Shown here: positions 1 to 64,000 of the stretch, piece after piece
Layout: each line of letters begins with the position of its first letter
How positions within the stretch are numbered: position 1 is the first letter of the stretch
DNA from: Bacillota bacterium
GTDB taxonomy: Bacteria > Bacillota > Ch66
NCBI GenBank assembly: GCA_013178045.1
Contig: JABLXP010000001.1
Location: 96,780-160,779 of the forward strand
Length of the DNA: 64,000 nt
Direction: 5' to 3'
Program-made: the position numbers and the translations under genes
The notes under the pieces: generated by a model
Told to the model about the DNA's origin: nothing
What the model saw: the letters and a program-made list of their open reading frames with translations, nothing else
The model's database searches: none

Positions 1-498
1 GTTCCGAGGATAAGCATCGTTCCTTTTCCGAAAGTTCCAGAAGCAGTAGGGGGAGCAGAGCGCTTGATGGTTGGGGTATACCTGCGGGTTCAAGGATCTG
101 CCCCGGGCAACATCCTGTTTTTGTTGCCTATTACCAATGCTTATTTACTGGTCGATATGTTGCTAGGTTTACCGCGGGGGACGACTACTGCGCTGGATGA
201 TATGGGTCAATCAGTATTGCAGGAGGTTGGCAATATCCTGGCTGGAGCTTATCTGAATGCTCTGTCGATGTTTACTTCCCTTAACATGGTTCCGTCTGTC
301 CCTGCTCTGGCGGTTGATATGGCTGGGGCTATCTTGAGCGCTGTTTTATTCCAATTAGGGGAAGTAGGTGATCACGCCCTGTTGGTCGAAACCCAATTCA
401 CAGAAAATGAAATCCAGGTCATTGGCCACTTTTTTCTCCTGCCAGAACCAGAAGCATTGGATACCATTATGTCTGGACTTGGGGTGAATATCCAATGA
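1..498 (+). CDS. cheC: Chemotaxis protein CheC (CheY-P phosphatase), 5'-truncated at the window edge. The reading frame is open from nt 1.
   Basis: The translation matches the CheC/FliY family and is followed by cheD. The frame has no stop between nt 1 and the listed ATG at 64. Confidence 0.75.
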   Translation, partial: VPRISIVPFPKVPEAVGGAERLMVGVYLRVQGSAPGNILFLLPITNAYLLVDMLLGLPRGTTTALDDMGQSVLQEVGNILAGAYLNALSMFTSLNMVPSVPALAVDMAGAILSAVLFQLGEVGDHALLVETQFTENEIQVIGHFFLLPEPEALDTIMSGLGVNIQ

Positions 499-980
499 GC
501 AGGGTGATCCAGGTAGGAATGGCTGACCTGCGTGTGGCTAAAGCCCCAGATAAATTGATGACCGCTGGCCTGGGTTCGTGTATTGGTATTTGCTTGTATG
601 ATCCAATCGCCAAAATTGGTGGTTTGGCGCACATCATGTTGCCGTCAAGCATCCAGGCCCGGAAGACTGACAACCGGGCAAAATTTGCAGATACAGCCAT
701 CTTGGATCTGATTACGGAAATGACAAAAATTGGGGCAAACCGTAACCGGTTGGTGGCCAAGATTGCCGGTGGGGCGCAGATGTTCACTTTCCCTGGGGTA
801 ACTGATGTGATGAAGATTGGCGACCGCAACGCAGAAGCGGTAGTAGAGACTTTGAAAAGAGAGCGCATTCCTCTGCTCGCTCAGGATACTGGTGGTAATT
901 ACGGTAGAACGATTCAATTCTGTACCAATAGTGGAAACTTATACGTCCGAACAATAGACCATGGGGAAAGGGTACTCTAA
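495..980 (+). CDS. cheD: Chemoreceptor glutamine deamidase CheD
   Basis: Carries the CheD signature GLGSCIGICLYDP and the usual cheC-cheD pairing. Its ATGA start overlaps the cheC stop. Confidence 0.85.
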   Translation: MSRVIQVGMADLRVAKAPDKLMTAGLGSCIGICLYDPIAKIGGLAHIMLPSSIQARKTDNRAKFADTAILDLITEMTKIGANRNRLVAKIAGGAQMFTFPGVTDVMKIGDRNAEAVVETLKRERIPLLAQDTGGNYGRTIQFCTNSGNLYVRTIDHGERVL

Positions 981-981
981 A

Positions 982-1764
982 ATGGTTAAACTCAAGAATG
1001 AAGATCTCTGGGAAAGCTACAAGGTAAGAAAAGATGAATCTGCTAAAGAAGCGCTGATCTTAGAGTATGCCCCGCTGGTAAAATATGTAGCTGGGCGTCT
1101 GGCCGTTGGTTTGACTGCCAAGGTTGAATTAGATGATTTGATTGGTTTCGGTATTTTCGGGTTGATTGATGCGATTGAAAAGTTTGACCATACTCGAGGA
1201 ATCAAATTTGAAACTTATGCCCTGGCCAGGATTCGCGGCTCGATTATCGATGGATTGAGGGCGATGGATTGGGTTCCCCAATCTGTTCGGCAAAAGGCAC
1301 GGGAAATAGAAAAAACCTATACCCGGTTAGAAAATGAATTGGGGCGTTCCGTTTCAGACCTTGAGGTCAGCCAGGCCCTGGGTATATCACTTGATGAATT
1401 TCACCAGTTGTTAGGGGAAGTAAGTTATACTTCTTTATTATATCTGGAAGATTTGTGGTTAGGTGAGGGAGCGGATAGCGACTCGGTTCGTGTAATTGAG
1501 ATGATTTCCGACCCCAATGTGGAAGATCCCACGCTGCGGTTAGAGTTTGAGGAGACCAAACAGCTACTTGCTGAGGCAATTGACAAGTTACCGGAAAAAG
1601 AGCGGATAGTTATTTCTTTATATTACTATGATGGTCTGACCCTTAAAGAAATCGGTGCCGTGCTTGGGCTATCCGAATCGCGGATTTCCCAACTGCATAC
1701 GAAAGCTATTCTCAGGCTCAGGGGTCGCTTAAGCCGTCAAAAGAAAAAGATATTTGGGATTTAG
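982..1764 (+). CDS. fliA: Flagellar sigma factor FliA/SigD (sigma-28, WhiG family)
   Basis: Has sigma-70 region 2 and region 4 motifs (LILEYAPLVKYVAGR, TLKEIGAVLGLSESRISQLH) and the cheD-sigD gene order. An alternative in-frame start lies at 961. Confidence 0.85.
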   Translation: MVKLKNEDLWESYKVRKDESAKEALILEYAPLVKYVAGRLAVGLTAKVELDDLIGFGIFGLIDAIEKFDHTRGIKFETYALARIRGSIIDGLRAMDWVPQSVRQKAREIEKTYTRLENELGRSVSDLEVSQALGISLDEFHQLLGEVSYTSLLYLEDLWLGEGADSDSVRVIEMISDPNVEDPTLRLEFEETKQLLAEAIDKLPEKERIVISLYYYDGLTLKEIGAVLGLSESRISQLHTKAILRLRGRLSRQKKKIFGI

Positions 1765-1779
1765 AGAAAAATCAGTTTT

Positions 1780-1807
1780 TAAACATAATTTTGTGATCCG
1801 TCGATAA
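1780..1807 (+). promoter_or_regulatory. Candidate sigma-D (sigma-28) promoter upstream of the FapA/DUF342 gene
   Basis: TAAA at 1780-1783, a 15-nt spacer, then gTCGATAa. This matches the sigma-D consensus TAAA-N15-GCCGATAT at 6 of 8 positions in the -10 element. Confidence 0.35.
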
Positions 1808-1862
1808 TATAAATATCAAGTTTAATGTTGCTGCTTATATCTGGACTGAGAGGTGAGGACCC

Positions 1863-3281
1863 GTGGTGTCCGAAAAGGATAATCCAGTCCCCGAAATGGA
1901 GATCCTGGTCAAGATCAGTGATGACAAGATGGAAGCAACCTTGTATATTAACCGGCGGCCAGGAACTTCCCCAGTTACAGAAAGCCAGATCTATCAAGCA
2001 TTGAAAGACAAGGGAGTGATCTTTAGTATTAATGAAGAAGCAGTCCGGGAGGCGGTCCGGCTTTCTGCTGAATCAAGTGAAGAGTTAATCAAAATCGTGG
2101 TGGCCAGAGGGAAAGAAGTTGAACACGGGCGGGATGCGCAAATAACTTACCATTTCCCTTTACCGGGTAAGGCTAAACCGATTGAGCGGGAAGATGGGAC
2201 AGTAGATTTCTATAACCTTAATCTAGTGCATAATGTTCGCGCTGGAGAGGTCTTGGCGACAAAAATCCCAGCGGTGCCAGGCGAACCTGGCATTACCGTA
2301 ACTGGTCAGATGATTCGTCCACTCCCGGGGAAAAACATTAATTTTCGACGGGGGAAAAATACTATCGTGGACAAGGATGGCTGCGCCGTGGTGGCGACGA
2401 CGGCGGGCCATGTGGTGCTAATCGATGGGATTGTCCACGTGTTTCCAGTCTATGAGGTAAACGGTGACGTAGACCTGAGTACGGGCAACATCAATTTTGT
2501 GGGGAACGTGATTGTGCGGGGCAATGTGAAAAGCGGCTTTATCGTTAAGGCTGAGGGAAACATTGAGGTCCACGGCACGGTGGAGGGTGGTAGTCTTTAT
2601 GCCGAGGGTAATATCGAAGTAAAAAAAGGCATTATGGGACAAGGCAGAGGAATAGTCTGGGCCAAAGGTAGTGTTTTTGCTCGGTTTGTAGAAAATGGAG
2701 AGATTCAGGCCGGTGAGAATGTCGTGATCGCTGATGCAATTATGAACAGCAATGTCAGTGCGGGCAAATGCATCATTGTTGAGGGACGGCGTGGGGTAAT
2801 CGTGGGAGGAGTATGCCGGGCGGCGGAAGAAATTAAGGCCAAAGTTATTGGGTCCTTACTGGCTCCCCCCACCCAGGTTGAGGTGGGAGTTAAGCCTGAA
2901 ATCAGACAGGCATACAAACAAACTACCAGTGATCTTATCGCAAGAGAGAAAAATCTGGAGAAAGTGCAGCAGGTGCTGGGTGTTCTTAGTTATGTAGAAA
3001 AAACTCGGGGTGAACTGCCCCCGGAAAAGCAGGAACTCCTGGCCCGGTTACGGATGACGGAATCGCAATTGCTCCGGGATATCAAAGAACTGCGGCAGAA
3101 AAAACAGGCCCTGGAAGAGGAACTGGCTGAATTGCGTCGCTGTAAGGTGCGGGTATCAGGTACGATTTATCCCGGGGTTACTGTTGTAATTGGGCAACTG
3201 ACTATGCACGTCAATGATCCGCTGCAGTATGTGACGCTTACGGAAGACATGGGAGATATCAAGATTTATCCCTACTTTTAA
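1863..3281 (+). CDS. fapA: FapA-family (DUF342) flagellar assembly protein with a beta-helix repeat region
   Basis: GTG start with an AGGTGAGG RBS. Internal repeats such as GNINFVGNVIVRGNVKSGFIVKAEGNIEVHG are typical of DUF342, and the gene sits beside fliA. Confidence 0.65.
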   Translation: MVSEKDNPVPEMEILVKISDDKMEATLYINRRPGTSPVTESQIYQALKDKGVIFSINEEAVREAVRLSAESSEELIKIVVARGKEVEHGRDAQITYHFPLPGKAKPIEREDGTVDFYNLNLVHNVRAGEVLATKIPAVPGEPGITVTGQMIRPLPGKNINFRRGKNTIVDKDGCAVVATTAGHVVLIDGIVHVFPVYEVNGDVDLSTGNINFVGNVIVRGNVKSGFIVKAEGNIEVHGTVEGGSLYAEGNIEVKKGIMGQGRGIVWAKGSVFARFVENGEIQAGENVVIADAIMNSNVSAGKCIIVEGRRGVIVGGVCRAAEEIKAKVIGSLLAPPTQVEVGVKPEIRQAYKQTTSDLIAREKNLEKVQQVLGVLSYVEKTRGELPPEKQELLARLRMTESQLLRDIKELRQKKQALEEELAELRRCKVRVSGTIYPGVTVVIGQLTMHVNDPLQYVTLTEDMGDIKIYPYF

Positions 3282-3300
3282 AGGGAAAGGGTGAACCAGG

Positions 3301-3618
3301 ATGTCAATTCGTTCCCTTGACCTGCAGGTACTCTTGCCCCATACTCAGGAGGTGAGCCGGACTCAGCGAATTCAGCAACAAGGTCCGGAGCAGCAGCAAC
3401 AAGAATTTGCCGCGCAACTTGAGCAGCAGGTCGAACGCCAGCAGGGAGCAGTTCGGTCAACACCGAAAGGGGAACAGGCCCTGATCCATGAACGCGAAAC
3501 CTCTACCGGCCGGGGGGCAGCCCGGCAGCAGAGAAAATCGTCGAAGAAAAAAGAAGATGATTTGTTGGAAAGCCTAACTGAACCATCATTGGGCCAGGTT
3601 ATCGACATCAAAGTCTGA
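3301..3618 (+). CDS. Hypothetical Q-rich, low-complexity protein (105 aa) at the end of the fla/che locus
   Basis: ORF with a GGGTGAACCAGG-ATG context. No family recognised. Confidence 0.4.
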   Translation: MSIRSLDLQVLLPHTQEVSRTQRIQQQGPEQQQQEFAAQLEQQVERQQGAVRSTPKGEQALIHERETSTGRGAARQQRKSSKKKEDDLLESLTEPSLGQVIDIKV

Positions 3619-3643
3619 TACATTAAAAGGAGTTGGTGAGCAA

Positions 3644-4234
3644 TTGAATTATGCAATGCTGGTTTTAGGGTTGATAATGTTAGGTGGGGTGCTGGTCTTC
3701 AGGAACCAGACTGGTCGTCACGCGACTTTAGCTGCCGAAAAGAGAGAACTCAATGATTTATTGGATGAGGCCCGACTGGTTAAATCAGAACTGGAAGAAT
3801 TGTTGCGCGAAACAGTTAAAGTATCCGAGCAGTTAGTGCACCAGGTTGAAACCAGGTTGATTACTCCTCTTGTAAATGATAATCAAATTGGCCAAACCAA
3901 AGACGAACGTGAGGATGCGCCGGAGTTGAAGCGGCATGAAGCCATGTTTAGGGAAATCAAGTCTAATGTAAAAACTACCAGGAAATCAACAAAACAGTCC
4001 CGCCCCAATCCCAATAAAGTGTTAAGAGACTCTTCGAATATTATCAGCCTAGCAGAAAGTATGTCGGCGGAGAACAGGTTGCTGGATCGCTATGGACAAA
4101 TATATCATTTGGCAGAACAGGGGTGGAGCATCAGAGAGATCGCGCAGGCCCTTAATCTGGGCCAGGGTGAAGTGGAACTGGTCCTTGAACTCAAGAAGAA
4201 ACAAACTATGTATAATCAGCCAAGTAACTGGTAA
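3644..4234 (+). CDS. Hypothetical membrane-anchored protein with a coiled coil and a C-terminal sigma region-4-like HTH (possible SwrB-like position)
   Basis: N-terminal TM helix LVLGLIMLGGVLVF. The C-terminus GWSIREIAQALNLGQGEVELVLELKKK resembles a sigma-70 region 4.2 HTH. Confidence 0.45.
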   Translation: MNYAMLVLGLIMLGGVLVFRNQTGRHATLAAEKRELNDLLDEARLVKSELEELLRETVKVSEQLVHQVETRLITPLVNDNQIGQTKDEREDAPELKRHEAMFREIKSNVKTTRKSTKQSRPNPNKVLRDSSNIISLAESMSAENRLLDRYGQIYHLAEQGWSIREIAQALNLGQGEVELVLELKKKQTMYNQPSNW

Positions 4235-4270
4235 TAATTACATTAAATTTATCAAAACTCTGATCAGGCA

Positions 4271-4300
4271 TTGTCAAGAACGCATCTGGTGTGTTATACT
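4271..4300 (+). promoter_or_regulatory. Sigma-A-type promoter for rpsB-tsf
   Basis: TTGTCA (4271-4276), an 18-nt spacer, then TGtTATACT as an extended -10 (4295-4300). Confidence 0.5.
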
Positions 4301-4413
4301 AAAAAATGGTGTAAAAAATACACACGTCTCTCGAGCTCGGTAAGGGTGCCACCTGTGGTGGTCTTGCCGAAAGATGACAGAGACGGAGGAAAAACCAGAG
4401 AGGAGGTGTTTTC

Positions 4414-5121
4414 GTGGCCGTTATTTCAATGAAACAACTGCTAGAAGCCGGTGTGCACTTTGGGCATCAAACCCGCCGGTGGAATCCCAAGATGGCACCC
4501 TACATTTTCACGGAGCGGAATGGTATTTATATCATTGACTTGCAAAAGACCGTGAAAAAGGTCGAAGAGGCTTATAATTTTATTCGGGACGTGGTGGCCC
4601 AGGGTAAGTCTGTTCTCTTTGTAGGGACCAAAAAACAAGCCCAGGAATCGGTTAAAGAAGAAGCCCAGCGGTGTGAAATGTTCTACGTTAATGAGCGGTG
4701 GTTAGGTGGACTCCTGACTAACTTTCCCACCATTCAAAAGCGTATTCAGCGGTTACGTGAACTGGAGCGGATGGAGCAAGATGGCTCCTTGACCGTCCTT
4801 CCTAAAAAGGAAGTCGCCAAGTTGATGGGGGAAAAGGAGAAGCTTGAGCGTTTCCTTGGCGGGATCAAAGACATGCACCAGTTACCGGGGGCTTTATTTG
4901 TTATTGATCCCCGGAAAGAACGAATTGCGGTGGCTGAGGCACGTCGACTAGGGATACCCCTTGTGGCGATTGTTGATACTAACTGTGATCCCGACGAGAT
5001 TGACTATGTGATTCCGGGTAATGATGATGCGATCAGGGCCGTAAAGCTCCTGACTTCCAAGATGGCAGATGCTGTTTTAGAGGCCAAGCAGGGGCAACAA
5101 ATGACGGAAGCGGCGGAATAA
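4414..5121 (+). CDS. rpsB: 30S ribosomal protein S2
   Basis: N-terminus [27 protein letters not shown] is the S2 signature. Confidence 0.95.
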
Positions 5122-5198
5122 CAAAGGGGTAGGGGTGACGGAGAAGGGCGAAAAACCCTATCTCTCATCCCTATTTTGTTTATGTAAAGAGGAGGTAG

Positions 5199-5858
5199 AT
5201 GTTCATGGAAGTTACGGCGGCAATGGTTAAGGAACTACGCGAACGAACCGGTGCAGGGATGATGGATTGCAAGAAAGCACTGGCTGAAACCAATGGCGAT
5301 ATTGACAAGGCTATAGAAATTTTACGGGAAAAAGGATTGGCCGCGGCGGCCAAGAAGGCAGGACGAATTGCTGCTGAGGGACGAGTCGAGGCTTACATCC
5401 ACGGGCCTGGCCGAATTGGCGTTTTGGTTGAAGTCAACTGCGAAACAGATTTTGTGGCCAAAACAGATGAGTATCGAGAGTTTTGTAAGGACATCGCCAT
5501 GCAGATCGCAGCGGCCAAGCCGGAGTACGTGAGCCGCGAAGAGGTGCCAGCTGCAGTTATTGATAAGGAAAAGGCGATCCTGCGGGCCCAGGCTTTAAAT
5601 GAAGGCAAACCTGAAAAGATCGTCGAAAAAATGGTTGAGGGTCGAATCGAGAAGTTTTTCAAAGATGTCTGTCTGCTGGAGCAGCCGTTTATTAAAAATC
5701 CTGATATAACTGTTCAACAAGTGTTGATGGAAAAGATCTCCAAGCTGGGAGAAAACATTGCCATTCGCCGTTTTGTTCGCTATGAAATGGGTGAAGGGAT
5801 CGCCAAGCGCGAAGATAATTTTGTCGCTGAAGTCATGGCCCAGGTGCAGAAGGGTTAA
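5199..5858 (+). CDS. tsf: Elongation factor Ts
   Basis: [19 protein letters not shown] is the EF-Ts signature. The start may be 5199 or 5205. Confidence 0.95.
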
Positions 5859-5921
5859 CAAGTTATGGTTGAGGAAAAAGGAATTTGTCAATTATTGTAG
5901 AAGAATATTTCGGAAAAGAGC

Positions 5922-6656
5922 TTGGAGGTAATTCAGTTCGTGACCGGACCAAAATTCCAGCGAGTGGTGCTGAAGCTGAGTGGAGAAGCTTTAGCAGGAA
6001 ACAAAGGATATGGAATTGACCAGGACACAGTGAACACTATTGCCCAACAGATCCGTGAAGTCAAGGACCGGGGAGTAGAAGTGGCGATCGTTGTCGGGGG
6101 AGGTAACATCTGGCGTGGGGTAGCTGGGAGCGCCAAAGGGATGGACCGGGCAACGGCTGACTACATGGGGATGCTGGCGACGGTAATTAATTCGCTGGCT
6201 TTGCAGGATGCGCTGGAAAAAGTCGGTGTCGATACTCGCGTCATGTCGGCGATTGATATGCGCGAAGTCGCTGAACCGTACATCCGCCGGCGGGCGATAC
6301 GCCACCTGGAAAAGGGGCGTGTGGTCATTTTTGCAGCAGGCACGGGTAACCCTTATTTTTCAACCGATACGACGGCGGCTTTACGGGCAGCGGAAATTGA
6401 GGCCCAGGTTATCCTGATGGCAAAAAAAGTTGATGGGGTCTATGATTCCGATCCTCTGATTAACCCGGATGCCAAGATGTATAAAGATTTGGAGTACATA
6501 GAGGTTTTAAATAAGGGTCTGGGGGTTATGGATTCTACCGCGACCTCATTGTGCATGGATAACAAGATACCGATCATTGTGTTTAACCTTAACCAAGAGG
6601 GCAACATTATGAAGGTGATCATGGGAGAGGAAATTGGAACCTATGTGGGGAGGTAG
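5922..6656 (+). CDS. pyrH: Uridylate kinase
   Basis: Carries VLKLSGEAL and the PyrH GGGNIWRG motif. Confidence 0.95.
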
Positions 6657-6658
6657 AG

Positions 6659-7219
6659 ATGATGTTGGACCAACTGGTTAATGATGCTGAACAGCGTATG
6701 CAGAAGGCCATTGAAGCCCTCAAGAAAGAATACGCTACTTTAAGGGCTGGTCGGGCTACTCCTGCCCTTTTGGATAGAGTCCTGGTTGATTATTACGGGA
6801 CGCTTACCCCGATCAATCAATTAGCCAATATTGGCGTGCCCGAACCGCGCATGCTCGTCATTCAGCCCTGGGATAAAAGCACAATCCCCGCGATTGAAAA
6901 GGCGATCCTGAAGTCAGATCTGGGGGTTACCCCAACCAGTGACGGGGTCGTGGTCCGGATCGTTATCCCCCAATTGACCGAGGAGCGACGCAAAGAATTG
7001 GCCAAAGTCGTGAAGAAAAAAGCTGAGGAATCAAAGGTGGCTGTACGCAACATCAGACGCGAAGTTAATGACAAGATGAAGAGCATAGAAAAGAAGGGAG
7101 AAATCTCCGAGGATGAAGCAAAACGTGGTCAGGACTCCGTTCAGAAACTAACTGATAATTATATTAAAATGATCGATAAGGTTATGGAAGCGAAAGAAAA
7201 AGAGATTATGGAAGTATGA
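6659..7219 (+). CDS. frr: Ribosome recycling factor
   Basis: Standard RRF sequence and the conserved pyrH-frr order. Confidence 0.95.
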
Positions 7220-7455
7220 TGGGTGAGAGGAAACCGCCAAATTTGGTGGCCTGGGAGGCCGAGGTTGCTGTCCAACGGTTGGAAGCAGAAGGTTGGACAG
7301 TACGTGTGGTAGTCACTAAACCACCGCAGGGTAGAGCTGGTGCTCTCAGGCGGGTGGTTCGTCAGAAAGTGATTGGTGAACGGTTGGTAGAACTTGTTGT
7401 GGCGGGTATGGTACCGGAGGGAAACGCTGATATAATGAGCGAGCTTAAGGAGTAG
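7216..7455 (+). CDS. Hypothetical small protein (79 aa), translationally coupled to frr
   Basis: Its ATGA start overlaps the frr stop and it is followed by a clean terminator. No family recognised. Confidence 0.35.
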
Positions 7456-7461
7456 AGCATG

Positions 7462-7500
7462 AACCCCCTTGGTGAGGGGGCTTTGTTCATTTGCTTTTGT
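7462..7500 (+). terminator. Rho-independent terminator
   Basis: CCCCCT/AGGGGG stem with a 5-nt loop, followed by CTTTGTTCATTTGCTTTTGTT. Confidence 0.6.
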
Positions 7501-7549
7501 TCAAAGTAATTTCAGGTCTTCTTGTGAAAAAAAGATTCATGTCTATTAG

Positions 7550-8353
7550 TTGGGAGGTGGAAGCATGGCGGCAAGGCTGGGTGGATGGTGGCGGCGCGGG
7601 GAGAAAAGTGAGCCAGATGAACAGCAGTTATTAGCTAGAATAAAGCCGGAACGCTTACCCCGACACATCGCAATTATTATGGATGGTAACGGGAGATGGG
7701 CGAGAGCACGTGGGCTCCCCCGGCTGGCCGGGCACCGTGTGGGGGTAGAATCGCTGAAGGAAATTGTGCGGACTTGTGGTGAGTTGGGGATTGCCGTTCT
7801 AACGGTTTATGCTTTCTCGACCGAGAATTGGAAACGGCCAAGCGAAGAGGTCAATGGACTTATGGACCTCCTGGTTGAGTATGTCCAGAAGGAGTTGGCG
7901 GAATTACATCAGCAGGGAGTAAAGGTTAGAACCATCGGTGATATTTCCAGATTACCCGTATCGGCTCAGGCCGAGTTAAACCGAGCAAAAGAACAGACGA
8001 AGAACAATCAGGGATTAGTGTTGAATATCGCTCTCAATTACGGCGGTCGGTTGGAAATTCTTGACGCTGTTCACCAGATTGCGTACCGGGTGAAAATGGG
8101 TGAATTAGCGATCGATGACATCGACGAGGCCTTTTTTGCTAGCCAACTGGATACGGCCGGATTGCCTGATCCAGACTTGTTGATTCGTACTTCTGGTGAA
8201 ATGCGCGTCAGTAATTTCATGTTGTGGCAGATCGCTTACACGGAAATATGGGTTAGTCCAGTGATGTGGCCTGATTTTCGAAAGCATCATTTACTTCAAG
8301 CTATTATCGATTATCAGGAGAGAGACCGCCGATATGGCGGGATTAACGCTTGA
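7550..8353 (+). CDS. uppS: Undecaprenyl diphosphate synthase
   Basis: IAIIMDGNGRWA ... FSTENWKRP are cis-prenyltransferase motifs. Confidence 0.9.
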   Translation: MGGGSMAARLGGWWRRGEKSEPDEQQLLARIKPERLPRHIAIIMDGNGRWARARGLPRLAGHRVGVESLKEIVRTCGELGIAVLTVYAFSTENWKRPSEEVNGLMDLLVEYVQKELAELHQQGVKVRTIGDISRLPVSAQAELNRAKEQTKNNQGLVLNIALNYGGRLEILDAVHQIAYRVKMGELAIDDIDEAFFASQLDTAGLPDPDLLIRTSGEMRVSNFMLWQIAYTEIWVSPVMWPDFRKHHLLQAIIDYQERDRRYGGINA

Positions 8354-8359
8354 GAAGCG

Positions 8360-9184
8360 GTGGTGATTGTTATGCTACGGTGGCGGATCTTAAGCGCCCT
8401 GCTGGGCATCCCAGTATTACTTGCTGTGGCTTATTTAGGCGGTTTATATCTTGCGACAGTGGTTGGGGTGCTTATCATTATTGGGACCGGGGAGTTTATC
8501 CGGCTGGCCCGCGCTATTCGACTTCAGCCGCACCGACTGATGACCAGTCTGGGAGGATTATCGTTTTTGGTCGGGGCATATCTTAGTAGCAGAGGATTAA
8601 TTAGGGCGGACTGGTTGGCGCCGGTTTTGTTAGCGGTGGTGGGGGTAAACCTGGGTCTCTTAGTCATTACCTATCCACGCTATACGTTAAGCGACTCGGC
8701 TGTAGGCGTCTTCGGTAGTGTATATGTTGGCTGGCTGCTAAGTCACTTATTCCTGTTGCGCGACCTGGCCCCCCAGGGATTTGATTATTTGCTGCTGACC
8801 TTGATTTTAACCTGGTCAACAGATACGGGCGCTTATTTCACCGGGCGGGCAATCGGACGCAGAAAGCTGGCCCCGCAGGTTAGCCCCAATAAGACCCTGG
8901 AAGGAGCCTTGGGAGGAGTGGCTGGCAGCTTGTTGGCGGCCATGTTACTGTATTATTATTATAAACCTGTTTTTCCATTGGAGTTGTGCTTAGGGCTGGG
9001 GATATTAGTAAGCATTTTGGGGCAGTTTGGCGACCTGGTGGAATCTGCCCTAAAACGGTTGAGTGGAATCAAGGATTCGGGGCATCTGATTCCTGGACAT
9101 GGCGGTGTTCTCGACCGTTTCGATAGCCTGCTTCTGACCGGCCCCGCCGTATATTACTATTTGAAGTGGTTTGTAATAGGGTGA
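8360..9184 (+). CDS. cdsA: Phosphatidate cytidylyltransferase
   Basis: Polytopic membrane protein with the CdsA C-terminal motif GHGGVLDRFDS. The start may be the ATG at 8372. Confidence 0.9.
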   Translation: MVIVMLRWRILSALLGIPVLLAVAYLGGLYLATVVGVLIIIGTGEFIRLARAIRLQPHRLMTSLGGLSFLVGAYLSSRGLIRADWLAPVLLAVVGVNLGLLVITYPRYTLSDSAVGVFGSVYVGWLLSHLFLLRDLAPQGFDYLLLTLILTWSTDTGAYFTGRAIGRRKLAPQVSPNKTLEGALGGVAGSLLAAMLLYYYYKPVFPLELCLGLGILVSILGQFGDLVESALKRLSGIKDSGHLIPGHGGVLDRFDSLLLTGPAVYYYLKWFVIG

Positions 9185-9195
9185 GGCGATTGGAA

Positions 9196-10305
9196 ATGCA
9201 TCCCAACTTACAGAAGTACTTGGAAACCCTGCTTAAACTTGGTATTGCTCTGACCGGGCTGTTAACGATATACCTGACCTTGTTTATATTTCTCCCCCGC
9301 CTGGCTGGATTGTTAGGAACGCTGCCCGGCTATCTATCGCCATTTATCATTGCCGTCTTCCTGGCTTTTTTTATCGATCCTTTGGTAGACCGCATAGAAA
9401 AATGGAGCCGACTCAGCCGGGGTTGGGCGGTGCTCATCGTCCTTTTAAGCGTCTGGGGTGGAATCGGGTTGCTGTTAACCCTCGCTGTGTCCAGATTGAT
9501 CAGGGAGCTTATTCAATTGTCTGGGACAATTTCCTACTACTCTTCCGATCTGACCAGCAATTATTCAAGTTTGATTCAACAGCTTACTGATATTTATCTG
9601 CGGCTAAACCTGCCGCCCGAAGTAATTCCCAATAACCTGGGCACAATTATTAATGCCCTGCAACGTACTCTTGAGCTCAGTGTTCGAGGACTGCTCAGGT
9701 TTCTGGGAACATTGCCAGAAGTTTTCACCGTCTTGCTCATTGCGACCCTGGCGACCTTTTTTATCAGCCGCGATCGGGATCTAATCTTAAAAACAGTATT
9801 GGACTGGGTACCGGAAGCTTGGGTTAAAGAAACCAGGGGATTGGGACGTAATTTGAGTCAGGCCATAGCCGGTTTCTTGAGGGCACAGGCTATTTTGATT
9901 ACGAATACCGCTCTCTTGAGCATCGTTGGTTTGAGTATTTTGGGGGTAGATTATGCCCTAACAATGGGCTTGCTTATCGGTTTGGTCGATCTCTTGCCTG
10001 TTTTAGGACCTGGGACGGTCTTTATCCCCTGGATCATTTGGCAGTTTGTCAGTGGCCACCTGGCTTTTGGTTGTGGCCTGCTGGTGCTATATGGTATCAT
10101 AGTGCTAATTAGACAATTATTTGAACCTAAAATCGTGGCGCAAAGTATCGGCCTGCATCCCCTGGCGACCTTGTTTGCTTTGTACGTAGGGCTGAAGACT
10201 ATGGGGATTGTGGGGATGGTTCTGGGGCCGGTAATCCTGGTGGTGTTTCAGGCCGCCCGACGGGCCGGCCTCTGGCGAAATTTGTTTGGGATCAGGACGA
10301 AGTGA
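9196..10305 (+). CDS. AI-2E family transporter (YtvI/PerM-like integral membrane protein)
   Basis: About 8 TM helices and an AI-2E-like C-terminal core. The start at M 9196 follows an RBS-like sequence. The ORF-track start is 9166. Confidence 0.65.
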   Translation: MHPNLQKYLETLLKLGIALTGLLTIYLTLFIFLPRLAGLLGTLPGYLSPFIIAVFLAFFIDPLVDRIEKWSRLSRGWAVLIVLLSVWGGIGLLLTLAVSRLIRELIQLSGTISYYSSDLTSNYSSLIQQLTDIYLRLNLPPEVIPNNLGTIINALQRTLELSVRGLLRFLGTLPEVFTVLLIATLATFFISRDRDLILKTVLDWVPEAWVKETRGLGRNLSQAIAGFLRAQAILITNTALLSIVGLSILGVDYALTMGLLIGLVDLLPVLGPGTVFIPWIIWQFVSGHLAFGCGLLVLYGIIVLIRQLFEPKIVAQSIGLHPLATLFALYVGLKTMGIVGMVLGPVILVVFQAARRAGLWRNLFGIRTK

Positions 10306-10382
10306 TAGGACGAAGGTTTCGACGGAATGTGGGAGCGAGGGGAAAAACCACTTACAATTATAGTTGAGGTAGGCGTAAATGT

Positions 10383-11543
10383 ATGAGCAAGACAATGAAG
10401 AAGCTGGCCATATTGGGATCAACCGGTTCAATTGGCCGCCAGACCCTTGAAGTAATCAGTGAGCATCCGGCTGAGCTCGAGGTGGTCGCCCTGAGCGCGG
10501 GAAGCAACATTGACTTACTAGAAAAACAAATTCGCGCATACCGTCCAGCTGTTGCGGTAGTAATGGAACCTGGCTTGGCCGAAGAATTACGTCGGCGCCT
10601 TCATGGTTGGCCAGTGGAAGTGTGGTTTGGGATGGAGGGTTTGAAAAAAATCGCTTCGCTGCCAGAAGTGGATACTGTGGTGAGCGCTCTCAGCGGTGTA
10701 ATTGGTCTGGAACCTACCTGGGCGGCGGTAAGGGCCGGCAAGGTAGTGGCGCTGGCCAACAAAGAGACGTTGGTGGCTGCCGGCGAACTGGTCATGAGGG
10801 AGGCCAGCAATAGAGGAACTAAGATCTTGCCGGTTGACAGTGAACATTCAGCAATTTTTCAGTGTTTACGGAATGAAACGGCTTTTTTACGTAAGATTTT
10901 ATTGACTGCCTCCGGTGGTCCATTTCGGACCTGGCCAGCAGAGCAGCTTAGTTCAGTAACCCCGGCCATGGCACTCCGTCACCCCAATTGGGTAATGGGC
11001 AAGAAGATCACTATTGACTCTGCTACATTAATGAACAAAGGGCTGGAAGTAATCGAAGCCCGTTGGTTATTTGGCGTAGACTTCGACCAGATCGAGGTGG
11101 TTATTCACCCACAAAGTATCATTCACTCCATGGTGGAGTTAGCGGATGGGGCTATTCTGGCCCATCTTGGCATCCCGGATATGCGGATCCCTATTCAATA
11201 CGCTTTGTCTTACCCCGAACGCTGGCCAAATTCCCTACCGCGCTTGGAATTAGCCGCGCTTCGCCAATTGACTTTCCATCACCCTGATTACGCCCGGTTC
11301 CCGTGTCTAGCCCTGGCTTACAGTGCCGGTCGGATCGGCGGGACACTGCCAGCTGTCATGAACGCAGCTAATGAAGTAGCGGTGGAATTATTCTTGAGCC
11401 AAAAGATTGGTTTCCTCGACATTCCCCGACTGGTGGAAGAGGTCATGCAAAAACATACAGTCCATAATTCACCAGACCTGGAGGACATTCTGGCGGCGGA
11501 CCGCTGGGCGCGTTTCTGGACGTATAAACTCGCCAGTAAGTAG
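10383..11543 (+). CDS. dxr: 1-deoxy-D-xylulose 5-phosphate reductoisomerase
   Basis: N-terminus KKLAILGSTGSIGRQTLEV is the Dxr NADPH-binding motif. An alternative start lies at 10395. Confidence 0.95.
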   Translation: MSKTMKKLAILGSTGSIGRQTLEVISEHPAELEVVALSAGSNIDLLEKQIRAYRPAVAVVMEPGLAEELRRRLHGWPVEVWFGMEGLKKIASLPEVDTVVSALSGVIGLEPTWAAVRAGKVVALANKETLVAAGELVMREASNRGTKILPVDSEHSAIFQCLRNETAFLRKILLTASGGPFRTWPAEQLSSVTPAMALRHPNWVMGKKITIDSATLMNKGLEVIEARWLFGVDFDQIEVVIHPQSIIHSMVELADGAILAHLGIPDMRIPIQYALSYPERWPNSLPRLELAALRQLTFHHPDYARFPCLALAYSAGRIGGTLPAVMNAANEVAVELFLSQKIGFLDIPRLVEEVMQKHTVHNSPDLEDILAADRWARFWTYKLASK

Positions 11544-11612
11544 GTTCTGCCGTATCAGTAGTAACAAAATGAGTAGAGGTATGGCATATTCTTTGATGAA
11601 AGGGGCGGAAGT

Positions 11613-12656
11613 ATGCACACCCTGGTGACAGCAATCCTGGTTTTTGCCTTGATGATTTTATTTCATGAACTGGGTCACTTCGTGGCCGCCAAATTGTCAG
11701 GAATAAAAGTTCATGAATTTAGCATCGGTTTTGGTCCAAAGTTAGTCAGCCTTACGCACCGAGACACACTCTACGCTATCCGTGTTTTGCCACTAGGTGG
11801 ATATGTCCGGATGGCCGGCATGGAGTCAGACGATCTAGACGACCCGAATGGATTTAACCGTAAACCTGTTGGTCAACGGGCTGGAGTGATCTTTGCCGGA
11901 CCCTTTATGAATTTTGTCCTGGCATTACTATTGTTTGTCTTTACCTTCACGGTGATTGGCATCCCCACCCTCTCCAACTCAAACGTGATTGGTGAGGTTT
12001 TACCGGGGCGGCCAGCGGCTAAGGCCGGGATGATGGCGAATGACCGTGTTGTAGCGGCCAATGGGCAACCCGTCACTAATTGGGATGACCTCGTCAGAGT
12101 GGTGCACGCTAACCCTGAACGAGAAATAACCTTGAAAGTGGTGCGTCAAGGGAAAGAGATACTCCTTAAGGTGACACCAACTCTCGAACCGCAGGCGAAG
12201 GTGGGTCAGATCGGAATCAGACAGACGGTGACTTTGCACCGTCTGGGATTTATGGAGGGCGTAGAGACGGGTCTTAAGCAGACATGGGCTTTAACGGTCG
12301 CGGTGTTATCTTCGATAGTACAGCTCATTACGGGAACTGCACCACCGGGCGGCCTGGCCGGACCGGTTGGAATAACACACATGATTGGTGAAGCAGCCCA
12401 GGGCGGCCTGGCTTATCTTCTCAATTTTGCGGGAATACTCAGTATTAATTTGGGCTTAATCAATCTGTTGCCGATCCCGTCCCTGGACGGCAGTCGGTTG
12501 ATTTTCTTAAGTGTCGAAGGCATTCGGGGTAAACCTGTGGAACCGGACAAGGAGAACCTGATCCACATGATCGGCTTTGCCTTATTGATGGTGTTGTTCC
12601 TGGTTATTACTTATAATGATATTCTTCGGCTGTTCGGTCAGACCAAATTGTCTTGA
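11613..12656 (+). CDS. rseP: RIP site-2 zinc metalloprotease RseP/RasP
   Basis: HELGHF zinc motif, an internal PDZ domain and a C-terminal LDGSRL motif. Confidence 0.9.
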   Translation: MHTLVTAILVFALMILFHELGHFVAAKLSGIKVHEFSIGFGPKLVSLTHRDTLYAIRVLPLGGYVRMAGMESDDLDDPNGFNRKPVGQRAGVIFAGPFMNFVLALLLFVFTFTVIGIPTLSNSNVIGEVLPGRPAAKAGMMANDRVVAANGQPVTNWDDLVRVVHANPEREITLKVVRQGKEILLKVTPTLEPQAKVGQIGIRQTVTLHRLGFMEGVETGLKQTWALTVAVLSSIVQLITGTAPPGGLAGPVGITHMIGEAAQGGLAYLLNFAGILSINLGLINLLPIPSLDGSRLIFLSVEGIRGKPVEPDKENLIHMIGFALLMVLFLVITYNDILRLFGQTKLS

Positions 12657-12677
12657 TGAAGCCCTGCGAAACCTGAG

Positions 12678-13787
12678 GTGAAAAAACCAGTGTCAGAGAT
12701 TAAGCGCAGAAAAACCCGCGTCATCCGCTTGGGAAATGTCAAGATCGGCGGGGATGCACCAATAGCAGTCCAATCTATGACAAAAACCGATACCCGTGAT
12801 GTTCAGGCCACAATTGCCCAGATCAGGGAACTGGAAGCGGTGGGGTGCGAGATCGTCCGCCTCGCAGTGGTAGATCAGGAAGCAGCGGAGGCCTTAGGGC
12901 GGATCCGGCCGGCCACCAAGCTTCCTCTGGTCGCCGACATCCACTTTGATTATCGTTTGGCGCTTACTGCTATGGACGCTGGTATCGACGGATTGCGAAT
13001 TAACCCGGGCAATATTGGCGACCGATATAAGGTCAGTATGGTGGTTGCCAAGGCGAAAGACAAAGGGATCCCCATTCGGATCGGAGTTAATGCGGGATCC
13101 CTGGAAAAGCGTTTGCTCGAGCGCTACGGAGGTGTAACTCCAGAAGCAATGCTCGAGAGTGCACTGAGACACATTGATATTCTAGAGTCGCTAGGCTTTT
13201 ATGATATAAAGGTTTCGCTAAAGGCCGCGTACGTCCCGTTAATGCTGGCTGCCTACCGGCTGCTGTCGCATCGGGTCGAGTACCCCTTACACATTGGAGT
13301 AACGGAGGCCGGCACGGTTTATACGGGAACGATTAAATCGGCGGTGGGCCTGGGAATATTACTGGCCGAGGGAATTGGCGATACTTTAAGAGTATCTTTG
13401 ACCGGTCATCCCACTACCGAGGTGCGGGCTGGTTATGAAATCTTGAAATCACTAGGGTTGCGACAGCGCGGACCAGAGCTCATCTCCTGTCCAACCTGTG
13501 GCCGCTGTGAAATTGACCTCGTAGAAATCGCGGAAGAGGTGGAACGTAATTTGCAGCATCTGACGGAACCTATAAAAGTCGCCATCATGGGTTGTGTGGT
13601 GAACGGCCCTGGCGAGGCCCGCCAGGCTGATATCGGTATAGCGGGTGGACGAGGCGTCGGCGTCCTTTTCAGACACGGTGAAGTGGTCCGCAAGGTGTCG
13701 CAGAACGATTTGGTGCCGGTGCTGCTGGCGGAAATAAAGCAATTGATTGCTCACAGAAAAAATGATGAGGAAGAGTGGAGGGAATAA
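12678..13787 (+). CDS. ispG: 4-hydroxy-3-methylbut-2-enyl diphosphate synthase (flavodoxin)
   Basis: IspG/GcpE sequence including the CPTCGRC 4Fe-4S cysteines. GTG start. Confidence 0.95.
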   Translation: MKKPVSEIKRRKTRVIRLGNVKIGGDAPIAVQSMTKTDTRDVQATIAQIRELEAVGCEIVRLAVVDQEAAEALGRIRPATKLPLVADIHFDYRLALTAMDAGIDGLRINPGNIGDRYKVSMVVAKAKDKGIPIRIGVNAGSLEKRLLERYGGVTPEAMLESALRHIDILESLGFYDIKVSLKAAYVPLMLAAYRLLSHRVEYPLHIGVTEAGTVYTGTIKSAVGLGILLAEGIGDTLRVSLTGHPTTEVRAGYEILKSLGLRQRGPELISCPTCGRCEIDLVEIAEEVERNLQHLTEPIKVAIMGCVVNGPGEARQADIGIAGGRGVGVLFRHGEVVRKVSQNDLVPVLLAEIKQLIAHRKNDEEEWRE

Positions 13788-13793
13788 GACAAG

Positions 13794-15530
13794 ATGAGGA
13801 TTTCACAAATGTTAGCACCAACTCTACGGGAAACACCGGCCGAAGCCGAAGTCATCAGCCATAAGCTCTTGCTGCGGGCCGGTATGATTCGTAAAACAAC
13901 CGCGGGCGTGTATACATATTTGCCACTGGGACAACGGGTCATTAAGAAGATCATCGAAATAGTGCGCGAGGAGATGGACCGGGCCGGGGGGCAAGAAGTG
14001 GGTCTGCCGATCATCCAACCCGCTGAGTTATGGCAGGAGACGGGCCGTTGGGCAGTTTATGGGGAAGAGATGTTCCGCCTGAAGGATCGTCATCAACGAG
14101 ATTTTTGTCTGGGACCTACCCATGAAGAGATTATAACTGACCTGGTTAGAGGCGAGGTACGCTCCTATAAGCAGTTACCTCTGCTGCTGTACCAGGTGCA
14201 GAATAAGTATCGTGATGAGCGGCGACCACGTTTTGGGTTAATGCGAGGACGCGAGTTCATCATGAAGGATTTGTACTCATTTGATGTAGATGCCGATGGC
14301 TTGGAAATTAGCTATCGCAAGATGTACGATGCTTACTGTCGCGTTTTTACCCGGTGTGGTTTGCGGTATCGAGCTGTTGAAGCCGATCCCGGGGCAATCG
14401 GTGGTAACGCCAGCCATGAATTCATGGTCCTGGCGGAATCAGGTGAAGCGGAGGTGGTGTTTTGTCAGGTGTGTGACTACGCCGCCAATGTCGAGAAAGC
14501 CGAATGCCAGCCCCAAGTTGAGCCGGCTGAGGTTAAGCATTTGAAGCGGGAGCGGGTGTTCACGCCAGGGGTACAGACCGTGGAAGAAGTGGCAAACTTT
14601 TTCAAGGTCAGTCCGAAACAGGTAATCAAAACTCTGTTTTACCAGGCCGATGATCAGGTGATCGCCGTGCTTCTTCGCGGCGACCGAAGGATCAATGAGA
14701 CAAAGTTGAAGAACCTGGTGAAATGCCTGCGGCTTGAATTGGCCGATGACGCCACCGTAGAACGAGTAACCGGGGCGCCTCCCGGTTCGGTGGGTCCGAT
14801 CGGGCTTACGGGAATAAAAGTGTATGCCGATCTGGAAGTCCCTTTTGTAATTGAGGCGATCGTGGGGGCCAATCAGGTTAATTATCACTGGCAGGGTATT
14901 ACCCCCGGTGTTGATTTTTCGCTGGACGTGGTGGCAGATTTACGGACGATGGAAGCCGGTGAACCCTGTCCTAAATGTGCGAGCCCGGTCACGGTTGCTC
15001 GCGGCATCGAGGTTGGCCATATTTTTAAATTGGGAACCAAGTACAGTGAGGTGCTGGGGGCGAAATTCCTGAATGAAAAGGGACAGGAACTTCCCATGGT
15101 GATGGGTTGTTACGGTATCGGCGTCAGCCGAACGATGGCCGCAGCGGTAGAGCAAAATTACGACCAGGACGGGATCAAATGGCCCATGCCGATCGCTCCT
15201 TTCCATGTGATCGTGGTTCCGGTAAGTACTCATGATGCTGAACAGATGAGAGTGGCGGAAGAACTCTATCAGGGTCTCTTGAGGAGTGGTCTGGAAGTGG
15301 TGGTTGATGACCGTAATGAAAGAGCCGGCGTAAAATTTAAAGACGCCGACCTGATCGGTTACCCGATCCGCGTGACAGTAGGGGCCAAAGCCTTGAAAGA
15401 AGGACAGGTAGAAGTGAAAAAGCGTCAGACCGGCGAGCAGTTTTTCGTGCCGTTACCTGAAGCAGTTGATTACATTGCCAAACTGGTGAAAGAGGAAATA
15501 CAGGCAACGCTTAGCGAGGTATTGAAGTGA
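13794..15530 (+). CDS. proS: Proline--tRNA ligase
   Basis: [23 protein letters not shown] is the canonical bacterial ProS N-terminus, and class II aaRS motifs are present. Confidence 0.95.
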
Positions 15531-15544
15531 TCAAATGAGGAGGC

Positions 15545-16201
15545 TTGAAATTGAGAGCTTCGGTAGTTATCCCAGCCTATAACGAAGCGAAGACAATCGC
15601 TTCGGTTCTAGCTGCGGTCAAGAACGGCGATCCTTTTATCATTGGCGAGGTGATCGTTGTTAGCGACGGTTCTACAGATGAAACAGCCGAGATCGCGCGA
15701 GCGGCGGGGGTACGGGTAGTTGAGCTAAAGGAAAATATTGGAAAAGGCGGGGCGATGATGGTTGGTGTCGAAGCAGCCAACTATGAGGTGATTCTGTTTC
15801 TAGACGCCGACCTGATTGGTCTGACCCCGGCTCATGTTAGTGCTTTGCTTCAACCAGTTATTAGCGGTGAAGCGGATATGTCGGTGGGCATATTTGAACA
15901 CGGGAGAATTGTCACCGATCTGGCTCAGTTGGTTGCCCCTTTTCTCTCGGGGCAACGGGCGATACGTAGTGAAGTTATGTACCAGATCGGTAACCTGAGT
16001 GGCTTACGTTTTGGCGTTGAGGTGGCCTTGAACCGCTATGTTGATGAGCATCAGCTGCGGGTTAAGGAGGTTGTCCTGGAGGATCTATCTCATGTAATGA
16101 AGGAAGAGAAATTTGGGGTAGTTAAGGGATTAGCGGCAAGAATGAAAATGTACTGGGAAATTGCCAAATGTGTCACCCGGAATACTGGTTGGGGTAGTTA
16201 A
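15545..16201 (+). CDS. Family 2 glycosyltransferase (short, dolichyl-phosphate mannosyltransferase-like)
   Basis: SVVIPAYNE...VVSDGSTDET...LDADL are GT-A fold DXD motifs. Likely TTG start at 15551. Confidence 0.7.
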   Translation: MKLRASVVIPAYNEAKTIASVLAAVKNGDPFIIGEVIVVSDGSTDETAEIARAAGVRVVELKENIGKGGAMMVGVEAANYEVILFLDADLIGLTPAHVSALLQPVISGEADMSVGIFEHGRIVTDLAQLVAPFLSGQRAIRSEVMYQIGNLSGLRFGVEVALNRYVDEHQLRVKEVVLEDLSHVMKEEKFGVVKGLAARMKMYWEIAKCVTRNTGWGS

Positions 16202-16250
16202 CCGCTAATAACTGCATTTAAGCGCTAAACAGGGGAGGAGGATATGCGTT

Positions 16251-16913
16251 ATGTCTGAGTACGATATGATTTTACGATTGGCCCTGGCCTGTTTTTTAGG
16301 TGGACTGATCGGCCTGGAAAGAGAGAGCTTGAATCGACCCGCGGGATTACGCACCTATACCCTGGTATGTATGGGTTCTGCCCTGGCTATGATGGTATCA
16401 TTAGAAATGTTTTATAAGTATCATACCATGGTCAATGCTGATCCGGGACGAATTGCCGCCCAGGTGATCAGTGGGATCGGTTTTCTAGGCGCGGGTACAA
16501 TCATGCGCGAAGGAGCCAACATTCAGGGCTTAACTACGGCGGCTGGTCTGTGGGTAGTGGCCTGTGTTGGCCTGGCGGTTGGGGCTGGGATGTATTTAGC
16601 CGCTGTGGTGACGACTGCCCTGATTCTGATGGTTCTTGTTTATTTCTTTAAACTTGAGGACCGCATCACCGGCTTGCGAGAATATAAATTGTTTAAGGTG
16701 ACGATGGTCGATAAACCTGGCCAGATCGGTCGGATCGGGGTCGCCCTTGGTGAAGAAGGAGTCCATATCAAGAACATCAAACTTAGTCACGTGGAAGGGG
16801 ACAAGCTGGAAGTAGAACTGATGTTAAAGCTGCCCAGTCTGGTTCGTCCGCGGAACGTTGCCGAAAAGCTGCACGAGGTGCCTGGTGTGCACCGTGTGGA
16901 GCATCAGGAATAG
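16251..16913 (+). CDS. mgtC: MgtC/SapB family membrane protein with a C-terminal ACT-like domain
   Basis: N-terminus LRLALACFLGGLIGLERE is the MgtC signature. Confidence 0.8.
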   Translation: MSEYDMILRLALACFLGGLIGLERESLNRPAGLRTYTLVCMGSALAMMVSLEMFYKYHTMVNADPGRIAAQVISGIGFLGAGTIMREGANIQGLTTAAGLWVVACVGLAVGAGMYLAAVVTTALILMVLVYFFKLEDRITGLREYKLFKVTMVDKPGQIGRIGVALGEEGVHIKNIKLSHVEGDKLEVELMLKLPSLVRPRNVAEKLHEVPGVHRVEHQE

Positions 16914-16925
16914 GGGGCCTAATAC

Positions 16926-19900
16926 ATGTCGGTAATTGTTTCAGAACCAGTGACCTCCCTCGGAGGGAGTATATCGGTACTGATGGAATGGGCAGCAGCA
17001 GCAGATTTACCGTTGTCGGTGAAAGAGATTCTAAGTTGCAGCGAGGTACGCCACGTGACGGTTTGGGCGAGTCAGGGGGCATGGCGAATAGGCTTGCGCC
17101 TACCTGGCCTTATTGCTCCTGGTCACCTAGCCAGGTTAGGTAAGGTCGCGTGTCAGAATGTGCCATCCCTGAACCGGGTCGAATGGGATGTCGAATATGA
17201 TCTCGGGTCGCTCGAGCCGAACCAAATTTGCCAGGAATACTGGGCGGAACTGTCTGCCGTGATTGTCGAGGAATTACCCATTTTTCGTGGATGGCTCGAA
17301 CTGGCCCAGCCACTCGTAGATGGTGGTACACTGACCTTGTTTTTGGAAAACCAGTTGGGTGTTGTCTATTTAAGCAAAAAAAATGGTGCTCAAATGCTAA
17401 ATAAATGGTTTGAACGTCGTTTGGGCTGGCAGCTTCAGGTGGTACTTCGCACACTGGTAAACGAAACCTATGATGAACAACATTGGGAAGAACCCCTTAT
17501 TCCAACAGTCAATGTTGATAAGGTAACTCCTAAAAATGAAAATAATTCAGGCCAACCATTGATCTGGGGCAAAGCAATCAACACTCAGCCAATCCCGATT
17601 AAGCAGATTGTTGATGAAGAAAAGAGTGTTACCCTGCAGGGTAAAGTGTTCAACCTGAATTGTCGGGAATTACGGTCAGGACGCAAGTTGCTGACTTTTG
17701 ATGTCACTGACTACTCCGATTCTATTTCCGTAAAAATATTCCTCGCGGAGGGCAAGGAGCAGAGACCGGACCAGTGGCTTAAAGAAGGAACCTGGGTTGT
17801 TGTGCGGGGAATGGCGCAATTCGACCGTTACAGCCAGGAGTTGACGATTCTGGCTAGTGATTTAAATGTCGGTCAGGCCCCGACGCGGCATGACCAGGCG
17901 GCTGAGAAACGGGTGGAACTCCACCTCCACACCCGCATGAGTGCGATGGATGGTCTGGCCAGCGCAGAGGAAATCATTAAACGAGCCGCTGAATGGGGAC
18001 ACTCAGCGGTAGCGATCACCGACCACGGGGTAGTTCAGGCCTTTCCAGAGGCCTATGAAGCTGGGCTTAAGTACCGTGTGAAGGTGATTCTGGGGATGGA
18101 AGCCTACCTGGTGGATGAACCCAGCCGACGGGGTACGGAGCAGCGGCGGTCATACCATTGCATCATCCTGGCCAAAAACAAGATCGGTCTGAAAAATTTA
18201 TATCAATTGGTTACGCTTTCTCACCTCCAGTATTACTACCGTACCCCCAGGATTCCGCGGCAGGAGTTAGTGCAGAGAAGGGAAGGGTTACTCATAGGGT
18301 CAGCCTGTGAAGCCGGCGAGTTGATCCAGGCATATCTGGCCGGTCAACCGAGCGCCAATCTGGAGAAAATCGCTCAATTTTATGACTTTTTAGAAATTCA
18401 ACCGACGGGAAACAACGAGTTTCTGGTCCGTAACGGCCGGTTTTCGTCGGTGCGGGAACTGGAGGAAATGAATCAAGCCATCGTTGATCTTGGCCGCCGG
18501 CTGAGTAAACCGGTGGTGGCTACGGGCGACGTGCATTTTTTGGACCCTGCTGATGAGGTTTACCGCCGCATCCTGCAAGCCGGGAAGGGTTTTGAAGACG
18601 CCGAATTTCAGGCCCCACTTTACTTCAAGACCACGGAGGAAATGCTGAATGATTTTGCCTACCTGGGTGAGAAAACGGCTTACGAAGTAGTAGTGACCAA
18701 CTCCAATTTAATCAATTCCTGGATCGAAGACATCAAACCGATCCCTGACGAATTGTATGCCCCCAAAATCCCGGGGGCTGAGGAACAGATTATCGAAATG
18801 ACCTATAACCGGGCGCGCGAGATCTATGGTGATCCACTGCCCGCCCTGGTTCAATCCAGACTGGAGAAAGAACTCAATTCGATCATTAAGAATGGTTTTG
18901 CTGTCCTTTATTTAATTGCCCATAAACTGGTTAAAAAATCCAATGATGACGGGTACCTGGTTGGCTCCCGGGGCTCAGTCGGTTCTTCCCTGGTCGCGAC
19001 TATGACCGGGATTACGGAGGTTAACCCGTTACCACCACACTACGTGTGTCCGAACTGCCATCACTCGGAATTTATCACCGATGGATCAATTGGTTCAGGG
19101 GCCGACTTGAGTGATCAGAACTGTCCACGGTGTGGGAGTCAGTACCAACGGGATGGCCACGATATTCCTTTTGAGACGTTTTTAGGTTTTGAGGGGGATA
19201 AAGTTCCTGATATTGACCTTAACTTCTCGGGTGAATACCAGAGCCGGGCCCATAAATATGTGGAAGAATTGTTCGGCCGGGATCATGTGTTTCGCGCGGG
19301 GACGATTGCTACCATCGCTGAGCGCACGGCCTTTGGTTTTGTTAAGAACTACTTAAAAGACCATCAGATTGTGGCCCGCAACGCGGAGATCAATCGCCTT
19401 GTCCAGGGCTGTACCGGGGTTAAACGCACCACTGGTCAACACCCGGGGGGACTAATGGTTGTCCCACGGGACGTTGATGTGCATGACTTTACTCCTTTAC
19501 AGCGACCAGCGGATGATACCGAATCAGAAGTGATCACGACTCATTTTGATTACCACTCGATCAGCAGCCGGCTGGTGAAATTAGATATTCTCGGACACGA
19601 CGACCCGACGGTGATCCGGATGCTGCAGGATCTTACTGGCTTTAACCCCAGAGAGGTTCCCTTGGGAGAACCGAAAACAATGCGATTGTTTTCTGGAGTA
19701 GAGCCGCTAGGAGTAACACCGGAGCAAATCCGGTCAACTGTTGGTACATACGGGATTCCCGAATTTGGGACCCGGTTTGTCCGGCAAATGCTGGAGGAAA
19801 CTAAACCACAGACTTTTTCTGACCTGGTCAGGATCAGTGGTTTCTCACACGGTACGGATGTTTGGCTGAATAACGCCCAGGAAGTGATTCGCAGCGGTCA

Positions 19901-20630
19901 GGCCAAATTATCTGAGGCGATCTCGACCCGTGATGACATCATGACTTATTTAATCTACCAAGGAATGGAACCGATTGTGGCTTTTAAAATCATGGAGGAC
20001 GTCAGAAAAGGCAAAGGACTTAAACCTGATTATGTAGCGGTCATGCGGCGCCAAAACATCCCGGACTGGTACATTTCTTCGTGCCAGAAGATTAAGTACA
20101 TGTTTCCCAAAGCCCACGCAGTGGCCTACGTGACCATGGCCTTCCGTATTGCTTACTTCAAGGTTTATTATCCTGAGGCTTTCTACGCCAGCTTTTTTAC
20201 CGTCAGAGCAGATGAATTTGACGCTCAGCTGATTGTTCAGGGATACGACGCTGTTTTGAAAAAAATCGAAGAGATAGAAAAAAAGGGGGTTGACGCATCA
20301 CCTAAAGAAAAAAACCTGCTAACAATTTTGGAGGTGGCTCTGGAAATGTATGCTCGTGGCATCAAACTCTTACCGGTTGACCTGGACCGTTCTCTAGCGA
20401 CTCATTTTTTGATTACGCCTGATGGATTACTACCGCCTTTGGCTGGTCTTCAGGGAGTAGGGGAAACAGCGGCCAGGAACATTGTGCAGGCGCGGGAGGA
20501 GCGCCCCTTTACTTCGATTGAGGACTTGCGCGTGCGCGGACGGGTTTCAAAGACGGTGCTCGACGCCCTGGCGACCCACGGTTGTTTACGCCATCTACCT
20601 CTTACGGACCAACTGGTGCTTTTTGCCTAG
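16926..20630 (+). CDS. polC: PolC-type DNA polymerase III alpha subunit with no internal proofreading exonuclease domain (1234 aa)
   Basis: Canonical proS-polC-rimP position. PolC architecture is present: N-terminal domain, OB fold before the PHP domain ([13 protein letters not shown]...AITDHG), a CPNCHH...CPRCG zinc finger, the GSRGSVGSS polymerase palm and a C-terminal HhH module. No DEDDh exonuclease segment interrupts the PHP domain. Confidence 0.85.
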   Translation: [1234 protein letters not shown]

Positions 20631-20675
20631 CTGAATTGGCTGTTTTTGTGAGTTAGCGCTTTTGCTTGTCAAGGT

Positions 20676-20704
20676 GATTGCCCTGTGCTATAATGATAAA
20701 GGAT
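20676..20704 (+). promoter_or_regulatory. Sigma-A promoter of the rimP-nusA-infB operon
   Basis: TTGTCA (20676-20681), a 17-nt spacer, then TATAAT (20699-20704). Confidence 0.55.
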
Positions 20705-20749
20705 TCAGCAGTTAAGGGAACCTCTTTCAGTGAGGAGGCAAAGAGTGGG

Positions 20750-20775
20750 TATTAACCCACTCTTTCAACATTTAT
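20750..20775 (+). promoter_or_regulatory. Leader hairpin, a candidate attenuator, in the rimP-nusA 5'UTR
   Basis: AAAGAGTGGGT-ATTA-ACCCACTCTTT forms an 11-bp perfect stem about 45 nt downstream of the promoter. It is followed by a TTTCAACATTT tract. Confidence 0.4.
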
Positions 20776-20888
20776 GAATTTTAATGGAGAATAAGGCATA
20801 GATGAACATGGCAAAATACGAATACCCTTGTTAATCTGTATAATGTCCGACACGCTATGTACAAATACGGAAGGAGGTTTGGCTGGCG

Positions 20889-21368
20889 TTGAAAAAGGAC
20901 AGCAAGTCCAAGGAAAAAGTCGAAGAACAGGTGGAGAAATTGGCCCAGCCAATTGTTGCAGCGAACGACCTGGAATTAGTGGGAGTGGAATATAAGAAAG
21001 AAGGCGGGCACTGGTACCTGCGTATTTTTATTGATCGTGATGGGGGAGTAAATTTAGAAGACTGTCAGATGGTCAGTGAGCAGATTGGAGCCAAACTGGA
21101 CGAGGTTGACCCGATTGCCGGCACATATATACTAGAGGTTTCTTCCCCCGGCTTAGAACGGCCTCTGAAGAGGGACCGCGATTATGAGCGTTTCCAAGGT
21201 CATCAGATCACGGTTAATACCTATGCACCCTATAACGGTATAAAAACATTTACGGGAACACTTATTGGACTGCGGGAGGGGATGATTGTCCTTGAGCAAA
21301 ATGGAGAAGAGATCAAGATCCCGAGAGGGCAAGCCGCCAGAGTCCATCTAGTGGCCCAATTTGACTAA
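20889..21368 (+). CDS. rimP: Ribosome maturation factor RimP
   Basis: RimP family sequence (GVEYKKEGGHWYLRIFIDRDGGV). TTG start. An alternative TTG at 20877 sits closer to the GGAGG RBS. Confidence 0.85.
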   Translation: MKKDSKSKEKVEEQVEKLAQPIVAANDLELVGVEYKKEGGHWYLRIFIDRDGGVNLEDCQMVSEQIGAKLDEVDPIAGTYILEVSSPGLERPLKRDRDYERFQGHQITVNTYAPYNGIKTFTGTLIGLREGMIVLEQNGEEIKIPRGQAARVHLVAQFD

Positions 21369-21405
21369 ATTCTTTAATAAAACCGAATATAGAGGAGGCT
21401 TAATC

Positions 21406-22461
21406 ATGAATTTAGATTTTTTACGGGCTTTAGAAGAATTGGAAAAAGAAAAAGGGCTTAGTGTTGAAGTTCTTCTTGAGGCGATTGAAGCAGCCTTAAT
21501 TTCTGCTTATAAGAAGAACTTTGGTTCTTTGCAGAATGTTCGGGTGCATATTGACCGTTCTACTGGAGAGGTTAAGGTATATGCCAGGAAGAATGTAGTG
21601 GAAACGGTGGAAGATTCGCGCGTGGAGATTTCCGTAGATGATGCCAGAAAAATTGATCCGCGGTACGATGTGGAAGACGTGGTAGAGATCGAAGTAACCC
21701 CTAGGAATTTTGGGCGGATTGCGGCACAGACGGCTAAACAAGTTGTCGTGCAACGGATTCGCGAAGCCGAGCGGGGTTTGATTTTTGAGGAGTTTTCTAA
21801 CCGTGAAGGGGATATCATTACAGGAATAATCCAACGTCAAGAACAAAAAAATGTGTTAATCGACCTGGGAAAGACGGAGGCTATTTTAGCACCTTCGGAG
21901 CAGATCAACGGTGAAGAATTCTACCAGGGAGAACGTGTTAAGGTATATATTGTTGAAGTTAAGAAAACAACTAAAGGACCGCAAATAATGGTATCTAGAA
22001 CACATCCCGGGCTGTTGAAACGCTTATTTGAACTGGAAGTGCCAGAAATTTACGATGGAGTTGTAGAGCTAAAAGCAGTAGCCCGGGAGGCCGGTTCCCG
22101 TTCAAAGATAGCTGTTCATTCACGAGATGAAAATGTTGATCCAGTTGGTGCCTGTGTTGGTCCTAAGGGTATGAGGGTGCAGGCCATTGTTAATGAACTC
22201 AGAGGGGAAAAAATTGATATAATTAAGTGGAGTAATGATCCCGCAAAATTTGTTGCTAACGCCCTGAGTCCGGCCAAAGTAATTTCAGTGGACATCAACG
22301 AAGTGGAGAAGATAGCCAAAGTGATCGTCCCCGATTATCAACTTTCGCTGGCCATCGGTAAAGAAGGCCAAAATGCCCGGCTGGCAGCTAAATTAACCGG
22401 TTGGAAAATTGATATTAAAAGTGAAACCCAATCTGGTTTAAACAGCGCTAATATCGAGTAA
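21406..22461 (+). CDS. nusA: Transcription termination/antitermination factor NusA
   Basis: AGGAGG RBS before the ATG at 21406. NusA N-terminal domain, S1 and KH domains are present. The ORF-track start is 21361. Confidence 0.9.
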   Translation: MNLDFLRALEELEKEKGLSVEVLLEAIEAALISAYKKNFGSLQNVRVHIDRSTGEVKVYARKNVVETVEDSRVEISVDDARKIDPRYDVEDVVEIEVTPRNFGRIAAQTAKQVVVQRIREAERGLIFEEFSNREGDIITGIIQRQEQKNVLIDLGKTEAILAPSEQINGEEFYQGERVKVYIVEVKKTTKGPQIMVSRTHPGLLKRLFELEVPEIYDGVVELKAVAREAGSRSKIAVHSRDENVDPVGACVGPKGMRVQAIVNELRGEKIDIIKWSNDPAKFVANALSPAKVISVDINEVEKIAKVIVPDYQLSLAIGKEGQNARLAAKLTGWKIDIKSETQSGLNSANIE

Positions 22462-22478
22462 GGCAGGAGGTGAGAAGT

Positions 22479-22760
22479 GTGCCCAGGATCAAGAAGATAC
22501 CGCAGCGGATATGTCTGGGTTGTCAGGAAATGAAAAGCAAGAAGGAGTTAATCCGTATTGTGCGTACACCAGATAGCGAAGTGTTGATTGATCCTACTGG
22601 CAAGAAAGCAGGGCGCGGTGCTTACATTTGCCCGAATATTGAGTGTTTAACCAAGGCGATAAAAGGGAAACGGTTGGAAAAAGCTCTACAACAGAGCATT
22701 CCAGCAGAAATTCTGGCCGATTTAAAAACGAAACTGGAGGCGGCCCAGCTTGCTAAGTAA
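22479..22760 (+). CDS. ylxR: YlxR/RnpM (DUF448) RNA-binding protein
   Basis: RICLGCQE...RGAYIC motif at the conserved position after nusA. GTG start 9 nt after GGAGG. Confidence 0.8.
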   Translation: MPRIKKIPQRICLGCQEMKSKKELIRIVRTPDSEVLIDPTGKKAGRGAYICPNIECLTKAIKGKRLEKALQQSIPAEILADLKTKLEAAQLAK

Positions 22761-23061
22761 AATCAAAACCCTCTTAGGACTGGGACAAAAAGCCGGTAAT
22801 GTGATTTCCGGGAGTTATGCTGTTCGGGTTGCGTTGGGGAAAAAGCAAGCCAGATTAATGGTCATCGCCGAGGATGTCTCGGACAGGACACGCCAGGAAT
22901 TGGTAGAACTGGCCAGACGTAATGAGGTGCCGATTATTGTTTTGGGGACCAAGGATGAACTGGGGCAGTGTCTGGGAAAAGGTCAGCGAGCGGCAGCGGT
23001 AGTTATTGATCAACAATTGGCTACAGCGATCCGCCGAGCTGTAAAGGAGGAGGAATCCTAA
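22750..23061 (+). CDS. ylxQ: L7Ae-family ribosomal-protein-like protein YlxQ
   Basis: L7Ae fold motifs (GQKAGNVISG ... MVIAEDVS) between ylxR and infB. TTG start. Confidence 0.8.
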   Translation: MLSKIKTLLGLGQKAGNVISGSYAVRVALGKKQARLMVIAEDVSDRTRQELVELARRNEVPIIVLGTKDELGQCLGKGQRAAAVVIDQQLATAIRRAVKEEES

Positions 23062-23099
23062 GTTATATGCTGCGGGGTTAGAATTATGGGGGTGATAGC

Positions 23100-25724
23100 A
23101 TGGGTAAAATTAGGGTACACGAACTGGCAAAAGAACTGGGCGTAAATAGCAAGGAACTGATTAATAAACTACAGGAGTTGGGGATACCAATAAAGAATCA
23201 TATGAGTACATTAGAAGATTATCAGGTGGCGAGAATAAAAGAAATCTGGCAGAAAAAAACACCAGCCATCACCGCCAAAACTGAGACACCAACGGTTGTT
23301 GAGCCTCCCCAGCGTAAAGAGAGACGCGAGACATCTCATCTGCCTGAAACACAAAAGACGGGAGTCCAAACGGTGGTGCTAAACCCGCCGAAGAGCCTGA
23401 GCCCGAATCAGGCCAGTTCTAAAGGGAATCAGCCGCGTCAGACTGGTGAGATTAAGCAGATCGTTAAAGAACGAGTCGCGATGGCTCCTCATCAACCAAC
23501 CGGGTTTAAAGGCAGCCCACACGGGACGAAAGACCGGGTGCCGCAAGGTGGGTATGACCGAATTGTCCATCCGCGGCCGGCTTCGCCGGAGGACCGGCGG
23601 CCAACTCCGCAGGGTGACCGGCGGCCAACTCCGCAAGGGGACCGGCGGCCGGTTTCACAGGGCGAGCGCCGGCCTCCTCAAGATGAACGAGGAACCGGAA
23701 TACCGCGCGACAGATTTGGGACAAATCAGAAGCGCGAACAAGTTGCCTCTCCGGTCAAGATTCTTCCTGTAGTACCTCCAGTACCTCCCGTGCCAATAGA
23801 AGGGCAACGACGAGATAAAACCGTTCGTCCTGAGAGGGGACCAGCTAGTGGGAAAAAGAGGGTTGAAGAACGGGACTTTGTCGATGAACGCTTACTTATG
23901 CCCCGTGGAAAAAAGGGACCTGGTGGGGCGGGTAAAGGGAAATCGCGAGGGGATGTAGCGGTGATCGCCACACCCAAATTAGTAAAAATTCCCGGGGCAG
24001 TGACAGTACAGGAACTGGCTGGGCTTTTTAAACGGAGTCCGGCCGAGTTAATTAAAAAGTTGATGGCTCTAGGGATATTGGCTACCATTAACCAGGAGGT
24101 CGATCCGGAAACGGCGATAATCCTGGGAACGGAATTTGGAATCAATGTCGAAGTAGAAGTTCCGAAAACCGCGGAGGACCTGTTGGAAGAAATTGTTGAT
24201 CCTCCTGAATACCTGGTTGAGCGTCCACCCGTGGTTACGGTCATGGGACATGTAGACCATGGTAAAACATCGCTGCTGGATGCGATTCGAGAAACAAATG
24301 TTACCGCACAGGAAGCTGGTGGAATTACCCAGCATATTGGGGCGTATCAGGTGGAGATTAACGGGAAAAAGATAACGTTTATCGATACCCCCGGGCATGA
24401 GGCTTTTACCGCCATGCGGGCTCGCGGGGCCCAAGTGACCGATATCGCCATCCTGGTTGTGGCAGCAGATGATGGGGTTATGCCTCAGACCATTGAAGCA
24501 ATTAATCATGCCAAAGCCGCTGGCGTACCAATTATTGTGGCTATTAATAAGATCGATAAAGCTAATGCAAACCCTGATCGCGTGAAACAACAGTTGACGG
24601 AATATGGTTTGGTTCCGGAAGAATGGGGGGGCGATACTATTTGTGTTCCTGTTTCTGCCCATACCCGGGAAAACCTGGATACCCTCTTAGAGATGATTCT
24701 GTTGGTGGCTGAGATGAGCGAAATCAAGGCCAATCCCAATCGCCCGGCTAAAGGGACAGTCATCGAAGCCCAGTTGGATAAAGGGCGTGGCCCAGTGGCA
24801 ACTGTTTTAGTTCAGCACGGCACCTTAAAAGTAGGGGATTCGATCCTGGTTGGATTGACTTCAGGCAAGGTCCGGGCCATGATTGATGATAAGGGCCGTC
24901 GGGTCAAGAAGGCAGGTCCATCTACGCCGGTTGAGGTATTAGGTTTAAGTGAAGTGCCGATGGCCGGGGACATCTTCCAGGTAGTTACAGACGAAAAACT
25001 GGCCAGACAAATTACAGCCGAGCGGCAGAACCGTAAGCGAGAAGAAGAGTTACAGAAAACCGCTCGGGTTACCCTGGACGATTTATTTAAACAGATTAAA
25101 GAAGGTCAGGTCAAGGAACTCAATATCATTATCAAAGCTGATGTTCAGGGTTCAATTGAAGCCCTGCGGCAGGCCCTGGAGCGGCTCAGTACGGACGAGG
25201 TACGGGTCAATCCAATACATGGTGGAGTAGGAGCGATTACGGAGACGGACGTGATGCTGGCTTCGGCTTCCAACGCGATTATCATTGGCTTTAACGTTCG
25301 ACCCGATAGCAATACCCGCCGGGCGGCCGAAGCTGAACAGGTCGATATCAGGCTGTACCGAGTGATCTACGATGCAATTGAAGATATCAAAGCGGCGATG
25401 AGCGGTCTGCTGGAGCCAGAATGGAAGGAAGTAGTCCTGGGGAGAGCGGAAGTCCGGGCGACCTTCAAAATACCCAAGGCGGGAACAGTTGCTGGCTGCT
25501 ATGTCACTGAGGGCAAGATCACCAAGACGGCGGAGATTAGAGTGATCCGCGACGGCATTGTTATTCACGAAGGTAAGGTTGAATCATTGCGACGGTTTAA
25601 GGATGACGTCAAAGAGGTTAGCCAGGGATTTGAATGTGGTCTCGGTATTGAGAAGTTCAATGACATAAAAGAAGGGGATATCCTAGAGGCCTTTACCATG
25701 GAGAAGGTTCAACGCGCGTTATAG
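23100..25724 (+). CDS. infB: Translation initiation factor IF-2
   Basis: GTPase G-domain ([25 protein letters not shown]) and the conserved C-terminal domains. Confidence 0.95.
23592..23687 (+). repeat. In-frame 24-nt tandem repeat (about 3.5 copies) encoding (DRRPTPQG)n in the IF-2 N-terminal linker
   Basis: GACCGGCGGCCAACTCCGCAGGGT is repeated with minor variation. Confidence 0.6.
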
Positions 25725-25760
25725 AAGCCTATTCACCCGGCGGAAGGAGGTACTTACAAG

Positions 25761-26120
25761 ATGTCACATCGCGCCGTTCGCCTTGGGGAAGAAATGAAGA
25801 AAGAAATCGCTCAGATGCTAAGAGATGAGTTGAAAGATCCCCGAATCGGGTTTGTCACTGTAACTAAAGTAGATGTAGCCAATGACCTGGGACACGCCAA
25901 GGTATTTGTCAGCATCTTGGGAAGCGAGGAGGAAAAACGGCAGTCGATGCAGGCGCTGATTAAAGCGACTGGCTTTGTCCGCAGTGAGATCGCCAGAAGG
26001 ATCCGTTTGCGTTATGCGCCGGAGATCGTTTTCAAGTTGGACGAATCAATCGAACAAGGTGTAAGGATCGCTTCCCTATTGGAACAGGTCAAAGTAAAGA
26101 ACAAGCCTGAGGAGTCCTGA
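25761..26120 (+). CDS. rbfA: Ribosome-binding factor A
   Basis: RbfA family sequence with a GGAAGGAGG RBS. Confidence 0.9.
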   Translation: MSHRAVRLGEEMKKEIAQMLRDELKDPRIGFVTVTKVDVANDLGHAKVFVSILGSEEEKRQSMQALIKATGFVRSEIARRIRLRYAPEIVFKLDESIEQGVRIASLLEQVKVKNKPEES

Positions 26121-26122
26121 AA

Positions 26123-27112
26123 ATGGACAACCTGACAAGAATTGTAAAAGAGTTAGCAAATGCGCCATCGGTTCTGATTTGTTCACACGTGATGCCGGAT
26201 GGTGACAGTATTGGTTCCATGCTGGCACTGGGTTTAGCCATGGAGAAAATAAATAAAAAGGTCGTGATGGCAGCCAATGCTCCTATTCCGGATGTGTATC
26301 GTTTCCTGGCCGGCAGCCAGAAGGTCAGATTACCGGTAGAAGTGGTTGACATACCGCCAGTAGCGGTCATTCTAGACTGTACTGAGGAAGAACGGGTAGG
26401 AGATAAATTGCTTGACTTGATTAGACCGATCCCAGTGAAAATAAACATTGATCACCATATTAGTAATACCGGTTTTGGCGAATATCGCTGGGTTGACCCG
26501 GCGGCAGCGGCTACAGGCGAACTAATTTTTACCCTGTTAAAAACCATGGACGTGCCGCTTGATCCCCCCATAGCCACGGCTATTTATACAGCTCTGGTTA
26601 TGGATACCGGCAGTTTTCAATATTCCAACACCACTGACCAGACCCACCGGATTGCGGCGGAACTACTTCTCCAAGGGGCTGACCTAGATGGGGTACGCGA
26701 ATATCTGTTTGAAACTCAGCCGGTCGTGGTCCTGCGCTTGCTGGCGGAAGTGTTATCTAGCCTTCAATTATCTGAGGATGGATGGGTGGCCTGGATGGTA
26801 GTGACCCGAGAAAATGTTGAAAGTTTAGGAGTATCTAGTGAGCACTTCGAAGGAATAGTGAACTATCCCAAATCTGTAGCCGGGGTAGAAGTCGGACTCT
26901 TATTTCGTGAACTGGAACCAGGCAAAATCAAGGTCAGCCTTCGCTCCAAGCGGTTGGTAGACGTGAATAAACTGGCGGCCAGGTTTGGCGGAGGGGGGCA
27001 TCAGCGGGCGGCCGGTTGTATAGTAATTGGCTCGCTGGCAGAGGTTGTTCAGCAAGTAGTTGCGGCAGCTAGGGAAGCAGTAGCCAAGGTTAAGACTAAA
27101 GAGCTCCGTTGA
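26123..27112 (+). CDS. nrnA: DHH/DHHA1 phosphoesterase NrnA (nanoRNase/pAp phosphatase)
   Basis: DHH motifs (CSHVMPDGDSIGS, IDHH) and the C-terminal DHHA1 GGGH. Confidence 0.8.
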   Translation: MDNLTRIVKELANAPSVLICSHVMPDGDSIGSMLALGLAMEKINKKVVMAANAPIPDVYRFLAGSQKVRLPVEVVDIPPVAVILDCTEEERVGDKLLDLIRPIPVKINIDHHISNTGFGEYRWVDPAAAATGELIFTLLKTMDVPLDPPIATAIYTALVMDTGSFQYSNTTDQTHRIAAELLLQGADLDGVREYLFETQPVVVLRLLAEVLSSLQLSEDGWVAWMVVTRENVESLGVSSEHFEGIVNYPKSVAGVEVGLLFRELEPGKIKVSLRSKRLVDVNKLAARFGGGGHQRAAGCIVIGSLAEVVQQVVAAAREAVAKVKTKELR

Positions 27113-27239
27113 TTTACACGGTACCGATGAATATTGGAAAGAGCAATCTCGGAACGGAGGTGGATGTGTCTACCTGAAGCACAGATATATGGATATACCA
27201 ATCCAGAAGAAATATTTTTATGGTAACCAGGAGTATCTT

Positions 27240-28172
27240 ATGGACGGACTGATCAACGTACTGAAACCGCCAGGTATGACCTCACACGATGTGGTTGATT
27301 ACATCCGGCGGCTCCTAAAAACCAGAAAGGTGGGCCACGCCGGAACACTTGATCCCGGGGCGTCGGGAGTATTACCGGTTTGCGTTGGGCGAGCGACCCG
27401 TCTGGTTGAATTCATGAGTGAATGGACCAAAACTTATCGGGCAGAACTGGTCCTCGGGGTAAGTACTGATACCCAGGACGCTCAAGGACAAAGATTATCT
27501 GTGTGCGAAGTAACGGGCCTAACTGAAGGCGATGTTCAACAGGCAATGCGCAAGTTTATTGGTCTGATCGAGCAGACACCACCCATGGTTTCTGCTCTGC
27601 ACCACCAGGGACGAAGACTTTATGAACTGGCGCGTGAAGGAAAAACAGTTGAACGGCAGCCAAGACGGGTGCAGATTTTTAAACTCGACCTCCTGCGATT
27701 TGAACCTAATTGGCCGCACCCCAGAGTACTGTTTGAAGTCAACTGTTCGAAAGGGACGTATGTGCGGACGCTCTGTGCTGATCTTGGTTTGCACCTCGGC
27801 TGTGGTGCTCACATGTCATTCCTGGTTCGTACTAGCGTCGGACCATTTGACTTAACCGAGGCTTATACTCTTGAAGAATTAGCGGACATGGTTAAAGATA
27901 AGAAAAACTTTTTTCTTCTTCCCATGACGTTAGCTGTTTACGAACTGCCAGCCCTCGTCATCAAGTCTGATGCCCGGCCGGCCCTGCAGAACGGTCAGAC
28001 GTTAGCGGCATCTGATTTTTACGCCGCTGACGTTAACATAAAGTTAGGAACCGTAAAAATTATCACTCCAGAAGGTAACCTGGTCGCTCTGGGCCAAGTT
28101 GAGTTCGGCCAGAATAAGCAGTGGTGTTGCAAGCCGCTTAAGGTGTTAGATCCTTTACATAAATTAAGTTAG
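27240..28172 (+). CDS. truB: tRNA pseudouridine(55) synthase
   Basis: GLINVLKPPGMTSHDVV...GHAGTLDP catalytic-Asp motif. AGGAG RBS 7 nt before the ATG at 27240. The ORF-track start is 27189. Confidence 0.9.
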   Translation: MDGLINVLKPPGMTSHDVVDYIRRLLKTRKVGHAGTLDPGASGVLPVCVGRATRLVEFMSEWTKTYRAELVLGVSTDTQDAQGQRLSVCEVTGLTEGDVQQAMRKFIGLIEQTPPMVSALHHQGRRLYELAREGKTVERQPRRVQIFKLDLLRFEPNWPHPRVLFEVNCSKGTYVRTLCADLGLHLGCGAHMSFLVRTSVGPFDLTEAYTLEELADMVKDKKNFFLLPMTLAVYELPALVIKSDARPALQNGQTLAASDFYAADVNIKLGTVKIITPEGNLVALGQVEFGQNKQWCCKPLKVLDPLHKLS

Positions 28173-28225
28173 GTTAGGTAATAAAGCTGCTTAATTAGAA
28201 TTTATAAGAAGAGGAGACAGAGTAC

Positions 28226-29182
28226 ATGAAAGTGGTTCAAGACCCACAAGAGATTGGGAAAAGTTACGAAAATGTAATGGTCGCTTTGGGCAACTTTGAC
28301 GGAGTGCACCTGGGTCATCAGCGACTGATTAGAGACATGATCCAGGAAGCCCGCCAGGCTAAAGGTGCGGCAGTAGTCGTAACGTTTCATCCTCATCCCT
28401 TGAAGGTCTTACAGCCAGACAAAGCCCCCAGGTTACTCACAACCCTCGAAAGAAAAATTGAACTGATTCGTGGGTTAGAAGCCGATGTCCTGCTCCTGGT
28501 TCCTTTTACCCTAGAATTGGCCAGGCTTTCACCCCACACTTTTGTTCAGGATATTTTATACGATCGGCTTCAGGTTAGAAAGGTGTTTGTCGGTTTTAAC
28601 TTTAATTTTGGCTATCGCGGGGCCGGTAACCCCGAGCTTTTACGAACGATGGGTGGACAACTCGGGTTTGACGTGGAAGTACTTCCGCCAATCACGGTCG
28701 AAGGGACAATTGTCAGCAGTACGGAAATTCGTCAGGCCCTGGAACTAGGAGATATTTTAAGAGCGCGTACATTTTTAGGATATTGGCCGATCGTGGAAGG
28801 TAAGGTGATTTCAGGTGACCAGCGGGGCCGGCAAATAGGGTTCCCGACCGCGAATGTGGCGATCGATCAGGAACTAATGCTACCCGGACGGGGTGTCTAT
28901 GTTGCCAAGGTAAAGGTACGTGGAAAATGGTACGTCGGAGTAGTGAATATCGGAACCAAGCCGACATTCACCAATCTTGAAGTGTGGACGATCGAGGCCC
29001 ATCTTCTGGACTTCTGCCAGACAATCTATGGAGAACGGATTGAGCTTCACCTGCTCCAAAAACTTCGCGATGAATGCAAATTTAACAGTGTAAATGACTT
29101 GGTCGAACAGATAAAGTTGGATATTGCTGAGGCCAGGGTGCTTACAAATACTGCTATGTTTAACCGGGCCCAGTCTAGATAG
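28226..29182 (+). CDS. ribF: Bifunctional riboflavin kinase/FMN adenylyltransferase
   Basis: ALGNFDGVHLGHQ FAD-synthetase motif and C-terminal riboflavin kinase motifs (GFPTANV). Confidence 0.9.
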   Translation: MKVVQDPQEIGKSYENVMVALGNFDGVHLGHQRLIRDMIQEARQAKGAAVVVTFHPHPLKVLQPDKAPRLLTTLERKIELIRGLEADVLLLVPFTLELARLSPHTFVQDILYDRLQVRKVFVGFNFNFGYRGAGNPELLRTMGGQLGFDVEVLPPITVEGTIVSSTEIRQALELGDILRARTFLGYWPIVEGKVISGDQRGRQIGFPTANVAIDQELMLPGRGVYVAKVKVRGKWYVGVVNIGTKPTFTNLEVWTIEAHLLDFCQTIYGERIELHLLQKLRDECKFNSVNDLVEQIKLDIAEARVLTNTAMFNRAQSR

Positions 29183-29200
29183 AAAGATACGGGATATTTA

Positions 29201-29230
29201 TTTGCATCCATCTGATAATTATGCTACAAT
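29201..29230 (+). promoter_or_regulatory. Candidate promoter for the small-ORF pair
   Basis: TTTGCA, an 18-nt spacer, then TACAAT. Confidence 0.35.
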
Positions 29231-29274
29231 AAATTTCGGTAACGATTGCAAATCCTTGGAAAGGGGAGTTCGCT

Positions 29275-29499
29275 ATGGCCCAGCCAGTTATTGACGACTC
29301 CCATCATGAATTGAGAAGGATTGTGCAGAAAATTTCCTATATTTGTACCAGCGATGAGTTTCAAGCTCTTAAGAAAGAACTTGAAACGCTGTATCGACGG
29401 TATGGGACGGAGCAGCCAGCCATCTCAGCCTTTCAAGATGCTTTATACACCTTGCTTGTTCAGGAAGAAATTGATCTTTTAAGGTCGAGGGCATATTGA
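29275..29499 (+). CDS. Hypothetical small protein (74 aa), upstream partner of the DUF4258 gene
   Basis: ORF with a GGGGAG RBS. No family recognised. Confidence 0.4.
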   Translation: MAQPVIDDSHHELRRIVQKISYICTSDEFQALKKELETLYRRYGTEQPAISAFQDALYTLLVQEEIDLLRSRAY

Positions 29500-29517
29500 G
29501 GTGAAGGATGGGTTTCC

Positions 29518-29739
29518 GTGAAGATCGTTATTACCGACCATGCCAAAAAAAGGCTGCGTGCTCTTCGACAAGAAAAGATTACCCCGGCTGATATTGTTAA
29601 TTCTTCCTTGCAAATCCCGGGATTTATTCCTACAGCGACAAGATTTAGAGGATTTTTGGCTGAATCTGGACGAGTCTTCGATCTGGTGGTAAAAGATATT
29701 CCCGGCGGTCGATTAGTAATAACCGTAATCGGGAAATGA
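29518..29739 (+). CDS. DUF4258-family small protein (toxin-like)
   Basis: MKIVITDHAKKRLRALRQEKI...RVFDLVV...RLVITVI follows the DUF4258 pattern (HAxxRxxxR near the N-terminus, then a ViTV C-terminus). Confidence 0.5.
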   Translation: MKIVITDHAKKRLRALRQEKITPADIVNSSLQIPGFIPTATRFRGFLAESGRVFDLVVKDIPGGRLVITVIGK

Positions 29740-29825
29740 ATTAAACGAGAACCGACGGCTAGGAATACCGATGCTCCGACGGTAATCTTGGCTTTCGGCG
29801 ATTAAGTAAAAAGGAGGTGAAGTGA

Positions 29826-30095
29826 GTGGCTCTGGCGAAGGAACAAAAACAATTGATCATTAACCAGTTCAAAATTCACGAGAACGATACTGGCTCTCCC
29901 GAAGTGCAGATCGCTATTTTGACTGAACGGATCAACAGTTTAACCGAGCATCTGAAAATTCACAAAAAGGATCACCATTCCAGACGGGGCCTGCTCAAAA
30001 TGGTTGGTCAGCGACGCGCACTGTTGAACTATCTTAAAGATAATGATGTTGACCGTTACCGGGCAATCGTTGAACGGCTAGGTCTGCGTCGTTAA
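29826..30095 (+). CDS. rpsO: 30S ribosomal protein S15
   Basis: Standard S15 sequence. Confidence 0.95.
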
Positions 30096-30113
30096 TAGCT
30101 TTTGTTACAGTTT

Positions 30114-30140
30114 AAAGAGCGCTTTGTCGCTCTTTTTCTG
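30114..30140 (+). terminator. Rho-independent terminator after rpsO
   Basis: AAAGAGCG-CTTTGT-CGCTCTTT followed by TTCTG. Confidence 0.6.
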
Positions 30141-30291
30141 CTATACTTTATTTTGTTCTCGTCTCAACGTACGGTACCTTCTTAATTTATAAATGGTTGT
30201 TTTTGCTATTAGAAGGAAATAATATATCGTATGTCGAATCTTTCAGAGTTTGCAATAAAAACTTACATGACAACAAGGAAAGGAGGTAAAA

Positions 30292-32418
30292 ATGATGCAC
30301 ACTTTTTCCACAACCCTGGGCGGTCGTCCACTGATTATCGAGTCAGGTAAGATGGCTAAGCAAGCAAATGGGTCAGTCCTGGTCAGATATGGGGATACCG
30401 TGGTTTTGGTTACGGCTACGGCTTCAGCCGAACCGCGGGAAGGGATAGATTTTTTCCCGCTCACCGTGGATTATGAAGAGAGGTTGTACGCAGTGGGTAA
30501 GATCCCAGGTGGCTTTATCAAGCGCGAAGGACGGCCAAGTGAAGCAGCGATTCTTTCTGCCCGGTTGATCGACCGGCCACTCCGCCCACTATTTCCGAAA
30601 GGTTTTCGCAATGATGTTCATATCGTGGCGACAGTGATGTCTGTCGACCAGGATAATGCACCGGACATAACGGCCATGATCGGGGCTTCTGCTGCCTTGA
30701 TGGTCTCAGACATCCCGTTTCAGGGGCCGATCGGGGCAGTGGTGGTTGGTCGTGTTGACGGGGAGTTTGTCATCAACCCCACCAGGGTACAACTCGAAAA
30801 AACAGAGATGTATGTAACTGTAGCGGGAACGAAAGATGCCGTCATGATGGTCGAAGCCGGCGCTAATGAAGTGCCGGAGGATGTAATTCTGGAAGGGATC
30901 ATGTATGGACATGAAGCAATCAAGGGGTTGGTTGATTTCCAGGAGGAGATCCGTCAAGCGATCGGGAAGCCGAAGCGAGAGGTTCCCTTGTACCAAATTG
31001 ATCCCGAAATTGAGATGGCGGTTCGCGAGTATGCCACTGACAAGCTCAATTCCGTTATCCGCACAGCCGACAAGCTCTTGCGAGAGGAGCTAATTCAGGG
31101 AGTTAAGACGGAAACGCTCGAACATTTTTCAGAAACTTATCCTGACCAGCAAAAGCAGATTAAAGATGTGCTGGAAAAAATCATAAAGGAAATAGTGCGC
31201 CGCATGATCACGATCGAGCGAATCAGACCGGATGGTCGCCAACTGGACGAAATTCGACCGATCTCAGTAGAAGTGGGGGTTTTACCACGCACCCACGGTT
31301 CCGGTCTTTTTACCCGTGGTCAAACCCAAGTGCTTACGGTCTGTACACTCGGGGCTGTTGGCGACGAACAGATTCTCGATGGATTGGGCATTGAGGAATC
31401 AAAACGTTATATGCACCATTACAACATGCCTCCGTACAGTGTCGGGGAGGCCAGACCAATGCGGGGGCCAGGCCGACGGGAAATCGGACACGGCGCCTTA
31501 GCGGAGCGGGCCTTAGAGCCGATGATTCCCAACGAAGCCGAGTTTCCGTACACCATCCGGCTGGTTTCCGAGGTACTGGAGTCAAATGGTTCGACTTCCA
31601 TGGGCAGCGTCTGCGGCAGCACTCTGGCCCTGATGGATGCGGGTGTTCCCATCAAGGCCCCAGTAGCGGGGATTGCGATGGGGCTGGTTAAGGAGGGCGA
31701 CGAGTTTGCTGTCCTGAGTGATATCCAGGGGATCGAAGACGCGCTGGGAGATATGGACTTTAAAGTTGCTGGTACGAAAAAAGGAGTTACCGCTCTACAG
31801 ATGGATATTAAGATCGCGGGGGTTAATCGAGCTATTTTGGAAAAGGCCTTGGCCCAAGCTCGAGCTGGCCGGTTGTTCATAATGGACAAGATGCTGGCGG
31901 TTATTGATCGACCGCGTCCTGATTTGTCACCTTACGCGCCGCGAATTATCACGGCGACAATCGATCCAGACAAAATTCGTGATGTCATTGGTCCCGGTGG
32001 CAAGACCATCAAAAAGATTATTGATGAAACCGGGGTCAGTATTGATATTGAGGATGATGGTCGTGTCTTTATTGCGGCGATTGACGCGGAAGCAGGTAAG
32101 GAAGCCTTGCGGATCATTGAAGCATTAACCCAGGAAGTCGAAGTTGGACGGACTTACCTGGGCAAAGTGGTTCGGCTCATGGATTTCGGGGCCTTTGTCG
32201 AAATTATCCCGGGAGTTCTGGGAATGCCTGGCAAGGAAGGGCTGTTGCACATCTCCCAATTGGCTGAGGAGCGGGTAGCTCGAGTCCGCGGCGTGGTCAG
32301 TGAGGGCGATGAAATCCTGGTGAAGGTAACTGATATTGACAAACAGGGGCGAATCAATCTATCGCGAAAGGAAGTTTTGCGCAGCCAGCGAAAACTTAGG
32401 GAAAAAGAAAAGAATTGA
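30292..32418 (+). CDS. pnp: Polynucleotide phosphorylase
   Basis: Two RNase PH domains plus KH and S1 domains. AGGAGG RBS. Confidence 0.95.
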
Positions 32419-32423
32419 TCAAA

Positions 32424-32452
32424 ATAAACCGAGCCAACTCGGTTTATTTTAT
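32424..32452 (+). terminator. Rho-independent terminator after pnp
   Basis: AAACCGAG-CCAA-CTCGGTTT followed by ATTTT. Confidence 0.7.
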
Positions 32453-32524
32453 AGGGATATATTGGAAGCATAATTATAACCCGACCGACATACAGTTATG
32501 GCGATAGAATTCGCATGATATGGA

Positions 32525-33262
32525 GTGATCGGTGTGCGGTTTTATTATTTTTTTCAGTTCCGGCGGCTTAAACAACTGGCTTTATTCTTAATGATAATTG
32601 GTATCGCCCTAGAGGTAGTCTACCAGAGTTGGCGCGATCAGGCTACCTTATCAGTCACAAACCCCAACGGACCAATTCGCCGGGGAAATACCGGGCAAAG
32701 GGTGGTCGCTTTGACCTGCAATGTTGATTGGGGTGAGGAATATTTACCAGCTCTTTTGGAGATTCTGGCGAGCCAACAAGTCAAGGTCACCTTTTTTATT
32801 AGTGGGCGGTGGGCTGAGAGAAATCCTGAACTGACCAAGCAGATCGCCGCTGGTGGTCATGAGATCGGCAACCATGGATACTCCCACCCTCACCCGAATA
32901 ATCTTTCCCGCGAACAATTAATACGAGAGATTCAAAGAACTCATGATACTTTAACCCGGATTACTGGTCAGCCAGTGAAGCTGTTTGCTCCTCCATACGG
33001 TGAATGTAGCCCGAAGGTAGTCAACACCACGGCTTCTCTTGGCTACCGGGTAGTCCTCTGGAGTTTAGATACCATCGATTGGCAAAAACCAGTTCCTTCA
33101 GTGATTGTTCAGCGCGTGGTACCGCGAATCCATAATGACGCGATCATCTTGATGCATCCAACCTTCCCAACGGTTAAAGCTTTACCCCAGATTATCGACC
33201 AGCTCCGAAAGCAGGGCTATGAGTTTAAAACTGTTTCAGAAATCAGTTCTTTTCTATCCTGA
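32525..33262 (+). CDS. Polysaccharide deacetylase family sporulation protein (PdaB/YlxY-like)
   Basis: NodB-domain motifs (TCNVDWG, HEIGNHGYSHP) at the position after pnp seen in Bacilli and Clostridia. Signal-anchor N-terminus. Confidence 0.8.
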   Translation: MIGVRFYYFFQFRRLKQLALFLMIIGIALEVVYQSWRDQATLSVTNPNGPIRRGNTGQRVVALTCNVDWGEEYLPALLEILASQQVKVTFFISGRWAERNPELTKQIAAGGHEIGNHGYSHPHPNNLSREQLIREIQRTHDTLTRITGQPVKLFAPPYGECSPKVVNTTASLGYRVVLWSLDTIDWQKPVPSVIVQRVVPRIHNDAIILMHPTFPTVKALPQIIDQLRKQGYEFKTVSEISSFLS

Positions 33263-33325
33263 TTAAAGGAATTTGTCGGATTAGTCGCGAATTACATTTA
33301 AATGGGCAAATTAAGGAGGAATGGT

Positions 33326-34600
33326 ATGCTGGACTACCGAAAAGAGATTCTTCCTAATGGAGTAAGAATAGTCACCGAGGAGATTCCGTACATACGTTCA
33401 GTCGCGATAGGAATATGGGTTGGTGTTGGTTCACGGGACGAAGACGAACACAACAACGGAGTCTCTCATTTTATCGAACACCTCTTATTTAAGGGAACAA
33501 AAAACCGAACAGCCAAGCAAATCGCGGAAGCCTTGGAGGCGGTAGGGGGACAGCTCAACGCTTTTACAACTAAAGAATATACCTGTTACTATGCTCGTGC
33601 TTTGGATGAACATTTTGATCTTGCGGTAGACATACTTTCAGATATATTTTTTAATTCTCTGTTCGATCCCAAGGTAATCGATACCGAGCGCAATGTCATC
33701 CTGGAAGAGATCCATATGTATGAGGACTCTCCCGATGAGCTCATTCATGACCTCTTTGCCCAGGTGATTTGGCAAGGACATCCACTGGGACGGCCGATCC
33801 TGGGTACCATGGCTACGGTTAGTAGCTTGACCCATGCTGATATTATAAATTATTTCCAAAAACATTATGTCCCTGAGGATGTAGTCATCGCTGTGGCTGG
33901 CCGAGTAGAACATGCTGCGGTTATGGATAAGTTGGGTCCGGTATTTGGGGCATGGGAAAGGGAACGTGTTCCCAAAAACGCTGAAGCACCGGTAGCCCGG
34001 GCGACAACAGTGATGAGTGAAAAGAAGACGGAGCAGATCCAGATTTGTTTGGGTACACCCGGGGTGGCGCAGACTGATGACCGCCTGTATATCCTGCATG
34101 TGTTGAACAACGTTTTAGGGGGAGGAGTAAGTTCTCGTTTATTTCAGGAGATTAGAGAAGAACGCGGACTGGCTTACTCTGTGTATTCTTATCACTCGGC
34201 TTATCGGGACAGTGGTTTATTTAGCATTTACGCCGGGACAAGCCCAAATAATATGGAAATGGTGCTTGAACTAATCATGGAAGAAATAAGCAAAATCAAG
34301 CGGGAAGGGATTACTCAGGCAGAAATAGAACGGACAAAAAACCAGATTAAGGGTAATCTGTATCTTGGTCTGGAGAATGTAAACAGTCGAATGAGCCGCC
34401 TGGGCAAGTCTGAACTGTGTTACGGGCGGATCATTTCGCCGGATGAGGTGATCGCCAAGATCGAGAAAGTGACTGCCGATGATCTGATCAATTTAGCCCG
34501 GGAGATGTTTAACGTGAACAAGTTTGCTCTAGCGACGATCGGTCCAAAACGTGAGACACCGGCTGATATGGGCTTTTGGTTAAACAAGGCTGGGTTATAA
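33326..34600 (+). CDS. M16-family zinc peptidase (MlpA/YmxG-like)
   Basis: HFIEHLLFKGT inverted zincin motif. AAGGAGG RBS before the ATG at 33326. The ORF-track start is 33302. Confidence 0.85.
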   Translation: MLDYRKEILPNGVRIVTEEIPYIRSVAIGIWVGVGSRDEDEHNNGVSHFIEHLLFKGTKNRTAKQIAEALEAVGGQLNAFTTKEYTCYYARALDEHFDLAVDILSDIFFNSLFDPKVIDTERNVILEEIHMYEDSPDELIHDLFAQVIWQGHPLGRPILGTMATVSSLTHADIINYFQKHYVPEDVVIAVAGRVEHAAVMDKLGPVFGAWERERVPKNAEAPVARATTVMSEKKTEQIQICLGTPGVAQTDDRLYILHVLNNVLGGGVSSRLFQEIREERGLAYSVYSYHSAYRDSGLFSIYAGTSPNNMEMVLELIMEEISKIKREGITQAEIERTKNQIKGNLYLGLENVNSRMSRLGKSELCYGRIISPDEVIAKIEKVTADDLINLAREMFNVNKFALATIGPKRETPADMGFWLNKAGL

Positions 34601-34618
34601 CATTTGGGGGGAACCATT

Positions 34619-35098
34619 GTGTCAGCAACAATAACGGTAAAAGTGAAAAAACTGTCTCCCCGGGTGGGGAGTGAATTTGAACTACCCTGCTATGCGACAC
34701 CTGGTTCGGCAGGTATGGATTTATGCGCCTGCCTGGACCAGCCAGTGATTATCAGATCGGGAAAGAGGGCGGTTATTCCCACGGGGTTAGCCTTCCAACT
34801 GCCTGAACAGGTTGTCGGGCTGATTTTTTCCCGGAGTGGACACGGTCGCCATCATGGAGTTAAGCTGGGTAACAGTGTTGGGGTTTTAGACTCGGACTAT
34901 ATTGGCGAGGTTCAAGTTGTATTAGAGAATGGCGGCGAAGAAGATTTTACGGTTAAACCGGGGGATCGCATCGCCCAGATTGTGTTTATGCCGGTGTTTT
35001 CCGCCCAGCTCCTGGTGGTGGATGAATTGAATCAGACTGAACGGGGAGCCGGCGGGTTTGGCTCTACCGGTGTTGTTGGCAAAAAGAAATCGCCTTAA
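34619..35098 (+). CDS. dut: dUTP diphosphatase
   Basis: dUTPase motifs (AGMDL, SRSG, GVLDSDYIGE). GTG start after a GGGGGGA RBS. The ORF-track TTG start is 34604. Confidence 0.85.
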   Translation: MSATITVKVKKLSPRVGSEFELPCYATPGSAGMDLCACLDQPVIIRSGKRAVIPTGLAFQLPEQVVGLIFSRSGHGRHHGVKLGNSVGVLDSDYIGEVQVVLENGGEEDFTVKPGDRIAQIVFMPVFSAQLLVVDELNQTERGAGGFGSTGVVGKKKSP

Positions 35099-35184
35099 GG
35101 CGGTTTATTTTGTGCACATAACCCGGGTCAGATCAACATATGGATGAAGTAGTGCAAGTTAACCATTAGTGGGAGGGCCCGGCT

Positions 35185-35454
35185 ATGCGGCTGAGCGAAC
35201 TCGTTGGCAAGGAGATTGTCAATATCTATGATGGAGTCCGACTGGGGGTTGTGGGTGATTCCGACCTGATGATTGATCCCGAAACCGGCCAAATCCAGTC
35301 AATCATTTTGCCGAACCGCACTAATTTCGTTAACTTTTGGGTTGACCGGCAGCACCTGGTGATCCCCTGGGAAGCGGTCCGCAAGATTGGCACGGAAGTG
35401 ATCATTGTGGACCTTGATCATACACACGTCCGTTTGCGGCGATATTTGGGGTAA
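35185..35454 (+). CDS. YlmC/YmxH family sporulation protein (PRC-barrel)
   Basis: LVGKEIVNIYDGVRLGVV...DPETGQI is the YlmC/YmxH signature. Confidence 0.8.
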   Translation: MRLSELVGKEIVNIYDGVRLGVVGDSDLMIDPETGQIQSIILPNRTNFVNFWVDRQHLVIPWEAVRKIGTEVIIVDLDHTHVRLRRYLG

Positions 35455-35599
35455 TTCACTTAATCCTAACCGCTGCTGGACGGTGTTTTTTTTATTACCT
35501 GTTTGGTCTTTTGTGTTTGTTTACACATTTATTGACATAAAAAGACTTTTGTACGAGAATAATCTTTAAAGATGGACAAGGTTGGAAGGAGAGACAAGC

Positions 35600-36406
35600 A
35601 TGACCGAACAAATTCGGGTTGTGGTTACGGGGGCATATGGCAAAATGGGTCGAGAAGTTGTAAAATCAGTGGTTGGTGACCCAACCCTAAAATTAGTTGG
35701 CGCTGTTGATGTTAAGGGTAAAGGAACTGATGCCGGTTATCTTGCGGGAATTGATCCGGTTGGTGTGGCGATTTCTACTGACCTGGAAGGGTTGTTAAAC
35801 GAGGTGCAGGCTGAAGTTTTGATTGATTTTACCAATCCCCAGGCGGTGCTGCGTAACATTCAAATCGCCTTGAATAAAAAAGTCTGCCCGGTTGTGGGAA
35901 CGACAGGAATGACAGAAGATGATCGTCAAGCAGTAGCCAAGCTGGCCGAAGAAGTTGGCGTGGGAGTGGTGATCGCGCCTAATTTTGCCTTGGGAGCAGT
36001 CTTAATGATGCGTTTTGCCAAGGAAGCGGCTCGCTATTTTCCCCATGTGGAGATCATTGAATTACATCACGATCAAAAAGTGGACGCCCCATCGGGAACT
36101 GCCCTACGTACCGCTGAACTAATTTCGGAAGAGCGAAAACCGCATCATCAGGGGGCGATCAACGAGTATGAGAAAATAAAAGGAGTCCGGGGTGGCAACT
36201 TTGAGGGCATGAGGATTCACAGTATTCGCCTGCCTGGACTGGTGGCCCATCAGGAGGTCATCCTAGGGGGGAATGGACAGACTCTGTCTATTCGCCACGA
36301 TTCTATCCATCGGGAATCTTTTATGCCCGGTGTTCTGCTGGCTGTGCATAAAGTTCAACAGGTCAAAGGAGTCATTTATGGTCTGGAAAATTTATTGGAT
36401 TTATAA
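35600..36406 (+). CDS. dapB: 4-hydroxy-tetrahydrodipicolinate reductase
   Basis: IRVVVTGAYGKMG NAD(P)-binding N-terminus and EIIELHHDQKVDAPSGTA DapB motif. The ORF-track start is 35582. Confidence 0.9.
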   Translation: MTEQIRVVVTGAYGKMGREVVKSVVGDPTLKLVGAVDVKGKGTDAGYLAGIDPVGVAISTDLEGLLNEVQAEVLIDFTNPQAVLRNIQIALNKKVCPVVGTTGMTEDDRQAVAKLAEEVGVGVVIAPNFALGAVLMMRFAKEAARYFPHVEIIELHHDQKVDAPSGTALRTAELISEERKPHHQGAINEYEKIKGVRGGNFEGMRIHSIRLPGLVAHQEVILGGNGQTLSIRHDSIHRESFMPGVLLAVHKVQQVKGVIYGLENLLDL

Positions 36407-36566
36407 TGATTTATAATTTGGGAGGGTTTAAAAGCAATAAATAGTGACTAATTGAATATGGAACAGGCATTAACAAGCACCTCCTGATCGCGTGACTCAT
36501 ATATTGGTAGTGGGCATAGAGAACCAATACTAGGAAGGGGAGCCACCGGGAAAAGGAGGGTAGAGA

Positions 36567-37481
36567 ATGAGTGCAAATTTAACCGGTCTTAAAATAGCAG
36601 TATTGGGTGGAGACGACCGTGAACTGGTCTTAATCCCGGAATTGATGAAACTGGGAGCACTGGTTTCGGTAGCAGGTTTCCCTCCCAGGCCAGAACTTGC
36701 TAACGCTAGACTAATCGAAACGGTTGAGGCAGCTATTCATGGAGTAGATGCAATCATCCTTCCGATGCCAGGAATAGATGCAAGCGGCAATATTCGTGCT
36801 GTCTACGCGACTCGTAAGCTGGCGTTAACGGAGGAAATTGTCAGACAAATTCCAGCCGATACCCCAATCATTATCGGAGTGGCGCGGCCAATTTTACGCG
36901 AATGGGCAAACAAGTATCGTTTGCACCTGATTGAAATCGCTGAAATGGACGAAGTCGCGATCTTAAATTCTGTTCCTTCGGCGGAAGGGGCGATTCAGAT
37001 TGCGATGGAAGAACTGCCGATCACCATCCATAGTAGTCAGGCGTTTGTGTTGGGCTTTGGACGAACCGGTAAAACTCTGGCCCGAATGCTGCAAGGGATC
37101 GGGGCACACACGACGGTTGTGGCTCGAAAAAAGGCCGATTTAGCGCGGATTTGGGAGATGGGATTTCGCGGCTTAACTTTTACCGAGCTAACTCAGTATA
37201 TCCAAGAGGCAGAGATTATCTTCAACACGGTGCCGGCCATGGTACTTGATGAAGAGATTCTCCGAAAGGTTAACCGTGAGGCCTTAATCGTTGACCTGGC
37301 TTCCACCCCCGGGGGAACAGATTTCCTAGCCGCAGAGCGGTTGGGAATTAAGGCGATTCTGGCGCCAGGGCTACCTGGAAAAGTAGCACCCAAAACGGCT
37401 GGGCTGATCCTGGCCCGAGTCATTCCACCACTCATTGTCCGCGAAGTTGCCAGGGCACAAAAGCGTTTGCTTTTTAGTTGA
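36567..37481 (+). CDS. spoVFA: Dipicolinate synthase subunit A
   Basis: DpaA family sequence with an AAGGAGGG RBS, followed by the subunit B flavoprotein. Confidence 0.85.
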   Translation: MSANLTGLKIAVLGGDDRELVLIPELMKLGALVSVAGFPPRPELANARLIETVEAAIHGVDAIILPMPGIDASGNIRAVYATRKLALTEEIVRQIPADTPIIIGVARPILREWANKYRLHLIEIAEMDEVAILNSVPSAEGAIQIAMEELPITIHSSQAFVLGFGRTGKTLARMLQGIGAHTTVVARKKADLARIWEMGFRGLTFTELTQYIQEAEIIFNTVPAMVLDEEILRKVNREALIVDLASTPGGTDFLAAERLGIKAILAPGLPGKVAPKTAGLILARVIPPLIVREVARAQKRLLFS

Positions 37482-37502
37482 GGCACGTGGGAGGTGCTGC
37501 AC

Positions 37503-38114
37503 ATGCGTTTGGCAGGGGTTAAAATTGGCTTTGTTATGACCGGCTCGCACTGTACAATCCCTGAGGTCTTGCCGGAGGTAGAAAAACTTATCACCGAGGG
37601 AGCAGAAATAATCCCGATTTTTTCCTATACAGTTAACTGTACTGATACCCGTTTTGGAAAAGCTGAACAGTGGCGAAAGTGGTTTGAAGGGATAAGTGGT
37701 CGTCAAGTGATCGCCTCAATTGTTGATGCCGAGCCGATTGGACCACAAAAGCTGTTGGATTTAATCGTGGTGGCGCCCTGTACTGGCACTACCCTGGCCA
37801 AGTTAGCTAATGGGATTATTGATACCCCAGCTTTGATGGCTATTAAGGCCCATCTGCGTAACCAGCGGCCAGTGGTAATTGCGATCTCGACAAATGATGG
37901 ATTGGGGCTCAACGCTAGAAATTTAGGAATATTAATGAACCTGAAGAATATCTACTTTGTCCCCTTTGGGCAGGATAATCCCCAAGAAAAGGCCAATTCC
38001 CTTGTGGCCCACATGGATCTAATCGTGGAGACAACGATCCTGGCTCTACAGGGTAAGCAGATTCAACCTATCCTAATCAGCCCAAAAGTGCACCAGAATA
38101 GTTGTGCCAATTAG
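37503..38114 (+). CDS. spoVFB: Dipicolinate synthase subunit B (flavoprotein)
   Basis: KIGFVMTGSHCT flavoprotein motif. ATG 9 nt after GGGAGGTG. The ORF-track start is 37494. Confidence 0.85.
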   Translation: MRLAGVKIGFVMTGSHCTIPEVLPEVEKLITEGAEIIPIFSYTVNCTDTRFGKAEQWRKWFEGISGRQVIASIVDAEPIGPQKLLDLIVVAPCTGTTLAKLANGIIDTPALMAIKAHLRNQRPVVIAISTNDGLGLNARNLGILMNLKNIYFVPFGQDNPQEKANSLVAHMDLIVETTILALQGKQIQPILISPKVHQNSCAN

Positions 38115-38223
38115 ACATTGGGGATTTTTTTGTAGCCGGTCGTAAAATATTGTACCCCTTCCGAAACGGTTATGCTAAAATTATAAAAACAATAAAATCT
38201 ACCCGCAGTAGGAGGTAACAACA

Positions 38224-39234
38224 ATGAAAAAATATAACGTGGCGGTAGTTGGGGCGACCGGTGCTGTCGGGCAGGAAATGCTGAAGGTACTGGCGGAGCG
38301 AAATTTCCCAGTAGGAGAGGTTAAGATGCTGGCCGACCCCCGAGAAGAGGGCACTAAAATTACCTTCAAGGGTCAGGAATATACCGTTTTTGGTGCAGAG
38401 CCAGAATCTTTTAATAATGTGCAAATCGCTTTGTTTGCCGCGGGAGAAGTAGTCAAAGAATTAGCCCCGGCAGCAGTAAAAAAAGGTGCGGTTGTAATCG
38501 ACAATAGTAGTACTTTTCGACTTGATCCCGCTGTTCCACTGGTGGTGCCGGAGGTTAATCCAGAAGACGTTCGACAGCACCAGGGGATTATTGCCAACCC
38601 AAACTGCTCAACCATCATTATGGTTGTTGCTCTCAAGCCAATTCATGATGCAGCTGGGATTAAACGGGTGGTTGTTTCAACCTACCAGGCAGTATCAGGA
38701 GCGGGAAAAGCTGGCATTGAAGAACTAAAACTGCAAACCCCAAAAGTTTTGGCCGGCGAGCCGATTCAGCCGGATGTTTTCCAGTATCAGATTGCATTTA
38801 ATTTAATCCCCCATATTGATATTTTCGTGGAAAAAGATTACACCAAAGAAGAAATGAAGATGGTTTATGAAACCCGGAAGATTATGCATGAACCCGATAT
38901 GGCCATTACTGCGACCACGGTGCGGGTGCCGGTCTTCCGCAGCCATTCTGAATCGGTAAACATCGAAACCGAAAAGAAAATTACTGCTGAGGAAGCACGC
39001 GAGATCCTGTGCCGGGCTCCAGGAGTGATTGTTTTAGATAACCCGGCAAAAAAAGAATATCCGATGCCGATCATTACTTCAGATACCGACGAAGTTTATG
39101 TTGGACGCATTAGAGAAGATATATCGATCGATAAAGGTTTAAACCTCTGGGTCGTGGCCGATCAAATTCGCAAGGGGGCGGCCACCAATGCGGTCCAGAT
39201 TGCAGAAATACTGGTGAAGGAGAACTTGCTCTAA
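38224..39234 (+). CDS. asd: Aspartate-semialdehyde dehydrogenase
   Basis: VAVVGATGAVG and the NPNCSTI active-site cysteine motif. Confidence 0.95.
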   Translation: MKKYNVAVVGATGAVGQEMLKVLAERNFPVGEVKMLADPREEGTKITFKGQEYTVFGAEPESFNNVQIALFAAGEVVKELAPAAVKKGAVVIDNSSTFRLDPAVPLVVPEVNPEDVRQHQGIIANPNCSTIIMVVALKPIHDAAGIKRVVVSTYQAVSGAGKAGIEELKLQTPKVLAGEPIQPDVFQYQIAFNLIPHIDIFVEKDYTKEEMKMVYETRKIMHEPDMAITATTVRVPVFRSHSESVNIETEKKITAEEAREILCRAPGVIVLDNPAKKEYPMPIITSDTDEVYVGRIREDISIDKGLNLWVVADQIRKGAATNAVQIAEILVKENLL

Positions 39235-39295
39235 CCTCAGACTGATTTTTAGTTTTCATAAACTACCCCAGACTAAATCTAGGAGGGTGGCCTAG

Positions 39296-40522
39296 TTGCG
39301 AATTATAGTCCAGAAATTTGGAGGGTCTTCAGTTGCTTCCCCAGCCCAGCGGCAACAGGTCGTTAAGAAGATAATTTCCGCGGTCCAGGAAGGATACTCT
39401 CCTGTAGTCGTAGTTTCGGCGATGGGACGCAAAGGTGATCCATACGCGACAGACACGTTTATTGGATTGGTAAAAGAGATTACCAGTGATTATCCAGCCC
39501 GAGAAATGGATATTCTTATGTCGTGCGGCGAAATCATTTCGGCAGCAGTAATGGTAGCTACTCTAAGGAAAATGGGTTACGAGAGTTGCTTATTAACCGG
39601 CCGTGACGCTGGCATTATCACTGACAAAAATTTTGGGGACGCCCGGATCATCAAAGTACTACCTCAGCGTATTTTTGAACTCCTCCAGGAGAAGAAAATC
39701 GTCGTTGTTACCGGCTTCCAGGGCGTCACAGAGGACGGAGATATTACTACGCTAGGCCGGGGGGGGAGCGATACAACGGCTTGTGCACTCGGGGTGGCGC
39801 TGGATGCAGAAGTTATTGATATTTATACCGATGTGGAAGGAATTATGACGGCGGATCCCCGAATTGTTGAAGACGCAAAGCTGCTCGACACCGTTACCTA
39901 CAACGAGATCTGCCAGCTAGCGCATCAGGGGGCGAAAGTAATTCACCCGCGGGCAGTGGAAATTGCGATGCAGAAAAATATTCCGGTGCGAGTGCGGTCG
40001 ACCTTCTCGGATCACCCGGGTACTCTGGTGAGTAACCTGGGTGGAGGCAATGAATTGGGGACTGACATCAGGAACGACCGGCTGGTCACCGGTATCACCC
40101 AGATTCCTAATATTACTCAAATCCGTATCTTGACGCGAGAAGTTTCTGAACCAGCAGGGCTGGAATTAAAAATTTTTAAAGCTATGGCGCTGGCAGGAAT
40201 CAGCGTTGACTTTATCAACGTTACTCCCGAAGCAGTGTTGTTTACGGTCAAAGAGGAACAGGCAGAGAAAGCAGTGCAAATCTTGCAGAATATGAATTTT
40301 ATACCCCAGGTTCGCCACGGTTGTGCTAAGGTCTCAGTAGTTGGGGCGGGCATGGCGGGCATTCCCGGCGTTATGGCGGCGATTGTCGAAGCACTTACTC
40401 GAGAAGGCATTCAAATCCTTCAGTCCTCGGATTCTCACACCACCATCTGGTGTCTGGTAGAGCGGGAGGACATGGAAAGGGCTGTCCGAGCTTTGCACCA
40501 GCAGTTTAAACTCGGTCAGTAA
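39296..40522 (+). CDS. dapG: Aspartate kinase (DapG-type, with C-terminal ACT domains)
   Basis: VQKFGGSSV kinase motif and tandem ACT domains. TTG start after AGGAGGG. Confidence 0.9.
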   Translation: MRIIVQKFGGSSVASPAQRQQVVKKIISAVQEGYSPVVVVSAMGRKGDPYATDTFIGLVKEITSDYPAREMDILMSCGEIISAAVMVATLRKMGYESCLLTGRDAGIITDKNFGDARIIKVLPQRIFELLQEKKIVVVTGFQGVTEDGDITTLGRGGSDTTACALGVALDAEVIDIYTDVEGIMTADPRIVEDAKLLDTVTYNEICQLAHQGAKVIHPRAVEIAMQKNIPVRVRSTFSDHPGTLVSNLGGGNELGTDIRNDRLVTGITQIPNITQIRILTREVSEPAGLELKIFKAMALAGISVDFINVTPEAVLFTVKEEQAEKAVQILQNMNFIPQVRHGCAKVSVVGAGMAGIPGVMAAIVEALTREGIQILQSSDSHTTIWCLVEREDMERAVRALHQQFKLGQ

Positions 40523-40553
40523 AGATATTTAATTTGATTGGGCGGTGAAAGAA

Positions 40554-41435
40554 ATGACCGATTTCGGGCGTGTCTTAACGGCAATGGTTACACCGTTTGA
40601 TTCGTCTCTCCAGGTGGATATCCCCGGAGCCCAAAAGCTGGCCCGGCACCTGGTTCAGACCGGATCAGACACCTTGGTGGTCGCCGGAACGACCGGCGAG
40701 TCGCCTACTTTAACCTACCAAGAAAAACTAGACCTTTTTGCCGCGGTGAAAGAAGCTGTTGGCAGCAAGGCCAAGGTGATTGCCGGCACCGGCAGCAATG
40801 ATACCGCGAAAGCTATTGAGTTGAGCGCAGAAGCCGCCAAACTCGGTGTTGACGGTCTCATGCTGGTAACCCCTTATTACAACAAACCTTCACAGGAAGG
40901 TTTGTACCAGCATTTTTTGGCGGTAGCCAAAAAAGTAGACCTGCCAATTATGATGTACAACGTTCCCGGACGGACTGCTACCAACCTTTTACCCAGCACT
41001 GTGGCCAGACTAGCCCAAATTGACAATATTGTCGCCCTTAAAGAGGCTGCAGGCAGCCTTGACCAGCTATCTGACCTGATGCGTGTTGTACCACCGGCAT
41101 TTTCTATCTATTCAGGGGATGATTCGTTAACCCTGCCCATGCTGGCGGTTGGGGCCCGCGGCATCGTCAGTGTGGCCTCCCACCTCGTTGGCCAGCGTTT
41201 GCAGGAGATGATTTCTGCGTATATCAAGGGCGATGTTACCAAAGCCAGAGAGATTCATCTCGAACTCTTCCCTCTCTTCAAGGTCTTGTTCATTACCTCA
41301 AACCCAGTGCCAGTAAAAAAAGCTTTAAATCTTCTAGGTTTACCAGCAGGTGGGCTTAGATTGCCACTGGTTGAGGCAACCCCGCAGGAAACGGAGCAAA
41401 TCCGGGATGTGCTTCAGCAATTGAAGTTAATTTAA
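40554..41435 (+). CDS. dapA: 4-hydroxy-tetrahydrodipicolinate synthase
   Basis: DapA family sequence (TAMVTPF, GTTGES, the YNVP...K Schiff-base region). The ORF-track start is 40545. Confidence 0.95.
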
Positions 41436-41471
41436 ATTGTAGTTAATTATTCAAGAGAAGGTGAAATAATT

Positions 41472-41512
41472 AACAGCAAGGGAAGTATTTTGCTTCCCTT
41501 GCTGTTGTTATT
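41472..41512 (+). terminator. Strong rho-independent terminator after dapA
   Basis: AACAGCAAGGGAAG-TATTTT-GCTTCCCTTGCTGTT, a 14-15-bp stem followed by a T-containing tail. Confidence 0.7.
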
Positions 41513-41570
41513 AGGGCAACATTTGTGACAATTTGAATATAATCCGATTAAGACAATCCAACGACTTGGC

Positions 41571-41599
41571 TTGTACCCGATCGGGGCATAATGTATAAT
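41571..41599 (+). promoter_or_regulatory. Sigma-A promoter of rnjA
   Basis: TTGTAC, a 17-nt spacer, then TATAAT. Confidence 0.45.
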
Positions 41600-41758
41600 A
41601 AATAGAGAATGCACGGTGCGGTAGGTTAGAGAATACCTGTTCTATCAACATTTGCCCAAAATAATCGGTAAGGTCGGATGATTCAGTTATATGAACGGGA
41701 GACTTCAATGAATTACTTACGCACATGGTTCGGATGATTTAAGATATATGGAGGTGAA

Positions 41759-43417
41759 TTGATGGCAGAAAAAAAACTAAATATTATTCCACTGGGCGGA
41801 CTCGGTGAAATTGGTAAAAACATAATGGTAGTTCGGTATGATAACCACATCATTGTTATTGATGCGGGCCTTATGTTTCCGGAAGATGAAATGCTGGGTA
41901 TTGACATTGTCATCCCCGATATTACCTATCTCAAGGAGAATCGGGAACTGGTTAGAGGCATCATATTGACCCATGGCCATGAAGACCATATTGGTGCCCT
42001 GCCATATGTTTTGAAAGAATTGCCCGTACCGGTTTATGGCACCCAGCTGACCCTGGGACTATTGCAGGGTAAATTGAAGGAAAACGATGTGCAAGGTGAT
42101 TTGCGCTGTGTTAAGCCGCGCGACGTGCTGAATCTAGGGCCTTTCCGGGTGGAATTCTTTAGAGTCAGTCACAGCATTGCCGACTCGGTTGGCCTGGCCA
42201 TCCATACGCCGGTAGGGACAATCGTTCACTCCGGTGATTTTAAGGTTGACCAAACCCCAGTTGACGGAGTAGTCATGGATTTTCACAAGCTGGCTGAATT
42301 AGGTGACCACGGTGTTCTGGTTCTTTTGGCTGACAGCACCAACGCGGAACGGCCCGGATACACGATGTCAGAGCGGGTCGTCGGCGAAACGTTTGATGAA
42401 ACTTTCCGGACAGCGAAAGAGAGGATTATTATCGCGACGTTTGCTTCGAACGTCCACCGGTTGCAACAGGCCATCACGACGGCCCACAAGTACCAACGGA
42501 AAGTTGCCGTGGTTGGTCGCAGCATGGTCAATGTGGTAAATGTGGCTTCGGAGTTGGGTTACTTAACTATTCCTGCGGATACACTGGTTGATGTTGAAGA
42601 TCTTAATCGAGTGCCCAGGAATAAACTGGCCATTCTCACCACCGGGAGCCAGGGTGAGCCAATGTCTGCTTTGACCAGAATGGCGATGGCCGACCATCGC
42701 TGGGTGGAGATTGTTCCCGGTGATACGGTGATCATTTCAGCGATTCCCATCCCGGGTAATGAGAAACTGGTGGCGCGAACGATTGACCTTCTCTTCCGAC
42801 AGGGAGCAGAGGTGATCTACGAGTCGGTTTCGGGAATCCACGTTTCTGGCCATGCCAGTCAGGAAGAGCTAAAACTGATGATCAATCTGGTCCGCCCCAA
42901 GTTCTTCGTACCGGTTCATGGAGAATACCGACATTTGATTAAACATGCTCAACTCGCGCAGAAGCTGGGTATACCGCGAGAAAATATTTTTGTGGCTGAG
43001 AACGGGCAGGTACTGGAATTCACCCGCCACAGAGGTTCAATCAGCGGCCGGGTGACGGCTGGCCGGGTTCTGGTTGATGGACTGGGGGTTGGTGATGTTG
43101 GTAATATTGTCTTGCGTGACCGCAAGCAGTTGTCTCAGGACGGGATTATGGTCGTTGTTGTAACGATCGATAAGGAATGCGGTTGTGTCATTGCTGGTCC
43201 AGATATAGTATCGCGTGGGTTTGTTTATGTGCGTGAGTCAGAAGGATTGATGGAAGATGCCCGAGAACGAGTTCGTCTAGCCCTGGAGAAATGTGAAGAC
43301 CGAAAAATAACCGAATGGGCGGCGATCAAGTCAAACATCCGGGATGTGCTCGGCAAGTTCTTATATGAAAAAACCAGAAGACGTCCCATGATCTTACCGA
43401 TAATCATGGAAGTATAG
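41759..43417 (+). CDS. rnjA: Ribonuclease J
   Basis: Metallo-beta-lactamase HGHEDHIG motif plus beta-CASP and C-terminal domains. ~552 aa. Confidence 0.9.
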   Translation: MMAEKKLNIIPLGGLGEIGKNIMVVRYDNHIIVIDAGLMFPEDEMLGIDIVIPDITYLKENRELVRGIILTHGHEDHIGALPYVLKELPVPVYGTQLTLGLLQGKLKENDVQGDLRCVKPRDVLNLGPFRVEFFRVSHSIADSVGLAIHTPVGTIVHSGDFKVDQTPVDGVVMDFHKLAELGDHGVLVLLADSTNAERPGYTMSERVVGETFDETFRTAKERIIIATFASNVHRLQQAITTAHKYQRKVAVVGRSMVNVVNVASELGYLTIPADTLVDVEDLNRVPRNKLAILTTGSQGEPMSALTRMAMADHRWVEIVPGDTVIISAIPIPGNEKLVARTIDLLFRQGAEVIYESVSGIHVSGHASQEELKLMINLVRPKFFVPVHGEYRHLIKHAQLAQKLGIPRENIFVAENGQVLEFTRHRGSISGRVTAGRVLVDGLGVGDVGNIVLRDRKQLSQDGIMVVVVTIDKECGCVIAGPDIVSRGFVYVRESEGLMEDARERVRLALEKCEDRKITEWAAIKSNIRDVLGKFLYEKTRRRPMILPIIMEV

Positions 43418-43507
43418 AAGATATGCAGGATCAACCTGCGTATCTTTTTTTGCTGAAATCGCATACTAGAACTGTTAATGGAAAGATTAAGGAGAGTGGG
43501 AAATCGT

Positions 43508-44302
43508 ATGGATGGTTGGTTTGCGAATTTGTCAAATTTGTCAGATAGCCTGAGTTCTGAGAGGACGGCGCAGAACGAACCGGTGGCACCGGCTGAAGCT
43601 CCAAAGGGGCGAAAGAAACAAGCGGGAAAAAAACTCGAGGCAGTCAAGGAGTTGGGCCAACTGGATGTCCCAGAGATGAAGAGTAATATCCACTGCATGC
43701 CGATTGTCGGACAGATCGAAGGGCACCTGGTCTTGCCACCCCAAAATAAGACCACTAAATATGAACACGTCATTCCTCAACTGGTGGCTGTGGAGCAAAA
43801 CCCGGAAATCGAAGGTATGCTGGTGATTTTGAACACGGTGGGAGGCGATGTGGAAGCTGGCCTAGCCATCGCCGAGATGATCGTCAGCATGTCAAAACCA
43901 ACGGTTTCCCTGGTACTGGGCGGAGGACATTCGATTGGTGTCCCGATTTCGGTGGCATCCAACTATTCATTTATCGCCGAAACCGCGACCATGACCGTTC
44001 ACCCGATCAGACTGACCGGCCTGGTCATTGGCGTGCCGCAAACATATGAGTACTTGGACAAGATGCAGGACAGGGTCGTCCGCTTTGTTACTGAGCACTC
44101 CAAGATTGATGATAAAAAGTTTCGTGAACTGATGTTCAGGACCGGCGAGCTAGCCAGGGATATCGGCACTGTTTTAGTAGGTAAAGACGCGGTTGAAGTC
44201 GGCCTGATCGATGAAGTTGGGGGACTGGCCAAGGCAGTAGCCAAGCTGAAGGAATTAATCCGCCTCCACAAAGAAAGGAATCAGGGGGTACCGATTCAAT
44301 GA
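43508..44302 (+). CDS. tepA: ClpP-fold translocation-enhancing protein TepA (YmfB-like)
   Basis: ClpP/crotonase-like core ([18 protein letters not shown]) at the conserved position after rnjA. RBS-supported ATG at 43508. The ORF-track start is 43478. Confidence 0.7.
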
Positions 44303-44529
44303 TTTTATACACCGCCCTGCCAATCGAACTGATTCTGGAAGGCTCTGAGTGTGAGCGTAAATTCCGACAAATTGAGCTCGATGGCGTCAAGCTGCTGGTG
44401 GAGGCGACCGGTGAAGAAGAGGGCCGGATTGTCCAGGTGCTCAGTTCCGATCCCAACGATTTTCTCAATCCATCGTTTCAGCCCGGCCAAACCGTGAAAT
44501 TTTATTCTTGCGCTGCGGTGGTGGATTAA
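44299..44529 (+). CDS. ylzJ: YlzJ-like small protein
   Basis: 76-aa ORF translationally coupled to tepA (ATGA overlap), at the B. subtilis ylzJ position. Confidence 0.5.
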
Positions 44530-44535
44530 GCGACC

Positions 44536-45045
44536 ATGCGCCGTGTCATGCGAAATCACGTTGTAGGAAAAAATTCGCTTCAGTACCTCTACCAAACCGT
44601 CAGTCCAGTGAAAGTCATTAGGAATTACCTGATCATCACGTTGGGCCGAATTTGCCCTTCACTGCGGCTGAAAAATTTCCTGTACCGGTTTTTTTTGAAG
44701 ATGCAGATTGGCCAGGATGTTTCCCTGGGTCTGCACATGATGCCGGATGTTTTCTTTCCCGAAAAGATATCAATTGGGGAAAACACGATCATCGGATATA
44801 ACACTGTGATTTTGACCCACGAGTATTTGCTTAACGAGTGGCGGGTCGGGCGGGTGGAGATCGGGAAAAATGTGCTGATTGGTGCTAACAGTACTATTCT
44901 ACCTGGAATAAGCGTCGGGGACAATGCGGTGGTGTCGGCAGCGTCCCTGGTGAATAAAGATGTTCCCGCTGGCGCTTTTGTCGGCGGAGTGCCGGCCAGA
45001 CCAATCCCGCGGAAGATCAGTCAGAAGATTCCAGAAAGGGTTTAG
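44536..45045 (+). CDS. Hexapeptide-repeat (left-handed beta-helix) acyl/acetyltransferase
   Basis: Isoleucine-patch repeats IGENTIIGYNTVI, IGKNVLIGANSTI and VGDNAVVSAASLV. Confidence 0.7.
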   Translation: MRRVMRNHVVGKNSLQYLYQTVSPVKVIRNYLIITLGRICPSLRLKNFLYRFFLKMQIGQDVSLGLHMMPDVFFPEKISIGENTIIGYNTVILTHEYLLNEWRVGRVEIGKNVLIGANSTILPGISVGDNAVVSAASLVNKDVPAGAFVGGVPARPIPRKISQKIPERV

Positions 45046-45125
45046 TTAGGTATTTATGCTCTTCCAGGGGCTATTTTAAAGCTATAACTGCCATGTTGCC
45101 TTGACTAGTGAATTACCATTATTAG

Positions 45126-45163
45126 CCTTTCTCTTGGTGCGGGAGAAAGGTTTTAATTTTTCT
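45126..45163 (+). terminator. Rho-independent terminator after the acetyltransferase gene
   Basis: CCTTTCTC-TTGGTGCGG-GAGAAAGG followed by TTTTAATTTTTCTC. Confidence 0.55.
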
Positions 45164-45265
45164 CATCGTGTTTTAGTTGATGATGGAATCCTCTTCATGG
45201 AGTAAATAAGGAAATTGTGGTATAATTGGCCTGTGTATACCAGTTTCTGTTAACATTATGGGGGG

Positions 45266-47506
45266 ATGGTCATGAGTCGACCAGTGCGAATCGCGAAAGC
45301 GCCTCGTTCAAGACATAAGTATGAAATTCTAGGTTTGACTCTTGTGGCTGTAGGAGTATTGGCTCTGGTTAGTTTATTCAATTTGGCCGATTCGAACAGT
45401 GGGACCGGCCGGGTCGGCACCTGGTTGGCTACTCTGCTGGTGAAACTGGGTGGACAGGGAAAATATCTTCTGCCATTGGCTATCGGGTGGTTGGGGGTAC
45501 AAATGATTCGTCTTCGCTCTAACCCGTTTAGGTTAACTTCCACTTACGTACTAGTTGTGACTTGTTGTTTAGCTATTCTGACGTTCTTGCATTTACAACT
45601 GCCCTTCGACCAGTACTGGTCGAGGGGCTGGGAGGGCCAGGGTGGAGGGATTCTAGGAGCGGTAATTGCCTATCTCTTCACGAAAGCCTTTGGACTGTTG
45701 GGCACTTACATCGTGCTGGGAACATTCTGTCTGGCCGCTGTCGTATCAGCAACCGATCTTTCCCTGGTGGCCATGGTTCAGCGCTTGCTTCACTTGGTCG
45801 GGTGTTCGTATCAGAAGGCCCGTGAACACTTGGCAAATTTTCTCTTTGTCGTGGTAGATGAAGAGGAAGAAGTAGATAAGAACAAAGAGGTTCAGCCAGT
45901 GATGGAGGAGCGGGAACCGATTATTATTGACCACGGCGAGGTGGTGACGGGTCCGTCTATCCAAGCAGTTTCCAGTAAAGACAAGACCGGGCAAAAGCCG
46001 GCCCGGAAAGACCTGCCGACGCCCAAATCACCTCCCCGGGCAGCCAACCAGCTTGTTGAGGTTGAGCCGCCAGCTATGGGCATCTTTGTTCTTCCACCAC
46101 TGAGCTTGCTCGATAATTCACTGCGGGTTAAGAATACCAGACTTAATAAAGATATTACTGACAACATTCGCATTCTGGAAGAAACTCTTGACAGTTTCGG
46201 GGTCCGGGCAAAAGTGACGCAGGTCAATCGGGGACCAACCATCACCAGGTATGAAATGCAGCCGGCTCCTGGGATCAAGGTGAGTAAAATTGTTAGTCTG
46301 GCCGATGATATCGCTCTCAGCTTGGCTGCTCCCGACGTGCGGATCGAAGCTCCCATTCCCGGTAAAGCAGCCGTAGGGATCGAGGTTCCCAATAAGGAAA
46401 TTACCCTGGTTAATTTTCGGGAAGTTTTGGAAAGCCAGGAGTGGCAGGAAAGCTCTTCTAAATTGACGGTTGCACTGGGGAAAGATATCGCGGGCAACGC
46501 TGTGGTAGCCGATTTAACCAAAATGCCGCATCTGTTGATCGCCGGCGCCACTGGATCAGGTAAGAGCGTGTGTATGAATACCCTGATTGCCAGCCTGCTA
46601 TTCCGAGCAACACCTGACGAAGTCAAATTTTTAATGTTTGACCCCAAGATGGTGGAGTTAACCACTTACAACGGAATTCCGCATTTGATCACTCCAGTTG
46701 TGACCAATCCCAAAAAGGCAGCGGTGGCCTTGCGCTGGGTGGTGACGGAAATGGAAAAGCGGTACGAAAAGTTTGCTACCAGCGGCACTAAAGATATGGT
46801 GCGGTATAATCAATTAAAACTGAAAGAAAATCAGCCCCATCTTTGTTTGCCCTATATCGTGGTGTTGATTGATGAGTTGGCTGACCTGATGATGATTGCC
46901 CCAGCCGATGTGGAAGACGCGGTCATCAGGCTGGCTCAAATGGCTAGGGCAGCGGGAATTCACTTGGTCTTGGCTACGCAGCGGCCATCCGTCGACGTTA
47001 TTACGGGCTTAATCAAGGCGAATATTCCGTCGCGGATCGCTTTTGCGGTTTCCTCTCAGATCGATTCGCGAACGATACTGGATATGAACGGAGCGGAAAG
47101 ATTACTGGGACGCGGGGATATGTTGTTCATGCCAGTGGGAGCGCCGAAGCCAATCCGAGTCCAGGGAGCTTATATCTCTGACCGTGAGGTAGAGCAGATC
47201 GTAAATTTCTTGAGGAAACAGGGCCGTCCCCAATATGTTGAGGGTATCACTAATGTTGATCCGAGCAGTAGTGCGGAGCAGATGCAGGAAGATGAGTTGC
47301 TACCGGAGGCAGTTCGGTTATTCATCGAAGCTGGCCAGGCTTCGATCTCCTTATTGCAGCGGCGCTTCCGGATCGGTTACACCCGGGCTGCTCGCTTAAT
47401 CGACATGATGGAAGAGCGGGGAATAATTGGTCGGTACGAGGGGAGTAAACCGCGAGAAGTTTTGATGACTATAGAACAGTATGAGAACACATTTGGTAAG
47501 TTTTAA
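45266..47506 (+). CDS. ftsK: DNA translocase FtsK/SpoIIIE
   Basis: N-terminal TM segments, GATGSGKS Walker A and a C-terminal gamma winged-helix domain. Confidence 0.9.
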
Positions 47507-47521
47507 TCAGCGGCAAAAAGT

Positions 47522-47550
47522 TTGAAATAGATTTCCCTGGGTGATATACT
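47522..47550 (+). promoter_or_regulatory. Candidate sigma-A promoter for selU
   Basis: TTGAAA, a 17-nt spacer, then TATACT. Confidence 0.4.
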
Positions 47551-47634
47551 GAGGGAAAAAGAAGAGGGTTTAATAACCATATGTCACCCTAATCACCACG
47601 ACGGCAGAGTTAGGAGGACAACAACTGGTTTTAG

Positions 47635-48684
47635 ATGGTTATGCATAAAATAATCACCGCTGAAGAAGCAGTAAAATTGACTAATCAGATTTTTGTAGAT
47701 GTCCGTTCGGAAAGTGAGTTTGCGGAAAACACGTACCCGGGGGCGGTCAATCTACCAGTATTAAACGATCAGGAGCGGGTACAAGTCGGTACTATTTATC
47801 ATCAAGTCAGCCCCCAAGCCGCCAAGATTAAGGCACTGGAGATCATCGCACCGAAATTGCCAGGTCTGGTAGCTCAGATCGCGGAGTGGAGTCAAAAAGG
47901 GGAAGTAGTCCTCTTTTGCTGGCGGGGGGGCATGAGGAGTCAGGCCCTGGCTACAGTCTGCGACTTGATGGGGATTCCGGTTCGGCGTCTAGCCGGAGGG
48001 CTCAAAGGATATCGACGCTTTGTCAATGCCTACCTGAATAATTTAGAGCTACAAGCAGAGATAGTCGTTTTACATGGTTTAACCGGGGTAGGCAAGACAG
48101 ATATGCTCAAGGAACTCAGTAAGCTTGGGGTGGCGACGATAGATCTGGAGGGATTGGCACATAATCGGGGCTCTGTTTTTGGTGATATTGGGATGCCTCC
48201 CCCTCCGAGTCAAAAAAGTTTTGAGGCCGCGCTGGTCCAACATTTGATTCGCTTTGCTCCAGAGCGGTTTATCGTGGTTGAGTGTGAAAGCAGACGGATT
48301 GGCCGCAATGTAATACCTGAGCGATTTTTTGCAGCCATGCAGGCTGGTCGCCACATATTGCTGTATGATACCCTGGAGAATCGGATCAACCGGTTAGTCA
48401 AAGTATATGTAGATGATGACCAGGACAATCTCCATGAACTGCAGGCGGCGGTGACAGCCTTAGAAAAACGACTGGGGAAGAAAAAGGTGGCGGAGCTCAA
48501 CGAATTGATCCGTTCCCGAGATTTTACCACTGTGGTAAAAGTGTTGTTGCTTGAGTACTATGATCCTCTGTATAATTATCCGAGTGGCCCAAGTCCGGAA
48601 TATGAGTTGTGTGTTGACGCGGGAAATATTCAGGCCGGGGCGGCCCAAATTAATGAGTATCTGAATTCAGTAGCGTCTGACTAA
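47635..48684 (+). CDS. selU: tRNA 2-selenouridine synthase (rhodanese domain plus P-loop)
   Basis: N-terminal rhodanese domain with the catalytic Cys loop (LFCWRGGMRS), followed by Walker A LHGLTGVGKT. This is the MnmH/SelU architecture. Confidence 0.75.
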   Translation: MVMHKIITAEEAVKLTNQIFVDVRSESEFAENTYPGAVNLPVLNDQERVQVGTIYHQVSPQAAKIKALEIIAPKLPGLVAQIAEWSQKGEVVLFCWRGGMRSQALATVCDLMGIPVRRLAGGLKGYRRFVNAYLNNLELQAEIVVLHGLTGVGKTDMLKELSKLGVATIDLEGLAHNRGSVFGDIGMPPPPSQKSFEAALVQHLIRFAPERFIVVECESRRIGRNVIPERFFAAMQAGRHILLYDTLENRINRLVKVYVDDDQDNLHELQAAVTALEKRLGKKKVAELNELIRSRDFTTVVKVLLLEYYDPLYNYPSGPSPEYELCVDAGNIQAGAAQINEYLNSVASD

Positions 48685-48714
48685 ATATGTTAATTATCGG
48701 AAGGAGGTTAAGGG

Positions 48715-49485
48715 TTGGTGAATATTGGTGATCAGTTAAAGGAGGCGCGCCAGCGAAAAGGGTTGACGATAGCTGAGGCGGAGATGGCTACTAAAATCAG
48801 AGGAAAATACCTGCGGGCTCTGGAAGAGGGAGCTTATGAAGAACTTCCAGCCCGGGTCTATTCTGTTGGCTTCCTCAGAACGTACGCCCGGTTTCTCGGC
48901 ATCAATCCAGAGGAACTGGTTGAGGAGTTCAAAGCCATTTCCGCTGATCCAGAACGACCGGCCAACCTTGAGCCTGTGGTAAATAAGGAGCCTTTCGGCT
49001 GGCGGATTAATTCTCGGCAGCTCCGGTTTGGCTTGATTGTTGGTATAGCGGTGATATTGCTGGGGATACCGGTATATTGGCTCAGCAGGGGACATTCTTC
49101 TACGAAAATGCCACCAGCGTCCAGTCAGATAACGAGTGTTAACCAGCCTGATCCGGCAGCAGTTCAGCCTATTCAAGAACCCAGCCCTGCCCCACCGACC
49201 AATTCAGTTCAACCGGCCCGCCCGACCCAGCCAGTCAACGGGAGAATTACTTTGGAACTGTTAGCTCAAGAAAACACCTGGGTTCAGGTGGCGGTTGATG
49301 GCGTTAATACTTTTACAGGCAAGCTGACACCAGGGGAACGCAAATTGTTCAGCGGTAATGAGCGCGTGTGGATGTTGATCGGTAACGCTGGGGGAGTGGA
49401 ATTGATTAAGAACGGGACCAGCTTAGGTTTCCCAGGGAAAAAAGGCCAGGTGGTCCAACAAGAGTTTCGTGTAGATAATAATTGA
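48715..49485 (+). CDS. rodZ: RodZ-like cytoskeletal protein (XRE HTH, TM, Pro-rich linker, DUF4115)
   Basis: N-terminal HTH (LKEARQRKGLTIAEAEMATKIRGKYLRALEEG), a TM helix, a P/Q-rich linker and a C-terminal beta domain. Confidence 0.75.
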   Translation: MVNIGDQLKEARQRKGLTIAEAEMATKIRGKYLRALEEGAYEELPARVYSVGFLRTYARFLGINPEELVEEFKAISADPERPANLEPVVNKEPFGWRINSRQLRFGLIVGIAVILLGIPVYWLSRGHSSTKMPPASSQITSVNQPDPAAVQPIQEPSPAPPTNSVQPARPTQPVNGRITLELLAQENTWVQVAVDGVNTFTGKLTPGERKLFSGNERVWMLIGNAGGVELIKNGTSLGFPGKKGQVVQQEFRVDNN

Positions 49486-49505
49486 ACTTGAATGAGGGGA
49501 TACAA

Positions 49506-50837
49506 TTGACTGTTAAAGTTGGGGTAGTCAGCTTAGGTTGCCCAAAAAATCTTGTTGACTCCGAGGTAATGCTGGGCTTTTTAACTAAGCAAGGTTATGA
49601 GATTACCAACAGGGAAGATGCGGCTGATGTGTTAATCGTCAATACCTGTGGATTTATTGAAGCCGCAAAAGAGGAGTCGATCCACCAGATCCTGGAGTTA
49701 GCGAAGTGGAAGAGTGAGGGGCAGTGTCATGGTTTAATCGTGACGGGTTGCCTGGCCCAACGTTATAGTAACGAACTCCTAGCTGAGTTGCCGGAGATCG
49801 ATGCGGTTGTTGGCACTGGCGAGTTTTCTCGCATTGCTCAGGTTGTTGAACAAGTGCTGCAAGGAAAAAGAGTTGCCTTCATTGATCAACCCCAGTTTAT
49901 ATATGGCCATCAGACACCGCGCCGTTTGACGACCCCGCGCCACTATGCATATCTTAAAATCGCTGAAGGGTGTGATAATCGCTGCTCTTATTGCATTATT
50001 CCTGCTATCCGGGGTAATTACCGCAGTCGTCCCCTGGAATCCGTGCTGGCCGAAGCCGAGGCTTTAGTCGGGCAGGGAGTTAAAGAGATTATTCTGATTG
50101 CCCAGGATACCACCTGCTATGGGGTAGATATTTATGGGAAAAGCCGGCTTCCTGATTTGCTGCGGAGTCTGGCTCGACTCAAGAACCTGGAATGGGTCAG
50201 GTGGCTTTACGGCTATCCGGGTCGGATTACTGATGAGCTAGTTGAAACAATGGCCAGTGAACCCAAGGTGTGTAATTACCTGGATCTTCCTTTGCAACAC
50301 GCTGATCCGCGTGTGTTAGCCCGGATGAACCGGCCAGTGAATCTGGAACCAGTCAAAGCTTTACTGCATAAAGTTCGGCAAAGGCTTCCCGATGTAGCCA
50401 TTCGTACCTCTTTTATTGTGGGATTTCCCGGTGAGACGGAACTTGAGTTTGCTCATTTGCTCAATTTCGTTCAGGAAATGCGATTCGATCGCGTCGGAGT
50501 TTTTACCTACTCAGCGGAGGAAAATACCCCGGCGGCTAGCTTGCCTGAACAAGTGGAAGAAGAAATCAAGCAGCGTCGGTATCATCAACTGATGCAGCTG
50601 CAGCAAGATATTTCGCGGCAGAAAAATCAAGCCTGGATCGGACGAACCGTACCGGTTCTGATCGAAGGACAAACTGAAGGTGATTCCCGTATGTATTACG
50701 GACGGACAGAACGGGACGCCCCCGGGATTGATGGAATGGTTTATATTCCGTCAGCCCCAGTTCAGGCAGGCGATATGGTGCTGGTGAGGATCACCGGCGC
50801 GACTGAATATGACTTAATTGGAGAGGTTGTTTTATGA
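49506..50837 (+). CDS. rimO: Ribosomal protein S12 methylthiotransferase RimO (radical SAM MTTase with TRAM domain)
   Basis: MTTase N-domain cysteines, the CDNRCSYC radical-SAM motif and a C-terminal TRAM domain. TTG start 8 nt after GAGGGG. The ORF-track start is 49482. Confidence 0.7.
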   Translation: MTVKVGVVSLGCPKNLVDSEVMLGFLTKQGYEITNREDAADVLIVNTCGFIEAAKEESIHQILELAKWKSEGQCHGLIVTGCLAQRYSNELLAELPEIDAVVGTGEFSRIAQVVEQVLQGKRVAFIDQPQFIYGHQTPRRLTTPRHYAYLKIAEGCDNRCSYCIIPAIRGNYRSRPLESVLAEAEALVGQGVKEIILIAQDTTCYGVDIYGKSRLPDLLRSLARLKNLEWVRWLYGYPGRITDELVETMASEPKVCNYLDLPLQHADPRVLARMNRPVNLEPVKALLHKVRQRLPDVAIRTSFIVGFPGETELEFAHLLNFVQEMRFDRVGVFTYSAEENTPAASLPEQVEEEIKQRRYHQLMQLQQDISRQKNQAWIGRTVPVLIEGQTEGDSRMYYGRTERDAPGIDGMVYIPSAPVQAGDMVLVRITGATEYDLIGEVVL

Positions 50838-51379
50838 ATCTACCTAATCTCTTAACATTGCTCAGGATTTTCCTGGTCCCAGTTTTCATGCTGATCTTGT
50901 TGATCAGAATTCCTTACGGTGAATATATCGCCGCGGGCATCTTTATCCTGGCGGCTAGCACTGATGGTTTGGATGGCTATATTGCGCGCAGTCGCCACCA
51001 GGTAACCCGGTTTGGAAAATTAATGGACCCTCTGGCTGATAAGTTACTGGTCTCAGCTGCGCTGATCTCCCTGGTGGAATTGCAACAAATTTCGGCCTGG
51101 ATTGCGGTAATCATTATTGGACGGGAATTTGCCGTTTCCGGTTTACGGTCGGTTGCGGCGGCTGAGGGAGTGATTATCGCGGCCAGTAAACTGGGTAAGG
51201 CAAAAACAATTACCCAAATCGTGGCGATTACGGTGATCCTTTTGAATGATTTCCCGTTCAGTCTGATTAGTTTTCCGATCGGCGAAGCCGCAATGATGGT
51301 TGCTGTAGCATTTACTGTAATTTCAGGAATCGATTATTTTATTAAGGCGAAAAAAACACTGCGACTTTACATGGAATAG
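50834..51379 (+). CDS. pgsA: CDP-diacylglycerol--glycerol-3-phosphate 3-phosphatidyltransferase
   Basis: CDP-alcohol phosphatidyltransferase motif DGxxAR...G...D...D. Confidence 0.9.
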   Translation: MNLPNLLTLLRIFLVPVFMLILLIRIPYGEYIAAGIFILAASTDGLDGYIARSRHQVTRFGKLMDPLADKLLVSAALISLVELQQISAWIAVIIIGREFAVSGLRSVAAAEGVIIAASKLGKAKTITQIVAITVILLNDFPFSLISFPIGEAAMMVAVAFTVISGIDYFIKAKKTLRLYME

Positions 51380-51412
51380 ATCGTTTTTTCTCAGTTTTTG
51401 TAAATTCTCCTG

Positions 51413-51442
51413 TTGAACCGGATTCACAGTTAATGATATAAT
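51413..51442 (+). promoter_or_regulatory. Sigma-A promoter for the ABC transporter operon
   Basis: TTGAAC, an 18-nt spacer, then TATAAT. Confidence 0.45.
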
Positions 51443-51482
51443 TTGTCTGAGTTATTAATTAAAACAGGAGGAAAATGAAGCC

Positions 51483-52295
51483 ATGTTCAAACACAAGGGG
51501 TTTGTTCTACTGATGGTAACACTGCTTGTGGCCAGCTTGGTGTTAGGGGTAGTCGGGTGCGGTCAGAAAACCGAACCACCTAAAGAGCCTGCTAAACAAG
51601 CCGGCGAGCCGGCCAAACAACCGTCCAAGAAACTAGTGGTAGGAACGGATGCCACTTATCCACCCATGGAGTTTCATGAAAAGACCGGAGATAAGGATGT
51701 TATTGTCGGGTTTGACATTGATTTTGCCACGGCTCTGGCCAAGGAAATGGGTATGGAAGTAGAATTCAAGGACACTGCTTGGGACGGGATCATTCCAGCT
51801 CTGCAGGGCGGGAAGTTTGATATGATCGTCTCTTCAATGACCATTACTGATGAACGGAAGAAGACGGTAAACTTTTCTGATCCCTATTTTGAGGCTGGCC
51901 AGATAATCGCTGTACGACCTGATAACACAACGATCACCAAACTAGAAGACCTAGCGGGGAAACGCATCGGTGTCCAGATCGGCACCACTGGTGATGAAAT
52001 GGCAACGAAGGAGACGAAGGGAAAGGTCCAGCGATTTAACACGATTAGTGATGCGTTCATGGCCCTGGAGCAAGGTCGCGTTGACGCGGTTTTAAACGAT
52101 AAACAGGTGGCCGAGTATTACATTAAGAAGGGAGCCAAGGTGAAGACGGTTGGTCCGCTCTACTCTAAAGAATACTACGGGATCGCGATCAAGAAAGAGA
52201 ACACCGAATTGTTGAAACAAGTCAATGATGCCCTGAAGAAGCTGAAAGACAGCGGCAAATACCAGGAGATTTATAACAAGTGGTTTGGCAAATAA
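51483..52295 (+). CDS. Polar amino-acid ABC transporter substrate-binding lipoprotein
   Basis: Lipobox LVLGVVGCGQ and a family-3 SBP fold. Confidence 0.85.
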   Translation: MFKHKGFVLLMVTLLVASLVLGVVGCGQKTEPPKEPAKQAGEPAKQPSKKLVVGTDATYPPMEFHEKTGDKDVIVGFDIDFATALAKEMGMEVEFKDTAWDGIIPALQGGKFDMIVSSMTITDERKKTVNFSDPYFEAGQIIAVRPDNTTITKLEDLAGKRIGVQIGTTGDEMATKETKGKVQRFNTISDAFMALEQGRVDAVLNDKQVAEYYIKKGAKVKTVGPLYSKEYYGIAIKKENTELLKQVNDALKKLKDSGKYQEIYNKWFGK

Positions 52296-52333
52296 GCAGA
52301 TTTAGATATATTCTTAATCCAGATGGTTTAAGC

Positions 52334-52360
52334 AACCGGTGAGCATCCTCACCGGTTTTC
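52334..52360 (+). promoter_or_regulatory. Intercistronic stem-loop between the SBP and permease genes
   Basis: AACCGGTGAG-CATC-CTCACCGGTT is a 10-bp perfect stem followed by TTCACTT. Confidence 0.45.
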
Positions 52361-52393
52361 ACTTGATCGATTCGATTAGTAAGGGGAGAAAAA

Positions 52394-53047
52394 ATGGGTG
52401 CTTTAGATATCGTGTTGGATTCATTGCCTAGTTTACTGTTAGGGGCGAGGGTAACCCTCACCTTGACCGGATTAGCGGTGCTGTTTGGAACGATTATTGG
52501 TACCTTCGTGGGGATGGCCCGCATCTCCAAGAACAAGCTTATCTATGGCGTCGCTACAGCTTATGTCGAGATAATCCGTGGTACACCGCTCCTTTTACAG
52601 ATCTACTTTTGTTTTTTTGGTCTGGGTCAATTAGGAATCAATTTGGATGAGGTCACAGCTGCCGTCGTGGCCTTGGCAGCTAACTGTGGGGGTTACACCG
52701 CTGAGATTGTCCGGGCAGGGATTCAAGCTATTCCCAAAGGCCAGATGGAAGCCGCACGCTCTTTGGGCATGACTTACTCCCAGGCCATGCGCAAAGTCAT
52801 CCTGCCCCAGGCCTTTCGCCAGATGATTCCACCGATGGTTAACGAATTTACTGCTATGCTTAAAGACTCTTCCTTGGTCTCGATTCTTTCGATCACAGAG
52901 TTAATGCGGGCCGGGGTTATTGTTGTGACTAGAACATACCAGGCGATTCCTTTGCTCTCCGCTGTTGGTGTTATTTACTTTATCATGACGTTCATCCTGT
53001 CACAGCTGGCGAATTACCTGGAGAGGAGGTTGAGGACGGGTGATTAA
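52394..53047 (+). CDS. Polar amino-acid ABC transporter permease
   Basis: HisM/GlnP-type permease with the EAA loop region. Confidence 0.85.
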
Positions 53048-53762
53048 AGTAAGAAAACTGAATAAAAAATTTGGCCGCCTCCACGTCTTAAAAGATATCA
53101 GTCTGTTTGTGAATCCTGGAGAAGTTATAGTGATTATTGGACCCAGTGGCTCCGGCAAGAGTACCTTCTTGCGGTGCCTCAATCAGTTGGAGAGCATTAC
53201 CAGTGGCGAGATTTTTGTTGATGGAGTATCGCTGACCGATCCCCGAACTGACCTCAATCTGATTCGCCGTCGGATCGGTATGGTTTTTCAACAGTTTAAT
53301 CTTTTTCCTCACCGCACTGCATTGGATAATATTACCATGGCACCGCTGGAGGTGTTGAAGCAAAAACGCGAGCATGCGGAAGCTGTGGCTTTTGACCTGC
53401 TGAAAAAGGTTGGCTTGGCGGATAAGGCCCAGGCCTATCCCAGTCAACTGTCGGGTGGACAACAGCAGCGGGTGGCGATCGCCCGAGCGTTGGCCATGCG
53501 GCCGGATATAATGTTGTTTGATGAACCAACATCGGCTCTCGACCCAGAAATGATTAACGAGGTCCTCGATGTGATGAAAGACCTCGCCCGAGAAGGGATG
53601 ACGATGGTGGTGGTCACGCACGAAATGGGTTTTGCTCGTGAGGTAGCCGACCGGGTTTTATTTATGGACGACGGGCGGCTCTTAGAAGAAGGCGAACCCA
53701 CGGATATCTTTTCTAATCCGCGTCACGAGCGAACCAGGGAGTTTTTAAGTAAAGTGTTGTAA
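53040..53762 (+). CDS. Polar amino-acid ABC transporter ATP-binding protein
   Basis: GPSGSGKST Walker [16 protein letters not shown] signature and [10 protein letters not shown] Walker B. Confidence 0.9.
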
Positions 53763-53790
53763 TCGATGTTTGGGGTTATTGAACCGTTAA

Positions 53791-54798
53791 TCACTCGTAA
53801 AAGTGGTTGAATCCGCGTGGTGTAAGTTCCGTCCTTGAACCGTTGGCACTCTGCAGCCAGCGGCCAGCGGGAGCCGGTAAAATTTCTCCGACCACAGTTA
53901 ATGGACAGCCAGTATCGGCTATAACCTCGGTCAAACTGGGCAGATTGGCAGGAGCAGTGGTAAAAACCAGTTCATAATCCTCACCGCCGTACAGCGCCCA
54001 GTTTATTTCTTTTGCGTTAAAGTGACGGGCAATGGCGCGCGTAGTGGTCGAGATCGGCAGAGCCTCAACCCAAAGCACGGCCCCGGTTTGACTGGCACTG
54101 CAGATTTCTGTAACTTCACTGGCCAATCCATCACTAATGTCATTCATTGCCGTAACCAGACCGGTGGCCGCCAGCCGCTGCCCGATCTCGACCCGTGGCT
54201 CTGGTCGGAGGTGGCGGCGTATGACTGCTTTGGTTTCGGGTAGATGGCAAACAGGGGCATTGGCCAGTACGTGCAGACCAGCGGCTGAAGCCCCCAGGTC
54301 GCCAGTGACCACGATCACGTCTTCTACCTGTGCGCCTGACCGTAAGACAACATGGTCCGGCGTTGCCTCGCCTAAAAGCGTCAGACTGAGACACACACCG
54401 CCGGTGGAGCGGACGGTGTCTCCACCCACGATGTTTACCCCAAACTGCCGAGCCAGTTGAATCATCCCGGTGTATAACTCTTCCACTTCTTCTACCGTGA
54501 GACTGGGTGGCAGGGCGATGGTGACCAGGGCACTTAAAGGCCGTCCTCCCATGGCAGCGATATCGCTTAAATTAATGGCCATGGCTTTGTGGCCTAGATC
54601 CGCCAGGGAAGTCCATTCTCGCCGAAAATGGATCCCTTCTACCAGCATATCGGCGGTGGCCAGCAGGACCCGTTCGGGCTGCTGCGGCAGGACTGCGGCA
54701 TCATCGCCGATCCCAACCAGAACAGTAGACGGATTACAGATGGACAAAGGTTTTATGCGGTTAATTAGACCGAACTCACCAATTTCGTGCAGTTTCAT
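53791..54798 (-). CDS. thiL: Thiamine-monophosphate kinase
   Basis: ThiL/AIR-synthase-related fold. Last gene of the thi operon. Confidence 0.85.
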   Translation of the reverse strand: MKLHEIGEFGLINRIKPLSICNPSTVLVGIGDDAAVLPQQPERVLLATADMLVEGIHFRREWTSLADLGHKAMAINLSDIAAMGGRPLSALVTIALPPSLTVEEVEELYTGMIQLARQFGVNIVGGDTVRSTGGVCLSLTLLGEATPDHVVLRSGAQVEDVIVVTGDLGASAAGLHVLANAPVCHLPETKAVIRRHLRPEPRVEIGQRLAATGLVTAMNDISDGLASEVTEICSASQTGAVLWVEALPISTTTRAIARHFNAKEINWALYGGEDYELVFTTAPANLPSLTEVIADTGCPLTVVGEILPAPAGRWLQSANGSRTELTPRGFNHFYE

Positions 54799-55432
54799 AC
54801 ATCCTACTCCTATGCAAAATTTCAGTCAGCATTTCCTGGGTTGTCTTGGCAATGTCTGGAGCAGTAACAATAGCAGAAACAACCGCGATCCCATCAGCTC
54901 CAGCCGAAATCACCTCGCGAATATTGGTCAGGTTGATGCCTCCGATGGCTATCAGGGGGAGGGAAACGACCTGACGGATTTCCTTTAATCCAGCAAGACC
55001 GACGATATCCCGCGCATCACTTTTAGTGGTCGTTGGGTAAATAGGTCCGACCCCAAGATAGTCGGCTCCTGCTGCCTGAGCAGCCAGGGCTTCGGCGACG
55101 GAGGTGACGGAAATCCCAAGGATTTTCCCAGGGCCTAATAACTTTCGGGCTACTTCGGCTGGCAAATCATCCTGCCCGAGGTGAACGCCATCTGCGTCAA
55201 CGGCGAGGGCAAGGTCAACCCGGTCGTTGATAATGAATGCAGCACCCGCTCTGGCGGTGATTTCTCGCAGTTCTACTGCTTGCTGCCAGAGTTGACGTTC
55301 AGGAAGTGCTTTTTCCCTCAGTTGAACTGCTGTTGCTCCTCCAGCCAGGGCTTGGGTAATCACCTCTCGGTTGCTACGAGGAGAAGACAACTGCTGATCG
55401 GTGATGACATATAAGGTTCCGTTAAAAAACAT
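54776..55432 (-). CDS. thiE: Thiamine-phosphate synthase
   Basis: ThiE TIM-barrel motifs (LYVITD, VQLREK, GADGVHLGQ). Confidence 0.9.
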   Translation of the reverse strand: MFFNGTLYVITDQQLSSPRSNREVITQALAGGATAVQLREKALPERQLWQQAVELREITARAGAAFIINDRVDLALAVDADGVHLGQDDLPAEVARKLLGPGKILGISVTSVAEALAAQAAGADYLGVGPIYPTTTKSDARDIVGLAGLKEIRQVVSLPLIAIGGINLTNIREVISAGADGIAVVSAIVTAPDIAKTTQEMLTEILHRSRMYETARNW

Positions 55433-56259
55433 TAATTAACCTGACCTCCCTGGCAATTTTCAATAGTGAAGCGCCCCATACGCCGGATTGTTTGTTCATC
55501 CAGATTATACAGGCTGTCGAAGAAAGCGGCTTTAAAACTGGCTGGCCCAGTAGTTTCAGGCCTTTGGGCGGCTAATTCTCCAGCGATCCCAAAGCAGACG
55601 AGAGCGCCAAGGGAAGCCAGGACGGGATCTCGTTCTACAGCGGCGAAAGTGGCAATCACGGAGGCAGCCATACACCCGGTGCCAGTGATCGTTCCCATCA
55701 GAGGATGCCCATTGTCTACATAGGCCCAGATCTGACCGTTGGTGATGAGGTCGCGTGGTCCGGTGACGACGACGGTGGTTTGGTGGGTATTAGCTAGTCG
55801 AGTCGCTCCTTCTGCTAGATCACCGGTAACGCCAACCGCTTCTACTCCTTTGATTTCTCCTTGCAGGCCAGCCAGGATGGCGATCTCCGCCGAATTACCC
55901 TTGATAACCGTTACCTTGACGGCATGCAAAATTGCCCGCGCGCTGTCTGTTCTAAGTCTGGTGGCGCCAACACCGACCGGATCCAGGATGACTGGGATAT
56001 TTTTCGCATTTGCCTGTTGGCCAGCGAGAATCATGGCCTTGATCTGGTCAGGAGTGAGGGTACCGATATTAAGCACTAGGGCGCCGGCCATCGTGACCAT
56101 CTCTTCGACTTCTTCTCGGGCATGGGCCATGACAGGCAACGCACCCATTGCAAGGGTAATGTTGGCACAGTCATTGATCGTTACCTGATTGGTAATATGA
56201 TGGATTAGCGGTTTGGACTTACGCAGTTGATTGAAGCGGTTGACAATTTGGTTAAGCAC
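55432..56259 (-). CDS. thiM: Hydroxyethylthiazole kinase
   Basis: ThiM family sequence ([14 protein letters not shown]...). Confidence 0.9.
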
Positions 56260-56677
56260 GAGATATTCCTCCTAATTTATTAATTATTGTTTGTTCCAGA
56301 GTATAACAGCGATAACGGATTTTTTTGAAACTGACCCCGATTTCTGGAGACAATAGTTTCCCGAATTCCTCCAGCACCCGCATGGCTTCCTGAATTCGAC
56401 GAAGGTTGGCCCGCACCAGGTCAGTTAAGTTTACCCTCGGTGTCTGACCATCTCTGGCTAACTCTGTGCCCACATCACCGTCGGTGTTTCGTTTTACCAG
56501 GAGTTCAGATGCATTGGGAATGCTAAATTCAGCCTGAAGTAGGTCGTGTCTCAACTGTTTTATACTGTCTGTTAGAACTTGGTCGTTCAGGATGAAGCGG
56601 GCGACTTCTTCGACTACGCGCAATCCTTCACGTGCTCGATTAAGGTTGGCATCGATAATCCGATAGATGGTATGCAT
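56252..56677 (-). CDS. Hypothetical protein (141 aa), the first gene of the riboswitch-controlled thi operon
   Basis: Translationally coupled to thiM and immediately downstream of the TPP riboswitch. The sequence [22 protein letters not shown] resembles N-terminal extensions I have seen fused to ThiE in other bacteria. This family assignment is not certain. Confidence 0.5.
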
Positions 56678-56694
56678 TGAATTTCACCTCCCCC

Positions 56695-56744
56695 GAGTTA
56701 AATAAACAGCAAAAACCGTGAAGCCTGATCCAGGTTTCACGGTT
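56695..56744 (-). terminator. Riboswitch expression-platform terminator (OFF-state)
   Basis: On the minus strand, CCGTGAAACCTGGATCAGGCTTCACGG is followed by TTTTTGCTGTTTATTT. Confidence 0.5.
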
Positions 56745-56858
56745 GATTTCTCACCCGCTTCCCTACGCTGGTATTACCCAGATCAGGTGCAAAGGGTCAA
56801 CGGCTTCATGCCATTTCTCAGCTCTGTTTTAACGAGCTCCCCTAGCGGTTATACGTTC
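56745..56858 (-). ncRNA. TPP (thiamine pyrophosphate) riboswitch aptamer
   Basis: The minus-strand sequence contains CTAGGGGAGC...GCTGAGA...ACCCTTTGCACCTGATCTGGGTAATACCAGCGTAGGGAA. This matches the THI-box consensus (GGGG, CUGAGA, ACCUGAUCUGGAUAAUGCCAGCGUAGGGA). Confidence 0.85.
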
Positions 56859-56871
56859 TTTAATTTCCTTC

Positions 56872-56900
56872 AATATACCATATCTGGTTTGAGGTGTAAA
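56872..56900 (-). promoter_or_regulatory. Sigma-A promoter of the thi operon
   Basis: On the minus strand, TTTACA, a 17-nt spacer, then TATATT, about 15 nt upstream of the riboswitch. Confidence 0.5.
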
Positions 56901-56960
56901 GATATAAAACTCAGGGACAGACTTTCCAGACATCTCCTAAAGAACCTGACTATCGGCTTG

Positions 56961-56969
56961 TGGTATAAT
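56961..56969 (+). promoter_or_regulatory. Extended -10 promoter element (TGgTATAAT) divergent from the thi promoter
   Basis: TGGTATAAT at 56961-56969. The -35 element is poor. Confidence 0.3.
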
Positions 56970-57012
56970 GTCTCGTAGGTTACAGCGGGTTAGAGAAAGG
57001 AGTTGACTCCCT

Positions 57013-57594
57013 ATGAAGGTGAAAGACATACGCATTATCGTTGCTCTGCTGGTCATGATTGGGACCTTCACCGTGCTCGTGGGAGGCAACTTCATTTACC
57101 AACGGTATTTTGTTCAGCAACCTTTGGCGGCGCTCCTAGCCCAGAACAGTGATGTTCACAACCTGCAGATTGAGCAGGAGGCTGACCGGGTGGTGATTAC
57201 GGTTGAATTGGGCGAAGTTAAGAACCTGCAGGATACTTATCGTGAGTTAGAAGAAATGGTCCGGAAACATATGGGGTCAAAGAATTGGGAGCTCAGGATT
57301 ATTGATACCCGGACGCCGAATCTGGAACGGGTTTGGCATGCTTCCCAGTTTGCCCTGTATGAAGCGATCGTCCAGGGAAACTTTACTCACATGGCTAGTG
57401 TAATTGAGCAGTTAGCTAAAGGTGCTGGTCTTGACCGCTACGGATTGTATATAGACGAAAATTACCTCTACCTGCAACTGCATCAAGACCAAAACTTTCT
57501 TTACGCTGTTCTTCCGAGGGGTTCAGTGCTGGGTAATCAACTGGCTCCAACAAGAATGGCCTTGGAAGGACAAGGGGGTAAAGCCAGTGATTAA
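57013..57594 (+). CDS. Hypothetical single-pass membrane protein (193 aa)
   Basis: N-terminal TM helix IIVALLVMIGTFTVLVGG and an AAGGAG RBS. Its stop overlaps the start of the downstream FtsH-like gene by 8 nt. Confidence 0.5.
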   Translation: MKVKDIRIIVALLVMIGTFTVLVGGNFIYQRYFVQQPLAALLAQNSDVHNLQIEQEADRVVITVELGEVKNLQDTYRELEEMVRKHMGSKNWELRIIDTRTPNLERVWHASQFALYEAIVQGNFTHMASVIEQLAKGAGLDRYGLYIDENYLYLQLHQDQNFLYAVLPRGSVLGNQLAPTRMALEGQGGKASD

Positions 57595-59071
57595 AGAGAT
57601 TCTGGTGGGTGTCGGCCTGGGAATTTTGGCTTTTCTGGCGTTTATGGGAGTCAATGTTGCTCCGTTTTTGTTGATGGGAGGGCTGATCGCTACCTTCTAT
57701 TTCATCGTTGAGAAGAAGGGCCTGTTGAAGTCTACGGTAATCGGTGAGTATGGACTGCGGACGGAGTTCACTTTTGAAGACATTGGTGGACAAGCCACGG
57801 CCAAGCAAGAATTGAAAGAGGCACTGGAATTTATAATTCAGGCGGACAAAATTCGTGAAATGGGTATTCGACCATTAAAGGGAATTCTTTTAACCGGTCC
57901 GCCGGGAACGGGAAAAACTTTACTGGCGAAAGCAGCCGCTACTTATACGCGGTCTTTATTCCTGGCTGCTTCCGGCTCTGAATTTATTGAAATGTATGCT
58001 GGAGTCGGGGCGCAACGGGTTAGAAGTCTATTCAAAAGCGCACGCGAACAGGCTAAACGTCAGGGGAAAAACAGCGCGATCATATTTATTGATGAGATTG
58101 AGGTGCTTGGTGGTAAAAGGGGATCGCACACCAGCCACCTGGAATATGATCAGACCTTGAACCAACTCCTGGTCGAGATGGATGGAATCTCTAACCAGGA
58201 CGATATTCGTTTGCTGGTGATTGGGGCGACCAATCGGATGGACATGCTGGATCCAGCCTTGCTTCGTCCCGGCCGGTTTGACCGACAGGTGCGGGTCGAC
58301 CTTCCCGATAAAGCAGGACGTTTAGAAATCCTCCGATTGCATACGAAGAATAAGCCGCTGGATGATGAAGTTGATCTTGAGCAAATCGCCAGGGAGAGCT
58401 TTGGTTTTTCCGGGGCTCACTTAGAGAGCCTGGCCAACGAAGCCGCAGTTTTAGCCTTGCGTGAGGGAGCAAAGGTGATTACTCAACATCACTTGCGCGA
58501 GGCGATTGACAAGGTAATCATGGGAGAAAAACTTGATCGCAAACCAACGCAGGATGAACTTGAACGGGTAGCAGTTCATGAAGCTGGTCACGCGGTGGTG
58601 AGTGAAGTGGTGCGAGCAAATTCGGTGGCCCGGGTGACCATTTCTCCCCGGGGTGGCGCGCTGGGTTACGTTCGACGGACACCCGAAAACGACCAGTACC
58701 TTTATACCCGGGATTTTATTGAGAAGCAGATTATGATTTGCCTGGGCGGAGCAGTTGCCGAGGAAGTGGTGTTAGGAGAGCGGAGCACGGGCTCGTCTAA
58801 TGATTTTGAAGAGGCTGTCCGGCTGGCCAAAAAGATCATCAGTGCTGGATTGTCTCCTCTGGGGATTATCTGCGAGGAGAACATCTCCTCAGAAACAATG
58901 CACCAAGCTATAAAAGATATCATTGCTCAACAGGAGTTTCAGGTAAAGCGTCTGGTTGAGCGGTACCGCAGTAGCATCATCGGGATCGCCAAGGTATTGC
59001 TGGACAACGAAAGCTTACCTGGCGAGGAATTGCGTGCCTACCTTTATAATAGTGTAAGCAAAGCTTCGTAA
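57587..59071 (+). CDS. Short FtsH-family AAA+ zinc metalloprotease, with two closely spaced TM helices and no periplasmic domain
   Basis: Walker A GPPGTGKT, Walker B IIFIDEIE, second region of homology GATNRMDMLDPALLRPGRFDR and M41 zinc site HEAGHAV. 494 aa. GTG start 9 nt after GGGGG. Confidence 0.8.
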   Translation: MIKEILVGVGLGILAFLAFMGVNVAPFLLMGGLIATFYFIVEKKGLLKSTVIGEYGLRTEFTFEDIGGQATAKQELKEALEFIIQADKIREMGIRPLKGILLTGPPGTGKTLLAKAAATYTRSLFLAASGSEFIEMYAGVGAQRVRSLFKSAREQAKRQGKNSAIIFIDEIEVLGGKRGSHTSHLEYDQTLNQLLVEMDGISNQDDIRLLVIGATNRMDMLDPALLRPGRFDRQVRVDLPDKAGRLEILRLHTKNKPLDDEVDLEQIARESFGFSGAHLESLANEAAVLALREGAKVITQHHLREAIDKVIMGEKLDRKPTQDELERVAVHEAGHAVVSEVVRANSVARVTISPRGGALGYVRRTPENDQYLYTRDFIEKQIMICLGGAVAEEVVLGERSTGSSNDFEEAVRLAKKIISAGLSPLGIICEENISSETMHQAIKDIIAQQEFQVKRLVERYRSSIIGIAKVLLDNESLPGEELRAYLYNSVSKAS

Positions 59072-59077
59072 ACATTA

Positions 59078-59115
59078 AGCCTGAGACAAAAAAGTTTCAG
59101 GCTCACTCTTTTTAG
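59078..59115 (+). terminator. Rho-independent terminator after the FtsH-like gene
   Basis: AGCCTGA-(12-nt loop)-TCAGGCT followed by CACTCTTTTT. Confidence 0.6.
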
Positions 59116-59193
59116 TCAGAACAAAAAAGGAAATTTATTAGATATCACGAAAATATGTAATATTGGCTATTGCCAGAAAAAGAGAGCTTGCCC

Positions 59194-59823
59194 ATGATAG
59201 AAAAAGTGATTGACGAATTGCTCCAGAAGCAAAATCAGGTCAGGTGCAAACAGGTGAGTATACGAACTTTTATTGCGATCAAATTATCTTCTGAATTACA
59301 ACGAGTAGTGCTCCAGCGTCAAAACCAGTTGATGCAGGAAATAAACGGGGTCAAGTGGGTTGAAGCTGAAAATTTGCACCTCACCCTGAAGTTTTTGGGT
59401 GATACTGATGAAAACGCGGTAAAGCGAGTTTGGACGGCCTTGAATGACGGAGTGGAAGGAATCTCCCCGTTTTCTCTGGTTGCCGAAGGAATTGGCGGAT
59501 TTCCAAACTCAAATCGGGCCAGAGTGCTCTGGCTCGGGGTGGGGGGTAACCTGAATGAACTGAATCGGGTATACGACGGGATTGAGACAGCCCTGGTCAA
59601 CCTTGGATGGCCCAGGGAAAAAGCGAGGTTTCATCCTCACATTACGTTGGGGCGGGTCAGAAATGGCGCGCTTCCGGTAGACCTCCGGCCGTGGGTAGAG
59701 GGACAGGAGTTTAAACGGATGGGTTCTTGGTTGGTGAAAGGCGTTTCGTTTATGCAGAGCGAATTGACCCGGCGGGGACCGATTTATACCACTCTGGCTG
59801 AAATTTTACTCCGGCCCAATTAA
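59194..59823 (+). CDS. thpR: RNA 2',3'-cyclic phosphodiesterase (2'-5' RNA ligase family, ThpR/LigT)
   Basis: Two H-x-T/S-x motifs (NLHLTLKFLG, HPHITLGRV) of the 2H phosphoesterase fold. The ORF-track start is 59170. Confidence 0.75.
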   Translation: MIEKVIDELLQKQNQVRCKQVSIRTFIAIKLSSELQRVVLQRQNQLMQEINGVKWVEAENLHLTLKFLGDTDENAVKRVWTALNDGVEGISPFSLVAEGIGGFPNSNRARVLWLGVGGNLNELNRVYDGIETALVNLGWPREKARFHPHITLGRVRNGALPVDLRPWVEGQEFKRMGSWLVKGVSFMQSELTRRGPIYTTLAEILLRPN

Positions 59824-59840
59824 TTTACCTTATGTTCGGT

Positions 59841-59868
59841 TGACAGGAATTAGAAATTTGTCTATAAT
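59841..59868 (+). promoter_or_regulatory. Sigma-A promoter of recA
   Basis: TTGACA, a 16-nt spacer, then TATAAT. Confidence 0.6.
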
Positions 59869-59878
59869 TTAGCCATAC

Positions 59879-59892
59879 CGAACAAGTGTTTT
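59879..59892. promoter_or_regulatory. Putative LexA (Cheo/SOS) box
   Basis: CGAACAAGTGTTTT resembles the Gram-positive consensus CGAAC-N4-GTTCG, with one mismatch in the right arm. It lies just downstream of the recA -10 element. Confidence 0.4.
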
Positions 59893-59908
59893 GGAGGAGG
59901 AGAAAATT

Positions 59909-60940
59909 ATGTCCGAAAAGCAGCGGGCCTTAGAAATGGCTATCGGGCAAATTGAGAAACAATTTGGCAAGGGTTCAATTATGAAGTTAGGGGAAGCGAC
60001 TAAGATGGTGGTTGAGACTATTCCCACCGGTGCCCTGACTTTAGACCTGGCGTTAGGTGTCGGCGGGGTGCCCCGTGGGCGGGTGATTGAGCTCTACGGT
60101 CCGGAATCCTCGGGCAAGACGACGGTCGCCCTGCACATTGTCGCGGAGGCGCAGAAGATGGGGGGGACAGCCGCTTTTATTGATGCTGAGCACGCTTTAG
60201 ATCCTATCTATGCCCGTAAGCTCGGGGTTGATATAGATAATCTTCTGGTTTCGCAACCGGACACCGGTGAACAAGCGCTGGAAATCGCTGAAGCCTTAGT
60301 GCGCAGCGGGGCGATTGACGTGGTGGTGGTTGATTCAGTGGCTGCGCTTGTTCCCCGGGCAGAACTGGAAGGAGAGATGGGAGATCAGCATGTGGGGCTT
60401 CAGGCGCGGTTGATGTCACAGGCCCTGCGCAAACTGACTGGGGCGATCAGCAAATCGCGCACGGTAGCCATCTTTATTAACCAACTCCGGGAAAAGGTCG
60501 GGGTGATGTATGGTTCACCTGAGACCACGCCTGGTGGGCGTGCCCTGAAATTTTACGCCTCGGTTCGGTTGGAGGTTAAGAAGGTCGAGACCTTAAAACA
60601 AGGTTCAGAAGTGGTTGGTAGTCGTACCCGGGTTAAAGTGGTGAAGAATAAGGTTGCCCCGCCCTTTAAGCAGGCTGAGTTTGATATTATGTACGGTACG
60701 GGCATATCCCGGGAAAGTAGTCTGATTGACATCGGGGTAGAATTGGATATTATTAGTAAGAGTGGGGCTTGGTATTCTTACGGCGGCGAGCGACTTGGGC
60801 AGGGACGGGAAAATGTCAAAGAGTACCTTAAAGAACACCCGGAGATAGCGGCTGAGATCGAAGCTAAAATCAGACAAGCTTTAAGTGGTGGACAGTTGAA
60901 ATCCCTTCCACTGGCAGATGAAACCGAGAACATAGAGTAG
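59909..60940 (+). CDS. recA: Recombinase RecA
   Basis: Canonical RecA sequence (GPESSGKTT Walker A, IDAEHALD). GGAGGAGG RBS. The ORF-track start is 59891. Confidence 0.95.
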
Positions 60941-60959
60941 GACGGATTAGGCACAAGGC

Positions 60960-60988
60960 TTGACAACCCTGATAAAAAAGAATAGAAT
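60960..60988 (+). promoter_or_regulatory. Sigma-A promoter downstream of recA
   Basis: TTGACA, a 17-nt spacer, then TAGAAT. Confidence 0.5.
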
Positions 60989-61204
60989 GGAGGATGGGAG
61001 AAACTGGACTTTGGAATACTTCCTACCACTGAGCGGGTTTCTTATATAGATAAAAAACTATACTCTACCAGAACAGGCTGGTGGGGATTTTTAGCGGTTT
61101 TTTGGAGATATAAGAAAAAGAGCAAAACTCTGGCTTTGAGTCACGAGGAACAGCCTACCCGTGTTTATGTTGCTTATAAACAGTGGAGGAAAGTTTCTAA
61201 ACGT

Positions 61205-61233
61205 AACCGAGTTTCTACTCGGTTTAATTTTTT
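61205..61233 (+). terminator. Rho-independent terminator or attenuator immediately upstream of the rny RBS
   Basis: AACCGAGT-TTCT-ACTCGGTT followed by TAATTTTTT. Confidence 0.55.
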
Positions 61234-61279
61234 GTCTAGCAAACCTAGACCTATTTCTATGACAAGGAGGTGAAACTAT

Positions 61280-62812
61280 ATTATCAATTATTTAATTGGG
61301 GCAATACTTCTAGTTATTGGTGTTCTGATTGGATTTCTGGTCCGTAAGGCTTTAGCGGAGGCCAGGATCAATTCAGCGGAAGAAGCTGCCCGAAAAATTA
61401 TTGAGGAAGCCGAGAAAGAGGCAGAGGCCAAAAAGCGGGAAGCGATCCTGGGGGCAAAAGAGGAAATTCACCAACTCCGTTCTGAAGCCGAGCGGGAAAA
61501 CCGGGAGCGCCGGAACGAGCTGCAACGGTTGGAACGCCGCTTGTTGCAAAAGGAAGAAACGCTCGATCGCAAGATGGAGGGCCTGGAGCGCAAAGAAGAC
61601 GCTTTGCAAAGAAAAGAAGCCGAGGTTGACCGGCTCAGAGAGGAGTTGGCGCGAATCCATGAGCGGCAGCTAACGGAATTAGAACGTTTGTCCGGGTTAA
61701 CCTGGGACGAGGCTCGCCAGTTGCTTTTGAGTAAGGTTGAGGATGAAATTAAGCATGAGATTGCTGTCATGATCAAGGATATGGAGACTCAGGCCAAAGA
61801 AGAGGCGGAGAAAAAGGCGAGAGAAATCATTACCCTGGCTATTCAACGCTGCGCCGCTGATGTTGTGGCCGAGACCACTGTATCAGTTGTGGCTTTACCG
61901 AACGATGAGATGAAGGGGCGGATTATTGGGCGTGAAGGACGGAATATCCGTACACTCGAGACCCTGACCGGTATTGACCTGATTATCGATGATACACCGG
62001 AGGCCGTGATTCTTTCCGGTTTTGACCCGATCAGACGGGAAATAGCTCGACTGGCTCTGGAAAAACTAATTTTGGACGGGCGAATTCACCCGGCTCGTAT
62101 TGAGGAGATGGTGGAAAAAGCCCAGAAGGAAGTTGACCAGAAAATCCGGGAAGAAGGAGAACAGGCTGCGTTCGAGACAGGGGTTCATGGTCTGCATCCC
62201 GAACTGATTAAGTTACTCGGGCGGCTGAAGTACCGAACCAGTTATGGCCAAAATGTTTTAAAGCATTCAATTGAAGTATCCCATTTAGCCGCGGCCATGG
62301 CTGCTGAACTTGGTGCTGATGTGCAATTGGCAAAACGAGCGGGCCTTCTTCATGATATCGGTAAGGCAGTTGACCACGAAGTCAGTGGTCCCCACGTCAA
62401 TATCGGTGCGGATCTGGCCAAGAAATATCGAGAGGGGCCCGAGGTAATTCATGCGATTATGGCCCACCACGGTGATATTGAACCTCAGACTATTGAGGCG
62501 GTTCTGGTACAGGCGGCTGACGCTATCTCGGCAGCCAGACCAGGAGCACGCCGGGAGACCCTTGAAGCCTACATCAAACGGCTTGAGAAACTAGAAGAAA
62601 TCGCGGATTCTTTTGAAGGCGTCGAAAAATCATACGCTATTCAGGCGGGGCGGGAGATCCGGATTATGGTTAAACCTGATAAGGTTGATGATGCAACCTC
62701 AGTGCGCATCGCCCGCGATATCGTTAAGAAAATTGAAAGCGAACTAGAATACCCCGGGCAGATTAAGGTTGTGGTAATCAGAGAGACCCGGGTGGTTGAT
62801 TACGCCAAGTAA
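61280..62812 (+). CDS. rny: Ribonuclease Y (N-terminal TM anchor, coiled coil, KH and HD domains), apparently initiating at a non-canonical ATT/ATC codon
   Basis: KH ([15 protein letters not shown]) and HD ([17 protein letters not shown]...LLHDIGK) domains. The frame is open back to the stop at 61271-61273 and encodes a conserved TM helix [25 protein letters not shown] at 61266-61271. The first ATG/GTG/TTG in frame is at 61529. Confidence 0.8.
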
Positions 62813-62833
62813 ATTGTTTGATTTTAGACATTA

Positions 62834-62866
62834 AAAACTGGTCTCGGTTGAGGCCAGTTTTTTCAA
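62834..62866 (+). terminator. Rho-independent terminator after rny
   Basis: AAAACTGGTCTC-GGTT-GAGGCCAGTTTTTT. The 8-bp stem contains one G-U pair and is flanked by A and T runs. Confidence 0.6.
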
Positions 62867-62937
62867 ATCGCTTAAATCGAAATAGAGAGAAAAAAAGAAG
62901 GATTTTGTTTAAAGATCGCGAAATAATATCAACACTT

Positions 62938-63483
62938 ATGACCGAAAGGAAGGCGACCACTACTGTGTACATAAAAACTAGGACGGTGCATGCCGGCTCC
63001 GATAGCGTTGAACTCTTGACATCAATTATGATGCGTTACCCGGAAGTTGGGACAATTAATTTTGAACCAGCCAGACGACTACTAAAGTTTACTTTTATTC
63101 TCTCACAAGTGGTAACGAATAAGGAGATTGATTTATTCCGGGAAAAGCTGGTCACTATGGTTGATGCTTATAATCATTTAGAGGGCCGGGAACCAGGTGT
63201 GGTCGAAGTGACAGCTACTTTTTGTAAACAGTTAACACTCTTGGAAATTAGTCGAGACATCGAGTCCCTGGATTATGACGAAATTGCCTTATTAATGGCC
63301 ATCCTGCACCAGCAATTTGGTTCCCTGATTATGACCGAGGAGAGCGAGGGGATGCTGGAAGAGGAAATTCTCTTGCAGGAAGACTTGATCCGACAGATGC
63401 TAGAGAGCTTAAGGTGCTGTGAACAAGAAAAGAAACTGGTTGCCTTTCGTGAAGAGGGCCGCGTTCTGGTATTCAATAAATAG
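62938..63483 (+). CDS. Hypothetical protein between rny and ymdB, start uncertain
   Basis: Long ORF (track 62818-63483) whose 5' end contains the rny terminator, so the true start must be internal, for example M at 62938. No family recognised. Confidence 0.35.
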   Translation: MTERKATTTVYIKTRTVHAGSDSVELLTSIMMRYPEVGTINFEPARRLLKFTFILSQVVTNKEIDLFREKLVTMVDAYNHLEGREPGVVEVTATFCKQLTLLEISRDIESLDYDEIALLMAILHQQFGSLIMTEESEGMLEEEILLQEDLIRQMLESLRCCEQEKKLVAFREEGRVLVFNK

Positions 63484-63580
63484 GAAAGATGGTATGGTTA
63501 ATTTTCCCCCATGGCACTGGGGACTACCAGACTAATTTTGGGATACAACAATTTAAAATTTGCTTATTGGGGGGAGATTT

Positions 63581-64000
63581 GTGCGGATATTAATGATCGG
63601 GGACATTGTGGGCCGGGCTGGCAGAAAAATAGTTCGGGAACTCTTGCCCCAAATCATTAAAGAGCACAAGGTTGACTTGGTCATTGCCAACGGGGAGAAC
63701 GCTGCCGGTGGAAACGGGATTACCCAAGCTATCGCTGAAGAATTGTATTCTTACGGGGTTGATATCCTGACCATGGGCAATCACGTTTGGGACAAAAAGG
63801 AAATCTTTGATTTTATTGATTATGATGATCGAATCCTTCGTCCGGCTAATTACCCACTTGGAACGCCGGGGAAGGGTTTTCTTATTTTTTCAGCGGCAGA
63901 AGGATTTAAAGTTGGGGTAATCAACCTGTCGGGTCGGGTTTTTCTAAACTCGCTTGATTGCCCATTTCGGTTAGCCAATCAATTGATTCAGGAGATTAGG
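63581..64000 (+). CDS. ymdB: YmdB-like metallophosphoesterase (TIGR00282 family), 3'-truncated by the window end
   Basis: RILMIGDIVGRAGR ... ANGENAAGGNGIT ... GNHVWDK calcineurin-like motifs. GTG start after GGGGGAG. Conserved rny-ymdB order. Confidence 0.8.
   Translation, partial: MRILMIGDIVGRAGRKIVRELLPQIIKEHKVDLVIANGENAAGGNGITQAIAEELYSYGVDILTMGNHVWDKKEIFDFIDYDDRILRPANYPLGTPGKGFLIFSAAEGFKVGVINLSGRVFLNSLDCPFRLANQLIQEIR

Follow-up and report, generated by a model that had tools for sequence, protein, structure and literature searches.

The polC gene in the 64-kb stretch of DNA analysed here (the window) encodes a PolC-type DNA polymerase III alpha subunit that naturally lacks the DEDDh 3′-5′ exonuclease (Exo) domain of canonical PolC. 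Taking all the evidence together, we consider it probable that this gene encodes a functional PolC of an uncultured, clostridial-type, spore-forming Bacillota bacterium, that it belongs to an already known Exo-less subclass, and that proofreading would be carried out by its PHP domain. The features of the gene and its surroundings are listed in the table.

Table. Features of the Exo-less polC gene and its neighbourhood (positions in the window; aa, residues of PolC).
Feature	Position	Strand	Residues	Support
proS	13794..15530	+		Pfam tRNA-synt_2b, tRNA_edit, HGTP_anticodon
GT2 glycosyltransferase, between proS and polC	15545-16201	+		
MgtC-family membrane protein, between proS and polC	16251-16913	+		
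polC, PolC-type DNA polymerase III alpha subunit, natural Exo-less variant	16926..20630 (stop codon included)	+		
N-terminal domain region	16926..17597	+	aa 1-224	weak Pfam DNA_pol3_a_NII, aa 105-176, E=0.02
OB fold	17628..17867	+	aa 235-314	Pfam PF01336, E=2e-9
PHP domain with nine metal ligands (trinuclear Zn site)	17916..18536	+		PF02811, aa 331-485, E=8e-35
12-residue loop at the site of the canonical ~208-aa DEDDh exonuclease	18114..18149	+	aa 397-408	
Polymerase core, palm and fingers	18786..20015	+		PF07733, E=1e-61; PF17657, E=5e-24
Cys4 zinc finger CPNC...CPRC	19047..19133	+	C708, C711, C733, C736	
Tandem helix-hairpin-helix module, C-terminal	20358..20600	+	aa 1145-1225	HHH_6, PF14579, E=5.5e-15
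Beta-clamp-binding motif QLVLF, C-terminal	20610..20624	+	aa 1229-1233	sequence match
rimP-nusA-ylxR-L7Ae-infB operon	20889..25724	+		Pfam families

The open reading frame is uninterrupted, begins with ATG and encodes 1234 aa, and a Shine-Dalgarno-like GGGGG run precedes the start codon by 9-13 nt. The product scored 1621.9 bits against the NCBIfam PolC equivalog NF001688 (cut-off 873) and 1491.3 bits against TIGR01405 (cut-off 1043.45), and all DnaE models fell far under their cut-offs. Its best PDB match was the Geobacillus PolC 3f2b (1345 bits); the Enterococcus PolC 9qpc gave 1202 bits. Pfam analysis revealed the domain order NTD-OB-PHP-Pol3-HhH, with the OB fold N-terminal to PHP; a DnaE-type C-terminal OB/CTD is absent, and the chain stops one residue past the clamp motif. 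The N-terminal region occupies the place where homologues have PF14480/PF11490, and conservation is known to be low in the N-terminal domains of PolCs (PMC3919608).

Within the polymerase core (Pol3 alpha, aa 621-805; fingers, aa 893-1030), the palm aspartates D762, D764 and D887 are present and are invariant in 120/120 homologues, and the zinc-finger cysteines are kept in 119-120 of the 120. The sequence PDIDLNF at aa 761-767 carries the PolC-type Asn; DnaE has its third conserved Asp at this position, and the replacement by Asn (PDxDxN) is a hallmark of PolC (PMC3919608). The C-terminal QLVLF fits the clamp motif consensus QL[S/D]LF (PMC3919608), and the C-termini of homologues read QLSLF, QMALF or similar. 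Zinc finger, PDIDLN and C-terminal clamp motif are shared with canonical PolC of B. subtilis, S. aureus and Enterococcus (9QPC), as is the slot upstream of rimP-nusA-infB, and the gene is their orthologue. Every motif quoted in the original prediction was found, namely ELHLHT (aa 331), AITDHG (aa 364), an 11-residue PHP segment (aa 390), a 21-residue PHP segment (aa 409), CPNC (aa 708) and CPRC (aa 733). The PolC identity and architecture proposed there hold, with NF001688, TIGR01405, domain order, palm Asn and gene context all in agreement. Judged by its sequence, this is a genuine and intact PolC-type replicative polymerase with its polymerisation and clamp-binding residues complete.

The gene lies in a conserved frr...proS...polC-rimP-nusA-infB context and is followed, as expected, by rimP-nusA-ylxR-L7Ae-infB-rbfA. 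It had been assigned to an invariant proS-polC-rimP slot; the position upstream of rimP and downstream of proS stands, but the slot is only approximate because the GT2 and MgtC genes separate proS from polC. The same order, GT2-MgtC-polC-rimP-nusA, was found in the relative with a 78% identical PolC (L082, from SRR6186653). A promoter-like site matching at 11/12 positions, with an extended TG, was seen at 20666-20694.

The DEDDh domain has been lost cleanly at its canonical insertion point, as originally proposed. In a MAFFT alignment of the query with 119 homologues, Exo-containing PolCs have 207-209 residues between the PHP motifs G-x-E-A/G-Y-L-x-D/E and x-x-H-x-I-L, and these inserts include DLETTG, VAHNAxFD and HHRAVDDA, whereas the query has just 10 residues between the same motifs. 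Where canonical PolC houses the ~208-aa DnaQ-like exonuclease within a surface loop of PHP, the query has a loop of 12 residues (aa 397-408). Pfam found no PF00929/RNase_T domain in the protein even at E<=1. The NF001688 match falls into two stretches, the second covering aa 405-1233 and profile positions 610-1444 of 1445; it skips ~195 profile positions, indicating that the Exo domain is missing. A search of the window in all six frames with an HMM of 36 PolC Exo domains, filters off, gave nothing (best E = 1.3, 4 bits), which rules out a frameshifted Exo remnant as well as an exonuclease hidden within the ORF. The lack of the domain defines an Exo-less sub-variant, and the PolC orthology stands.

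The predicted structure is consistent with an enzyme that folds normally around the gap. The AF2 model of the query fragment had a pLDDT of 86 and a pTM of 0.76, and matched 3f2b with a TM-score of 0.89/0.90 at 59% identity. Values of pLDDT below 50 occurred in just two segments, the junction loop (fragment residues 178-181, aa 402-405) and a loop near the zinc finger. Ten-residue blocks of the PHP barrel were mostly at pLDDT 90-98, the junction loop alone being disordered, and the OB region was modelled with high pLDDT as beta strands (fragment residues 8-91). In the engineered delta-N delta-Exo Geobacillus kaustophilus PolC (3F2B/3F2C/3F2D), Exo was removed at the same loop, and the artificial GSGSG linker of 3f2b aligns with the 10-residue junction of the query; unlike these constructs, the query gene is natural and its product retains the N-terminal domain. 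The corresponding S. aureus construct, PolC-delta-N-delta-Exo, is still a fast polymerase, with a kpol of 330 per s (PMC3656037). With palm, zinc finger, clamp motif and PHP ligands intact and a modelled fold matching 3f2b, the query enzyme looks fully functional.

The Exo-less state is common among relatives. It was found in 84 of the 120 nearest homologues, with linkers of 9-17 aa, and the isolate genomes concerned include Desulfitobacterium, Paradesulfitobacterium, Heliobacterium/Heliorestis and Formimonas, with complete genomes for Formimonas (6.4 Mb), Heliorestis convoluta (3.2 Mb), Desulfitobacterium and Paradesulfitobacterium. A sample of GTDB species (80 loci) gave 27 scorable Exo-less and 50 Exo-containing PolCs, the former including Veillonella, Dialister, Selenomonadaceae, Faecalibacterium, Acutalibacteraceae, Limnochordia and Syntrophomonadaceae. 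By Fitch parsimony, bootstrapped NJ trees of 75 GTDB PolCs required 5-10 changes of Exo state, and those of the 120 nearest homologues 2-4. Timinskas, Balvociute, Timinskas and Venclovas (Nucleic Acids Res 2014; PMC3919608) had reported that ~6% of PolCs are without the Exo insertion and that, but for one extra PolC copy in Thermotogae, these are confined to Clostridia/Negativicutes, which pair PolC with DnaE1; 16% of PolC+DnaE1 systems are Exo-less. The natural Exo-less PolCs described there have the NTD-OB-PHP-Pol3-HhH order, no Exo insert and a conserved PHP site, and the query, a sequence known from Logan metagenome assemblies only, shows no architectural difference from them. The claim of an unusual replisome for a Firmicute was therefore overstated: the variant is documented and widespread in clostridial and negativicute bacteria, and the query is an ordinary further member.

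The query retains the full set of nine PHP metal ligands (HHDHEHCDH; H333, H335, D342, H367, E392, H411, C461, D535 and H537), a point on which the original prediction had asked for a check, and they are invariant in all 120 aligned homologues. This agrees with the definition of an 'active' PHP motif, HHDHEH[C/H]DH (PMC12926913; PMC5636811). The set was likewise intact in every Exo-less PolC examined (84/84 among the nearest homologues and 27/27 in the GTDB sample). Asn was found at ligand 8 in 17 of the 50 Exo-containing PolCs of the GTDB sample, all of them Bacillales and including B. subtilis, whereas the query has Asp (D535) and a complete metal site. The equivalent D-to-N change, D226N, kills the PHP exonuclease of M. 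tuberculosis, and Geobacillus PolC, in which one PHP ligand is mutated, is without PHP exonuclease activity (PMC5636811). An intact PHP site was associated with Exo loss in the GTDB sample (Fisher p = 3e-4), but the association is phylogenetically confounded, since the degenerate sites all come from one order. The intact set also occurs in Exo-containing PolCs (36/36 among the nearest homologues, 33/50 in the GTDB sample); as Exo-containing clostridial PolCs keep the ligands too, their conservation is not specific to the Exo-less form, and a structural or pyrophosphatase role could explain it. A complete ligand set is necessary for a PHP exonuclease, not sufficient.

To our knowledge, PHP exonuclease activity has been shown experimentally for no PolC of any kind. 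The closest functional parallels are M. tuberculosis DnaE1 and Thermus Pol III alpha (PMC5636811), which, like the query, have no integral DEDDh domain and carry a short or medium loop by the PHP site where PolC normally has Exo, the Exo insertion point being a loop beside the PHP active site (PMC5636811). They differ in being of DnaE1 type, with a C-terminal OB fold and another N- and C-terminal organisation, and in that their PHP exonuclease activity has been demonstrated, whereas for the query we infer it. By this analogy, the PolC PHP domain would perform 3′-5′ proofreading through its complete trinuclear-zinc site, which is of the type that proofreads in those two enzymes. Clostridial PolC and DnaE1 both retain 'active' PHP sites (PMC3919608; PMC12926913), and DnaE1, described in the literature as a second clostridial replicase with an intact PHP site, would probably share replication and may aid proofreading; no dnaE gene was found in the window among the Pfam families of the neighbourhood or in scans of the larger ORFs. 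In these lineages the DEDDh insert would then have become redundant, and it would have been lost, apparently on more than one occasion. From the residues conserved, the PHP zinc exonuclease of PolC itself is most likely the proofreader. A broader proposal, which we put forward tentatively, is that Exo-less PolCs in general, the query included, proofread by PHP only, the DEDDh domain having been excised repeatedly and only where the PHP site was complete. If so, an ancestral PHP exonuclease would still be active in clostridial PolC and the DnaQ-type insert would be dispensable.

PHP-based proofreading and a trans-acting exonuclease were named at the outset as the ways of compensating for the loss, and these are the right alternatives. 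A separate DnaQ/epsilon-like DEDDh exonuclease could dock on the Exo-less PolC in trans, which would effectively be a gene fission or replacement. Bacteria commonly have standalone homologues of DnaQ, on average >3 per proteome, and E. coli alpha-epsilon and the mycobacterial DnaQ systems provide precedents (PMC12926913), but a 2026 survey assigned DnaQ subunits only to Proteobacteria, Actinobacteria and Treponema, not to Clostridia (PMC12926913). The Exo of B. subtilis PolC can also serve DnaE3 as a proofreader in trans. Nevertheless, the six-frame search of the window yielded no Exo-like ORF, Pfam found no RNase_T in 36 larger window ORFs or among the families of the polC-neighbourhood genes, and no DEDDh gene lay within ~6 kb on either side of polC in ~28 Exo-less GTDB loci. 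We also know of no epsilon-binding surface on PolC, and we regard a trans-acting partner as unlikely.

It is rather unlikely, too, that the Exo-less PolC does not proofread at all and has a restricted role, with DnaE1 and its active PHP exonuclease acting as the main or correcting replicase. Timinskas et al. raised this possibility, noting that every Exo-less PolC comes from a clostridial genome with a full-featured DnaE1 as well and that some Clostridia rely on DnaE1 only (PMC3919608). Yet a full-length PolC is kept in a conserved replication/translation neighbourhood, and its catalytic, clamp-binding and PHP residues are invariant in >110 Exo-less sequences, which argues for strong selection for a processive and probably nuclease-competent enzyme. 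That the gap reflects a collapsed deletion or other assembly or sequencing artefact, or a decaying pseudogene, has a negligible probability. The contig does come from a metagenome assembly (Logan, SRR6318356), but the ORF is unbroken with all catalytic residues intact and no Exo remnant in any frame, the junction is shared by the 78%-identical homologue from an independent assembly of another run (SRR6186653), and it recurs in 84 near homologues and also in isolates whose genomes have contigs of several megabases. The assembly deletion at the PHP insertion point that the original prediction allowed for is excluded by these matches.

Because the variant was already catalogued in 2014, the gene alone carries little weight, and the window itself gives no unique leverage on PHP proofreading. 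The Exo-less class as a whole raises the questions of how it proofreads and how replication is shared between PolC and DnaE1 in clostridia. PolC is an antibiotic target, and Exo-less PolCs are found in taxa that are abundant in the gut and the environment (Faecalibacterium, Veillonella, Dialister and Desulfitobacterium); the biochemistry of PHP proofreading in Exo-less PolC is therefore worth having.

Regarding the host, no rRNA gene was found in the window. The PolC shares 78% identity with its nearest homologue and ~61% with the nearest named homologue, and its closest named relatives belong to clostridial-type Bacillota (a Syntrophomonadaceae MAG, Desulfitobacterium, Heliobacterium and Zhaonellaceae). 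The window also carries the dipicolinate synthase genes dpaA/dpaB and flagellar and chemotaxis genes, which are typical of spore-forming Firmicutes.

The original prediction that this PolC lacks its integral 3′-5′ exonuclease (Exo), the DEDDh domain inserted in the PHP domain of canonical PolC, was borne out by Pfam, a PolC profile match, alignment and a six-frame search. No RNase_T/DnaQ domain was found in the protein by Pfam, even at E ≤ 1, and the match to NF001688 was split, with aa 405-1233 corresponding to profile positions 610-1444 and about 195 profile positions skipped. Alignment of the query with its 119 best database homologues revealed an Exo insert of 207-209 residues in 36 of the 120 PolCs, located between the PHP strands G-x-E-A/G-Y-L-x-D/E and x-x-H-x-I-L and carrying the DEDDh motifs DLETTG, VAHNAxFD and HHRAVDDA; the other 84, the query among them, have only 9-17 residues at this point. 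The 36 Exo domains were used to build an HMM, which gave no match (best E = 1.3) when searched with all filters off against the six-frame stop-to-stop segments (≥40 aa) of the window. This rules out a hidden or frameshifted exonuclease, and thus neither a frameshifted remnant nor a separately encoded PolC-like exonuclease is present in the 64 kb. The gap in PolC coincides exactly with the Exo domain, and the domain is truly absent.

An assembly deletion, the artefact against which the original prediction had warned, is excluded by recurrence of the same junction and architecture in an independent sequencing run and in numerous genomes of isolates. The sequence of the window is found unchanged in a 92.7-kb Logan contig of run SRR6318356, and the nearest homologue (78% identity), from the different run SRR6186653, has the same junction and shares the gene order GT2-MgtC-polC-rimP-nusA-ylxR. 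Exo-less PolCs of 1211-1256 aa were found in isolate genomes and MAGs, including the multi-megabase contigs of the isolates Candidatus Formimonas warabiya, Heliorestis convoluta, Heliobacterium chlorum, H. gestii and Paradesulfitobacterium, and MAGs assigned to Desulfitobacterium hafniense and Desulfosporosinus.

The query exceeded the cut-offs of both NCBIfam PolC equivalogs by a wide margin (NF001688, 1622 bits versus 873; TIGR01405, 1491 versus 1043), and all peptide motifs quoted in the prediction were found in its translation. A spacer of 12 nt separates its start codon from the stop codon of the gene before it, and its ribosome-binding site is G-rich. The palm aspartates D762, D764 and D887 are kept, within PDIDLN (whose Asn is typical of PolC; motif meanings from PMC3919608) and LDILGHDD, as are all four zinc-finger cysteines, and the C-terminus carries the clamp-binding pentapeptide QLVLF. 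Across the 120 homologues the aspartates and cysteines are invariant or nearly so, and the clamp motif varies in sequence. An AlphaFold2 model of aa 225-1234 had a mean pLDDT of 86 and a pTM of 0.76, with pLDDT below 50 only at aa 402-405 in the junction loop and in one loop near the zinc finger. It matched the Geobacillus PolC structure 3F2B with TM-scores of 0.89/0.90 at 59% identity. The 3F2B protein was engineered without its N-terminal and Exo domains, whereas the Exo-less loop of the query is natural; in the sequence alignment the artificial GSGSG linker of the former lies opposite this loop. For the corresponding engineered enzyme of S. aureus a polymerisation rate of 330 per s is reported (PMC3656037), and a competent polymerase is therefore known to survive removal of Exo at this junction.

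Exo-less PolC is a documented and widespread architecture, of which the query sequence is an additional member, sharing 78% identity with its closest homologue and about 61% with the closest that has a name. The Exo insertion was reported to be missing from about 6% of PolC sequences (Timinskas et al., NAR 2014, PMC3919608), and a summary table in that study gives the internal exonuclease as absent from 16% of PolC+DnaE1 systems. PHP and DnaQ proofreaders were mapped in a 2026 survey from that group, which notes up to three 'active' ones as usual in clostridia (PMC12926913). Among the GTDB matches listed, Exo-less PolCs were found in Selenomonadaceae, Dialister, Veillonella, Faecalibacterium, Acutalibacteraceae, Oscillospiraceae, Limnochordia, Syntrophomonadaceae and others. 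The original interpretation is thus supported in part: the absence of the domain and the intact PHP site described below stand, but the view of an unusual replisome for a Firmicute is overstated, the arrangement having been reported in 2014 (PMC3919608) and being nothing unusual in clostridial-type Firmicutes. Two GTDB loci whose PolCs share 60-63% identity with the query lie in MAGs with non-Firmicute labels, Ignavibacteriales (L002) and Bacteroidota (L012). Since PolC typifies Firmicutes and a few groups allied with them, these two contigs are probably mis-binned.

Inspection of the PHP metal site, which the prediction had proposed as a check, found it intact in the query, with all nine ligands present (H333, H335, D342, H367, E392, H411, C461, D535 and H537). 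Together they give HHDHEHCDH, the signature by which PHP exonucleases have been classed as 'active' (PMC12926913). The trinuclear zinc centre that proofreads in M. tuberculosis DnaE1 is bound by the same nine residues, and its activity is abolished by D226N; in Geobacillus PolC one PHP ligand is mutated and PHP exonuclease activity is absent; and PolC carries its DEDD domain in the loop adjoining the PHP active site (PMC5636811). Among the 120 nearest homologues the site was intact in 84/84 Exo-less and 36/36 Exo-containing PolCs, none having Asn at ligand 8. Among the matches listed, 80 GTDB PolC loci were compared, a broad, non-random sample of PolCs and not one of close relatives, whose proportions are not prevalences; L007, L051 and L079, truncated or mis-selected ORFs, were left out of the counts. 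Here the site was intact in 27/27 Exo-less PolCs, again with no Asn at ligand 8, and in 33 of 50 Exo-containing ones, the other 17 having Asn. All 17 degenerate sites belong to Bacillales, including B. subtilis (L032; other examples are L017, L021, L025, L036, L041 and L053), and every Bacillales PolC in the sample is among them. They read HHDHEHCNH, the Asp-to-Asn change being the one that, as D226N, is inactivating in M. tuberculosis DnaE1.

No ligand change was seen in any of the 111 Exo-less PolCs (84 homologues and 27 GTDB loci, among the matches listed), and the comparison of Exo loss with a degenerate PHP site in the GTDB matches listed gave a Fisher p of 3e-4, a value that is phylogenetically confounded. 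The pattern agrees with a rule by which at least one nuclease of PolC stays intact. From these sequence comparisons the PHP domain appears the most likely proofreading mechanism of the query PolC, a reading we hold with moderate confidence, since the test is confounded by phylogeny and Exo-containing clostridial PolCs retain an intact site too. Proofreading may instead be provided by a trans-acting DnaQ encoded elsewhere in the genome. However, Pfam found no RNase_T, DnaQ or DnaE among 36 of the larger ORFs of the window or the listed families of polC neighbours, and in the Exo-less GTDB loci (among the matches listed) the Exo HMM had no match up to about 6 kb from polC, so that no trans-exonuclease was found nearby. 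PolC may also work without proofreading, backed by DnaE1; PHP proofreading and a dominant DnaE1 have both been discussed as explanations of Exo-less PolC (PMC3919608). How Exo-less PolCs proofread is a class-wide question, already posed in the literature, which calls for biochemistry over more sequence analysis.

Bootstrapped neighbour-joining trees were built from shared alignment columns and Exo state changes were counted by parsimony. The 120 nearest homologues required 2-4 changes in 60/60 replicates, and the Exo-less homologue P0039 joined a 24-member Exo-containing clade with 98% support. For 75 GTDB PolCs (among the matches listed) 5-10 changes were counted in 50/50 replicates; this tree contained an Exo-less/Exo-containing sister pair and an entirely Exo-less Negativicutes clade, both with 100% support. 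The query paired with homologue P0002 (100%) within an all-Exo-less clade of 9-12 sequences, including a Syntrophomonadaceae MAG (85-87%). Exo-less members are dispersed over the tree of PolC. These data suggest that the DnaQ insert was cleanly lost on repeated occasions; its repeated gain at one and the same loop is less plausible. The trees are star-like at depth and their deep nodes poorly supported; only a change of Exo state in more than one event is therefore safe, and this appears reasonably supported.

Features of the query PolC and of the window (nt, window positions; aa, PolC residues)
Feature	Position	Strand	Remarks
polC ORF	16926-20630	+	ATG start, 1234 aa
OB fold	aa 235-314		Pfam
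PHP domain	aa 331-485		Pfam
Junction loop	aa 397-408, nt 18114-18149	+	at Exo insertion point
Pol III alpha core	aa 621-805		Pfam
Fingers	aa 893-1030		Pfam
Tandem HhH module	aa 1145-1225		Pfam
GT2 glycosyltransferase and MgtC-family membrane protein	15545-16913	+	between proS and polC
Sigma-70-like promoter match	20666-20694		TTGTCA-17-TATAAT, extended TG, 11/12
Minus-strand thi cluster	53791-56853	-	
AIR-synthase-family gene	53791-54798	-	probably thiL
thiE	54776-55432	-	
thiM-like	55432-56259	-	
TPP riboswitch	56743-56853	-	86.8 bits
193-aa ORF and FtsH-like protein	57013-59071	+	overlapping
RNase Y ORF as listed	61529-62812	+	TTG start, 427 aa
ORF	62818-63483	+	no Pfam match

The polC gene lies in a conserved housekeeping block, preceded by rpsB-tsf-pyrH-frr-uppS-cdsA-(AI-2E)-dxr-rseP-ispG-proS-GT2-MgtC and followed by rimP-nusA-ylxR-L7Ae-infB-rbfA-DHH-truB-ribF-rpsO-pnp. 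The proS-polC-rimP slot originally described is thus right in spirit, but GT2 and MgtC intervene between proS and polC. This pair recurs in the 78%-identical relative (L082, 749-2077), which comes from another sample, and is therefore a lineage feature, not a local rearrangement. The 258-nt polC-rimP spacer contains a strong promoter match, consistent with a separate promoter of a rimP-nusA-infB operon. The remaining window encodes core metabolism, sporulation and cell division functions (dapB, dpaA/B, asd, dapG, dapA, RNase J, ftsK, rodZ, recA and RNase Y), and no rRNA was found in it. All genes are on the plus strand except the thi cluster, in which the riboswitch lies upstream of the three genes; there the GC content rises locally to 54.6% and the GC skew is inverted. 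The FtsH-like AAA+/peptidase M41 protein, whose start is overlapped by an ORF without Pfam match, is short (494 aa) and seems to be without the usual N-terminal transmembrane and extracellular region. The listed RNase Y ORF is preceded by a 588-nt gap and matched the RNase_Y_N profile from position 83 only; the real start of the gene probably lies upstream of the one called mechanically.

Follow-up and report, generated by a model that had tools for sequence, protein, structure and literature searches.

A co-conserved gene pair of Bacillota encodes a single-pass membrane protein and an FtsH-type protease without an ectodomain

The window, by which we mean the whole stretch of 64,000 nucleotides (64 kb) that was analyzed, contains two adjacent genes on the forward strand, here called A and B (Table 1). 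They encode a bitopic membrane protein and an FtsH-type AAA+ zinc metalloprotease, and the 3' end of ORF A overlaps the start of ORF B by 8 nt. A sequence-only reading of this DNA had described the overlap and the two proteins of 193 and 494 aa, the second with a GTG start, and the coordinates were borne out by the list of ORFs. The GTG is the first start codon past an in-frame stop ending at 57454, it is preceded by a Shine-Dalgarno sequence, and B orthologues begin with M(I/L)KE(I/V)..G, the very N-terminus expected from this start. These three observations support the GTG as the likely start of B. The Shine-Dalgarno sequence of B lies inside gene A, and the arrangement is therefore the one expected of translational coupling. 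The pair was also claimed to have a promoter and a terminator of its own, and both were located, as an extended -10 and as a hairpin followed by a T run. The same reading placed the pair in an accessory stretch, and here it has to be corrected. A-B has its conserved place between rimO(-pgsA) and cinA-recA, and the inserted genes in the window are instead the thi operon and an amino-acid ABC transporter. The wider region is a long-conserved array of housekeeping genes.

Table 1. Features of the A-B locus, in positions of the 64-kb window.
Feature	Position	Strand	Description	Basis
Upstream promoter element, TTCCAGACATCTCCTAAAGA	56924..56943	+	~52 to 31 nt 5' of presumed transcription start	
Extended -10, TGGTATAAT	56961..56969	+	sigma-A type, TGnTATAAT	conserved in orthologous upstream regions
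Shine-Dalgarno of gene A, AAAGGAG	56996..57002	+	10 nt 5' of ATG	read from sequence
Gene A	57013..57594	+	ATG start; 193 aa; bitopic membrane protein from an unnamed family; conserved partner of short FtsH	ORF call
Transmembrane helix of A	57034..57099	+	residues ~8-29	hydropathy; family column statistics
Alpha/beta domain of A	57145..57519	+	residues ~45-169	AlphaFold2 secondary structure
Shine-Dalgarno of gene B, AAGGGGGT	57572..57579	+	within 3' end of gene A	
Gene B	57587..59071	+	GTG start; 494 aa; FtsH-type AAA+ zinc metalloprotease without ectodomain	ORF call and domains
Transmembrane hairpin of B	57590..57715	+	helices 2-19 and 25-43, 5-residue turn	AlphaFold2
AAA+ ATPase core of B	57884..58300	+	residues 100-238	Pfam; motif conservation
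Peptidase M41 domain of B	58550..59035	+	residues 322-483; HEAGH at 58577-58591	Pfam
Intrinsic terminator	59078..59113	+	10-bp stem and 6-nt loop (59078-59103), then T run; closes the two-gene operon	

Judged by its domains and motifs, B has every part of an AAA+/M41 zinc protease of the FtsH family. Pfam searches returned AAA (PF00004, 2.5e-38), AAA_lid_3 and Peptidase_M41 (PF01434, 4.2e-32, aligned over positions 5-189 of the 191-position profile), in agreement with the earlier assignment of complete AAA+ and M41 (HEAGH) modules to the 494-aa protein. The Walker A motif (GPPGTGKT), the pore-1 loop (YAG), the Walker B motif (IIFIDE) and the second region of homology (ATNR...RPGRFDR), which carries the arginine fingers, all show a conservation of 0.8-1.0 across 121 family sequences. 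The HEAGH motif comprises residues 331-335, and both histidines and the glutamate of HExxH are each 100% conserved in the 121 sequences, as is the aspartate of GSSNDFEEA, the third zinc ligand as predicted from homology. B orthologues range from 482 to 526 aa in length and share ~60% identity across classes, with essentially invariant Walker A/B motifs, pore loop, arginine fingers, HExGH and third-ligand aspartate. From these intact motifs we infer that B would form a hexamer and carry out ATP-dependent proteolysis.

The N-terminus of B is reduced to a membrane hairpin. The AlphaFold2 model shows the two helices joined by a 5-residue turn and followed by a disordered linker (residues 45-58), and Pfam gave no match to FtsH_ext (PF06480) at E values up to 1. 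Both results agree with the back-to-back transmembrane helices, with almost no loop, that had been read from the sequence. The turn carries the family motif G-Y-N-V-x-P, which reads GVNVAP in this protein. Small residues are conserved in the membrane segment at G8, G21 and P26; among the 121 aligned sequences G21 is kept in 98% and P26 in 100%. The match to the FtsH model TIGR01241 begins only at model position 156 and scores 449.5 bits, below the 600-bit cut-off for the FtsH equivalog, and the match to PRK10733 (312 bits) is below its cut-off of 1008. Members of this subfamily are named "AAA family ATPase" or even "vesicle-fusing ATPase" by annotation pipelines. An anti-phage defence system was considered and rejected: A has no PADLOC match, and B has only generic AAA matches (IetA, TRIP13).

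For protein A, searches of Pfam, NCBIfam, PHROGs, PADLOC and PDB sequences yielded no significant family match, and an exhaustive phmmer search found 697 protein clusters that resemble it. The statement that A has no recognisable family thus holds for these model collections and fails in so far as A, going by its sequence relatives, is a member of a large unnamed family and not an orphan. These were the searches proposed at the outset, when membership of A in a well-known family unrelated to proteolysis was named as evidence against the pairing; A fell into no known family. Hydropathy shows a single hydrophobic segment, and the AlphaFold2 model (pLDDT 90.8) consists of one transmembrane helix and an alpha/beta domain of ~125 residues with the order beta-beta-alpha-beta, alpha-alpha, beta-beta-beta. 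Conserved residues in the domain are Y76, D98, R100, L104, E117, G122, D148, Y153, Y164 and R169. It closes with the family motif YLYE(V/I)(V/I)PR, here FLYAVLPR, past which the chain ends in a variable tail of low confidence, 5-25 residues long (~170-193 in this A). The helix has conserved L19, L22, G24 and G25, with G24 in 70% and G25 in 65% of the family. Given the conserved small residues in both membrane segments (G24/G25 in A and G8/G21/P26 in B), the segments look specific. The fold matches of A are generic (Z at most 8.3) and include a weak resemblance to SpoIIIAH and YhcN. Three assignments were rejected for A. A lipoprotein is contradicted by the lack of a consistent lipobox, an SPFH protein by the lack of any Band-7/SPFH match in Pfam or NCBIfam, and an FtsH-ectodomain homologue by Pfam and fold searches, which gave neither homology nor structural equivalence.

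Several observations bear on the orientation of A in the membrane. A basic residue stands at position 7, just before the helix, where 85% of members have K or R, and the N flank is basic with no acidic residues while the C flank is mixed. No A-B fusion protein was present among the matches listed (150 A relatives and 120 B relatives), though the genes often overlap. If the A domain lies outside, such a fusion is topologically impossible, and the absence of fusions therefore counts for an N-in/C-out orientation. Counting against it are the K/R numbers per 15-residue flank, 2.1 on the C side vs 1.5 on the N side, and the best Foldseek matches, uS3 ribosomal protein and KhpB (TM-score ~0.3), which are cytoplasmic two-domain alpha/beta proteins. 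Cysteine makes up 0.28% of A and 0.54% of B, a weak measure for the topology of A. Taken together the sequence features give a weak indication that A is probably N-in/C-out, with the alpha/beta domain on the extracytoplasmic face.

Conservation of the pair was assessed with a degenerate DNA pattern for Y-N8-YLYE(V/I)(V/I)PR, which located A genes at 84 genome loci. A B-type gene lies downstream on the same strand at 79 of them; at the remaining loci, B is at the locus edge in one, two have no room for it, and two (L023 and L039) lack an adjacent B. A pair that is not co-conserved in other genomes had been named as an argument against a functional unit, and what we observed is a recurrence in ~80 independent genomes, far above chance. 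In 31 of 76 pairs (41%) the genes overlap, 19 by 4 nt and 7 by 8 nt. The gap is 0-40 nt in 20 pairs and 41-300 nt in 18, and in 7 pairs insertions of 0.4-2.2 kb, an unrelated gene or mobile DNA, separate the two. The wider spacings, the insertions, the two genomes with A and no adjacent B, and the long-conserved housekeeping array as a whole would fit a reading in which A and B are mere operon mates, adjacent through shared regulation or a shared pathway (e.g. envelope or lipid homeostasis beside pgsA) and forming no complex. However, the commonest arrangement is an overlap of the A stop with the B start, and the pair relocates as a unit to unrelated contexts, staying together in the different neighborhoods of Thermoanaerobacter kivui and Collibacillus (class Bacilli). 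Further, the part lost from B is exactly what a bitopic partner could supply. We consider mere adjacency very unlikely.

The promoter of the pair is of the sigma-A extended -10 type. Of 82 orthologous upstream regions, 59 contain TGnTATAAT (shuffled-control mean 0.3) and 52 the longer TRTGnTATAAT (shuffled-control mean 0.1). Further upstream, many orthologous loci carry an element TTTCCAG-N3-4-TT.C.TA.GGA at a fixed spacing from the -10. In the window, the copy upstream of A is the best of 5 pattern matches (2 mismatches, compared with 3 in each of the other four), and 5 matches are within chance expectation. The element did not fit the consensus sites of sigmaH, CodY, Zur, GerE or Spo0A. Despite the recA neighborhood, membership in the SOS regulon was rejected, as LexA boxes were not enriched in the 82 upstream regions.

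The promoter also bears on the possibility that A-B serves mainly in sporulation, B being a sporulation-linked FtsH paralogue that acts with A on the forespore or mother-cell membranes. The pair is confined to Bacillota and occurs mostly in endospore-forming lineages (Moorella, relatives of Desulfotomaculum, Thermincola and Phosphitispora), and the organism of the window has dpaA, dpaB and a ylxY/pdaB-like gene. The weak likeness of the A fold to SpoIIIAH and YhcN points the same way, as does the distribution of the paralogue FtsH(P2), which, in the FtsH passages of Garcia et al. 2021 (PMC8136486), tracks SpoIID and for which a role in sporulation is proposed. However, neither sigmaE/F/G/K -10 motifs nor Spo0A boxes were enriched in the 82 upstream regions, and the conserved promoter is a sigma-A extended -10; on these grounds Spo0A and the sporulation sigma factors were rejected as regulators of the pair. 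The suggestion of a sporulation-specific paralogue, made from the sequence alone, thus gains no support from the promoter. In addition, A-B is co-transcribed with the housekeeping genes rimO-pgsA in several genomes, and the pair is kept in T. kivui, which is described as non-spore-forming. We regard a primarily sporulation-related function as unlikely.

We hypothesize that A and B together make up a two-subunit, membrane-bound, ATP-dependent zinc protease, with A as the dedicated partner of B, a reading to which we give somewhat better than even chances. B would be the motor and the protease, with the usual hexamer expected through its AAA+ and M41 domains. It would be anchored in the membrane only by the tight two-helix hairpin, exposing ~5 residues on the far side. 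A comes from the same sigma-A-driven transcript and is often translationally coupled to B. Its glycine-containing helix may pack against the B hairpin, and its alpha/beta domain would most probably be presented on the extracytoplasmic face. There A could stand in for a built-in ectodomain or for HflK/HflC, stabilizing or regulating the assembly and selecting or gating membrane substrates. The pair itself, its co-conservation and coupling, the domains, the intact catalytic motifs and the type of promoter are seen in the sequences, whereas the contact between A and B, the orientation of A and its role, adaptor or otherwise, are inferred. A more specific scenario, which we put forward tentatively and hold to be possible though improbable, is a "split FtsH" with A and B in equal numbers, presumably six each. 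In such an assembly the A helices and an outer ring resembling the ring-building motif would sit on the ectodomain-less protease, forming an ancient Bacillota-specific machine for membrane quality control or signalling under a conserved, putative promoter-proximal regulator site.

The same partners could also be related as protease and target. A would then be a dedicated substrate or switch of B, a membrane-anchored regulator whose disordered C-terminal tail or helix is engaged by B, and whose regulated proteolysis signals. FtsH begins degradation at unstructured ends, and A offers such a candidate end in its tail after the PR motif. A evolves much faster than B (~30% vs ~60% identity), and the conserved upstream promoter element suggests regulation. 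Against this, if the domain and tail of A lie outside the membrane, as the charge pattern favors, the tail would have no access to the cytoplasmic pore of B. Pfam and NCBIfam revealed no DNA-binding, anti-sigma or enzymatic domain in A, and such tightly coupled translation is more in keeping with assembly in fixed stoichiometry than with a protease acting on its substrate. We judge this relation quite unlikely.

The function of the FtsH ectodomain is still debated, and so is the way in which membrane substrates are selected and gated. An ectodomain-less protease with a separate neighbor protein would be a genetically separable system for studying the extracytoplasmic contribution. The analysis also gives a first functional context to a family of 697 clusters that has no database model, and B defines a distinct, highly conserved FtsH subfamily. 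The pair would be less important if A were a passive anchor or a mere operon neighbor. Within the literature on short or ectodomain-less FtsH, clostridial ftsH1/ftsH2 and FtsH operon adaptors, we found no publication on the A-B pair.

Compared with canonical FtsH (TIGR01241; 2CE7, 7TDO, 7VHP), B shares the AAA+ domain, the lid, M41, HExxH with the third-ligand aspartate, an aromatic pore loop, the arginine fingers and two N-terminal transmembrane helices, and sequence matches to solved FtsH chains reach ~1e-100. It differs in having a 5-residue turn and no extracytoplasmic domain between the helices, in its length (494 aa vs the 598-position FtsH model), in always occurring together with gene A, and in the pore loop, which is Y-A-G in B and F-V-G in canonical FtsH. 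Yeast Yme1 and B. subtilis FtsH each have dedicated membrane proteins for the delivery or selection of substrates (Mgr1/Mgr3 and the rhomboid YqgP, respectively); these adaptors have no sequence or fold relation to A and are not translationally coupled operon partners. Two Firmicutes-restricted paralogues, FtsH(P1) and FtsH(P2), exist beside the housekeeping FtsH, and the FtsH passages in the main text of the paper that describes them mention neither a missing ectodomain nor a partner gene (Garcia et al. 2021, PMC8136486). Ring-building-motif proteins (SpoIIIAH, EscJ/PrgK), characterized by an alpha-beta-beta-alpha-beta wedge and by assembly into oligomeric rings, are a further comparison for A, whose fold weakly resembles that of SpoIIIAH. 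Unlike the modulators of the HflK/HflC type, A is much smaller and has no SPFH/Band-7 domain, and the ectodomain to which HflKC binds in FtsH is missing from B. The proposed A-B assembly would nevertheless resemble E. coli FtsH-HflK/HflC, mitochondrial m-AAA/prohibitin and FTSH4-SLP1 in that bitopic proteins from genes of their own, with their bulk on the non-cytoplasmic side, modulate a membrane AAA protease.

The overlapping gene pair with its own promoter and terminator that had been described from the sequence alone proved to be real. In the ORF list, gene A (encoding a 193-aa bitopic membrane protein) and gene B (encoding a 494-aa FtsH-type AAA+/M41 protease) overlap by 8 nt, and an extended -10 and a terminator flank them. 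The GTG is well supported as the start of B: a Shine-Dalgarno sequence stands before it, it is the first start codon past an in-frame stop, and the N-termini of B orthologues, M(I/L)KE(I/V)..G, match the prediction from this start.

Positions of the A-B pair, its signals and neighbouring features in the window
Feature	Position	Strand	Remarks
A	57013..57594	+	ATG start, 193 aa (ORF list)
B	57587..59071	+	GTG start, 494 aa (ORF list)
Shine-Dalgarno AAGGGGGT	57572-57579	+	5' of B GTG, read in sequence
Extended -10 of A-B operon, TGGTATAAT	56961-56969		
Terminator	59078-59103		3' of B
Candidate regulator site TTTCCAG-N3-4-TT.C.TA.GGA	56924-56943		fixed distance 5' of extended -10, ~52 to 31 nt before presumed start site
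Sigma-70-like promoter of thi operon	56872-56900	-	
TPP riboswitch of thi operon	56743-56853	-	86.8 bits
Amino-acid ABC transporter and thi operon	51483-56677		between pgsA and A-B; thi operon on minus strand
Sporulation-associated genes	32525-39234 and 43478-44302		

Pfam searches of B identified AAA (PF00004, 2.5e-38), AAA_lid_3 and Peptidase_M41 (4.2e-32) domains, with the HEAGH motif at residues 331-335, and solved FtsH chains matched residues 60-489 at ~1e-100. The FtsH_ext domain was looked for in B and none was found; the match to TIGR01241 starts only at model position 156, and its 449.5 bits fall short of the 600-bit cut-off. In the AlphaFold2 model (pLDDT 81), helices 2-19 and 25-43 are joined by a five-residue turn and followed by a disordered linker (45-58), after which come the AAA+ and M41 folds. 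The short turn and the absent FtsH_ext agree with the initial description of a minimal FtsH with complete AAA+ and M41 modules and two near-abutting transmembrane helices. The 120 best database hits measured 482-526 aa and shared 57-73% identity with B, except for one near-identical copy at 98%, and their genera included Moorella, Thermoanaerobacter, Thermincola, Calderihabitans, Zhaonella and Collibacillus. Database names for B orthologues are 'AAA family ATPase', 'FtsH' or 'cell division protease FtsH', and 'vesicle-fusing ATPase', the last being a propagated mis-annotation. Judged by these relatives, B is a member of a distinct, tightly conserved FtsH subfamily. Essentially invariant across the family are Walker A, the Walker B Asp-Glu, the pore-1 loop Y-A-G, the second region of homology with its arginines, HExGH, and the Asp of G-x-S-N-D-F, which homology predicts to be the third zinc ligand. 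Since these catalytic and motor motifs are so conserved, B is expected to be an active protease and not a pseudo-protease. In the hairpin, G8, G21 and P26 are invariant and the turn carries the motif G-Y-N-V-x-P, a conservation that exceeds the need of a passive anchor.

The partner protein A has a single hydrophobic segment (residues ~8-29). It had no significant match in Pfam, NCBIfam, PHROGs, PADLOC or PDB sequences, as anticipated when it was said to have no recognisable family. When 1.84 billion cluster representatives were searched exhaustively with phmmer, 697 matched at E <= 1e-3 and 431 at E <= 1e-10, and almost all of the 150 matches listed were 165-205 aa long and aligned end to end. 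Few members are named, and every name is 'hypothetical protein'. By these searches A is not an orphan, and it lies outside every described family. In the family alignment, position 7 is basic (K/R in 85% of members), L19, L22, G24 and G25 are conserved in the membrane helix, P37-L38 is nearly invariant, and the domain conserves Y76, D98, R100, L104, E117, G122, D148, Y153, Y164 and R169, ending in the motif YLYE(V/I)(V/I)PR and a short variable tail. AlphaFold2 modelled A with confidence (pLDDT 90.8, pTM 0.81), as a long helix (3-43), a beta-beta-alpha-beta unit (48-97), two helices (102-137), three strands (142-168) and a disordered tail; the sizeable soluble domain read from the sequence corresponds to the folded region 48-168 that follows the N-terminal helix. 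Fold searches gave weak, generic matches only, the best in Foldseek being ribosomal protein uS3 and KhpB (TM-score ~0.3).

Co-conservation of A and B, singled out beforehand as the point on which the proposal could fail, was borne out. In the gene neighbourhoods of four distant A homologues (27-32% identity), the gene directly after A always encodes an AAA+M41 protein of 482-494 aa, and cinA comes next. Scanning genome-wide with a degenerate DNA pattern that represents the A motif yielded 89 loci, nearly all from Bacillota (Desulfofundulus, Desulfoscipio, Desulfotomaculum, Thermincola, Moorellaceae, Syntrophomonadaceae, Syntrophaceticus, Thermacetogenium, Limnochordia and Phosphitispora). An A-family ORF was present at 84 loci, and at 79 of these it was followed downstream by a B-type ORF in the same orientation; one showed the B start at the locus edge only, two had no sequence left to judge, and two (L023 and L039) had room yet lacked an adjacent B. 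At the latter two loci A follows rimO-pgsA, and the next gene is unrelated and on the opposite strand. Three MAG contigs place A outside Bacillota, L058 (labelled Betaproteobacteria), L036 (Actinomycetota; cinA downstream) and L023 (Armatimonadota); the first two carry B, and all three are probably mis-binned or mislabelled.

Distances from A stop to B start were obtained for 76 pairs: 31 overlapped (19 by 4 nt, 7 by 8 nt), 20 were 0-40 nt apart, 18 were 41-300 nt apart, and in 7 inserted DNA extended the distance beyond 300 nt. DNA between A and B was seen at L082 (5595-6149), L057 (reverse-complement, 3448-3732), L035 (reverse-complement, 3516-4445), L019 and L075, all of which may be Desulfotomaculum relatives (only L082 is so labelled). 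The inserts comprise a thioredoxin-like CxxC protein whose N-terminal region is of low complexity, a Cys-rich protein of 94 aa, a putative transposase of 309 aa (a guess), and ~1.3 kb without a clear gene. Approached from the B side, Thermoanaerobacter kivui and Collibacillus ludicampi (class Bacilli) have an A-family gene (HMM E-values 3e-51 and 4.5e-55, respectively) that abuts B or overlaps it by 4 nt. The flanking genes are entirely different, so the pair moves as a unit, and this joint relocation speaks against A and B being mere operon mates.

Where the flanking sequence was long enough, rimO was present upstream of the pair at 48 of 71 loci, cinA downstream at 50 of 58 and recA downstream at 28 of 35. 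The order in the window is rimO, pgsA, a three-gene amino-acid ABC transporter (binding protein, permease, ATPase), the thi operon (an AIR-synthase-like thiL-type gene, thiE, thiM and ThiD2), A-B, thpR, recA and rny, whereas the interval from pgsA to A-B is short or absent in most other genomes. Set against these conserved flanks, the transporter and thi genes are lineage-specific insertions. The pair does sit between the thi operon and thpR-recA as first read, but, by its conserved flanks, this is not the 'accessory stretch' it was assigned to. The thi promoter and riboswitch diverge from the A-B promoter inside one intergenic region of ~330 nt. Elsewhere in the window, a 192-aa protein without a Pfam match (~62905-63483; 6147-6725 of scan locus L001) lies between rny (RNase Y) and a ymdB-like phosphoesterase, and a tRNA 2-selenouridine synthase, MnmH (396 bits, 47635-48684), between ftsK and rodZ implies selenium use in tRNA modification.

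TGnTATAAT occurred in 59 of the 82 regions upstream of A (shuffle mean 0.3) and TRTGnTATAAT in 52 (shuffle mean 0.1), with the extended -10 located 20-43 nt 5' of the start codon in most loci. On this motif evidence A and B share a conserved sigma-A promoter. At six loci A starts almost immediately after pgsA and is therefore probably co-transcribed with rimO-pgsA. The TTTCCAG element recurs at the equivalent position in L010, L011, L016, L024-L027, L038, L053, L055, L060, L064, L066, L088 and L090, and is replaced in one clade (L012, L021, L044, L047, L050, L054, L058 and L079) by GTTTRCC direct repeats with 10-11-bp spacing. Both look like a candidate regulator site; none of the known consensus sites compared, those of sigmaH, CodY, Zur, GerE and Spo0A, fitted the TTTCCAG element.

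The window organism belongs to an endospore-forming lineage, as indicated by dpaA and dpaB (above curated cut-offs), a ylxY/pdaB-like deacetylase, and a 274-aa ClpP-family protein beside ftsK/spoIIIE that we take to be TepA-like. The 82 regions upstream of A showed no enrichment of Spo0A or LexA boxes, nor of the -10 motifs of sigmaE, sigmaK and sigmaF/G, and the suggestion of a sporulation-specific FtsH paralog thus has no promoter backing. T. kivui, which was described as non-sporulating, keeps the pair, and this, together with the sigma-A promoter type, argues against A-B being primarily a sporulation-related machine. Such a role is supported by the taxonomic range of the pair and by a proposal of Garcia et al. 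(PMC8136486) that an FtsH paralogue with a distribution tracking SpoIID is a sporulation protease.

We propose that A and B would assemble into one complex, in which the A helix would pack against the B hairpin and the A domain would supply a regulatory, assembly or substrate-selection function. Both proteins conserve small residues in their membrane helices, and A is often translationally coupled to B. We lean somewhat towards a physical partnership. The weakest link of this model is the orientation of A, for which N-in/C-out is the probable topology. The N flank is basic without acidic residues and the C flank is mixed; moreover, no A-B fusion was found among the 270 relatives listed, despite frequent gene overlap, and this favours an external A domain because a fusion is topologically forbidden only in that case. 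On the other side, the 15-residue C flank has the higher raw K/R count, no lipoprotein variants of A occur in the family, and the nearest Foldseek neighbours are cytoplasmic. Possibly A is instead a substrate or switch of B, as its disordered tail might suggest, but an external A domain and translational coupling fit this poorly.

A-B is a widespread, unnamed two-gene module. A full-text literature search found no paper on the A partner gene or the missing ectodomain of B, and the phylogenomic study of Firmicutes FtsH paralogues (PMC8136486), in the FtsH passages of its main text, mentions neither a missing ectodomain nor a partner gene. The module would serve as a natural experiment on the purpose of the external part of FtsH. 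B resembles canonical FtsH in its FtsH/M41 family membership and, as predicted from its motifs, in an FtsH-like working, but differs in having no ectodomain and in scoring below the equivalog level. In canonical FtsH, by analogy, the role proposed for A would be served by the protease's own ectodomain or by partners such as HflKC.

Follow-up and report, generated by a model that had tools for sequence, protein, structure and literature searches.

The rny locus

The window, by which we mean the whole 64-kb stretch of DNA analysed, contains a gene for RNase Y, rny, together with a predicted promoter, a structured leader RNA, and an extended Shine-Dalgarno (SD) sequence (Table 1). RNase Y is the main enzyme initiating mRNA breakdown and determines how fast mRNA turns over in Firmicutes; in Bacillus subtilis its dosage is tightly controlled.

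Translated from the ATT codon at 61280, the product scores 810 bits against TIGR03319 (cut-off 454), with residues 8-510 aligned to profile positions 5-514. Pfam RNase_Y_N matches residues 5-194 (profile positions 4-200 of 201), KH_1 matches residues 205-261, and HD matches residues 326-418, giving the RNase Y domain order of membrane helix and coiled coil, then KH, then HD. The hydrophobic 19-residue stretch is followed directly by RK. The GenBank protein for this gene, NPV26009.1 (P0001, 509 aa), begins M-NYLIG and is translated from the ATC at 61283.

Table 1. Features of the rny locus (window coordinates)
Feature	Coordinates	Strand	Remarks
Predicted sigma-70-type rny promoter, TTGACA-17 nt-TAGAAT	60960..60988	+	11/12 consensus matches
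Structured 5' leader	60998..61200	+	whole-leader fold z = -3.16
Terminator-like hairpin, AACCGAGT-TTCT-ACTCGGTT then TAATTTTTTG	61205..61234	+	inside rny leader
Extended Shine-Dalgarno, AAGGAGGTGA	61264..61273	+	10-nt match to complement of 16S rRNA 3' end
rny coding sequence, 510 codons from ATT	61280..62812	+	TIGR03319 and Pfam RNase_Y_N, KH_1, HD
ATT, most likely rny start codon	61280..61282	+	9 nt after GGAGG
ATC, alternative start, GenBank choice	61283..61285	+	12 nt after GGAGG
N-terminal transmembrane helix, 19 residues	61286..61342	+	from translation
TTG, first in-frame canonical codon	61529..61531	+	picked by gene callers; judged not to be the real start

A start region lacking canonical start codons

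The rny frame opens after an in-frame stop, TGA at 61271-61273, which is followed by the codons AAC TAT ATT (61280) ATC (61283) AAT TAT TTA ATT GGG. Reading through the frame, we found no in-frame ATG, GTG, or TTG between this stop and the TTG at 61529, as the first-pass annotation of this DNA had also reported; a GTG at 61270 is out of the rny frame. The 83 codons from ATT 61280 to TTG 61529 encode the conserved RNase Y membrane anchor and coiled coil, an assignment made in the same annotation and one with which both the RNase_Y_N profile match and the codon-position signature described below agree. The first canonical codon is thereby 85 codons into the open frame. Among the other long plus-strand open frames of the 64-kb window, the first canonical codon mostly occurs within about 25 codons, the maximum being 44, and the gap in rny is more than chance within the window.

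The SD ends within this region, its last three bases forming the in-frame TGA that closes the upstream frame. Its GGAGGT core (61266-61271) is separated from ATT by 8 nt and from ATC by 11 nt, just as had been noted before. The predicted duplex with the 16S rRNA 3' tail has an energy of -17.7 kcal/mol, which ranks third among the 44 genes of the window. Across the related loci, the mean for rny is -16.8 kcal/mol where the start is non-AUG and -16.6 where it is canonical, and the means for the neighbouring genes ymdB and recA are -10.9 and -11.8, respectively. A local structure that sequesters the SD and start codon, like the one proposed for B. subtilis, is unsupported here, the fold of 61230-61330 having z = +0.57.

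Based on these features and on the comparisons below, rny is very probably an intact gene for a functional RNase Y, translated from a near-cognate AUH codon, with AUU at 61280 the most likely and AUC at 61283 the less likely choice. Initiation at a non-canonical ATT or ATC had been suggested from the window alone, and it draws support from conservation, from the strength and spacing of the SD, and from the coding character of the N-terminus.

Distribution of predicted non-AUG rny starts

In GTDB reference genomes, 44 of 77 distinct rny start regions offer only ATT, ATC, or ATA (in one case CTG) at a spacer of 5-12 nt from the SD. Eleven of the 44, the window included, have no in-frame canonical alternative either upstream or within 7 codons downstream. 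In another 21, the sole canonical alternative is an in-frame GTG inside the SD itself (GGAGGTG), which we set aside by the rule that a codon with no spacing from the SD cannot be served by it, and because homologous lineages have this GTG in another frame or separated from rny by a stop codon. An independent metagenome set gave a similar result, with 32 of 65 distinct rny start regions non-canonical. The lineages concerned include all Negativicutes sampled, the clade of the window, Syntrophomonadaceae, Thermosediminibacteraceae, and others, among them several lineages of Clostridia.

As controls, we examined recA and ymdB in related loci, where canonical starts are found in 54/54 and 44/45 cases, respectively, so that only 1 of 99 is non-canonical. 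The difference between rny and these two genes has a phylogenetically uncorrected Fisher p of ~3e-19. Proportions and p-values are descriptive only, since similarity to this protein was the criterion by which loci were chosen and the loci share ancestry. On the RNase Y tree the non-AUG start follows clades, and parsimony requires at least 17 changes among ATT, ATC, ATA, and CTG and about 8 switches between non-AUG and canonical starts. Among the matches listed by the contig scan for relatives, none exceeded 78% identity, and closer relatives were obtained by exact protein look-ups. The start region specific to this lineage had no exact-pattern match in JGI metagenomes.

Five relatives retain ATT, ATC, or ATA after the same SD with a spacer of 7-9 nt: one at 89% identity (L001) and four at 81-83% protein identity (L084-L087). 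The comparison of rny 5' regions that the first-pass annotation had recommended finds an ATT, ATC, or ATA codon and its SD spacing conserved. No canonical codon precedes the membrane helix in frame in L001 or L085, and the sole canonical candidates in L084, L086, and L087 are a GTG within the SD or a far-upstream GTG that lacks SD spacing. Internal ATG, GTG, and TTG codons are not depleted in non-AUG rny genes (mean 2.95 per 83 codons vs 2.46 in those with canonical starts); the 83 codons of the window rny that lack all three are at the low end of the range and not a general feature. These comparisons indicate that the predicted non-AUG start of rny is conserved, gene-specific, and clade-structured, and that about half of the Firmicutes relatives sampled have it. 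Because of this conservation, we regard the ATT arrangement as real biology and not a sequencing error.

Choice of start codon and alternative readings

Two near-cognate codons stand in tandem downstream of the SD, and spacing distinguishes them. In the 28 relatives with a single ATT, ATC, or ATA candidate, the spacer is 8 nt in 19, 9 nt in 7, 7 nt in 1, and 6 nt in 1; in the metagenome replicate (n = 32), it is 8 nt in 26, 9 nt in 4, and 7 nt in 2. ATT is therefore likelier than ATC to be the start, since the single-candidate spacer is 8-9 nt in 26/28 relatives. Initiation at ATC 61283 in place of ATT, as chosen by PGAP for its 509-aa product, is unlikely, although both codons may be used: ATT-ATC tandems recur in relatives (for example L001, L010, L059, and L069), and further initiation could come from a second near-cognate codon. 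However, no spacer of 10 nt or more occurs among the 28 + 32 loci (counting the one candidate or the nearest), and ATC 61283 is 12 nt from GGAGG. In L001, the spacers are 7 nt for ATT and 10 nt for ATC, so that in both genomes ATT alone falls among the observed spacers of 6-9 nt. The preference for ATT 61280 over ATC 61283 is drawn from these spacing statistics alone.

A start at ATT could also be reached by termination-reinitiation or coupling from an upstream ORF, with termination at TGA 61271 and a restart 6 nt downstream, in which case a strong start codon would be unneeded. Possible sources are the ORF at 61136-61273 and a four-codon ORF, ATG ACA AGG AGG TGA, at 61259-61273. The upstream frame does close at TGA 61271-61273, within the SD, the mini-ORF is also present in L001 (ATG-ACN-AGG-AGG-TGA), and Heliomicrobium has ATG TAA directly before a GTG start. 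However, both upstream ATG codons lack an SD, conservation of the 45-aa ORF fails already in L001, where several in-frame stops interrupt it, and the mini-ORF is missing from the relatives at 81-83%. Moreover, lineages differ in the reading frame in which the SD stands to rny, whereas the SD-to-ATH spacing is constant. We rejected coupling as very improbable. Frameshifting, read-through, or selenocysteine insertion at TGA 61271 was considered separately and rejected: the 45-aa frame upstream matches no family and contains several stops in L001, and the SD frame varies between lineages.

The TTG at 61529 is the first canonical codon of the frame and is adopted by Prodigal-type calls (P0003), which would yield a cytosolic RNase Y of 427 aa that lacks the membrane anchor. 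No SD precedes this TTG, and the first canonical codon that has one is codon 149 of the open frame. The 83 codons upstream of it match RNase_Y_N from profile position 4 and carry the signature of coding sequence. Compared with L001, 29 of them are identical, 42 differ synonymously, and 12 non-synonymously, and the differences are distributed 10/4/46 over the three codon positions, which points to purifying selection on the N-terminal codons. The coding boundary is marked by a 2-nt indel relative to L001, which falls exactly between the SD and ATT. On this evidence a start at 61529 is very improbable, and the anchorless product, which had been named as the outcome that would overturn a non-canonical start, can be discarded.

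A missing start codon in a single metagenome-assembled genome invites the default suspicion of a sequencing or assembly error, or of a recent mutation leaving a pseudogene, but this reading is scarcely credible here: two further assemblies have an identical start region, one of them a Logan assembly from a different run (L002) with one synonymous SNP elsewhere, a canonical start is likewise absent from the relatives at 81-89% and from many other lineages, and the frame is intact with its N-terminus under strong purifying selection. Because the different-run assembly and the five relatives agree, the missing start is not a read error, and the sequencing error or frameshift offered earlier as an alternative is dismissed.

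The rny leader RNA

The predicted promoter is located ~290 nt upstream of the ATT, and its CTTGACA-17-TA[GA]AAT pattern is invariant in the five closest relatives. Downstream of it, the 5' strand of the leader (~60998-61033) is predicted to pair with a strand just before the terminator-like hairpin (~61178-61200). Inside this closing helix, TTCTTATA (61039-61046) is predicted to pair with TATAAGAA (61109-61116) around a further hairpin at 61063-61086. RNAalifold applied to six relatives gave some compensatory pairs in the leader, and the 5'/3' duplex has z < -2 against shuffles in 16/28 loci. The consensus fold of the 5' leader element alone is weak and has no covariation. Rfam searches of the leader found no family, with cut-offs of E <= 1 for the window and E <= 0.1 for eight relatives.

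The terminator-like hairpin is a possible attenuator. Its CCGAG/CTCGG arms are invariant in 14 aligned relatives with long leaders, and a sequence-based alignment of the leaders across lineages recovered only this hairpin. A regular expression that also allowed CCGGG located the motif in 30 loci that have both a promoter-like site and an SD. It always lies between these two, and its distance upstream of the SD is 17-75 nt (17-45 nt in 29/30).

Comparison with known non-AUG starts

Translation of infC begins at AUU or AUA in Escherichia coli, B. subtilis, and Staphylococcus aureus, with an output below that of AUG and a sensitivity to discrimination by IF3 (PMC1805508, PMC13009471). Conserved AUU and AUA starts in S. 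aureus (infC, cvfC1, ccpN) all have extended SDs, and these genes, together with a strain-lineage AUA start in citZ, give ~10-30% of AUG output (PMC13009471). Like infC, the window rny belongs to the central machinery of gene expression and combines a conserved near-cognate AUH start with a strong SD. It differs in that the infC product is itself the discriminating factor, which creates a direct autoregulatory loop, whereas the product here is RNase Y; any IF3 dependence of rny would be an input from the translation machinery and not self-control. Thus the comparison to infC made in the first-pass annotation stands for the device of a weak codon with a strong SD but not for the autoregulatory loop. 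Other similar cases are S. aureus ccpN (AUA) and cvfC1 (AUU) and E. coli pcnB (AUU), which share the extended SD, the optimal spacer, and the conserved AUH start. Unlike these, the non-AUG start of rny spans whole classes and orders, and it is known here from sequence alone. Also, rny is not among the four non-canonical sites reported for S. aureus (PMC13009471). It shows the sequence traits of infC, pcnB, ccpN, and cvfC1, in that no canonical start is available and the AUH codon at SD spacing is conserved and gene-specific, and by these traits the predicted rny start joins the known class in which a weak non-AUG start is paired with an extended SD.

The closest parallel in gene identity is B. 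subtilis rny, which is autoregulated by self-cleavage, RNase Y cutting within the 5' UTR and early ORF and so lowering rny mRNA, and which has an AUG start, a long 5' UTR, and an SD among the strongest of its genome (-17.5 kcal/mol); a mutant with an AUC start is still expressed at a much lower level, and ribosome occupancy at the SD has been proposed to block RNase J1 (PMC10303841). The same gene in the window likewise has a long 5' UTR and an SD of nearly equal energy (-17.5 there vs -17.7 kcal/mol here), but the weak codon is its natural state and not AUG. Its conserved terminator-like CCGAG hairpin and 5'/3' closing helix are described from this leader and its relatives alone. Our literature search for a non-canonical rny start found no description of one, and for the organisms with ATT, ATC, or ATA rny starts it found no experimental initiation-site data.

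Proposed initiation mechanism and implications

In the mechanism that we propose, the long SD pairing AAGGAGGUGA (~-17.7 kcal/mol) would position the 30S subunit and, with 9 nt as the optimal spacing, bring AUU 61280 into the P site, where initiator tRNA would read it as fMet. The weak codon would lower the initiation rate of rny and, by analogy with other AUU and AUA starts, may make it sensitive to IF3 proofreading as well, while the strong SD would keep the site recognisable and occupied. This design, an extended SD followed after 7-9 nt by ATT, ATC, or ATA, has been inherited and maintained in rny. Initiation at AUU may reduce output and may have an IF3-dependent or autoregulatory role; it could also limit a toxic membrane nuclease or provide protection from RNase J1. 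The conservation of the non-AUG start suggests that many lineages limit RNase Y synthesis at initiation and possibly regulate it there, including medically and ecologically important Negativicutes such as Veillonella and Selenomonas.

More tentatively, the weak AUH start may be an ancient, selectively maintained throttle that acts together with the conserved, previously undescribed leader RNA, a reading that we consider possible but doubtful. If it is correct, RNase Y synthesis would be tied to the state of initiation fidelity (IF3, availability of initiator tRNA) in all Negativicutes sampled, Syntrophomonadaceae, Thermosediminibacteraceae, and the clade of the window. The leader, with its 5'/3' closing helix and invariant CCGAG...CTCGG hairpin, would be an attenuator or a target of RNase Y, and start codon and leader would form a two-layer cis-regulatory module that determines the capacity for global mRNA decay. 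Such a module would be hidden by annotation, because gene callers choose the SD-internal GTG or an internal TTG.

The same choices affect the protein records. RNase Y N-termini in databases appear to be systematically mis-called, whether as anchorless truncations, over-extensions, or starts at the SD-internal GTG, and such calls would distort predictions of localisation and topology. Non-canonical rny starts are already present in annotations from the NCBI pipeline, with ATC in NPV26009.1, ATA in NPV92276.1, and ATT in WP_227767803.1 from the isolate Zhaonella formicivorans.

Initiation region of rny

The first-pass annotation proposed that rny initiates at ATT 61280 or ATC 61283, a reading that is supported here by relatives and by a coding N-terminus, with the ATT favored by its spacing from the Shine-Dalgarno sequence (SD). 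Sequence reading, the six-frame ORF list, and direct translation agree that the frame is closed upstream by a TGA, after which it reads AAC TAT ATT ATC AAT TAT TTA ATT GGG; the ORF list and translation likewise contain no in-frame ATG, GTG, or TTG before a TTG 83 codons past the ATT, which is not preceded by an SD. The GGAGGT already noted was found again on reading the sequence and is a portion of a 10-nt stretch complementary to the 16S rRNA 3′ end, and the GTG at 61270 is not in the rny frame. The first canonical codon lies 85 codons into the frame, which sets rny apart; in the other long + strand open frames of the window this distance is mostly within ~25, with a maximum of 44. Translation from the ATT yields a complete RNase Y (TIGR03319, 810 bits, cut-off 454), with Pfam RNase_Y_N starting at profile position 4 as well as KH and HD. 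Local folding around the SD and start showed nothing unusual (z = +0.57). A four-codon mini-ORF that overlaps the SD also occurs in L001, the closest relative at 89% protein identity; a role for it in rny initiation was rejected, since it has no SD of its own and is absent in the 81–83% relatives.

Features of the rny region in window coordinates, and sequences from SD to candidate start in four relatives of 81–83% identity
Feature	Position	Strand	Description
Conserved leader	60960-61263	+	
Consensus promoter (predicted)	60960-60988	+	invariant in close relatives
Terminator-like hairpin	61205-61234	+	AACCGAGT-TTCT-ACTCGGTT and T-run, in rny leader
Mini-ORF	61259-61273	+	ATG ACA AGG AGG TGA
Extended SD	61264-61273	+	AAGGAGGTGA
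GGAGGT	61266-61271	+	
In-frame stop TGA	61271-61273	+	
ATT	61280	+	most likely start
ATC	61283	+	
TTG	61529	+	first canonical codon
181-aa ORF	62938-63483	+	between rny and ymdB
L084			TAGGAGGTGAAGGTT ATT
L085			TAGGAGGTGAAGG ATT ATA
L086			AAGGAGGTGACGGAC ATC
L087			AAGGAGGTGAAGACA ATT

Coding evidence for the N-terminus

In L001 the start region reads GAGGAGGTGAAATA ATT ATC AAT TAC TTA ATT GGG, also without a canonical start and with an in-frame TGA six codons upstream of the ATT. Over the first 83 codons, 29 are identical to those of the window, 42 differ synonymously, and 12 non-synonymously; the differences by codon position (10/4/46) bear the signature of a translated region, and on this comparison the rny N-terminus is coding. 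The two sequences also differ by 2 nt in length exactly between the SD and the ATT, so the reading frame is conserved only from the ATT onward.

The first-pass annotation had allowed for a sequencing error or frameshift instead. Logan holds two assemblies of this species, which were compared across 541 nt spanning the start. The first matches throughout, although it may share reads with the MAG, and the other, from a different and independent run, carries one synonymous SNP far from the start. This independent assembly, together with relatives that also lack a canonical start, excludes an artifact. An anchor-less RNase Y starting at the TTG corresponds to Prodigal-type calls of the gene (P0003, 427 aa) and is contradicted by the upstream coding signature and the missing SD.

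Conservation of non-AUG starts

Reading the region from SD to candidate start in four more relatives (L084–L087) showed that they share the design of the window. We then surveyed GTDB for rny homologs of 64–78% identity (80 representative genomes among the matches listed), anchoring on the conserved SAEEA motif, taking the last GG[AG]GG core, and recording in-frame candidate codons 4–13 nt downstream. Among the matches listed, 44 of 77 distinct initiation regions offer only ATT, ATC, or ATA (once CTG) at a spacer of 5–12. Of these 44, again among the matches listed, 11 (the window is one of them) lack any canonical codon in frame, whether upstream or in the next 7 codons downstream; for 21 the sole alternative is a GTG inside GGAGGTG, at zero spacing from the SD; nine are ambiguous because a canonical codon follows within 7 codons; and in three a canonical codon lies far upstream, not at SD spacing. 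In sister lineages the SD-internal GTG is out of frame or stop-blocked (AGG AGG TGA, or a TAA just ahead of the ATT in L076). Lineages differ in the frame that the SD takes relative to the rny ORF, and the distance from the SD to the ATT/ATC/ATA (AUH) codon is constant. An independent metagenome sample (80 loci) has the pattern in 32/65 distinct regions.

Loci with a single AUH candidate place it 8 nt (19 loci), 9 (7), 7 (1), or 6 (1) after GGAGG; nearest-candidate spacers in the metagenome set are 8 (26), 9 (4), and 7 (2), and canonical rny starts spread more widely (6–13 nt). As the ATT and ATC lie at 9 and 12 nt in the window and at 7 and 10 nt in L001, ATT 61280 is a better candidate than the annotated ATC and most likely the start, although both may be used.

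Canonical starts predominate in the control genes of the same loci, ymdB (44/45) and recA (54/54); the difference from rny gives p ~3e-19 by Fisher's exact test, uncorrected for shared ancestry. The window appears to be one instance of a widespread, conserved, gene-specific AUH start for RNase Y. The single non-canonical case in the 99 control gene starts is ymdB of Paenibacillus ginsengarvi (L025), with an apparent ATT start and no in-frame canonical codon (GAGGGGGAGACATCC ATT CGT ATC TTA TTC ATC GGC GAC).

On a neighbor-joining tree of RNase Y proteins, non-AUG starts follow clades. They occur in every Negativicutes locus sampled (Veillonella, Selenomonas, Acidaminococcus, Sporomusa, Pelosinus, and others; in Pelosinus L012 the codon just before the candidate is an ATG in frame, at spacer 4, which makes this locus ambiguous), in the clade of the window with Syntrophaceticus, in Syntrophomonadaceae and Thermosediminibacteraceae/Thermovenabulum, and in most of a Symbiobacteriaceae-like group. 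Canonical starts are found in Desulfitobacteriia and most of the MAGs labelled Peptococcaceae (ATG or TTG), in Lachnospiraceae (GTG), and in Paenibacillus (ATG). At least 17 changes among ATT, ATC, ATA, and CTG are required by parsimony, and only ~8 switches between non-AUG and canonical. Since a third-base change to G alone would create ATG, the pattern suggests that selection maintains the weak codon, and is supportive rather than decisive given a rough tree and approximate codon homology.

In Lachnospiraceae-type loci (L064, L070, L073–L075, L081, L083, and many of L137–L168), the initiation region AAGGAGGTGCTCCT GTG is near-invariant, and AGGAG and CTCCT form a short inverted repeat, potentially masking the SD. 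Heliomicrobium modesticaldum CP000930 has another unusual arrangement, a start-stop ORF between an extended SD and the annotated rny GTG (GGAGGTGAAA ATG TAA GTG; L090:595-603).

Proposed mechanism and known systems

By duplex energy with the 16S tail, the rny SD is exceptionally strong regardless of start codon, averaging −16.8 kcal/mol for non-AUG and −16.6 for canonical starts (ymdB −10.9 and recA −11.8 in the same loci); that of the window (−17.7 kcal/mol) ranks third of 44 genes. The best-supported reading is that initiator tRNA would initiate at AUU directed by the SD, the extended SD offsetting the weak near-cognate codon and adding specificity, and that RNase Y would be produced at a reduced rate. 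Start codons of infC-type systems are sensitive to IF3, and by analogy that of rny may be as well. The earlier likening to infC holds for the architecture of weak codon and strong SD; its autoregulatory loop cannot apply, because the product is RNase Y and not IF3. Such architecture is long known from E. coli infC and pcnB (cited in PMC13009471, PMC1805508). It is the same in S. aureus infC (AUA), cvfC1 (AUU), and ccpN (AUA), whose conserved non-canonical starts with extended SDs yield ~10–30% of AUG output (PMC13009471). The likeness to B. subtilis rny lies in the very strong SD, there −17.5 kcal/mol and among the strongest of the genome; ribosome occupancy is proposed to block RNase J1, and with an engineered AUC start expression is still regulated, at a much lower level (PMC10303841). 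Full-text literature searches found no paper mentioning a non-canonical start of rny or RNase Y; the mechanism would be ordinary and its breadth unexpected, and it is so far undescribed in the literature found.

Annotation of RNase Y N-termini

GenBank includes non-canonical rny starts at ATA (NPV92276.1, L085), at ATT (Zhaonella formicivorans WP_227767803.1), and at ATC for the window's own protein (NPV26009.1, "MAG: ribonuclease Y," 509 aa), which begins M-NYLIG, so NCBI's pipeline placed its start at ATC 61283. The Methylomusa annotation uses the SD-internal GTG, database proteins P0003, P0006, and P0020 an internal codon, and P0005 and P0007 a far-upstream GTG. N-termini in public protein sets (P0003, P0005–P0007, P0020; L084, L089) are systematically mis-called: truncated (427, 470, or 503 aa), over-extended from a far-upstream GTG (536–538 aa), or begun at the SD-internal GTG.

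The rny leader and adjacent ORF

The 290-nt recA-rny intergenic region is a conserved leader (whole-leader fold z = −3.16), also present in L001, L004, L007, L013, L024, L032, L047, L058, L063, L079, and L084–L090, with some compensatory change in six relatives. The predicted transcript folds back on itself, its first ~40 nt pairing with a segment just upstream of the terminator-like hairpin; in 16 of 28 loci this 5′/3′ duplex scores z < −2 relative to shuffles, and its sequence differs between lineages. The hairpin arms CCGAG/CTCGG are invariant in 14 aligned long-leader relatives, and the motif lies 17–75 nt upstream of the SD in 30 loci (17–45 nt in 29) from Heliobacteria, Thermincola, Peptococcaceae, Syntrophomonadaceae, Thermosediminibacteraceae, and Sporomusa-type Negativicutes. 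No Rfam family matched the leader or hairpin. The hairpin looks like an attenuator or processing determinant, and the leader as a whole might act in attenuation or as an element for processing by RNase Y/J1.

Downstream of rny, the conserved 181-aa ORF has no match in Pfam or NCBIfam and shares 39% identity with its positional counterpart in L085; L086 and L088–L090 carry ORFs of similar size without a Pfam hit between rny and ymdB.
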